A DNA stretch of 31,552 nucleotides from an uncultured bacterium (GCA_964510165.1 CAZEBC010000016.1:1-31552); one strand, 5' to 3'. Shown: positions 1 to 31,552, counted from the stretch's first letter. Notes: a model not told the origin generated them from the sequence alone. Translations and numbers: made by a program.

Positions 1-89
1 TCCCGTGCCGCGCATGCGGTCCAACTCGCCGCATTCAAAATCTGTCGGCGCTTTCGTGAGCGGGGGGCAAGCATCGATGTCAAATTCCT

Positions 90-119
90 TTGCAATCGCC
101 GGGGAACGTCCGGTATAAT
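90..119 (+). promoter_or_regulatory. sigma70-type promoter for the Fe-S/AOR/MoaD operon
   Basis: TTGCAA (90-95), 18 bp spacer, TATAAT (114-119), upstream of GGGAGA RBS (155-160) and ATG 165. Confidence 0.65.
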
Positions 120-164
120 TTAGCTGTCCCCTCTCATCGCTCGAAATCATTTGCGGGAGACGTC

Positions 165-614
165 ATGAGAAGACTGAAGGTGGTCCCGAATCTCTGCATC
201 GGCTGCAGGGAATGCGAGCTGATGTGCTCGCTCACGCATTTCGGCAGATTCAATCCGGCGGAGGCGCGGATACGGGTGGAGTACGATGCGGAAATGAACT
301 GCTACGAGCCCGTGATCTGCATGCACTGTGAAGAGCCTGCATGCGCGGAGGCGTGTCCGTCGGAGGCGGTGTCGCGCGACGAGAAGACCGGCGCGCTCGT
401 AATCGACGCTGACAAATGCGTCCTGTGTCTCGAATGCGTATCGGCGTGTCCGTACGGGGCGATCAATGTGGCGCCTAACGGATCGATCTTGAAATGCGAC
501 TTGTGCGGCGGCGAACCGGTGTGCCAGAAGTTCTGCTCGAAGCGGCCGGAGATGAGCAGCCCGTTGATGGCGAACGCCGAGGGCGCAACGGCCCTGGTTA
601 TTGTGGAAGAATGA
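165..614 (+). CDS. 4Fe-4S dicluster protein (DmsB/CooF-like), probable electron-transfer partner of the AOR
   Basis: Four Cys groups: CIGCRECELMC, CMHCEEPACAEAC, CVLCLECVSAC, CDLCGGEPVCQKFC. Start moved from TTG 90 to ATG 165 on RBS and promoter position. Confidence 0.9.
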   Translation: MRRLKVVPNLCIGCRECELMCSLTHFGRFNPAEARIRVEYDAEMNCYEPVICMHCEEPACAEACPSEAVSRDEKTGALVIDADKCVLCLECVSACPYGAINVAPNGSILKCDLCGGEPVCQKFCSKRPEMSSPLMANAEGATALVIVEE

Positions 615-625
615 GGAATTGATTG

Positions 626-2590
626 ATGGATGGGTATGGAGATATCGTACGGATTGATTTGACGAGCGGTTCGGTCAAGCGAGAGCCAATACCGCGCACG
701 CTCGCGAAGAAATTCGTTGGGGGTATGGGGATAAACGATTGGCTGTTGTGGAATCACTTTCTTCGGGTGGACCCGCATATCGACCCGATGAGCGAGGACA
801 ACGTGCTGATAGCGGGGCTTGGTCCGCTCGGGGGAACCGGCTTCGGGCTTGGCAGCAAGATGAAGTGGACCTACAAGTCGCCCGCCACAGGCTTTTTCGG
901 CGACAGCACGTGCGGCGGCACCTTTTCCTCGAAAATGCGTTGGTCGGGCATTGACCACCTCGTGATCACCGGCCGCGCGAAGAAGCCCGTGTACGTCTAT
1001 ATCGAGAACGATACGGTCGAGATACGCGATGCCGCGCATATCTGGGGGCTCGGCACGCACGAGACGGTGCGTAAATTGCGGTCGGGAGAGACACCGGCGC
1101 GGGCGGGCATCGCGTGCATCGGCCAGGCGGGCGAGAACGGCGTGCGCTATGCTTCCATCGTTTCAACCGAGGAGCGCGTGGCCGGGAGGACCGGCTCGGG
1201 CTGCGTTGCGGGCAGTAAGAACCTCAAGGCGCTCGCGGCGTTCGGGACGAAAGGGATATCAGTGCACAACCCCGACGCAGCCTTGGAGGCGGCCCGGCGG
1301 ATTTTTGAGGCGATTGATGCCGACCCGATCATTCATGCGTTCAAGAAGAACGGCACCTTCAACATGGTGGAATTCTATGACGCCATCGGCGGCAACGCCT
1401 ACCGCAACAACCAGTTTACGAAGGTGCCGGACGAAAAGATCAACCTGATGTCGCCGAACTGGTATGCGGAGCACATGAAGCTGCGCGACCTCGCGTGCTC
1501 GCCCGGCTGCACGTTCGGATGCGACTCCTCGTGCCAGATCAAGGGAAGCGAGACGGAGCGTGCGAAAAGGCTTGCGGGGCCGATCGGCGGCAGCGTCGAG
1601 TACCTGACCATCGCGAGCTTCGGCATGGGTTGTGACATTCCCGACCTGCCCGCGATCACTCATTTCCATCGGAAGTGCAACGAGTACGGCATGGACCTGG
1701 CCGAGATCGGCGGCATCATCCCGTTCCTGATGGAACTGTGGCAGCGCGGGATTATCACTGAGGAACTCACGCGGCAATGGTTCGGTGAGCCGGTCTCTCT
1801 GGAGTGGGGCAACTTCGAGGCGGTCGACAAGATCATCCGCGCGGTCGCACTGCAGGAGAACGAGCTTGGCGGGATTTGCTCACAGAATATCCAGAAAGTG
1901 GCCGAGGCGCTTGAGAAGATAACCGACTTGCCGACGACTCCGTATGCCGTGTGCGGGAAGGGCGGCAGCGCATTCCACGAGGAGATACGTTCGTTCCCCA
2001 TATGGGCCGTGAACTTCGCGGTTGCCTCGCGCGGGTGTGACCATCTCAAGGGACTTAATATCATTGATAAAGGATTCCGGCAGGATATATCCATGGAATG
2101 GCTGGGCAAACCGGACGCGGGGATCGGGTATACGCCCAACCTGAAGGGAGCGGCGGCAGCGCTGTCCGAGAACCATGCGGCGGCGATCAATTGCCTTGGT
2201 ATCTGCATCTTCCGGCCTGCCACCGATCCGCTCGTCATGCCGCCCGGCCTGTTTGCCGATGCGTACACGGCGCTGACCGGCATGCCATTGACGGTCGAGG
2301 AACTCCGCCTTGCGGGCGAGCGCGCCTGCAATCTGGAGAAGGCGTTTAATTCGCGAATCGGGCTGAGACGTGAGGACGACCGCCTGTGTGCGCGCTGGAT
2401 GAGCGAGCCGGTCACTTTCGAGTATGGCAAGGGAATGAAAGCCGAGGATTACCTGGGTGCGCTTCTTGAAGAATATTATGAGACGCACGGGTGGGATCGG
2501 CGTACGTCGCTTCAGACGCGCCCGAAACTTGAGGCGCTCGACCTCAGCGACGTGGCGGACGTGCTCGAGAAGGAGCGGGCATTAGCATAA
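626..2590 (+). CDS. aldehyde:ferredoxin oxidoreductase family (tungstopterin) enzyme
   Basis: About 654 aa with AOR-family motifs: RIDLT, KSPATG, IGQAGEN, AGRTGSGCVAGSKNLKA, RGCDHL, C-terminal YYETHGWD...LEALDL. GAGGA RBS at 613-617. Confidence 0.92.
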   Translation: MDGYGDIVRIDLTSGSVKREPIPRTLAKKFVGGMGINDWLLWNHFLRVDPHIDPMSEDNVLIAGLGPLGGTGFGLGSKMKWTYKSPATGFFGDSTCGGTFSSKMRWSGIDHLVITGRAKKPVYVYIENDTVEIRDAAHIWGLGTHETVRKLRSGETPARAGIACIGQAGENGVRYASIVSTEERVAGRTGSGCVAGSKNLKALAAFGTKGISVHNPDAALEAARRIFEAIDADPIIHAFKKNGTFNMVEFYDAIGGNAYRNNQFTKVPDEKINLMSPNWYAEHMKLRDLACSPGCTFGCDSSCQIKGSETERAKRLAGPIGGSVEYLTIASFGMGCDIPDLPAITHFHRKCNEYGMDLAEIGGIIPFLMELWQRGIITEELTRQWFGEPVSLEWGNFEAVDKIIRAVALQENELGGICSQNIQKVAEALEKITDLPTTPYAVCGKGGSAFHEEIRSFPIWAVNFAVASRGCDHLKGLNIIDKGFRQDISMEWLGKPDAGIGYTPNLKGAAAALSENHAAAINCLGICIFRPATDPLVMPPGLFADAYTALTGMPLTVEELRLAGERACNLEKAFNSRIGLRREDDRLCARWMSEPVTFEYGKGMKAEDYLGALLEEYYETHGWDRRTSLQTRPKLEALDLSDVADVLEKERALA

Positions 2591-2605
2591 GGATCAAGTC
2601 TTGAC

Positions 2606-2881
2606 ATGCCGACGATACGGGTGAAATTTTCCGGCGCATTCGCGGATGCCGCGCACAAGCGCGAGACGACCTATCAGATTTCGTCTTTTCTGCTCGGCGG
2701 GCTGATCGAACATTTGCTTGAAAACAACGACGACAAGTTCCGTTTGCTGATGATAGACCCGGCGACAGGCGACGTTCGCAGGGGTGTGACCATTCTCGTA
2801 AACGGCCAACGACTTAGCCTGAAAGACCAGATTGCCGAGGGAGACGAGGTGACGCTGCTCACTCCCGTTGCCGGTGGCTAG
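2606..2881 (+). CDS. MoaD/ThiS-family ubiquitin-like sulfur carrier
   Basis: 91 aa with ILVNG and C-terminal TPVAGG di-glycine; a typical AOR neighbour. Confidence 0.9.
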   Translation: MPTIRVKFSGAFADAAHKRETTYQISSFLLGGLIEHLLENNDDKFRLLMIDPATGDVRRGVTILVNGQRLSLKDQIAEGDEVTLLTPVAGG

Positions 2882-3293
2882 GCTCGAAGGGCGGATCGGC
2901 GCCTGGTTCGCTTTGAGGCGGACGATGCTTCCGCATCAGGTCAATGAAGTGACGCAGCCGCGTCCGGCTGGGTTCATCCAGGTTCATGAACTTGAGGCCG
3001 GCCGGATAGAGTCCGGTGGACACCGGGGAGGCTGCGGTCCAACGTACCTCGGCCTGGAACGTGAGGCGGGGTATTTCCCTCCCGCGAATTTCGAGGTTGA
3101 CGTGAGTTCCCTTGGCAAGCTTTGTCTGGGTGAGTACGCCGGCGCCCGCCTGGCTCAGATTCACGATCTCGGCGCGTGGCGCCTTCTGTGCCGTTTGGGC
3201 CGACGGCAGCACCAGCGCCTCTTCCACCAGCTTGTCAATCGCAAGTCTGGGCCAGTCCCTACGTTGGACGAAAGTCTCTTCTATATCTTCCAT
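2859..3293 (-). CDS. stand-alone PilZ domain (c-di-GMP receptor) protein
   Basis: QRRDWPR (RxxxR), NLSQAG ([D/N]xSxxG), AEVRW and GLKF motifs. Its 3' end overlaps the convergent MoaD-like gene by 23 nt. Confidence 0.8.
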   Translation of the reverse strand: MEDIEETFVQRRDWPRLAIDKLVEEALVLPSAQTAQKAPRAEIVNLSQAGAGVLTQTKLAKGTHVNLEIRGREIPRLTFQAEVRWTAASPVSTGLYPAGLKFMNLDEPSRTRLRHFIDLMRKHRPPQSEPGADPPFEPSHRQRE

Positions 3294-3353
3294 GTGTCTT
3301 CCTGGCGCTGCTCAATGTGCTGCTGGAGATCGATTTCTTGAATTTCCGTTGTT

Positions 3354-3396
3354 TTCTGCCCTCACCCCAACCCTCTCCCGGTGGGAGAGGGCAGAA
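3354..3396. repeat. palindromic intergenic repeat, CCCTCACCCCAACCCTCTCCC-N3-GGGAGAGGG type (copy 1)
   Basis: CCCTCTCCC (3371-3379) GGT GGGAGAGGG (3383-3391); related copy at 5305-5343. Confidence 0.75.
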
Positions 3397-3403
3397 TGAG
3401 GAT

Positions 3404-3637
3404 TCACCGGAAGATGAAGCTTGATATCACCGCCAACAGTCCGAGCGCGGCGCCCACGACCGACCCGCCGATGAAGCCAATCAGCCCGAACCGAATCGCG
3501 CTCATGAGCAGGTCGAACGGGTTCTCTCCAAGCGCCTGGTAGATTCCCCATCCGGCGCCCCCGAGCACTCCTAATATTGAGAATGTTTCCAAGAAGTAAA
3601 TGAACGTCGCTTTGCGCGTGCCTCTGTCAATGGCCAT
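3404..3637 (-). CDS. small two-TM glycine-rich membrane protein, unknown function
   Basis: 77 aa, two hydrophobic segments with GxxxG repeats, AGGGGG RBS and its own promoter. Confidence 0.65.
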   Translation of the reverse strand: MAIDRGTRKATFIYFLETFSILGVLGGAGWGIYQALGENPFDLLMSAIRFGLIGFIGGSVVGAALGLLAVISSFIFR

Positions 3638-3679
3638 CGAAAAGCCCCCTTGCTGGGATGTGCTGGTTGGTCAAAGGTA

Positions 3680-3708
3680 ATTTTATCACAAAGTTACGGA
3701 ATCATCAA
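3680..3708 (-). promoter_or_regulatory. sigma70-type promoter for the 77-aa membrane protein gene
   Basis: Minus strand TTGATG, 17 bp, TAAAAT, with extended -10 TG. Confidence 0.5.
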
Positions 3709-3837
3709 CCTGCGGCGGGACAACAAAAGGCGTTTATCCGAGCCTAGCAGATTGGGCGAATGGCGGATATAATCGTGTCAAAACCACGAATCAAAGGATG
3801 CGGGAAGCCCTTTTCTGTGAAAGGAGAAAAAACGGCA

Positions 3838-4410
3838 GTGGACCTGAGAGGAAGCCAGACGGAGAAGAATCTATTGGCGGCGTTCGCGGGCGAATCGCAG
3901 GCGAGGAACCGCTACACCTTCTACGCGAGTGAGGCGAGCAAGGCGGGCTATGAGCAGATTGCGGCGATATTTCTGGAGACCGCCGACAACGAAAGGGAGC
4001 ACGCGAAGGTATTCTACAAGTTGTTGCCCGATGGACAGGTGACTATCGAGGCGGGATACCCCATCTCGCTCGGCGACACGACTTCCAATCTCGAAGCCGC
4101 CGCCGAGGGCGAGAAAATGGAATGGACGACCATTTACAAGGACTTCGCCGGAGTCGCCCGCCAGGAGGGGTTCGCCGATGTGGCCGCCGCGTTCGATCAG
4201 GTGGCGAAGGTCGAGGAGTTTCACGAATTGAGGTATCGCGCGCTTCTGAAGAACGTGGCGCAAGGCTCGTTCTTCAGGAGGGATCGGGTTGTGAAATGGC
4301 ATTGCCGCAATTGCGGGCGGATCATTGAGGCAAAAGAGGCGCCCAAGCAGTGTCCCACCTGCAAGCATCCGCAAAGCTTTTATGAGGTGTTGGCGGAGAA
4401 CTATCTGTAG
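3838..4410 (+). CDS. rbr: rubrerythrin
   Basis: TEKNLLAAFAGESQARNRY, ExxH diiron motifs (EREH, EEFH), C-terminal rubredoxin-like CRNC...CPTC. GTG start at 3838 after AAGGAG. Confidence 0.95.
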   Translation: MDLRGSQTEKNLLAAFAGESQARNRYTFYASEASKAGYEQIAAIFLETADNEREHAKVFYKLLPDGQVTIEAGYPISLGDTTSNLEAAAEGEKMEWTTIYKDFAGVARQEGFADVAAAFDQVAKVEEFHELRYRALLKNVAQGSFFRRDRVVKWHCRNCGRIIEAKEAPKQCPTCKHPQSFYEVLAENYL

Positions 4411-4477
4411 CCGCAGTTGCCGAAGCCTGGAGTTGGTGCGTCAAGTGGGCGAATGAAGATTCCACCATAAAATCCCC

Positions 4478-4590
4478 GTCACTGCGAGGGAGGAACGCAG
4501 TTCCGACCGAAGCAATCCTGGCAACGTTGTTCCAGCGCCGTATTGGGATTGCTTCGTCATCCCGCATTTCACGGGATTCCTCCCAATGGA
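4478..4590. repeat. structured intergenic element, GTCA(C/T)TGCGAG...CGAAGCAATC...GATTGCTTCG type
   Basis: 11-bp inverted repeat CGAAGCAATCC (4508-4518) / GGATTGCTTCG (4546-4556), side hairpins GGAAC-GCA-GTTCC and ATCCCG-N7-CGGGAT, degenerate right end CTCCCAATGGA. Lies between convergent genes. Confidence 0.65.
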
Positions 4591-4673
4591 TCTCCATGAG
4601 TTTCCTGAGAAGACGAGCGGATTTTCGGTTTTCAATCGAATGGAATGAATTCGACCCTACGTCTTGGGGTTGT

Positions 4674-5294
4674 TCAGGGGTTTGATAACCGGTCGAGGAG
4701 GGCGCCGAGGCGCTCTCCTTTTTGGCCCTCGCCGAGCAAGAGCTGGATGGCGCGGCGGAGGCATTCGACAACCTCGTCGATGCTGTCGAATTCACCGAGT
4801 GAAACAGCCAGGCGGGGATGCCTGCCGAGCTTGCCGCCCACGACGACATCGTAACGAACGCCCGCTGGCGAAAGCGCATCCTGCTGGCAGGCACGGACAC
4901 AGTCGCCGCAGCCGATGCAGCGAGCGTGGTCGATGTGCGGAACGCCTTCAACGAGCGTAATCGCGCCTTCCTTGCAGGCCTGTTCGCACATCCCGCACCT
5001 CGAGCACAGGGATTCATCAAGCCCGATGCGCGCCCGGCCGATCACACCGAAATCGCGAATCTGCGGCTGAGCACAAGCGTTGGGGCAGCCGGTAACCGCC
5101 CCACAAAACTGGCTGTGGAAGTTGAACGGCTTCGAGAGCCTTTCGTCCAGTGCGCGTTTGTATTCGAGAAAGACTTCGGCGAGTCGTTCGGCAACGGCCT
5201 GTGCGTCGATTTGAGCCATTGGGCAGCCGCCCACGCCGGCTCGGCACGTGATGACCTCGGTCACTTCTTTGGTTTTCGGTATTTCGGAATCCAT
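4674..5294 (-). CDS. nitrite/sulfite reductase 4Fe-4S domain protein with inserted 2x[4Fe-4S] ferredoxin
   Basis: CRAGVGGC...GCPNAC siroheme/Fe-S-type motif, DFGVIG, CSRCGMCEQAC, CIGCGDCVRAC, GGKLGRHP. ATG 5294 follows AAGGAG. Confidence 0.82.
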   Translation of the reverse strand: MDSEIPKTKEVTEVITCRAGVGGCPMAQIDAQAVAERLAEVFLEYKRALDERLSKPFNFHSQFCGAVTGCPNACAQPQIRDFGVIGRARIGLDESLCSRCGMCEQACKEGAITLVEGVPHIDHARCIGCGDCVRACQQDALSPAGVRYDVVVGGKLGRHPRLAVSLGEFDSIDEVVECLRRAIQLLLGEGQKGERLGALLDRLSNP

Positions 5295-5304
5295 GATGAG
5301 CTCC

Positions 5305-5343
5305 TTCACCCAACCCTCTCCCATCGGGAGAGGGTTGGGTGAA
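5305..5343. repeat. perfect 18-bp hairpin, CCCTCTCCC/GGGAGAGGG family (copy 2)
   Basis: TTCACCCAACCCTCTCCC-ATC-GGGAGAGGGTTGGGTGAA. Confidence 0.8.
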
Positions 5344-5383
5344 ACCTCCGATACCATTGTGTCGTAAGAGCGGGACAGATATC

Positions 5384-5399
5384 TGTGACGAATATCACA
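5384..5399. promoter_or_regulatory. CRP/FNR-family (CRP/HcpR-type) binding site
   Basis: Perfect TGTGA-CGAATA-TCACA, centred about 42 bp upstream of the start site implied by minus-strand -10 CACAAT (5356-5361). Confidence 0.6.
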
Positions 5400-5404
5400 G
5401 GCCC

Positions 5405-5443
5405 TTATTCGGGGACACCATGCGGCATGGTGTCTCCGAATAA
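5405..5443. repeat. long palindrome, GGGGACAC/GTGTC(C/T)CC family (copy 1)
   Basis: TTATTCGGGGACACCATGC-G-GCATGGTGTCTCCGAATAA, 19-bp arms with one mismatch; related to 15729-15775. Confidence 0.7.
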
Positions 5444-5683
5444 AGGAGACGCAGGGGAAATATCTGCCTGTCGACCTCGTGCTTCGGAAAAATTTGCCTT
5501 TTTCCGTGTCGAAGAGATGGAATCGTCGCCACGGATGGCGTGTGACAACTCCTGTAATTTAAACAAGTTAAAACCTCACGAGTGTCCGGCTGGGCGCTGG
5601 CATCAAAGCTGGCATTAAAATTGACATTGGAAAGGGTATTGTCTAGGGGCCATGGGGACATCGCCGAATGGAGGAAAAGGCCT

Positions 5684-5839
5684 GTGGTTGTTCAATGTTG
5701 TGTATGCCTCAAAGTTCGAGACGGGAAGCGATGGACAAAGGTGACGAATCCGCAGGAAGTCATGCGCCACGCCTCGCACACGTATTGTCCCCGCTGCATG
5801 AAGCGGTCGCTGGAGTCGCTGAAGAAGTGCAGGACATGA
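5684..5839 (+). CDS. 51-aa Cys4 putative metal-binding microprotein
   Basis: GTG start 9 nt after GGAGG; MVVQCCVCLKVRDGKRW...SHTYCPRC matches the CxxCxKxR..W..SHxxCPxC module. Confidence 0.7.
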   Translation: MVVQCCVCLKVRDGKRWTKVTNPQEVMRHASHTYCPRCMKRSLESLKKCRT

Positions 5840-5873
5840 GGATTTAACCGTCCCCAATTCAACCGACGAACGG

Positions 5874-7334
5874 TCAATAGCGGGCCAGTTCCCTGCAAAT
5901 TTTGTTCCGAGCCTCCTTAACGCGATAGGCGTCGTTGAAGTTGTTGGCGATGATCGAGAACGCCAGCCGTTCAGTCCTACCCGTAGCATAGCCGGAAAAG
6001 GCGACGACCTTATTGAGCGAGCCGGTCTTGCCCACAAGGTTTCCATTCGGCGCGATACCCGCCATTGAGCGCACAGAATTGTCAACGCCCGCCACTGCAA
6101 GAGAATCCCTGTATACCTCAGCCCACGCACTCGAGTCCATATACTTGAGTAATTGCACGATTGAATGGGCACTCGCGCGGTTGGTACGGCACAGGCCGGA
6201 ACCATCCTGGATGTCAACGGGGTAGAGTTCCATCTCGAGCAGGAATTGGTCAATCGCCTTGGCGCCGCCCTGGAAGGAGCCGCCGAAGCCCGCCTTGCGG
6301 CCGATCTGTTTGAGCAACAGTTCTGCGTGCAGGTTCTGGCTTCGCTTGTTGACGACCTTTATCATCTCCGAGAGCGGCAGGGATTCATATTCGGCGACGA
6401 GCACCGCGCCGTCGCGGTGCGCCACCGACATCTCGTTTGGCCTCAGCACCCGCGCTTTCCCGCTGACGGGCACTTCGCTGCGTTCGAGGGTTTCTTTGAA
6501 CACGGTGGCCGAATACAAAGCCGGGTTCTGCACGGGGACGTAGAGGACCTCGACTTGGCGTCCGGTCCAGATTTGTCCGTTGATGACGATGTTTCCGTCG
6601 GCGGCGGGGGTGAACCACACGGAGTTCTGCTTGCGGTTGGTGGTGGTCGCGCGGTTGATGACTTTCACGTACGAGGTCCAGGGCGACTTCGAGATGTTCG
6701 CTCTCAGGCCGGGCGTGCTTGGCGACACGCGGATGTCGATGCAGTTGTCGTTGAAAGAGAGGGCGCTCACCCGGGCCGCGTACCACCTGTTCGCGTCGGT
6801 GTCCGGCCACGGCCCGTAATACTGCGAATCGAAATAGCTGTCGTCGCCGATGATATCGCCGCGCACTTCGCGCAGGCCGAGCGAGAGGAGCGAGTTGACG
6901 ATCTCCTCGAAAATCCGAGTCGGCCGGTCGGCGAACCGGCCTGAAATGTTTGGGTCGCCCCGGCCATAGACGACGAGGTCTCCGTTCAGCGTGCCGTTCT
7001 CGTCGAGCTTGCCGTCAAAGTAAAAGGAAGTCTTGATGGTGAAGTCGGGTCCCAGATAATGCAGAGCGGCGGCGGTCGTGAATAGCTTGGTGTTGGAGGC
7101 CGGCACGAGGGAGAGCCGCGCGTTCTTCTCGTAGAGCGTTGTGCCCGTGTCAAGCGAGACGACCTCGATTGACCACTTGCACGCGCTCTGTCGGGATTGA
7201 GCGATGATGGAGTCGATGCGCTCGGCGAGGACATCCTGCTTGGAAGCCTCGGCGGCGAATGCCGCCGCAGACGCCAGCGCGAAGAGGGCGATGATGAATA
7301 ATGGAGTCCGCTTGATGATGTTTCGATGAATCAT
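5874..7334 (-). CDS. dacB: D-alanyl-D-alanine carboxypeptidase/endopeptidase PBP4 (peptidase S13)
   Basis: Signal peptide, PASNTKL (SxxK), GRGDP, SQN (SxN), DGSGL, KTG. ATG 7334 follows AAGGA. Confidence 0.95.
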   Translation of the reverse strand: MIHRNIIKRTPLFIIALFALASAAAFAAEASKQDVLAERIDSIIAQSRQSACKWSIEVVSLDTGTTLYEKNARLSLVPASNTKLFTTAAALHYLGPDFTIKTSFYFDGKLDENGTLNGDLVVYGRGDPNISGRFADRPTRIFEEIVNSLLSLGLREVRGDIIGDDSYFDSQYYGPWPDTDANRWYAARVSALSFNDNCIDIRVSPSTPGLRANISKSPWTSYVKVINRATTTNRKQNSVWFTPAADGNIVINGQIWTGRQVEVLYVPVQNPALYSATVFKETLERSEVPVSGKARVLRPNEMSVAHRDGAVLVAEYESLPLSEMIKVVNKRSQNLHAELLLKQIGRKAGFGGSFQGGAKAIDQFLLEMELYPVDIQDGSGLCRTNRASAHSIVQLLKYMDSSAWAEVYRDSLAVAGVDNSVRSMAGIAPNGNLVGKTGSLNKVVAFSGYATGRTERLAFSIIANNFNDAYRVKEARNKICRELARY

Positions 7335-7367
7335 ATTGCAAAATTCCTTGTGAATCACAGCGTGATC

Positions 7368-7438
7368 AACCACCAACACACCAAGAACACCCGGCATGTT
7401 CCTTGGTGCCTCTCGGTGTTCTTTGTGCCTTGGTGGTT
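7368..7438. repeat. CACCAA(G)/CTTGGTG iterated inverted repeat
   Basis: Terminal AACCACCAA...TTGGTGGTT with internal units CACCAAG, GAACACC and mirrored CTTGGTG, GGTGTTC, CTTTGTG. Confidence 0.65.
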
Positions 7439-8633
7439 AGAGCGAGTGTTTGATTTTCCTTTCGATTCTCCTCAGTCGGTGCTCGAAGCGTTCGAGGTAT
7501 CCGGCGGAGTCTGTTCCCGAGATTTCCGCCCTTATCTCGAGCATCGAGATGGCGCGGCGGCAGACCTCGCGGGCGGAATGCAAATCGCGCTCGCGATGCT
7601 CGTAGAATTTCGCGAGTTCCTCGAGTTCGAAGAGCGCGCCGGCGCCGCTTTTCTTCGAGGTCTGCTCCCAGATCTCGACGGCATGGTCCCATGAGCCGGC
7701 CCTCTTGTGCACGAGCGAGAGAGACCTCGCGCACCGCCGCTTGAGTTCATCGGGCAGGCCGGCCGCGATCGCGCGCTCGAAACAGGCGGCGGCATCATGC
7801 ATCCTTCGGTGCTGCTCGAACAGCGTGCCGAGCCCGAACCACTCGGGGCCGTGAATCAGCGGCGCTGCATGCGGATTCTCGATGGCCGCGAGGACCAGGC
7901 GAGTCAGGCACGCGAGCGAGAGCAGGTCGAGCTTGTTGTGCTCAAGGATCGGATCGAGCAGTGCCCGTTCACCGGACCGCAAGTAGCGGAAGTAGGTGTC
8001 GGGTATCATCCAGCCGTCTATGTCGCCGACGCGTACGTGGCCGACGGCGTGAGCCTCGAGCGACTTGAGCGAGCAGTCGCCCACTCGATGTTTCCACAAT
8101 CGCCGCGCTGGATGCAGCAGATCAAGATGGGCCCTGGAGTTGAGCGTGCCGCGCATTCCATTGAGCAGGAGACGCCCCTCGAGTATCGGGATATCGAATG
8201 CGCGCCCGTTGTAACTGGCGATGACCTCGAAACCGTCAAGCATTTCGCACACTTGCCGGAGCATCTCATGCTCGGCGGGAAAATCGCGCATAAGGAACTG
8301 TTCGACAACGAAGCCGTCTGCCGCGACATAACCTATTCCAACCAGGAAGGCGCACACGCCGATGCCGCCCGAGAGGCCGGTGGTCTCGGTGTCGAGAAAG
8401 GCTATCTTCCGGAAGTCGAGCGAGCGGACATCGCAGCGCAATAGGCTCAAGGCATTCTCGAAACAGCCGCACAGCGAACTGACGCCGATTGAGCCGTGCG
8501 TGTGATGGGAGGGGAAGATGTGCCGCGAGCGTTCCAGATGCGCGCTTGAATTCGTCGGACACTTCTTGGGTTGAAGGACCGACTGGAAGGTGTGAGGCGA
8601 CGCATACCTGTCGAGCTTATCTCGCTGATTCAT
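7437..8633 (-). CDS. mrfB: YprB/MrfB-like DEDD exonuclease (RNase_H_2) with C-terminal TPR
   Basis: FLDTETTG, YNGRAFD, HLDLLHPARRLW, HNKLDL, then helical TPR-like region with ELAKFYEH. ATG 8633 overlaps the helicase stop (ATGA). Confidence 0.88.
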   Translation of the reverse strand: MNQRDKLDRYASPHTFQSVLQPKKCPTNSSAHLERSRHIFPSHHTHGSIGVSSLCGCFENALSLLRCDVRSLDFRKIAFLDTETTGLSGGIGVCAFLVGIGYVAADGFVVEQFLMRDFPAEHEMLRQVCEMLDGFEVIASYNGRAFDIPILEGRLLLNGMRGTLNSRAHLDLLHPARRLWKHRVGDCSLKSLEAHAVGHVRVGDIDGWMIPDTYFRYLRSGERALLDPILEHNKLDLLSLACLTRLVLAAIENPHAAPLIHGPEWFGLGTLFEQHRRMHDAAACFERAIAAGLPDELKRRCARSLSLVHKRAGSWDHAVEIWEQTSKKSGAGALFELEELAKFYEHRERDLHSAREVCRRAISMLEIRAEISGTDSAGYLERFEHRLRRIERKIKHSL

Positions 8634-10906
8634 GCTGTCGCTCCCGCCATTGCGATCTGGATAAGCGCGAGCGCGTTCCGCTTGCCGTTTTCGCCGACTT
8701 CGAGTGACGGCCCGACGCATGACGGGCAGCCGCTCTCGCAGCCGCACTGAGAGATCAATTCGCGCGCGACCTCCAGAAGGTCCTCGTGCAACCGGAAAAT
8801 TTTTCGGCTGAAGCCGACGCCGCCCGGATAGTTGTCGTAGATGTAAATGGTGGGTCGCTGGTTGAATGGGGCGCGCACCATGCTGACGGACCGGATATCG
8901 TTCGGGTCGCACATGATATAGATAGGCGCGACATTGACGAGCACGTTCGACAGCGCCTTGAGTCCGCCGCCGAGGTCGGCCTCGCTGATGCCCGCGCTTT
9001 CGATCAGGTCGGGCCGGAAATCCATCCAGTACGACGTGGTGTGCATCTCCTGCTCGGGCAGGTGGATGCGTCCGCTGCCGATGTTCTCGTGAGTGTGGAA
9101 CTTTATCTTTTTGTACATGACGGGGAGCGTGGTGACGCTGACCTCGCCGTGGGCTTTTGTGCCGTGGGACAGGTCGGCGCACGCTTCGACGTCGAGCACC
9201 TTGATGTCGGTCTTGGACTCGGCGTCGGTGTAGTAGTCAACGTCGACCTCGCGCCCGTACGCCTTCTGATTCTCGAAATCGAACCTCTCAATCGTGTATT
9301 GACGGCTCTCGTGAATGTATATCGCGCCCTCGTAGACGATGAGGGGCGCGCTGTGCAGGTCAACCTCGCCGATAACCCGCGCGTTATCCGTTACATCAAT
9401 GATGACGACGTTCTCGGGCGATGCGCTGCGGAGGCTGACCTCCTCGGCGGGATAGACGTCGGCAGTCCAGTGCCAGCGCCCGTCCACGTGCCGCAGGATA
9501 TGGTGTTCCTCGAGGTATTTGAGGATTTCCTCGATCGAGTCGACCCCGAACGATTCGCCGTCGCGGAACGGCAGTTCGAACGCGGCGCATTTGATGTGGC
9601 TCATCAGGATTATGAGGTTGTTCGGGTCCACGATGCCGTTCTCGGGCGGCTGTGCGAAGAAGTAATCGGGATGGTTGATGAGGAACTGGTCGATGGGTGC
9701 GCTGCTCGCGACGAGCAGCGCCGCCGAGACCTTGTTGCGCCTGCCCGCCCGGCCCGCCTGCTGCCATGCGCTCGCGATAGTTCCCGGATAGCCGGCCATG
9801 ACGCTGACATCGAGTTCGCCGATGTCGATGCCGAGTTCAAGCGCGTTCGTGCTGACCACTGCCATGATGTCGCCGGAGCGAAGGCCGCGTTCGATCTCGC
9901 GCCGTTCGTTCGGCAGGTAGCCGCCCCGATAGCCGCGCACAAGCCGGTCCGATTTTCGCATCTTGCGAATCGCCTCTTTAAGGTAGGTGACGAGAATCTC
10001 AACCCTCAGGCGGCTGCGCGCGAAGACGATGGTCTGTATGTTCTTGTCGAGGAATTTCCTCGCGAGATAACTGGATTCCGAGACGACCGAGCGCCTGATT
10101 CCGAGCTGGGCGTTGACGACCGGGGGGTTGTAGAGAATGAAGTGCTTTCTACCTGAGGGCGCGCCGTTGTTGTCCACAAGGACCACCGGCTGCCCGATGA
10201 TTTTCTCGGCAAGCTCGGCGGGGTTTGCGATTGTGGCTGAGCAACATATGAATTGAGGCGAGGAACTGTAGAACTCGCACAGCCTCCTCAGGCGACGGAT
10301 CACATTGGCCACGTGACTGCCGAACACGCCACGATAATGATGCAGTTCGTCAATAACCACGTAACGCAGTTTCTCGAACAGCTTGACCCACTTCGTGTGA
10401 TGCGGCAGTATGCCCGTGTGGAGCATGTCGGGATTGGTGACCACGATGTGGCCCGAATGGCGGATGGCTTTACGGGCGGAGGAGGGCGTATCGCCGTCAT
10501 AGGTGTACGTGCGGATTTCCTCGCCCAGCGTGTCCACGAGCGCGTGCAGTTCGGCGACCTGGTCCTGTGAGAGCGCCTTGGTGGGGAACAGGTAGAGCGC
10601 CCGGGCATCATTGTCGCTGAGAAGCGTGTTGAGCACCGGCAGGTTGTAACAGAGGGTCTTGCCGGAGGCTGTCGGCGTGACAATGACGATGCTTTCGCCC
10701 GCATTCAGCCTTTCGAGCGAAGCCCGCTGGTGGGAGTAAAGCTTCTCAATTCCGCGCTTTTCAAGCGCCTGCCGGAGCCGGGGATGGACCCATTCAGGGA
10801 ATTCCTCGAGTAAGGCCTCGCGCGGCGGTATCTCGCGCCACTCGCTCACGCACTGCATGAAATTGCGGGAACTTCTGACGCTGTCAAGGACTTGGTCGAG
10901 GTTCAC
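8630..10906 (-). CDS. mrfA: DEAH-box helicase with DUF1998 (YprA/MrfA/Hrq1 family)
   Basis: PTASGKT, PTKAL, TNPDMLH, DELH, SAT, TNALELGIDIG, QQAGRAGR, C-terminal YDNYPGGVG and CGCESGCPSC. GTG 10906 follows GGGAGG. Confidence 0.93.
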   Translation of the reverse strand: MNLDQVLDSVRSSRNFMQCVSEWREIPPREALLEEFPEWVHPRLRQALEKRGIEKLYSHQRASLERLNAGESIVIVTPTASGKTLCYNLPVLNTLLSDNDARALYLFPTKALSQDQVAELHALVDTLGEEIRTYTYDGDTPSSARKAIRHSGHIVVTNPDMLHTGILPHHTKWVKLFEKLRYVVIDELHHYRGVFGSHVANVIRRLRRLCEFYSSSPQFICCSATIANPAELAEKIIGQPVVLVDNNGAPSGRKHFILYNPPVVNAQLGIRRSVVSESSYLARKFLDKNIQTIVFARSRLRVEILVTYLKEAIRKMRKSDRLVRGYRGGYLPNERREIERGLRSGDIMAVVSTNALELGIDIGELDVSVMAGYPGTIASAWQQAGRAGRRNKVSAALLVASSAPIDQFLINHPDYFFAQPPENGIVDPNNLIILMSHIKCAAFELPFRDGESFGVDSIEEILKYLEEHHILRHVDGRWHWTADVYPAEEVSLRSASPENVVIIDVTDNARVIGEVDLHSAPLIVYEGAIYIHESRQYTIERFDFENQKAYGREVDVDYYTDAESKTDIKVLDVEACADLSHGTKAHGEVSVTTLPVMYKKIKFHTHENIGSGRIHLPEQEMHTTSYWMDFRPDLIESAGISEADLGGGLKALSNVLVNVAPIYIMCDPNDIRSVSMVRAPFNQRPTIYIYDNYPGGVGFSRKIFRLHEDLLEVARELISQCGCESGCPSCVGPSLEVGENGKRNALALIQIAMAGATA

Positions 10907-10978
10907 CCGGTCGGCCTCCCAACGAAACAACACGCCTATATATGGTATCTGCGTTTCGGGTTCATACTTTGTATATTG

Positions 10979-11007
10979 ATTGTACCCCAAGGAATGAAAA
11001 GCGTCAA
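10979..11007 (-). promoter_or_regulatory. sigma70-type promoter of mrfAB
   Basis: TTGACG, 17 bp, TACAAT on the minus strand. The -35 contains the TGA stop of the upstream GT9 gene. Confidence 0.75.
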
Positions 11008-12035
11008 CGGGAATCTTGGGGTGCGTTGTCTCCCAGAACAACAGCCAATATGTCCCCGATTAAGTGGGTCATTTGTTGAACCGATATTGCCTCCAGGCAG
11101 ATTTGTCTCTCGCAACGGGTCATGATCTCGCGGTTGCATGGGGCGCAGTGGGCGACCCCGGCGACCACTCTCACCTTCAAACCGGATGGCGCCCAGACGA
11201 CGGGGTCGGTCGGCCCGAATATGGCGAGCGTTGGAATTCCTGTTAGCGCTGCCAGATGCGTCACGCCCGAGTCGTTGCCGATGTATGCGTCACACAGAGA
11301 CAGCACGGCGGCGAGCGAGCGGAGCGGCAGGTTTTCGGCGATTACGCAGCCGAGTTTCGCGGCAAGCGGCTTGAATCTGGTGGCGAGATGTTCGTCCGCC
11401 GGGCCAAGCATCAAGAGGACCTCGCACCCAAGATCGTCTTTCAGTGCGTGGATCAGGGTCTCAAACCTCTCTGCGGGCCAGCATTTTTTCCAGCTTCCGC
11501 TCCCCGGATGAGCTCCAACTATCGGGCGACCGCTCCGCCGGACGCTTCGCAGGAAATTTTGGGCCTGCCGGATTCCCTGGTCATCGAAGTTGAATAGCGG
11601 CCCGGAACTTGTCGCGACTGGGTTGTCCACGAGCGGAGCGATGGTTTCCATGAGATAGTGGCCGACATGAACCCGTCGGCCCGCGGGCGGGAATGGCGGG
11701 CGCACAAGGCAATTCTGAATTCCCATGCGCTCCAGATTGTGCTCGAGTGTTCTGGAAGGATCGGAAACATATGCAATCACTGTATCGAACGACGAGAAGA
11801 ATTCCACCTCGCGTCGAGGCAAGTTATCCGAACACTCAAAGAAAGGAACGAGCGACGCCCGGTCGGCCGATGATATCGCCTGCGCGATGCCCGGGCATGC
11901 AAGACTCAGGATTTCCGTTCGCCCAAGCAATTCAAGGTGCGAGCGCGGAATAAATTTCCTCATTACGGCCAGGGCGGGCAGGAGCAGGAGAAAATCGCCG
12001 AGCGAACCGCGATGGATTACGAGAATGCGCTTCAT
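11004..12035 (-). CDS. glycosyltransferase family 9 (ADP-heptose:LPS heptosyltransferase-like)
   Basis: RILVIHRGSLGD, HPGSG..KKCWP, GNDSGVTHLAA, AIFGPTDP, CAPC...C...C. Confidence 0.92.
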   Translation of the reverse strand: MKRILVIHRGSLGDFLLLLPALAVMRKFIPRSHLELLGRTEILSLACPGIAQAISSADRASLVPFFECSDNLPRREVEFFSSFDTVIAYVSDPSRTLEHNLERMGIQNCLVRPPFPPAGRRVHVGHYLMETIAPLVDNPVATSSGPLFNFDDQGIRQAQNFLRSVRRSGRPIVGAHPGSGSWKKCWPAERFETLIHALKDDLGCEVLLMLGPADEHLATRFKPLAAKLGCVIAENLPLRSLAAVLSLCDAYIGNDSGVTHLAALTGIPTLAIFGPTDPVVWAPSGLKVRVVAGVAHCAPCNREIMTRCERQICLEAISVQQMTHLIGDILAVVLGDNAPQDSR

Positions 12036-12054
12036 AAAGCCAAACGCGAACGGC

Positions 12055-12987
12055 TCAATACGCCTTTATGACCTTGCCGGAGTGGCTGTCGAGCCGGAAG
12101 AGCGGCGTGCTAAGATATTTCTCGCCCCGGTCAGGGATTATGCAGACGACGTTTCCGCGAGGCAGCCTTTCGGTTATCTGGACGGCGGCGTAGAAAGCCG
12201 CGCCCGCGCTCATGCCTGCAAAAATGCCCTCCTCGCGCGAAAGCATTCGGCTGTATTCGTGGCAGATGTGGTCGTCGACGGTCACTTTCTCATCCCAGCC
12301 GTTTTCGTGATAGATGCCGGGCACGATCGCCTCTTTCATGTTCTTAAGACCCTGGATCTTATGTCCGAGCACCGGTTCGACGGCGACTATCTTGATGTCG
12401 GGCTTCAGCTCGTGCAGCCGTTTACCTGCGCCCATGACGGTCCCGGACGTGCCGAGGCCGGCGACGAAAACGTCAATGTTGCCGTCGAGGTCCTCCCATA
12501 TCTCCTCTGCGGTCGTTCGGTAATGGATTTCAGGGTTTGCGGCATTATTGAACTGGTCGGGCTGCCAGTATTTTTCGGGGTGTTCTTTCAGAAGTTCGCG
12601 CGCCTTCAGAATGGCGCCGTCGGTGCCCTTCGTCGGGTCGGTCAGGATGAGCGTTGTCCCGAGCGCCAGCAGCATGTTCTTGCGCTCTTCGCTCATACCG
12701 GCGGACATTGTGACGTGGAGCTCGTACCCCTTCACAAGCGCGACGATGGCAAGCCCGATACCGGTGTTGCCGCTCGTGGGCTCCAGGATTATCTTGTCTC
12801 TGGTCAGGACGCCCGACCGTTCGGCGGCTTCCACCATGCTCAGCGCTATGCGGTCCTTCACCGAGCCGCCGGGGTTTTGCCCCTCCAGCTTGACGTAAAG
12901 CGCGGCGTTCTTGTTCTTGACCGCGCGATTAATTCTCACCAGGGGCGTACGCCCGATGCATTCCAAGATGTTCCGATAAACGCGCAT
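12055..12987 (-). CDS. cysteine synthase (CysK/CysM family, PLP-dependent)
   Basis: IGRTPLV, KLEGQNPGGSVKDR (PLP Lys), EPTSGNTG, QFNNAAN, GLGTSGT, PDRGEKYLST. ATG 12987 follows GGAG. Confidence 0.93.
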   Translation of the reverse strand: MRVYRNILECIGRTPLVRINRAVKNKNAALYVKLEGQNPGGSVKDRIALSMVEAAERSGVLTRDKIILEPTSGNTGIGLAIVALVKGYELHVTMSAGMSEERKNMLLALGTTLILTDPTKGTDGAILKARELLKEHPEKYWQPDQFNNAANPEIHYRTTAEEIWEDLDGNIDVFVAGLGTSGTVMGAGKRLHELKPDIKIVAVEPVLGHKIQGLKNMKEAIVPGIYHENGWDEKVTVDDHICHEYSRMLSREEGIFAGMSAGAAFYAAVQITERLPRGNVVCIIPDRGEKYLSTPLFRLDSHSGKVIKAY

Positions 12988-13039
12988 CAAATTACTCCGC
13001 TTCAATAAGGTGTTGAAACTACCGGAAAGCTGAGGTCGT

Positions 13040-13048
13040 ATTATAGCA
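13040..13048 (-). promoter_or_regulatory. extended -10 promoter upstream of cysteine synthase
   Basis: Minus strand TG-C-TATAAT about 50 nt upstream of the ATG; no clear -35. Confidence 0.5.
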
Positions 13049-13077
13049 CGAAGACAGGCCATTTCTGAAAACCGGAG

Positions 13078-13653
13078 CTAATCCCCGAGCCCGGTAAATT
13101 TAAGGAAATCACGTTCGGTTCCGCGCTTGGCCTGGCGGTTCCACTTGCGGACCAACGCAAAATAGTCCGCATCCTGTTGCAGGCTGAGGCGGTGGATTTT
13201 CTTGATCTCTCGCTTGGAGGTCTTGCCGTCCATGGTATGCAGGCACTCGCAGGGAAGATTCAGTTCGACAACCTCAATCCTGCGTTCGCTATCGTCGAGC
13301 GTCAGATCGAAGGGATGCTCGCGGCACACGATCGGCCGATGTGCGTAGACGGTGCACCTCTTCCTGCGGAGGAAGAAGCAACGGTCCCCCGATTCGCGAA
13401 GGCACATCACCCTTCGGTCGCCGCGTCCCAGTCTGGTCCACGCCACAGGACCGGGACTCGACTCGAAATCGGACGGCGTGAAAAACTGAACGATTTCGCG
13501 GGCAGGCCTTCCTGTGGCGTCCATCAATCTTCGGACGTCGGCGTCAGTGACCGGCACATGCAGCCGACAGCAGTTTGCGCATTGGCTGCACCTGAACTTG
13601 AGGAGGTGTTCTCCCGTAATGTTATTGTTTGTCTTGCGTCGCGGCGAAGGCAT
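13078..13653 (-). CDS. YkgJ-family (CxxCxxCC) cysteine-cluster protein
   Basis: FRCSQCANCC...CFFL...CTVYAHRPIVCREHPF. Start codon uncertain. Confidence 0.82.
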   Translation of the reverse strand: MPSPRRKTNNNITGEHLLKFRCSQCANCCRLHVPVTDADVRRLMDATGRPAREIVQFFTPSDFESSPGPVAWTRLGRGDRRVMCLRESGDRCFFLRRKRCTVYAHRPIVCREHPFDLTLDDSERRIEVVELNLPCECLHTMDGKTSKREIKKIHRLSLQQDADYFALVRKWNRQAKRGTERDFLKFTGLGD

Positions 13654-13770
13654 AGTCGAATTCAGAGTGTGTCTCCCAAAATCTAACGGGCGACGCATCA
13701 CGCCGCCCGCATTGTGCACGTATGGTTGTCAAAAATATAACGCCGCTTTCAGTTAAAAGCAACAGCCGAC

Positions 13771-13794
13771 GGGCACAGCCCGCTGCGCCCCTAC
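13771..13794 (-). repeat. GTAG-type REP-like palindrome
   Basis: Minus strand GTAGGGGCGCAGCGGGCTGTGCCC, just downstream of the lsrF stop; related copies at 27229, 28455, 28573, 30659. Confidence 0.7.
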
Positions 13795-13801
13795 ATTCAG
13801 C

Positions 13802-14602
13802 CTATGCTATCGTGGGTTGCTTCTTGCTCTTGGAGTCTTCGTATATTTGATACGCCTCATCGACCGACGCCTTCTTGTGGACGACGGCGCGAACCGCCTT
13901 GATCATGCCCACGGGAGAATCGGACTGGAAGATGTTCCGGCCCATGTCCACACCGGAGGCCCCGCGAGCCACGGCATCGTGCGCCATCTGCAATGCGTCG
14001 CGCTCGGGCAGTTTCTTTCCCCCGGCGATCACGAGCGGGACCGGGCAACCCTCGACGACTTTCTCGAAGTCCTCGCAATAATAGGTCTTGACGAAATGCG
14101 CGCCAAGTTCGGCGGCGATTCGGCAGGCCAGCCCGAGGTAGCGCGCGTCGCGGGCCATTTCGCGGCCGACAGCGGTCACGGCAAGCACGGGGATTCCGTA
14201 CTTGTTGCCCTCGTTCACGAGTTCGCCGAGCGCGAGAAGGGTCTGCCGCTCATACTCGCCTCCGACAAAGATGGAGAGCGTAATGGCGGACACGTTGAGT
14301 CTGATGGCCTCCTCAACAGAGGTCATGATGCCCTCATTCGAAAGTTCCTTCAGAATGCTCGTGCCGCCAGAGACCCTGAGCACGATGGGGATGTCGGTGT
14401 TGGGATCAATGCAGCTTCGGAGCACGCCGCGCGTCAGCATCAATGAGTCGGCATACGGGATGAGCGGCTTGATGGTCTTGCCCGGCTGCTGGAGTCCGGT
14501 GGTCGGCCCCTGGAAATAACCGTGGTCAACGGCCAGCATGACCGTGCGGCCCGTTTTCGGATTGATTATTCTTGAGAGCCGGTTTTGCAGTCCCCAGTCC
14601 AT
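13802..14602 (-). CDS. lsrF: LsrF-like class I aldolase/thiolase (DhnA family)
   Basis: MDWGLQNRLSRI, AVDHGYFQGPTTGL, AAELGAHFVKTYY (Schiff-base Lys), AGGKK, GVDMGRNIFQ. GGAGG RBS. Confidence 0.9.
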   Translation of the reverse strand: MDWGLQNRLSRIINPKTGRTVMLAVDHGYFQGPTTGLQQPGKTIKPLIPYADSLMLTRGVLRSCIDPNTDIPIVLRVSGGTSILKELSNEGIMTSVEEAIRLNVSAITLSIFVGGEYERQTLLALGELVNEGNKYGIPVLAVTAVGREMARDARYLGLACRIAAELGAHFVKTYYCEDFEKVVEGCPVPLVIAGGKKLPERDALQMAHDAVARGASGVDMGRNIFQSDSPVGMIKAVRAVVHKKASVDEAYQIYEDSKSKKQPTIA

Positions 14603-14648
14603 TGGAATGACCTCCTTTTGCGTGTTTCGTGTTGCGGATTCCCGTTCA

Positions 14649-15677
14649 TTATCTCTGAGGCTCGATGATTACCTTAATTGATTCCTTCGCTTCAGTGACC
14701 AAACGGAAGCCCAATCCAGTCTCCTTCAGGCTCAACCGATGGGTGACCATGTCGCGCACTTTCAGGTTGCCGGCACGAATCAGTTCCATTGCCGTCATGT
14801 GGTCCGCCGGGCTGCCGGCATATGAAGACGTAAGCGTCACTCCGTCGCGGAAAAACAACTGCGTCACATCAATCGGAATCATGATGCCCGGCTCGGTCGG
14901 CGCAAACAGGAGCACGGTCCCGCCCCGGTCCACCGACTGCAACGCCTGGTTTATGGCGCTCACCGCGCCGGTGCAGACAATGACGAGGTCTGCAAGGTGA
15001 CCGTCATTGAGTTCGCGCACGCGCGCCGGAACGTCCTCTTCCGCGCGGATAACGGCGTTGGCGCCGAGCTTGAGCGCCGCATCGAGCCGGTAGCGCATGA
15101 TGTCGGTCGCGATGATGCGGGCGGCTCCCGATGCGCGCGCCAGCATCACATGGAGCAATCCCGTCATGCCGCTTCCCACCACCAGCACATTCTGGCCGGG
15201 CTGAAGCCTTGCCGCGCGCTGCGCCCTGAGCACGCATGCAAGCGGCTCAATGAACGTGCCGTCCTCGTACGACAGTTCTTCGGGAAGAGGATACACGCCC
15301 CGGTCCACGTTAATGGCGGGCAATCGTACATATTCGGCGAAGCCGCCGGGGTAGAAGGCGGTGGTGCGCAGCGTGTCGCATACGGTATGCCGTCCCGTCA
15401 GGCAGTATCGGCATGTATTGCACGGCACATGATGCGAGGCCGAGATGCGGTCGCCGACCTTGTAGCGGGTCACGCCGTTGCCGACCTCGACCACCTGCCC
15501 GCCGATCTCGTGGCCAAGCACGAGAGGAGCTTTCTTGATGCGATACCATTCCATGACGTCGCTTCCGCATATGCCGCTCGCCTCGATACGGACCAGAATC
15601 TCGCCCGGCCCGATCTTCGGGGTCGGCATCTCCTGCACGCGGACATCGTGGTTGTTGTAGTACATTGCGACGCGCAT
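14649..15677 (-). CDS. zinc-dependent medium-chain dehydrogenase (sorbitol/iditol/threonine DH-like)
   Basis: GICGSD, LGHEIGG, CNTCRYC..C structural Zn site, EPLAC, GSGMTG Rossmann motif. Confidence 0.92.
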   Translation of the reverse strand: MRVAMYYNNHDVRVQEMPTPKIGPGEILVRIEASGICGSDVMEWYRIKKAPLVLGHEIGGQVVEVGNGVTRYKVGDRISASHHVPCNTCRYCLTGRHTVCDTLRTTAFYPGGFAEYVRLPAINVDRGVYPLPEELSYEDGTFIEPLACVLRAQRAARLQPGQNVLVVGSGMTGLLHVMLARASGAARIIATDIMRYRLDAALKLGANAVIRAEEDVPARVRELNDGHLADLVIVCTGAVSAINQALQSVDRGGTVLLFAPTEPGIMIPIDVTQLFFRDGVTLTSSYAGSPADHMTAMELIRAGNLKVRDMVTHRLSLKETGLGFRLVTEAKESIKVIIEPQR

Positions 15678-15683
15678 GGGTCA

Positions 15684-15712
15684 ATGATATCGAGACATGA
15701 CGGCTTTGTCAA
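15684..15712 (-). promoter_or_regulatory. sigma70 promoter, apparently leaderless, for dehydrogenase-lsrF
   Basis: TTGACA, 17 bp, TATCAT, then 6 nt to the ATG; no Shine-Dalgarno. Confidence 0.72.
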
Positions 15713-15728
15713 CCGCGAGATTTGGGAC

Positions 15729-15775
15729 GTTAAATTGGGGACACCCCGCGCGAGAAACTGTGTCCCTAATTTAAC
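15729..15775. repeat. inverted repeat, GGGGACAC family (copy 2); possible terminator of the M20 gene
   Basis: GTTAAATTGGGGACAC (15729-15744) / GTGTCCCTAATTTAAC (15760-15775), one mismatch. Confidence 0.7.
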
Positions 15776-15783
15776 AGAACGCC

Positions 15784-17055
15784 TCAGGAACAGAAGTAGT
15801 GGAGCATCTCTTTTGTGACGGCGACAAGGTCCTCGACGTAAGCGAATTCGTCGGCGCCGTGTGCGCGGAGGTCAGATGCTCTGGCGACACCGAAATAGGC
15901 GGCCTCAAGCTTGGCGGGCTTGAGCGCATCGGCCACGCAGGCGAGGTCCGATGAGCCGCTGATGCCGCCGAACAGGAGGCCGTCAAACCCCTTCACAGTC
16001 TTCACGGCCTCTGTCATTCTGCGTACGGCAGAAGTGTCGGGGTTGATCTCCACAGCGCCGTATCCGCGCATCACTTCGAGCTTCAAGTCCAGAAGCTTGG
16101 ACCTTTGCCTTCCTCTTTGTATCGCTTCTTGAATTTCGGCAATCACCGCATCGGGGTCCTCGTCCGGAACGTAACGGCGGTTTATCGTGAGCGTGCATTC
16201 TGCGGGCACGATATTGGCTTTGGTTCCGCTGCGCATGATTGTGAGGTTGAACATGGGCGTCATCTTGCCATGCGTAAAGGGCGAATGCGGATGTGGAAAC
16301 GCGGCTATGCGCGACTGTCGCTGCTCGACCGCTTTCTTGAGTTCCATCAGTTCATTGAGTATCGGAACCATCTCCTCGAGGGCATTGATTCCGAGGAAGT
16401 TCACGCCGGAATGGCAGCTCTTTCCTATCGCTGTTACATCAACCTGTATCCCGCCTGCAGTCGCCATGATGTATATGGGCTCAATGGCGCCGAGGTCCGT
16501 CCAGACGAGGTGATTGGAAAAATAGCCGTTCCGGGCAAGATAGTCGGCGCCTGCCTGGTATTGGTTGCCGAGTTCTTCATCCGTGCAAAGCAGGCAATCG
16601 ATTGAGAATCTTGGCTCGAGGCCGAGGTCGTGAATCACCTTGAGCGCGCCCATGACGCAGGCGATCGGCCCCTTGTTATCCACCGAACCTCTTCCGTAGA
16701 GTCTGCCGTCCTCCACGTCGCCGGCGAAGGGATCGCGCGTCCACGACTCGTCGGCGGGCACAACATCAACATGGGCGTACACGGACACCTTGGGCTTGCC
16801 GGTGTCGAGGCAGGCCACAAGGTTCTCCCTGGGGCCAGACAATCCCATGGCATCCATCCCCCGCTTGTTTTCGGGAACGAGCACTCTTGTGGTCTTGCAG
16901 CCAAACCTTCTGAATTCCGGCTCAACAAGATCAAGCAGCTTTGAGTAGGTGTTGCCGGGCGGGACCGAGGTGTCAATCCGGACTAAAGCCCTCAGGATAT
17001 CTACCAGATATGGCTCTTCTTCCTCGACTTTTTTTGAAACCGCGTGCCAGTTCAT
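15784..17055 (-). CDS. M20 metallopeptidase/deacylase (ArgE/DapE family)
   Basis: AHVDVVP, YGRGSVDNKG, DEE, GKSCHS, AHGADE. ATG 17055 follows GGGAGA. Candidate promoter TTGACG-16-TATGGT at 17124-17097. Confidence 0.9.
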   Translation of the reverse strand: MNWHAVSKKVEEEEPYLVDILRALVRIDTSVPPGNTYSKLLDLVEPEFRRFGCKTTRVLVPENKRGMDAMGLSGPRENLVACLDTGKPKVSVYAHVDVVPADESWTRDPFAGDVEDGRLYGRGSVDNKGPIACVMGALKVIHDLGLEPRFSIDCLLCTDEELGNQYQAGADYLARNGYFSNHLVWTDLGAIEPIYIMATAGGIQVDVTAIGKSCHSGVNFLGINALEEMVPILNELMELKKAVEQRQSRIAAFPHPHSPFTHGKMTPMFNLTIMRSGTKANIVPAECTLTINRRYVPDEDPDAVIAEIQEAIQRGRQRSKLLDLKLEVMRGYGAVEINPDTSAVRRMTEAVKTVKGFDGLLFGGISGSSDLACVADALKPAKLEAAYFGVARASDLRAHGADEFAYVEDLVAVTKEMLHYFCS

Positions 17056-17125
17056 AGGTTTCTCCCGTAGTGTGAAGGGGTAAATTAATGAATCAGACCA
17101 TAATCGGAAACCTTTCGACGTCAAG

Positions 17126-18514
17126 TCATGCGATCGAGTGCTGTTTCATCTTTCGCCACAGTGTGGTGCGGCTCATGCCGAGCATTCTGGCGGCCCGGGT
17201 TCGGTTGCCCGACGTGTCAGCGAGCGCATGTTCGATCACCTGTCGTTCCCTGTCGGCGTTGCTCCGGGCGTCGTGGCGGAGGAACCTCTTGACGGTCGGA
17301 CCAGGCTCGAAATCGTCGGACTTCCTGATCTCGACGGGCAATTCTTCCAGGCTAATCATGTCTCCCCGCGTGAGCACCATGGCGTGCTCGATGGCGTGTT
17401 CGAGTTCCCGGATATTGCCGGGCCAATCATAGCTCCACAGCGCGCTCATCGCATTTTCCTTTACGCCGCGTATGCGTTTACCCATCTTCTCATTGAGCCG
17501 TTCGATAATGTGGTTTATGAGAAGCGGCAAGTCGTCTTTTCGCTCCCTAAGCGGCGGCAGATAGATAGGGATGACGCGAAGCCGGTAGTAGAGGTCGGGC
17601 CGGAAATGGCCATGCTGGACGAGTTCGGCCAGGTTTCGGCTGGTGGCGGCGATGATCCTGACATCCACCTTGCGGGAGACGGTCTCGCCGACGCGCTCGA
17701 TCTCCTTTTCCTGAAGGACGCGCAGCATCTTAAGCTGGATGAACGGGCTGAAGTCGCCGACCTCATCGAGAAAGATGGTGCCGCCGTTGGCCGCCTCGAA
17801 GCGGCCCACTTTGTCATACAACGCGCCGGTAAACGAGCCTTTGGCGTGTCCGAACAGTTCGCTTTCGAGGAGCGTCTCGGCGAGGGCCGAGCAGTTCACC
17901 TTTATGAACGGCCCGTTTGCGCGATGGCTGTGATAATGGATAGCGTGGGCGACCAGTTCCTTCCCTGTGCCGCTTTCTCCATGAATGAGCACGGTCGAGT
18001 CGCTGTCAGCGGTCAGCAGGATACGATCATACACCTGCTGCATCAGATAGTTCTTGCCTATGATCCGGTTGAGCCGGTATCGTCCCTTTAGTTCCTGCTT
18101 GAGGGTGTGAATCTCGGTCACGTCGGCGATGCTGATGACCGCGCCAGCGGCCTCGTCGGCGTAGAGGCCGGTCAGGACTGTGCTCGTGATGTTGATGGTC
18201 CTGGGGCGCCCATCCCGCGTCGTTATCTCGAGTTCATAGTTCTCGATACGCTGGTTCTTGCGGATGGCCTCGACGATCCTTTCGGTGAGACGGTCTTCCT
18301 TGTGGGAAACAAGCACCTCATGAAGCGGCTTTTCCAAAGCTTCCTGAGCGGTGAAGCCGGTTATCCTCTCGGCCGACCTATTAAACTGCTGAATCCTGCC
18401 CGTCGGATCGACTGTGATAATGCCATCGTAGAGGCTGTCGAATATGGACCTCAGATTCTCGGCCAGCCTGAGGAAATAAGGCGAAATCTCCAGCGGAGGT
18501 TTTTCCTGGTGCAC
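17126..18514 (-). CDS. sigma54-dependent activator, PAS + AAA+ + Fis HTH
   Basis: PAS ([10 protein letters not shown]), [45 protein letters not shown]-terminal HTH. AGGAG RBS. Confidence 0.93.
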
Positions 18515-18641
18515 CGTGTATTGCTCCTGTTAAGTCCTTCATTCATGATAACATTCATAGCTTGCGAGTTGCAAGCGGAGCGTCCCACCCGGCGGTTGCG
18601 AGGTAAATGGAACCGCCTCTTCGCCTATAGCGCCAATTCGC

Positions 18642-18682
18642 AGTAATGATTATAGTTATGGTATTATGTGACATCAATCAGA
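18642..18682. promoter_or_regulatory. Fur/PerR-like box plus CRP/HcpR-like box upstream of the respiratory operon
   Basis: AGTAATGATTATAGTTATG (13/19 to GATAATGATAATCATTATC) at 18642-18660; TGTGA-CATCAA-TCAGA (9/10) at 18667-18682. Confidence 0.4.
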
Positions 18683-18765
18683 AGGCTTGACGGGTAAGGC
18701 TTGGGCGAGCCCCATCTTCGATTTCCGAAAAAAGCCCAAGCAGTGGAGTCTGTGGGAGGGCTCTG

Positions 18766-20076
18766 GTGGATTTCCCTGTTTTTGACGTGCCTCTGATCGG
18801 CGGTCGCCTGTTCATCGCGCTCGTGGGCGTGGTTCACGTGCTTATCAGCCACGGCTGCGCGGTGGGCGGTTCCCTCTTTCTTGTCCTGCTCGAATACAAA
18901 TCCATCAAGGAGAACGACGAGCGTCTCAACGAGTTGTGTTATCGCCTGACACGCTGGTTCTTCATCTTGACGACTTCTCTCGGAGCGCTTTCGGGTGTGG
19001 GCATCTGGTTCACGACCAACATGTTCTCGCCCGAGGGAATCGGGTCACTCCTCAGGATATTCTTTTGGCCGTGGTTTGTTGAGTGGAACGTTTTCATAGT
19101 GGAGCTGGCGCTGGTTGCGATCTACTATCTGTCCTGGCACAAGATGAAACCAGACAAGCACGTGAAGGTGGGCATTGCGTACTTCGTCGTCTCGTTTCAG
19201 ACGGTGGCGGTGATCGTCGGCATCCTGGGGTTTCAACTGACGCCGGGCAAGTGGACCGTGGACCGCGCCTTCTGGGACGGCTTCTTCAATCCGTCGTATT
19301 TTCCTCAACTGTTCAGCAGGACGGCGCTCGCGGGGCTGCTGGCCGCCGCATTTTCCCTGTTCATATTCGCATTCATGCGGAGCATGCAGGACGTGCGCAA
19401 GCCGTTTCTGCGATTCACGGGAGGATACCTGCTGGCGGTAAGCCCTGTCTATCTCTTTGCCACTGTGGGCTACTATCACATCATTCCGCAAAGGACCGAG
19501 GAATTCATCTCCGTGGCCCTGGTGACGCTCCAATTCCAGCGATATGTAGAGTGGAGCAAAGGCTTCTATTTTGCTATTGTAGGCTTCATGCTGCTTGCGG
19601 GCCTGCTCATGTTCTATGCGCGGAGAACATTCGGTGTGCTGGCCGTTCTCCCTATGCTGCTGATGATCCTCGCGGTCATTCAGTTCGAGCGAGTGCGCGA
19701 ATTCAGCCGGAAGCCATTCGTGATCAATGAATACATGTACAGCAACGGAAAACGTAAGGCAGAGGCGGCGTTCCTCTCTGAAGTCGGCGTGTCCAGGTTT
19801 GCCACATGGGCCTGGCGCGGGCTCGACCCCGTGAGTGAAACAGCTCTCGGAGAGGTCGTGTTCAGGGCGGACTGCATGGCCTGCCACGAACAGGTCGGTG
19901 TCAACGGGGTGTTTGCGAAACCCCTGGTCACTACCGAAGAAGCGGTCGTGAACTTTCTGAGCAACATGCAGTACACGCATCCGTTCATGCCCCCGTTCAT
20001 AGGAACCGAAAAGGAAAAGAAGGCCTTGGCGAAGTTTCTGGTCGAAGGAAAGAGAAAATGGTTGGAATCCCAATAG
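18766..20076 (+). CDS. CydA-like (cytochrome bd superfamily) membrane subunit without Q-loop, with C-terminal monoheme cytochrome c
   Basis: About 9 TM helices; HVLISH in TM1; WFVEWNVFIVE resembling the conserved Glu pair of CydA; ERVREFSRKPFVI resembling CydA E..RQPW; CMACH...MPP. GGGAGG RBS. Confidence 0.75.
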   Translation: MDFPVFDVPLIGGRLFIALVGVVHVLISHGCAVGGSLFLVLLEYKSIKENDERLNELCYRLTRWFFILTTSLGALSGVGIWFTTNMFSPEGIGSLLRIFFWPWFVEWNVFIVELALVAIYYLSWHKMKPDKHVKVGIAYFVVSFQTVAVIVGILGFQLTPGKWTVDRAFWDGFFNPSYFPQLFSRTALAGLLAAAFSLFIFAFMRSMQDVRKPFLRFTGGYLLAVSPVYLFATVGYYHIIPQRTEEFISVALVTLQFQRYVEWSKGFYFAIVGFMLLAGLLMFYARRTFGVLAVLPMLLMILAVIQFERVREFSRKPFVINEYMYSNGKRKAEAAFLSEVGVSRFATWAWRGLDPVSETALGEVVFRADCMACHEQVGVNGVFAKPLVTTEEAVVNFLSNMQYTHPFMPPFIGTEKEKKALAKFLVEGKRKWLESQ

Positions 20077-21935
20077 ACCTGCCGCTTCCGCTTCCCGGCC
20101 CGGAAGACGTGCTGAAGGTGTTGCTGGTAATCACGTTTATTATGCACATATTCTTTGTGGGGCTTATGTTGGGCGGCGCATATTGGGCGGTCATCTTCAA
20201 AATTCTCGGGAGGGATGACCCGTTTTACGAGCGGCTGGCGCGCGAAATAGACGCGACTGTAACCATCAACAAGAGCCTGGCCGTCGTGCTTGGGGTGGCG
20301 CCTCTGCTGCTGATCGGGTTGACGTACACCCGCTATTGGTACACCGCCAACGTGATGACCGCGCCTTTCTTTCTCTCAATCGTATGGGTTGTCGCCGCCG
20401 CGTTCCTCTTTCTGTTTGCTTACAAGTATTCATGGGACATGTTTGCGGACAGGTCGCTCGTCCATCTGTCGTTGGGACTGATCGCATGCGGGCTTTTGAC
20501 TTTGATCCCCCTGATCTTTCTCACGAACATAAACCTGATGTTGCTACCGTATCAATGGGACATGACCAAGGGTTTCGTCCAGGCGCTTCTAATGCCGAAT
20601 GTCCTGCCGAGATACCTGCACTTCCTGGTGGCCACCTTTGCGATGATCGGCTTCTTCGCCGCCGTCTGGTTCTGGTATCGGGGCAGGAATTCCGATGACC
20701 CGTTCTATCCCCGCGCGCAAAGAGTGGGACTGAAGTGGGCGCTGGTCGCGACCTTGTTGCAGGGCTTGGCCGGGCCGTTCTCGTTCATCACGCTCCCTGA
20801 GGGTTCATATTCGAACCAACTATTCATTCTGATAGGGTTTGCGATTGCGGCGGTTGCGGTCGTGTGCATCGTGCTGATTCGAGGATTGCAGAAAACGTCC
20901 GGCGGTCCGATCATCGCTTCGGCCATGCTGCTCGCGGCAGTCGCCGTTCTCATGAGCTTCATGCGGCACACGGTCAGGGAGAATCTTCTCCGAGAGCCGC
21001 ATCTTGTTGCGGAGGAGAGGACGCGCCGATATTTCGCCGACCTCTCTCAATTCCGGGAAGCCCAGGCCGCCGAGGTGGCAAAGCCGGAAACGGGAGAGGA
21101 ATTATTCAAGATATTCTGCGCGAGCTGTCACGCTTCCGACCGCGTGCTGGTGGGGCCTTCGCTCGAGTACATGAGAGACAAGTACGAGGGGAAGCCTGAG
21201 AAGATGATCGAGTTTGTCCTCCAGCCATCCAAAGTCAATCCAGACCTGCCTGCAATGCCGCCTCCGAGCATAACCCGCCAGCAGGCTGAGAAGATCGTGG
21301 ATCATATCCTGCGGGAAGCCGAAGAGAAACCGAAACCGCAAAAGAAAGAGGAAGAGAAAAAAGAAGCGAAGCCCAGTCTGGCCGGGCAGGAATTATTTCA
21401 GAAGCATTGCGCGATGTGCCACGCCGAAAAAAAGACGCTCGTGGGGCCGCCTCTCGAATACATGAGGGATAAATACAAGAGCAAGCCCGAGGAGATGATC
21501 AAGTTTGTGCTCAAACCGACCAAGGTGAATCCGGACCTGCCGCCGATGCCGCCTCCCGGCACATCCGAGGAGGAGACCGAGAAGGTCGTGCACTACATCC
21601 TCGGAGGCGCGGACAACTCGGGCCGAAAGGATAACGAGGAATCCGATGAGAATCCCGAGGGCGAGGAGGAAGGCAAAGAAGTGGACCGCAAGCCGCATCC
21701 GGGTGGACCATTGTTCCAGAAATACTGCTCGATGTGTCACGAACAGGATAAGGTGAAGATCGGGCCGCCGGTTGAGCACATTGTCGAGAAATACAAGGAC
21801 AAGCCTGAGGAGATGGTTAAGTTTGTGCTGAACCCGAAGAAGGTAGACCCCAAGATGCCTCCGATGCCGAAGCTATCGGTGAAGGAAGAGGAAGTCCGGA
21901 AGATAGTTGACTACATTCTCGGCGAGGGGAAGTAG
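20058..21935 (+). CDS. second CydA-like polytopic membrane subunit with three tandem class I cytochrome c domains
   Basis: About 8-9 TM with HIFFVG, LGVAPLL, RYLHF, MRHTVRE; then CASCH, CAMCH, CSMCH, each followed by GP and a distal MP. Overlaps the upstream gene by 19 nt. Confidence 0.75.
   Translation: MVGIPIDLPLPLPGPEDVLKVLLVITFIMHIFFVGLMLGGAYWAVIFKILGRDDPFYERLAREIDATVTINKSLAVVLGVAPLLLIGLTYTRYWYTANVMTAPFFLSIVWVVAAAFLFLFAYKYSWDMFADRSLVHLSLGLIACGLLTLIPLIFLTNINLMLLPYQWDMTKGFVQALLMPNVLPRYLHFLVATFAMIGFFAAVWFWYRGRNSDDPFYPRAQRVGLKWALVATLLQGLAGPFSFITLPEGSYSNQLFILIGFAIAAVAVVCIVLIRGLQKTSGGPIIASAMLLAAVAVLMSFMRHTVRENLLREPHLVAEERTRRYFADLSQFREAQAAEVAKPETGEELFKIFCASCHASDRVLVGPSLEYMRDKYEGKPEKMIEFVLQPSKVNPDLPAMPPPSITRQQAEKIVDHILREAEEKPKPQKKEEEKKEAKPSLAGQELFQKHCAMCHAEKKTLVGPPLEYMRDKYKSKPEEMIKFVLKPTKVNPDLPPMPPPGTSEEETEKVVHYILGGADNSGRKDNEESDENPEGEEEGKEVDRKPHPGGPLFQKYCSMCHEQDKVKIGPPVEHIVEKYKDKPEEMVKFVLNPKKVDPKMPPMPKLSVKEEEVRKIVDYILGEGK
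21093..21920 (+). repeat. three 219-bp intragenic repeats encoding cytochrome c domains
   Basis: Units 21093-21311, 21384-21602 and 21702-21920 align without gaps (LF..C..CH....GP.....KY..KPE.M..FVL.P.KV.P..P.MP) and are separated by charged linkers. Confidence 0.85.
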
Positions 21936-22448
21936 GTGAAGAAACTCGCGCTGTACAGTGTGCTGGTGACAGGATGGTTTGCCGCGGCGTTGGCGGCCAC
22001 CGTGGGCTGGGGAATCACCCATAAGACCTCCATAAGGCCCGAGCAGCCGATCGAGTTCCCTCACCGTATCCATGTGAGCGATCTCGGCATGGGATGCCTG
22101 AACTGCCACCAGTACGCGGACAAATCGCTCCACGCGGGAATTCCCGACGCCACGTTCTGCATGCAATGCCACAGCGCCGTGGCGACGGATAAACCGGAAA
22201 TCCAGAAACTCACGCAGATGTATGAGCAGGGAAGGCCGGTCGATTGGGTCCGTATCTATCGGGTGAAGCCGCATGTCTATTTCAGCCACAAGCGGCACAT
22301 AAACAGCGGCGTGGAGTGCCAACGCTGTCACGGGCCGATCGAGTTCATGACCACGGCCCAGCGAGTGACCGACCTCGGCATGGGGTGGTGCCTGGACTGT
22401 CACAACACAAGAAACGCGCCGACCGACTGCAATACATGTCATAAATAG
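21936..22448 (+). CDS. actA: Alternative Complex III pentaheme cytochrome c subunit
   Basis: N-terminal TM, PEQPIEFPHRIH, five CxxCH (CLNCH, CMQCH, CQRCH, CLDCH, CNTCH), VYFSHKRH, MGWC. GTG directly follows the previous TAG. Confidence 0.9.
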   Translation: MKKLALYSVLVTGWFAAALAATVGWGITHKTSIRPEQPIEFPHRIHVSDLGMGCLNCHQYADKSLHAGIPDATFCMQCHSAVATDKPEIQKLTQMYEQGRPVDWVRIYRVKPHVYFSHKRHINSGVECQRCHGPIEFMTTAQRVTDLGMGWCLDCHNTRNAPTDCNTCHK

Positions 22449-22456
22449 GAAACGCC

Positions 22457-25360
22457 ATGAGCCAACGGAATATCAGCCGAAGACGGTTCCTTAAGACGAC
22501 CGGCTTGATGGGAGCGGGCGCGATGCTTCCGCTTGGGCGCTCGGGCGCCGGAATACTGTTTAGAGAGATGATCCCGTATGACCATTTCATCCCCGGCGTC
22601 TCGTACTGGCTTAATTCAACATGCGGGGAGTGCGCCGCCGGCTGCGGAGTCAAGGTGCGCGTGCGCGACGGAAACGCCACCAAGATAGAAGGAAACGAAA
22701 GACACCCGATCAATCACGGCGGACTCTGCGCACGCGGACAGTCCGCGTTGCAGGCGCTCTACAGTCCGGCCAGGGTGCGCCAGCCATTGCGTCGAACCGA
22801 TGCCGCAAAGCTCGAGCCGAGCACGTGGGACTCCGCGCTGAAGTTGATCGGAAAATCAGGAACCGAGGGAGAAGTTGCCGTCATAAGCTGTCAAATCACC
22901 GGCGCGCTTCGGGCCATGCTCGAAAAGCGAACAAATAACTTTGAGAGCCTGCGCATGCTGGTTCATGAGCCGCTGGATTTCGCGCCAATCACGGCGGCGA
23001 ACAAGGTGTGCTTCAACATCGAGGCTGTCCCGACCTACAGGCTTGAGAACGCGCGGACAATCGTCTCTTTCGGCGCCGACCTGTTCGAGACGTGGATATC
23101 GCCCGTCAGCAACGCGCACGGATTCAGCAGGACGCGACAGGTGGAGAGCGGCTCTATAGGCAGACTCATCCAGTTTGAATCGCACCTCTCGCTCTCCGGC
23201 ATGAATGCGGACGAACGATACCTGTGCGCACCCGGCTCCGAGACCTTGATCGCACTCGCAATCGCATCTTCCTTAGTTGAAGACGACGCTGCACTGGAAG
23301 ACCGGGACGCATGGCGGGCTGCGCTCATGCCATTCACGCTGGAACGCGCCGCCGAGGCGAGTGGGATACCTTCGCAGGTCATAAGCGCGACTGCCGAGAA
23401 GTTGCGGGCGCACAGGCCAAACCTGGCCGTCGCCGGCGGGCCGACGTCTCGCCACAGACACGCGACCGCGCTCCAAGTCACCGTGAACCTCATCAACTAT
23501 GCCCTTGACAATTATCGCCAGACTCTCGGGTTTGACCGCACGGAGAATGCTCCCACCGGCACGTACCGACAACTGCTTGAGTTAATCGAGGATATGGAGG
23601 CGGGCCGGATACAAGCACTCATCGTGCATGAAACCTCTCCCGCCTTTGCCTTGCCCGACCCCGCGCGCTGGAACGCGGCCCTGAAACGGGTCCCATTGAA
23701 GATTCAGTTGACCTCAGTGCGCGATGATTCAAGCGCCCAGTACGATCTTGTCCTGCCGGTTCATCACTGGCTTGAGCGCTGGGGGATGCTGGAGCCGCGC
23801 AGCGGCCTGAACAGCGTGCAGCAGCCAATGGTAACGCCGTTGTACGAATCACGCAATGCGGGACAAGTTCTCGCAGACGTTCTCGATGCCTGGACAGGCT
23901 CATCCGCCGGGTTGGACTACGAGAAATTCTTGGAGGGCGAATGGAACCGGATACAAGAGCACTTTGCGCCCGAATCCGAATTCGAGGATTTCTGGCGCGA
24001 TGTGTTGGAGGCGGGCGGCTACTGGTTGGACCCGGTGAGACGCAGAATATCGCTCGACGCCAGGGCCGCAGAGGTAATCGAATCCTTGCACACCGAAACC
24101 TTTGCCGCCGACAGGCATGTGCTCCTGCCGATCACGACCGTCCGCTATGGCGATGGTCGCCACACCGGCAGACCGTGGCTGAGCGAACTGCCGGACCCCG
24201 TTAGCACAATTGTGTGGGACAACCCGCTCCTCATCTCTCAGGCGACCGCAGATAAGTGGAGATGCCGCTCCCGCGACTTAGTGCGACTGAAATGCGGCGA
24301 CAGGACGCTTGAGGCGCCGGTCTATGTGCAACCCGGGACAAGCGATGCCGTTGTTGCAATCGCCCTGGGCGCGGCCAGCCCGGAGTATGCGCCGTACCAC
24401 GCCTCCCCCTCAGGCCACCCTCTGCATTGCCTCACCGGCAGGGTTGATGAGCGATCCGGATCGTTGGCGTGGCTGGGAACGCCTGTCGAGTTCGCGGGAG
24501 TCGTCGGGCGCGCTTCTCTCGCCCGCTTGCAGGGAGGCGACGACCAGACGGGCCGACACATCGCGCAGGCGGTCTCACTCGACCGATTGCATGAGTTGGA
24601 GGGATCGGAAGAGCACAAGACTGGGATAACCGACTTGTACCCCAAGCATGAGCATCCCAGGCATGACTGGTCGATGGTGATTGATCTTTCTCTGTGCGTC
24701 GGATGCGGAAACTGCGCGGTCGCATGCATGGCGGAGAACAACGTGTTTGTGGTAGGCAAGAAACTGTGCGCGATGGGGCGCGAACTCTCATGGTTGAGGA
24801 TCGAGAGGTTTCTGGACCATGGGCGGCCCGTCTTTCTGCCGATGCTGTGCCAGCATTGCGAGCACGCGCCATGCGAGACCGTCTGTCCCGTGTACGCGGC
24901 AGTTCATAACAGCGAAGGGCTGAACCTGCAGGTGTATAACCGATGCGTCGGAACCCGGTACTGTGCAAACAACTGTCCTTACAAGGTGCGCCGATTCGAC
25001 TGGTTCACCTACAAGGTTGATCCGCCGCTGGAGAGGCAATTCAACCCCGATGTGTATGTGAGGACTCGCGGCATCATGGAAAAGTGCACGTTTTGCGTCC
25101 ACCGAATCCGGGAACACACGGGAGACGCGAAGGACGGAAAGAGGGCGTTGCGCGACGGCGAGGTGGTCCCGGCCTGCGCGCAAAGTTGCCCGACCGGCGC
25201 AATCGTCTTCGGCGACCTGAATGATCCGGTGAGCCGCGTCTCCAAACTTTTCAATGACCACAGGGGCTATAGGATTTTCGAGGAACTGAACACGCAACCG
25301 TCAATCGTGTATCTCAAGCGGGTGCATCAGCCGGACGCAACCCCGATGACGGAGCTCTGA
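22457..25360 (+). CDS. actB: Alternative Complex III subunit B (Tat-exported molybdopterin-fold domain fused to Fe-S domain)
   Basis: SRRRFLK Tat motif, ELPDPVSTIVWDN, CVGCGNCAVAC, CQHCEHAPCETVCP, NRCVGTRYCANNCPYKVRRF, RGIMEKCTFC. Confidence 0.9.
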   Translation: MSQRNISRRRFLKTTGLMGAGAMLPLGRSGAGILFREMIPYDHFIPGVSYWLNSTCGECAAGCGVKVRVRDGNATKIEGNERHPINHGGLCARGQSALQALYSPARVRQPLRRTDAAKLEPSTWDSALKLIGKSGTEGEVAVISCQITGALRAMLEKRTNNFESLRMLVHEPLDFAPITAANKVCFNIEAVPTYRLENARTIVSFGADLFETWISPVSNAHGFSRTRQVESGSIGRLIQFESHLSLSGMNADERYLCAPGSETLIALAIASSLVEDDAALEDRDAWRAALMPFTLERAAEASGIPSQVISATAEKLRAHRPNLAVAGGPTSRHRHATALQVTVNLINYALDNYRQTLGFDRTENAPTGTYRQLLELIEDMEAGRIQALIVHETSPAFALPDPARWNAALKRVPLKIQLTSVRDDSSAQYDLVLPVHHWLERWGMLEPRSGLNSVQQPMVTPLYESRNAGQVLADVLDAWTGSSAGLDYEKFLEGEWNRIQEHFAPESEFEDFWRDVLEAGGYWLDPVRRRISLDARAAEVIESLHTETFAADRHVLLPITTVRYGDGRHTGRPWLSELPDPVSTIVWDNPLLISQATADKWRCRSRDLVRLKCGDRTLEAPVYVQPGTSDAVVAIALGAASPEYAPYHASPSGHPLHCLTGRVDERSGSLAWLGTPVEFAGVVGRASLARLQGGDDQTGRHIAQAVSLDRLHELEGSEEHKTGITDLYPKHEHPRHDWSMVIDLSLCVGCGNCAVACMAENNVFVVGKKLCAMGRELSWLRIERFLDHGRPVFLPMLCQHCEHAPCETVCPVYAAVHNSEGLNLQVYNRCVGTRYCANNCPYKVRRFDWFTYKVDPPLERQFNPDVYVRTRGIMEKCTFCVHRIREHTGDAKDGKRALRDGEVVPACAQSCPTGAIVFGDLNDPVSRVSKLFNDHRGYRIFEELNTQPSIVYLKRVHQPDATPMTEL

Positions 25361-25367
25361 GAAAACC

Positions 25368-26705
25368 ATGAAAGACGAACAAGGCGCCGTGACCGATTTC
25401 AAGTGGGTCGAGGATGTCGTTCTCGCTCCCATGCTTCGTCCCACGAAGCTCTATATCGCGTTTGTGGCGGTGAACGCGCTTTTCTTTCTGATCGGCGCCG
25501 CGTGTTACATCCAGCAATTGCGCATAGCGATAGGAGTGGCCGGCATCACGCACCCGGTGGGCTGGGGCGTCTACATCACGAACTTTGTGTTCTGGGTCGG
25601 GCTCGCGCATTCGGGCACGCTGATTTCGGCGATCCTGTACCTGTTCCGCGCGAAATGGCGCACGAGCATCAACCGGATCGCCGAGGCGATGACGGTGATC
25701 GCAATAATGATGGCCGGGCTTTTCCCCCTTGTGCACCTGGGGCGGGTATGGCTGGCCTATTATCTGCTCCCATATCCGAACTACCGCGAGTTGTGGCCCA
25801 ACTTTCGCAGTCCTCTCCTGTGGGACGTATTCGCCATAACGACGTATATGCTGGTCAGCATCATGTTCTTCTACGTGGGGCTGCTGCCGGACCTCGCGAC
25901 GGTGCGCGACCGCTCGAAGGGGTTGAGGAAGCTGGTCTACGGCATTTTATCGCTAGGCTGGCGCGGCGGCCACAGACAGTGGCGGCATCTCGAGGCGGCG
26001 TATCTCCTGCTCGCCGCTCTGGCGACTCCGCTCGTCATATCCGTCCACAGCGTTGTCAGTTGGGATTTCGCGGTTTCGGTCATCCCCGGATGGCACAGCA
26101 CTATCTTTGCGCCGTACTTCGTGGCGGGGGCTATCTTCTCCGGGTGCGCGATGATCGTGGTCGTCCTGCTTCCACTGCGCAGTTTCTTCCATCTTCAGAA
26201 CCTGATCGCGCCCCGCCATTTCGCGATGCTCGCCAAGATGATCCTGTTCATGAGCCTCATCATCACGTATTCCTATTTCGCGGAGTTTTTCATCGCCTGG
26301 TACACGGGCAACGTGTTCGAGAAGAGCAGTTTCTACCATCGGGCCTTCGGAATGCCGTACGCTCCTTTCTTCTGGGTGATGGTCTTCTGCAATTCGCTCC
26401 TCCCGCTCACGCTGTTCAGCGCGCGGCTGCGCGGCAAGCTCGGCTATGTGTATTTCGTATCCATCGCCGTGCTGATAGGAATGTATGTGGAGCGGTTTGT
26501 GATAATCGTTACCAGTCTGGCGCATGACTTCGACCCATACGCCTGGGGCATATACAAGCCCACCATGATCGAGATCGGCATCACGCTCGGCAGTTTCGGC
26601 CTCTTCTTCCTGATGTACGCCGGATTCGCGAAGCTGTTGCCGGTAGTGGCGATGGGCGAGGTCAAGGCAGATATCCTGCACGGAGAAAAAGTGGGTGAAG
26701 GATAA
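25368..26705 (+). CDS. actC: Alternative Complex III NrfD-family quinol-binding subunit
   Basis: WGVYITNFVFWVGLAHSGTLISAIL, HLGR, NFRSPLLWD, SVHSVVSWDF, PGWHSTIFAPYF. Confidence 0.93.
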   Translation: MKDEQGAVTDFKWVEDVVLAPMLRPTKLYIAFVAVNALFFLIGAACYIQQLRIAIGVAGITHPVGWGVYITNFVFWVGLAHSGTLISAILYLFRAKWRTSINRIAEAMTVIAIMMAGLFPLVHLGRVWLAYYLLPYPNYRELWPNFRSPLLWDVFAITTYMLVSIMFFYVGLLPDLATVRDRSKGLRKLVYGILSLGWRGGHRQWRHLEAAYLLLAALATPLVISVHSVVSWDFAVSVIPGWHSTIFAPYFVAGAIFSGCAMIVVVLLPLRSFFHLQNLIAPRHFAMLAKMILFMSLIITYSYFAEFFIAWYTGNVFEKSSFYHRAFGMPYAPFFWVMVFCNSLLPLTLFSARLRGKLGYVYFVSIAVLIGMYVERFVIIVTSLAHDFDPYAWGIYKPTMIEIGITLGSFGLFFLMYAGFAKLLPVVAMGEVKADILHGEKVGEG

Positions 26706-27231
26706 CACGCAGACATTGTTGGCCGTCTTCTCCGGCCCGCAGCCGCTTTATGAGGGAATCAAGGCCGCCAGGCGGCACGGCATTCACGCGAACAACCTTG
26801 AGGCGCTCAGCCCGGCGCCGCTTCCCGGACTTGACAAATTGATCGTCGAGCGGCCGAGCGCGGTCAGGTGGGCTACCCTGATCGGGTGCATCGCGGGCGG
26901 CCTGTTTGGCCTCTGGCTTCAATTCGCGACCTCGCTCGACTGGCCGTTGCGGGTCGGCGGCAAGCCAGTCGTCTCGCTGCCCGCGTTTGTGGTGATAGCG
27001 TTCGAGTTGACGATCCTGTTCGGCGCATTCGGGACGCTCGCAGGGCTGTTCACGGCGGCAAAACTGCCGCCCATATCGAAGAGCGTCTTTCATGAAGGAT
27101 GCTCGCAGAGTGATTTCGCGCTGCTGGTGAGGCATAAACCCTCGGACTATGCCACGCTCGAGGGACTGCTCAGGGAAGCGGGCGCGCGCGATGTCAGCAT
27201 CGCACGCCCGCGTTCAACCGTATTGGAATAG
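26695..27231 (+). CDS. actD: Alternative Complex III subunit D (DUF3341)
   Basis: WPLRVGGKP, AFVVIAFELTILF, two TM; position after actC. Confidence 0.9.
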   Translation: MKDNTQTLLAVFSGPQPLYEGIKAARRHGIHANNLEALSPAPLPGLDKLIVERPSAVRWATLIGCIAGGLFGLWLQFATSLDWPLRVGGKPVVSLPAFVVIAFELTILFGAFGTLAGLFTAAKLPPISKSVFHEGCSQSDFALLVRHKPSDYATLEGLLREAGARDVSIARPRSTVLE

Positions 27232-27253
27232 GGGCGCGCAACGTGCTGCGCCC
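27229..27253 (+). repeat. degenerate GTAG-type REP-like palindrome at the actD-actF junction
   Basis: TAGGGGCGCGCAACGTGCTGCGCCC, beginning at the actD stop codon. Confidence 0.5.
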
Positions 27254-27265
27254 GCTAGGGTGGTC

Positions 27266-28258
27266 ATGAACGACATCGGTCATCAGTTCTGGCAGGCGTA
27301 CCTGGTGAATTTCCTGTTCTGGTCGGCGCTGGCGCAGGGAAGCATCGCCTTCGCCGCCACGCTGAATATCACCCATGCGCAATGGGGCCGCCGCTACACC
27401 CGACTGGCCGGATGCTGTCTCGGTTTCCTGCCGGTATGTGTCGTGCTGTTCGCGATCCTCTTGCTCGGTCGTCACTCCATATTCCCCTGGATAACCCAGC
27501 CGATTCCGGAGAAAGCGCCCTACTTGAACGTGCCGTTCCTGGCGGCGCGCGAACTGGTTGGCCTGGCCGCGCTGGCGTTCATAAGCTGGAAGTTCCTGTC
27601 AGCCATGCGGACCGCGCGCGAGGGCGCCTCTCCGTGGGCCGTGATTCTGATTATGGCTTTCATGGTGGTGTACAGTTACATGGCATTCGACCTCGTGATG
27701 TCGTTGCAGCCGACATGGTACAGCACGCTTCTCGGGGCTCATTATGCCATAAGCTCGTACTACCTCGGCATGGCGGCCCTGTGTCTGGTGGGATGGTTTC
27801 GCGCCGGCGTGCCCAGGGACGACCGCCGAAAGATCAGCACCCTGATGTTCGGGTTTGCGCTGTTCTGGGTGTCCCTCTTGTGGAGCCAGTACATTGTGAT
27901 ATGGTACGGAGACATGCCGGCGGAGACCCTGTTTGTGTATCTTCGCTTTTATCGGATGCCGTGGAGCGCGGTGACATTGGCAGTGCTTGCGCTCGGATTC
28001 GTGTTTCCCTTTGCCGTGCTGATGCCGGCCCGCTCCAAGGTGATGGGCATCGTGACGCTTTTGGCCTCGGCCTCAATCGTCATCGGGCTGTTCCTCGAAA
28101 GGTACATGCTGCTCGTGCCGTCACTGAGTCCGGACAAGCTCGGTATCGGGTGGGTATACCTGCCGGTCACGGCCGCATTCGCCGCCCTGTTCGGCGTCTG
28201 CTTCACGGTCACCGCGCGGCGAATGAAACCGTTTGAACAGTCATCGGATGTCATCTGA
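27266..28258 (+). CDS. actF: Alternative Complex III subunit F (NrfD-like), apparently short at the N-terminus
   Basis: [54 protein letters not shown] 27266 preferred; the upstream in-frame extension is not hydrophobic. Confidence 0.82.
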
Positions 28259-28272
28259 AAGGAAACCATATT

Positions 28273-28434
28273 ATGCAGAAATACACGTGCACAGTGTGCG
28301 GTTATATTTATGACCCGGCCGAAGGCGATCCCGACAACGGCGTCGCCCCTGGAACCCCGTTTGAACAAATCCCCCAGAATTGGGTCTGTCCGCTGTGCGG
28401 GGTCGGGAAGGATTTCTTCGAGCCAACCGATTAG
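28273..28434 (+). CDS. rubredoxin (53 aa; absent from the ORF track)
   Basis: Hand translation [61 protein letters not shown]. Confidence 0.96.
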
Positions 28435-28454
28435 CAACCATGCGTTGCGTGAAT

Positions 28455-28595
28455 GTGGGGTGCAGCATGCTGCGCCCGTGCGTGATCGCTTTCCATCTAG
28501 CGCTCACGCGCCTCTGACGTTACGCTTGAAGTGTCGGCAAATGGTCGTCGAAGATGTTCCTTGGCGGCTTTCGTAGGGGCGCATGGCATGCGCCC
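28455..28595 (+). repeat. two GTRG-type REP-like palindromes
   Basis: GTGGGGTGCAGCATGCTGCGCCC (28455-28477) and GTAGGGGCGCATGGCATGCGCCC (28573-28595). Confidence 0.7.
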
Positions 28596-28633
28596 TTCGA
28601 AATGAGGCTGCTGGAATCAAGCAAGGAAAACTC

Positions 28634-30079
28634 ATGAAAACCAGGAACTCCAATCGGCGGATGCCAGCCACGCGAATCGAGAGAGACTCGCTCGGCAAGA
28701 AGGAGATACCCGCAGACGCCTATTACGGAGTGCAAACGGCGCGCGCGCTCGAAAACTTCCGCGCCAGCGGCCTCAGGCTGCCCGGCTCGATGCTGCAGGC
28801 ATACGCGATGATCAAGAAGGCTTCCGCCCTCGCAAATGAGGAGTTGGGCACGCTCGACAGCCGCCGGGCCAATGCAATCATATGGGCGTGTGACGAAGTC
28901 CTCAGCGAAAAGCATGACAACCAGTTCAAGCTCGATGCCTATCAGGCGGGCGCCGGCACCTCGTTCAACATGAACGTCAACGAGGTGATCGCCAACCTCG
29001 CCCTTGAACGACTGGGCCGGAAACGCGGCGACTACGAATATCTAAGCCCGAATGACCATGTCAATATGGCACAGTCCACAAACGACACGTTTCCGACCGC
29101 GATGCACGTGGCCGCGCTGTTGGAGTTGCCCGCTCTCGACGCCGCGCTCACCAAGCTCGCCTCCGCCCTCCGCGAAAAGGGAAAGCAGTTCCGAAAAGTC
29201 ATCAAGTCGGGACGCACCCATCTGCAAGACGCCGTCCCGATAACGCTCGGCCAGGAGTTCGACGCCATGGCCGAAGCGATCGAGGTGGCCCGCAAGGAAC
29301 TCGTGCGCCGGTCGGCGCTCCTGAACGATATCGCGCTCGGCGGCACGGCCGTCGGCACCGGCATGAATGCGCATCCGCGCTTTGCGCAGACGGTCGCCAG
29401 GCGTCTGAGCGAAGTTTCCGGCTTGAAGCTCAGGCCCGCCCGAAACCTCATTTATGCCGTGCAATGCCGGTATGCCGCCGCCTCCGTCTCGGGCGCGCTC
29501 CGCGACCTCTCCCTGGAGCTTATCCGCATCGCGAACGATTTGCGGCTCCTGAGTTCAGGGCCGACTACCGGCATCGCCGAGATAACACTGCCCCCAGTCC
29601 AGCCCGGCTCGTCCATCATGCCGGGCAAGGTCAACCCGGTGATGGCCGAATGTCTGGACATGATCTGCTTCCAGGTTATCGGGAACGACCTCGCCGTCGC
29701 ACTGGCGGTTCAGGCCGGCCAATTCGATTTGAACGTGATGATGCCGCTCATGGCGCTGAATATGATACAATCAATCCGGCTGCTCTCGAACTATCTGCCG
29801 GACTTCGCGGCGAAATGCGTCGAGGGCATCGTCGCCAATGAGGACCACTGCAAGCATTATTTCGAGCGCAGCGTCGGGCTCGCCACCGCGCTCAGCCCGT
29901 TCGTCGGATATCTCAACGCCGCTGAAATCGCCCACGAAGCCGCAAAGACGGGCGAGTCAGTCAAGGCGCTCGCCATACGAAAAGGAATAGTCACCGAAGG
30001 GGAGTTTGACAGAATCACCAACCCTCTGACAGTCACGATACCGGAAAATGAGAAACGAAAAGGAGTGAAAAGAAAATGA
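28634..30079 (+). CDS. aspA: aspartate ammonia-lyase / class II fumarase family
   Basis: RIERDSLG, YYGVQTARA, QAGAGTSFNMN, QSTND, GRTHLQDA, signature GSSIMPGKVNP. AspA versus FumC is not certain. Confidence 0.8.
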   Translation: MKTRNSNRRMPATRIERDSLGKKEIPADAYYGVQTARALENFRASGLRLPGSMLQAYAMIKKASALANEELGTLDSRRANAIIWACDEVLSEKHDNQFKLDAYQAGAGTSFNMNVNEVIANLALERLGRKRGDYEYLSPNDHVNMAQSTNDTFPTAMHVAALLELPALDAALTKLASALREKGKQFRKVIKSGRTHLQDAVPITLGQEFDAMAEAIEVARKELVRRSALLNDIALGGTAVGTGMNAHPRFAQTVARRLSEVSGLKLRPARNLIYAVQCRYAAASVSGALRDLSLELIRIANDLRLLSSGPTTGIAEITLPPVQPGSSIMPGKVNPVMAECLDMICFQVIGNDLAVALAVQAGQFDLNVMMPLMALNMIQSIRLLSNYLPDFAAKCVEGIVANEDHCKHYFERSVGLATALSPFVGYLNAAEIAHEAAKTGESVKALAIRKGIVTEGEFDRITNPLTVTIPENEKRKGVKRK

Positions 30080-30618
30080 CTGAAATGCCGGAAAAGATAC
30101 AGGATATAGTTAAGTTCGCGCTTCAGCTCGAACAGGACGGCCTCAAGATGTACCGCGAGTTCGCGGGCCAGTCAAAGGACCCGTTCGGCAAGAAAACCTT
30201 CGAGGGCCTCGCCGAGGACGAGCAGGAACATCTGGAACTCCTGCAGAGGGTCTATGACAAATGCGGCGTCAAGGAAGTCGAGGAAATAGTGGAACGCAGC
30301 AAGTACGAGCCTATACGGCAGCGCTTCAAGACCATCTTCCAGGAGGCCGGCGAGGAAGCCCGTCAGAGGACCTCGGCGGACCCAACCGACACAAACGCGA
30401 TGAAAGTGGCGCTCGACTTCGAGAAACGCGGCTACAACCTGTACAGCGAGGCTGAAAAGAAGGCCAAAGGCGACATGGAACGAACGGCCTTCAAACACCT
30501 CGCCCTTATGGAAAAGTACCATTTCGACCTGCTCCAGGAAACGCTCGAATACCTCGATGACACCGGCAATTGGCACATGAAAAACGAGCATTGGATGTTC
30601 GAGGGCGGCCAGATTTAG
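30076..30618 (+). CDS. ferritin-like (rubrerythrin-family) diiron protein without rubredoxin domain
   Basis: ALQLEQDG..Y, EDEQEH, ALDFEKRG..Y, MEKYH; ATGA overlap with the upstream stop. Confidence 0.85.
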   Translation: MTEMPEKIQDIVKFALQLEQDGLKMYREFAGQSKDPFGKKTFEGLAEDEQEHLELLQRVYDKCGVKEVEEIVERSKYEPIRQRFKTIFQEAGEEARQRTSADPTDTNAMKVALDFEKRGYNLYSEAEKKAKGDMERTAFKHLALMEKYHFDLLQETLEYLDDTGNWHMKNEHWMFEGGQI

Positions 30619-30658
30619 GTGGTTAATCGAGACTGTCCCGTAATTCGCCATTTGATCC

Positions 30659-30685
30659 TAGGGGCCACGCCTCGGCGTGGTGGCC
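30659..30685. repeat. degenerate REP-like hairpin between convergent genes
   Basis: TAGGGGCCACGCCTCGGCGTGGTGGCC (CCACGCC/GGCGTGG stem). Confidence 0.4.
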
Positions 30686-30702
30686 AGCCGGGGCAGATCG
30701 GG

Positions 30703-31552
30703 CTATTTCCTCCAATAACTGCGGATGGTATCACGTAGCGGACTCGGCTTGACACCGAAAATCTCGGTGATCGCGTTCGATCCCGTCGTGTTGTCTATCG
30801 AGAGCATCTTGAGCTGGTCCGTCGTCACCGGCGGCCTCGGCAGGATCGTTTCCATAAGCCTGGCGACAGGATTCATGAGCCCAACCGGGATGTGAAGCTT
30901 TATCCGCGGCGAAAGAGAGAGCGCGTCGGCCATCTTGTCGAGCATCTCGTCATACGTCATCTGCTCCGGACCCGCAATTTCCCACACGCCGTTAAGCGGC
31001 CCCTCGTCCTCGACGGCCTTCACGATGCACGAGGCGACGTCCTCAACCCATACCGGCTGGAACCTCGTCCTTCCCGTTCCTATCACCGGCACGATGGGCG
31101 AATAGAGCATCGGCTTGAGCATATTGAAAAACTTGTCCTCCGGCCCGAACACAAGCGAAGGCCTGAGAATCACGTACTCAAGCCCGCTTCCCTTTATGAG
31201 TTGTTCGCCCTCCCACTTGGTCCTGAAATACTCGCTCGCGGGCCTGTCCGACGTCCCAAGCGCGCTTATGTGGACGAACCTCTTCACGCCCGCCCGTTTC
31301 GCTTCTTCCAAGAGGTTACGGACACCCTGCACATGCATCCGCTCGAAGGTGGCGTTGCCTACCTCCACTATGATTCCCACAAAATTGACGGCGACGTCGC
31401 AACCGTCCATCTTTCCGCTCAAAGAAGCCGGGTCGGTGATGCTCCCTGCCGCATATCTGACCCTTTCAGACGGCAGGTCGGGCGCGAGGCCCGGCCCCTT
31501 GAACGTCAAGAGCCTGAGCGCATGCCCCCGCTCAGCCAACTTCCTCACGGAA
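30703..31552 (-). CDS. NDUFA9-like atypical SDR / NAD-dependent epimerase (5' end outside the window)
   Basis: FVHISALG, YFRTK (YxxxK), LRPSLVFG, FQPVWVEDVA, IAGPE. The Rossmann glycine motif would lie beyond the window edge. Confidence 0.85.
   Translation of the reverse strand, partial: SVRKLAERGHALRLLTFKGPGLAPDLPSERVRYAAGSITDPASLSGKMDGCDVAVNFVGIIVEVGNATFERMHVQGVRNLLEEAKRAGVKRFVHISALGTSDRPASEYFRTKWEGEQLIKGSGLEYVILRPSLVFGPEDKFFNMLKPMLYSPIVPVIGTGRTRFQPVWVEDVASCIVKAVEDEGPLNGVWEIAGPEQMTYDEMLDKMADALSLSPRIKLHIPVGLMNPVARLMETILPRPPVTTDQLKMLSIDNTTGSNAITEIFGVKPSPLRDTIRSYWRK

Follow-up and report, generated by a model that had tools for sequence, protein, structure and literature searches.

An uncultured bacterium encodes what is probably a copper-free, two-step respiratory branch, in which menaquinol would be oxidized by an ACIII (alternative complex III), and the electrons would pass through fused cytochromes c to a pair of cytochrome bd superfamily proteins, OR-C1a and OR-C1b, that reduces O2. 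The module lies at 18766..28434 on the + strand of a 31,552-nt stretch (GCA_964510165.1 CAZEBC010000016.1:1-31552), hereafter the window. From its gene content, predicted fold, residues and synteny and from the genome inventory, we infer its direction, electron path, heme content and acceptor.

Eight + strand genes make up the module: OR-C1a (18766..20076, 436 aa), OR-C1b (20058..21935, 625 aa), actA (21936..22448), actB (22457..25360), actC (25368..26705), actD (26695..27231), actF (27266..28258) and a rubredoxin gene (28273..28434, 53 aa, NF045768 above cut-off). An earlier note on this DNA had reported these genes as co-oriented and closely spaced, and a check of the ORFs and junctions bore it out. 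OR-C1a and OR-C1b overlap by 19 nt, actC and actD by 11 nt, and 0 nt separate OR-C1b from actA (21935/21936). The gaps are 8 nt for actA/actB, 7 nt for actB/actC, 14 nt for actF/rubredoxin and, taking ATG 27266 as the actF start, 34 nt for actD/actF. The longest ORF for actF opens at 27149; in 7 relatives the matches set in at its residue 39-40, which makes 27266 the more likely start. The same-orientation run goes on past the rubredoxin gene with an aspartate ammonia-lyase-family gene (28583..30079, start probably 28634; PRK12273, 634 bits against a cut-off of 510) and a gene for a rubrerythrin/ferritin-like protein (30076..30618; PF02915) that overlaps it by 4 nt. A Pfam search of the whole window found no heme-copper oxidase, as the earlier note had it, and no match to the CydB model.

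Published family features place the two membrane proteins within the cytochrome bd superfamily as an OR-C1a/OR-C1b pair (Murali, Gennis and Hemp, bioRxiv 10.1101/2021.01.16.426971). Like members of that family, they are adjacent CydA paralogs of 8 TM each with a C-terminal CxxCH and no quinol site; both have the His19 equivalent, and the proton-channel glutamates, with six residues between them, are found in subunit a only. Both scored above the cut-off of Pfam Cyt_bd_oxida_I over their first ~230-240 residues, and the 8 hydrophobic segments of each are also helices in the predicted models. The top matches of the OR-C1a AF2 model (pLDDT 93.7) by Foldseek and VIA-align were all CydA (Z 25.6-28.9). 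For residues 1-421 of OR-C1b (AF2, pLDDT 92.2) the best Foldseek match was a solved CydA, and hhalign matched OR-C1b to OR-C1a with a probability of 99.7. The CydA fold on which the earlier reading depended is thus predicted for both proteins. Searches of the ESM Atlas matched only unnamed CydA-cytochrome c clusters.

Column counts for OR-C1a showed conservation of H24 (96/97), H29 (95/97), E106, E113 and E312 (97/97 each), H132, R185, R315 and P317. The spacing of E106 and E113 is six residues, and the matching part of OR-C1b has no conserved Glu. OR-C1b lacks the proton-channel glutamates; its invariant residues are H30 (115/115), H188, M299, R303 and R307. In canonical bd the b558 ligands on CydA are His186 and a Met. 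At the His186-equivalent position OR-C1a has Ser184, judged by alignment to 5DOQ_A and column counts, so its heme set would differ from that of canonical bd. The OR-C1b profile aligned with the genome's single CydA over only 53 columns, and His188 was therefore mapped via OR-C1a. On this mapping the bd heme ligands, His and Glu residues whose presence the earlier reading called for, appear to be divided between OR-C1a and OR-C1b, with OR-C1a likely the catalytic subunit. Helices 6 and 7 are linked by about 15 residues and the quinol-binding loop residues are absent. Column counts over R216-E308 of OR-C1a found no conserved charged or His/Met residue and hence no quinol-site Lys/Glu, in agreement with the earlier statement that a long Q-loop is missing. 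OR-C1a adjoins OR-C1b in 70 of 80 metagenome loci. A complex prediction for OR-C1a, OR-C1b(3-420) and ActA(28-170) scored 0.00, which weighs neither way on binding.

The C-terminus of OR-C1a is one class I cytochrome c (C370xxC373H374, M408). In OR-C1b a long stalk helix is followed by three tandem c551/c552-type domains (about 21084-21320, 21375-21617 and 21693-21932, + strand) joined via charged linkers. The CxxCH counts of one and three in the earlier note are correct (C370; C354, C451 and C557). Compared copy with copy, the OR-C1b domains share 36-47 identical residues of about 80. Three c domains set this protein apart from a typical OR-C1b. Of eight relatives, six encode a single CxxCH in an intact OR-C1b gene and one encodes two; in the eighth the gene is split and holds one. 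The three-heme OR-C1b is a recent, lineage-specific tandem expansion.

The five genes after the pair are assigned to ACIII, as ActA, ActB, ActC, ActD and ActF without ActE. ActA is a membrane-anchored pentaheme cytochrome c with five CxxCH and without an extra monoheme domain. ActB has a Tat signal and fuses B1 (molybdopterin-enzyme fold) to B2 (Fe-S); in the PDB the four solved ActBs match it best, at 352-417 bits. ActC, the NrfD-type quinol-binding subunit, matches the four solved ActCs at 412-435 bits and has the quinol-site residues H123, S148 and D153. In R. marinus ActC we take Asp169 to be a quinol-site residue. His139 and Ser164 are quinol-site residues of the same protein (PMC8076601). 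ActD matches PF11821 at 137.8 bits, and ActF, a second NrfD-type subunit, is a weak ActC paralog with 58-65% orthologs in the same position.

An FS0-type motif in ActB (C56xxC59xxxC63...C91, 22622..22729, + strand) is invariant in 7/7 family sequences. In the three solved ActBs with an inspected alignment, the corresponding positions lack it. Among the 150 nearest representatives of ActB, 106 have a matching pattern, which rules out FS0 as a feature unique to the present ActB. At the B1 position judged by eye to be that of the Mo ligand, using reference positions that we assume to be correct, the residue is D or E, with no invariant Cys, Ser or Asp. Neither the window nor 7 same-order loci contain an ActE-like gene. 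A weak and unlinked candidate is a stand-alone monoheme cytochrome c (G000:C49) with orthologs in 9/9 family relatives. ActE has been described as the exit heme of ACIII (PMC7439408). Since ACIII variants that have lost subunits are published (PMC12342949), the missing ActE would mark a variant and not the canonical six-subunit form.

Linkage of the pair to act genes, which the earlier note had wanted to see beyond one genome, recurs. In a set of 9 family genomes, 8 relatives carry the pair; it is followed directly by actA in all eight, and the whole run is on one contig in 5. Of 11 genomes from the phylum, 9 have the OR-C pair, and the same 9 have ActD. Beyond the family, 14 of the 80 metagenome loci (10 distinct) have act genes beside the pair, arranged in three layouts; in one of these the OR-C pair comes directly after an ACIII operon. 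Two distant loci, L129 and L130, have identical gene order. Act genes were near OR-C at 0/53 species-genome loci and 8/21 metagenome loci having 3 kb or more on each side. Most OR-C loci are thus without act genes close by, which means that a linked ACIII is dispensable for OR-C; ActD is encoded elsewhere in 36 of 50 tested genomes with an unlinked OR-C. On a FastTree tree with 145 OR-C1a rows the linkage takes 4 changes. At L140, one linked locus, an A-family oxidase is also encoded about 2.6 kb downstream. Clustering the neighbour ORFs at 82 distant OR-C loci gave no trustworthy recurrent redox partner, with spurious frames dominating.

No O2-reducing heme-copper oxidase is encoded in the genome (G000, 97% complete); the earlier note had named a dedicated partner of that kind as telling against its reading. 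The genome encodes a qNOR apart from the module, two QrcB paralogs that both have the FS0 motif, and three PF00033 cytochrome b genes with multiheme neighbours. Also present are a menaquinone gene of the futalosine pathway and four genes for cytochrome c assembly. A canonical cydAB, separate from the module, follows a PerR/Fur-like gene and a rubrerythrin gene, so that the OR-C/ACIII module is not needed for O2 removal. No canonical CydA was found in G005, G006, G007 and G008 (91-98% complete), and searches for COX1 there gave nothing, weak matches, or a single ORF of qNOR size. In G001, the sole relative with a 7-nt frameshifting deletion in OR-C1b (a single case), a second, FS0-bearing ACIII sits before a cbb3 oxidase. 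The suggestion that an ActE-less ACIII also feeds cbb3 there is weakened by an ActE-like gene of that cluster's own, found farther downstream.

The rubredoxin gene follows actF in 7/8 family relatives and is absent from L129 and L130. As its product also has no signal and no membrane segment, it is probably outside the periplasmic chain. The aspartate ammonia-lyase-family and rubrerythrin/ferritin-like genes are syntenic in the 5 relatives with a long enough contig. Upstream of OR-C1a, 7/8 relatives have a sigma-70-like promoter (TTGnnn-17-TATAAT) at a distance of 131-171 nt; the window itself has no match to this pattern. Scans for terminators (9 vs 11.2) and promoters (8 vs 5.4) were at chance level. 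A PerR/Fur box upstream of OR-C1a, scored against the consensus, was ruled out: the best match was 10/14, a score that 358 sites on the genome's forward strand reach. The AT-rich element conserved before OR-C1a among the relatives is more readily taken for a -10 hexamer than for a PerR/Fur box. The divergent sigma-54 activator (17126-18514) is not evident as the regulator, since 3 relatives have its ortholog past the operon's distal end.

By homology to the solved ACIIIs, for which these steps are established, the complex would oxidize menaquinol at the ActC site and pass electrons via the [3Fe-4S] cluster of ActB to the five ActA hemes. From ActA, with no ActE in the operon, they would move to the class I cytochromes c that the OR-C1a/b heterodimer carries as fused periplasmic domains. 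The conserved residues suggest a b558-like site at H188 of OR-C1b, with M299 or H304 as candidates for the second ligand and H30 as an interface His, and an O2-reduction site and proton channel (H24, E106, E113 and E312) in OR-C1a, where O2 would be reduced to water using cytoplasmic protons. O2 reduction by OR-C is something we infer, since a literature search returned no report of a purified OR-C enzyme. The earlier note had proposed a path from quinol through ACIII and tethered cytochromes c to a bd-like enzyme, and this deduction has withstood the checks of fold, ligands, linkage and heme-copper oxidases. For a bacterium that is mainly anaerobic, the module probably provides a means to respire microaerobically or to scavenge O2. 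A further reading, less likely than not, is that the two enzymes form a stable copper-free complex III-IV supercomplex of a new kind. In it an ActE-less, FS0-bearing ACIII would pass electrons directly from ActA heme 5 to c domains tethered on a CydA-CydA' heterodimer, the b hemes being shared between an entry site in OR-C1b and an O2 site in OR-C1a.

It is unlikely that ACIII and the pair are co-regulated without being dedicated partners, with the OR-C O2 reductase drawing on a shared periplasmic cytochrome c pool and ACIII feeding that pool and other sinks. The C49 cytochrome could be a real carrier in such a pool, the multiheme cytochromes beside the PF00033 genes are further candidates, and the predominance of unlinked OR-C loci and the four changes on the OR-C1a tree fit as well. 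However, the 0-nt OR-C1b/actA junction, the close adjacency in all eight relatives and the shared order of L129 and L130 argue for a dedicated pairing, as does the like grouping of linked loci in the ActC and OR-C1a trees, although kinship alone could produce that grouping. Very unlikely, in our view, is a reverse flow like that of Qrc, in which the ACIII-type complex would reduce menaquinone from cytochromes c and the pair would be an electron/proton conduit, not an oxidase. A complex III-like role was once proposed for bd-like (OR-N) proteins (PMC3578206), a precedent for such a conduit. QrcABCD has related A/B/C modules, the QrcB paralogs of this genome share the FS0 motif of ActB, ActE is missing, and the top NCBIfam matches are QrcA/B/C, all under cut-off. 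Unlike QrcABCD, which has split B and C and no ActD/ActF, the operon encodes a fused ActB, ActD and ActF, and its ActC is close to the solved ActCs and far from QrcD. The FS0-bearing ActB before cbb3 in G001 also argues against reverse flow, as do the three glutamates kept in every OR-C1a sequence. Cytochromes of the c551/c552 His/Met type are usually high-potential, and the fused domains, being of this type, speak against it too.

That the same electron path ends in NO or H2O2 instead of O2 is highly improbable. The altered ligand set, with an extra H29 and without a His186 equivalent in subunit a, leaves room for another acceptor, and the genes downstream, for rubredoxin and a rubrerythrin/ferritin-like protein, hint at stress defence. 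NO, which the earlier note had allowed, is an unlikely acceptor and weakly founded, given the separate qNOR and the bd-type proton-channel and heme residues kept in the pair. The non-heme iron site of NOR is a three-His motif, and no conserved set of this kind was seen in the pair. In keeping with another acceptor, a published account of the lineage calls it largely anaerobic and found no cytochrome c oxidase in it (PMC6121073); against this, O2 reductase activity has been measured for a related CydAA' whose hemes are all of the b type (10.1101/2021.01.16.426971).

The preferred path, from ACIII through fused cytochromes c to O2, has parallels among known systems. ACIII beside an OR-N5 CydAA' is published for Nitrospirales (PMC12342949), and TO_3 of Ca. 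Manganitrophus has two clade V bd-like proteins with ACIII (10.1101/2021.11.15.468770). Like these, the module places a CydA pair without quinol site beside act genes, read as the terminal acceptor; the Manganitrophus clade V, compared by description, may be OR-N5 or OR-C. The OR-N5 type has 10 TM (10.1101/2021.01.16.426971), lies downstream of actABCDE and has a split ActB and no ActF, whereas here an OR-C pair of 8 TM with fused hemes c is upstream of a fused ActB and ActF without ActE. The earlier note had left open whether the arrangement is undescribed: the pair is of the named OR-C1a/b type and ACIII with an OR-N5 pair is published, while a literature search at the level of running text did not find OR-C with ACIII. 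The running text of 10.1101/2021.01.16.426971 does not mention an ACIII linkage of OR-C; "alternative complex" appears once, in its introduction. Like the solved ACIIIs (6F0K, 6BTM, 6LOD and 8K9E), the complex has a pentaheme ActA, fused ActB, the ActC His/Ser/Asp, ActD and ActF. Unlike them, its operon lacks ActE, its ActB has an FS0 motif where solved B1 domains hold no cofactor, and its putative partner is a bd-superfamily enzyme instead of aa3/caa3 or auracyanin. The pair shares the CydA fold with canonical bd (5DOQ, 6RKO and 7NKZ) and archaeal CydAA' (Z up to 28.9), and OR-C1a has the His21, Glu101, Glu108 and Glu378 equivalents. It differs from canonical bd in having no Q-loop, no CydB, a His186 equivalent on subunit b only, and fused cytochromes c.

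Cytochrome c as the donor of OR-C, a widespread group, has so far rested on fused CxxCH motifs. An operon joining OR-C to a quinol:cytochrome c oxidoreductase, conserved in the family and recurring in other lineages, would supply the missing donor. As a self-contained system for expression and assay, the module makes OR-C function testable. The split of ligands across two CydA paralogs bears on bd evolution, and FS0 in a large, structurally unsampled ActB group bears on the "dead-end" Fe-S clusters of ACIII. Pfam-based surveys overlook the pair, which the CydA model misses entirely in G001 and finds only below cut-off in G005. Ca. Abyssubacteria have been written up as lacking cytochrome c oxidase (PMC6121073); if O2 reduction is confirmed, genomes so scored would own a full copper-free complex III-IV branch. 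Should the supercomplex exist, it would be the first bd-superfamily cytochrome c oxidase within a proton-translocating chain and the family's core means of respiring or removing O2.

The run of eight genes at 18766..28434 (plus strand) was confirmed on the sequence, with the gene content, spacing and CxxCH counts of the earlier note. It encodes two membrane proteins, ORF1 (18766..20076) and ORF2 (20058..21935), followed by actA, actB, actC, actD, actF and rubredoxin. The genome containing it, G000, is 4.17 Mb and 97% complete. The nearest named homologs of ORF1 and ORF2 carry the name Ca. Abyssubacteria, at 85% and 82% respectively. Proteins from SURF_5 and SURF_17 match the two at 54-67%, and some 65% matches bear other phylum labels. 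These matches suggest that G000 is a member of the same lineage.

A PAS-domain sigma-54 activator (17126-18514, minus) is divergent from the operon; in three relatives its ortholog lies on the operon's far side, a local rearrangement. The window also encodes an Fe-S protein, aldehyde:ferredoxin oxidoreductase, MoaD/ThiS, an unannotated 157-aa ORF and rubrerythrin (90-4410), a 227-aa sulfite reductase-like 4Fe-4S protein resembling AsrC/DsrB with scores below cut-offs (4674-5357, minus), and an MrfA-type DEAH helicase that has a Zn domain, with an RNase H-like/TPR protein after it (7437-11041, minus).

The CydA fold proposed for both membrane proteins is upheld by their predicted models. AlphaFold2 pLDDT was 93.7 for ORF1 and 92.2 for residues 1-421 of ORF2, solved CydA chains filled the top ten Foldseek ranks for both, and VIA-align gave Z of 25.6-28.9 for ORF1 against CydA chains. 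The two are paralogs along their whole length (hhalign, 99.7%). With Geobacillus CydA (5DOQ_A) as reference, His21 is kept as H24 in ORF1, Glu101/Glu108 as E106/E113, and Glu378-Arg381-Pro383 as E312, R315 and P317 in a weakly scoring stretch of the alignment. The His186 position is Ser184 in ORF1 and Leu in 53 of 97 homologs, with the adjoining Arg185 invariant; 95 of the 97 carry an additional His29. In ORF2, H30 and H188 occur in all 115 homologs, M299, R303 and R307 are invariant and the channel glutamates are absent. H188 was placed at the His186 position indirectly, through the ORF2-ORF1 and then the ORF1-5DOQ_A alignment. We take His186 to be a heme b558 ligand and Glu378 a ligand of the catalytic-site heme. 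By alignment, the heme b/d ligand residues are present but distributed over both proteins; because ORF1 lacks a His186 equivalent and ORF2 has H188 without the channel glutamates, the bd ligands are split between the subunits. These features match the OR-C1a (ORF1) and OR-C1b (ORF2) definitions in the accessible text of 10.1101/2021.01.16.426971. The c domains of ORF2 are c551/c552-like and are recent tandem copies.

ActB and ActC have solved subunits of alternative complex III (ACIII) as their best matches. ActD and ActF are also encoded in the operon, and no actE was found in it. According to the available portion of PMC7439408, the B1 domains of solved ActBs are without cofactor and ActE is the exit heme. 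A four-cysteine Fe-S-type motif (FS0) in ActB is invariant in all seven family sequences and missing from solved ActBs in three alignments. The FS0 pattern was matched in 106 of the 150 nearest ActB representatives (P0241-P0390), which suggests that ActBs bearing a fifth Fe-S cluster, absent from the solved structures aligned, make up a large group.

Linkage of the pair to act genes is not limited to G000, as the earlier note had allowed it might be. OR-C1a was detected in eight of nine other family genomes, the one without a match being only 77% complete, and OR-C1a, OR-C1b and actA keep this order in all eight. The complete run, through a further ferritin-like gene, is on a single contig in five; a contig break places actC-D-F on a separate contig in three. 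In one relative, G001, a 7-nt deletion breaks OR-C1b in two (G001:C53, L099:11419-12677, minus strand), a single case of possible decay after replacement that could also be an assembly error.

The linkage recurs in distant metagenome loci. Of 359 confirmed OR-C metagenome loci, the best 80 include 14 (10 distinct) with act genes. Loci L128-L131 share the layout of G000, with FS0 read in L128-L130 and no ActE found in the complete ones, L129 and L130. In a second layout (L138, L139-141, L155, L192) ACIII precedes the pair; ActD is fused to an ActE-like heme domain and a gene for a 300-340-aa monoheme cytochrome c sits between actF and OR-C1a. Two other genes separate ACIII from the pair in L198, and the arrangement is divergent in L132/133 and convergent in L190. 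Only one of 80 species-genome loci (L006) has related genes, Qrc-like and ~3 kb off; ActD is encoded elsewhere in 36 of 50 tested of those 80 genomes. With at least 3 kb on each side, 0 of 53 species-genome and 8 of 21 metagenome loci are act-linked. A FastTree phylogeny of 145 OR-C1a rows places the same-order loci in one clade (11 rows and one short locus, support 99), and act linkage requires four changes on it. Linked loci group likewise on an ActC tree (22 rows), which does not demonstrate co-evolution because kin share labels. The L130 operon is flanked (2586-7602, 18302-20343) by Nqr/Rnf-like membrane genes, a cytochrome b5-like gene, a pentaheme cytochrome and nickel superoxide dismutase.

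ACIII beside a bd-like pair is already published, and OR-C and ACIII are each known families. In the accessible parts of the sources, almost all ACIII-bearing Nitrospirales have ACIII followed by an OR-N5 pair (PMC12342949), and Manganitrophus TO_3 comprises two clade V bd-like proteins with ACIII (10.1101/2021.11.15.468770). An OR-C + ACIII operon was absent from the available text of PMC3578206, PMC8076601, PMC6121073, PMC10839748, PMC10732223, PMC5826079, PMC6349859, PMC10100899 and 10.1101/2020.07.02.185504, and a full-text literature search, returning mostly titles and abstract openings, identified none. In this material we could not find a description of the OR-C version, the ActE-less FS0-bearing ACIII or the split ligand set. 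The layout may already be in a figure or supplement of the bd-superfamily paper (10.1101/2021.01.16.426971), which describe operon contexts.

No dedicated O2-type heme-copper oxidase, the partner that would have spoken against the proposed module, was found elsewhere in the 97%-complete G000: its COX1 matches are one NO reductase (qNOR; NorB domain, HIWVEGMFEFF) and a 156-aa protein under cut-off. Long COX1 ORFs in G006 and G009 are qNOR-sized. The ten family genomes include nine with the OR-C/ACIII module, five with canonical CydA and one with a confirmed O2-type heme-copper oxidase, the cbb3 of G001. That oxidase follows a second ACIII (G001:C9, L217:6000-16200; actB with FS0, an actC-D fusion, actF, actA), actA being followed by ccoN, ccoO and an ActE/CcoP-like monoheme gene; G001 is also the sole family genome with a split OR-C1b. 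Canonical cydAB of G000 is on C49, in one co-oriented run with a PerR/Fur-like regulator and rubrerythrin (19338-22945). G000 has one futalosine-pathway gene, four cytochrome c assembly genes and three cytochrome b genes with neighbouring cytochromes of 5 to 9 hemes (C109:3390-9000, C59:4480-8970, C12:29657-33730). C109 encodes a nine-heme protein of 888 aa that contains several class I domains, then a DMSO reductase type II subunit; a type II chaperone is encoded on C59. dsrA is present in two of 11 phylum genomes, G000 and G006, both of this family. In each, two equally scoring copies lie ~14 kb apart (G000:C8:7853-10059 and 22141-24347; G006:C5), and G000 has dsrB-like matches.

Electrons would pass from menaquinol to ActC, the ActB [3Fe-4S] cluster and the ActA hemes, then to the fused class I cytochromes c, and from these to b-type hemes on OR-C1b and the O2 site on OR-C1a. 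This full path from menaquinol through ACIII, the fused cytochromes c and the bd-like pair to O2 goes beyond gene content, and we consider it probable. A common cytochrome c pool serving the chain seems unlikely; a free-standing monoheme cytochrome c whose tail is His-rich (G000:C49:10069-10656), weakly ActE-like (24-30%) and kept in all nine relatives, is a candidate shuttle or ActE substitute. Reverse, Qrc-like electron flow is more doubtful; both QrcB paralogs of G000 also carry FS0. NO or peroxide as the acceptor is the least probable reading. The OR-C/ACIII module is real, conserved and coherent.
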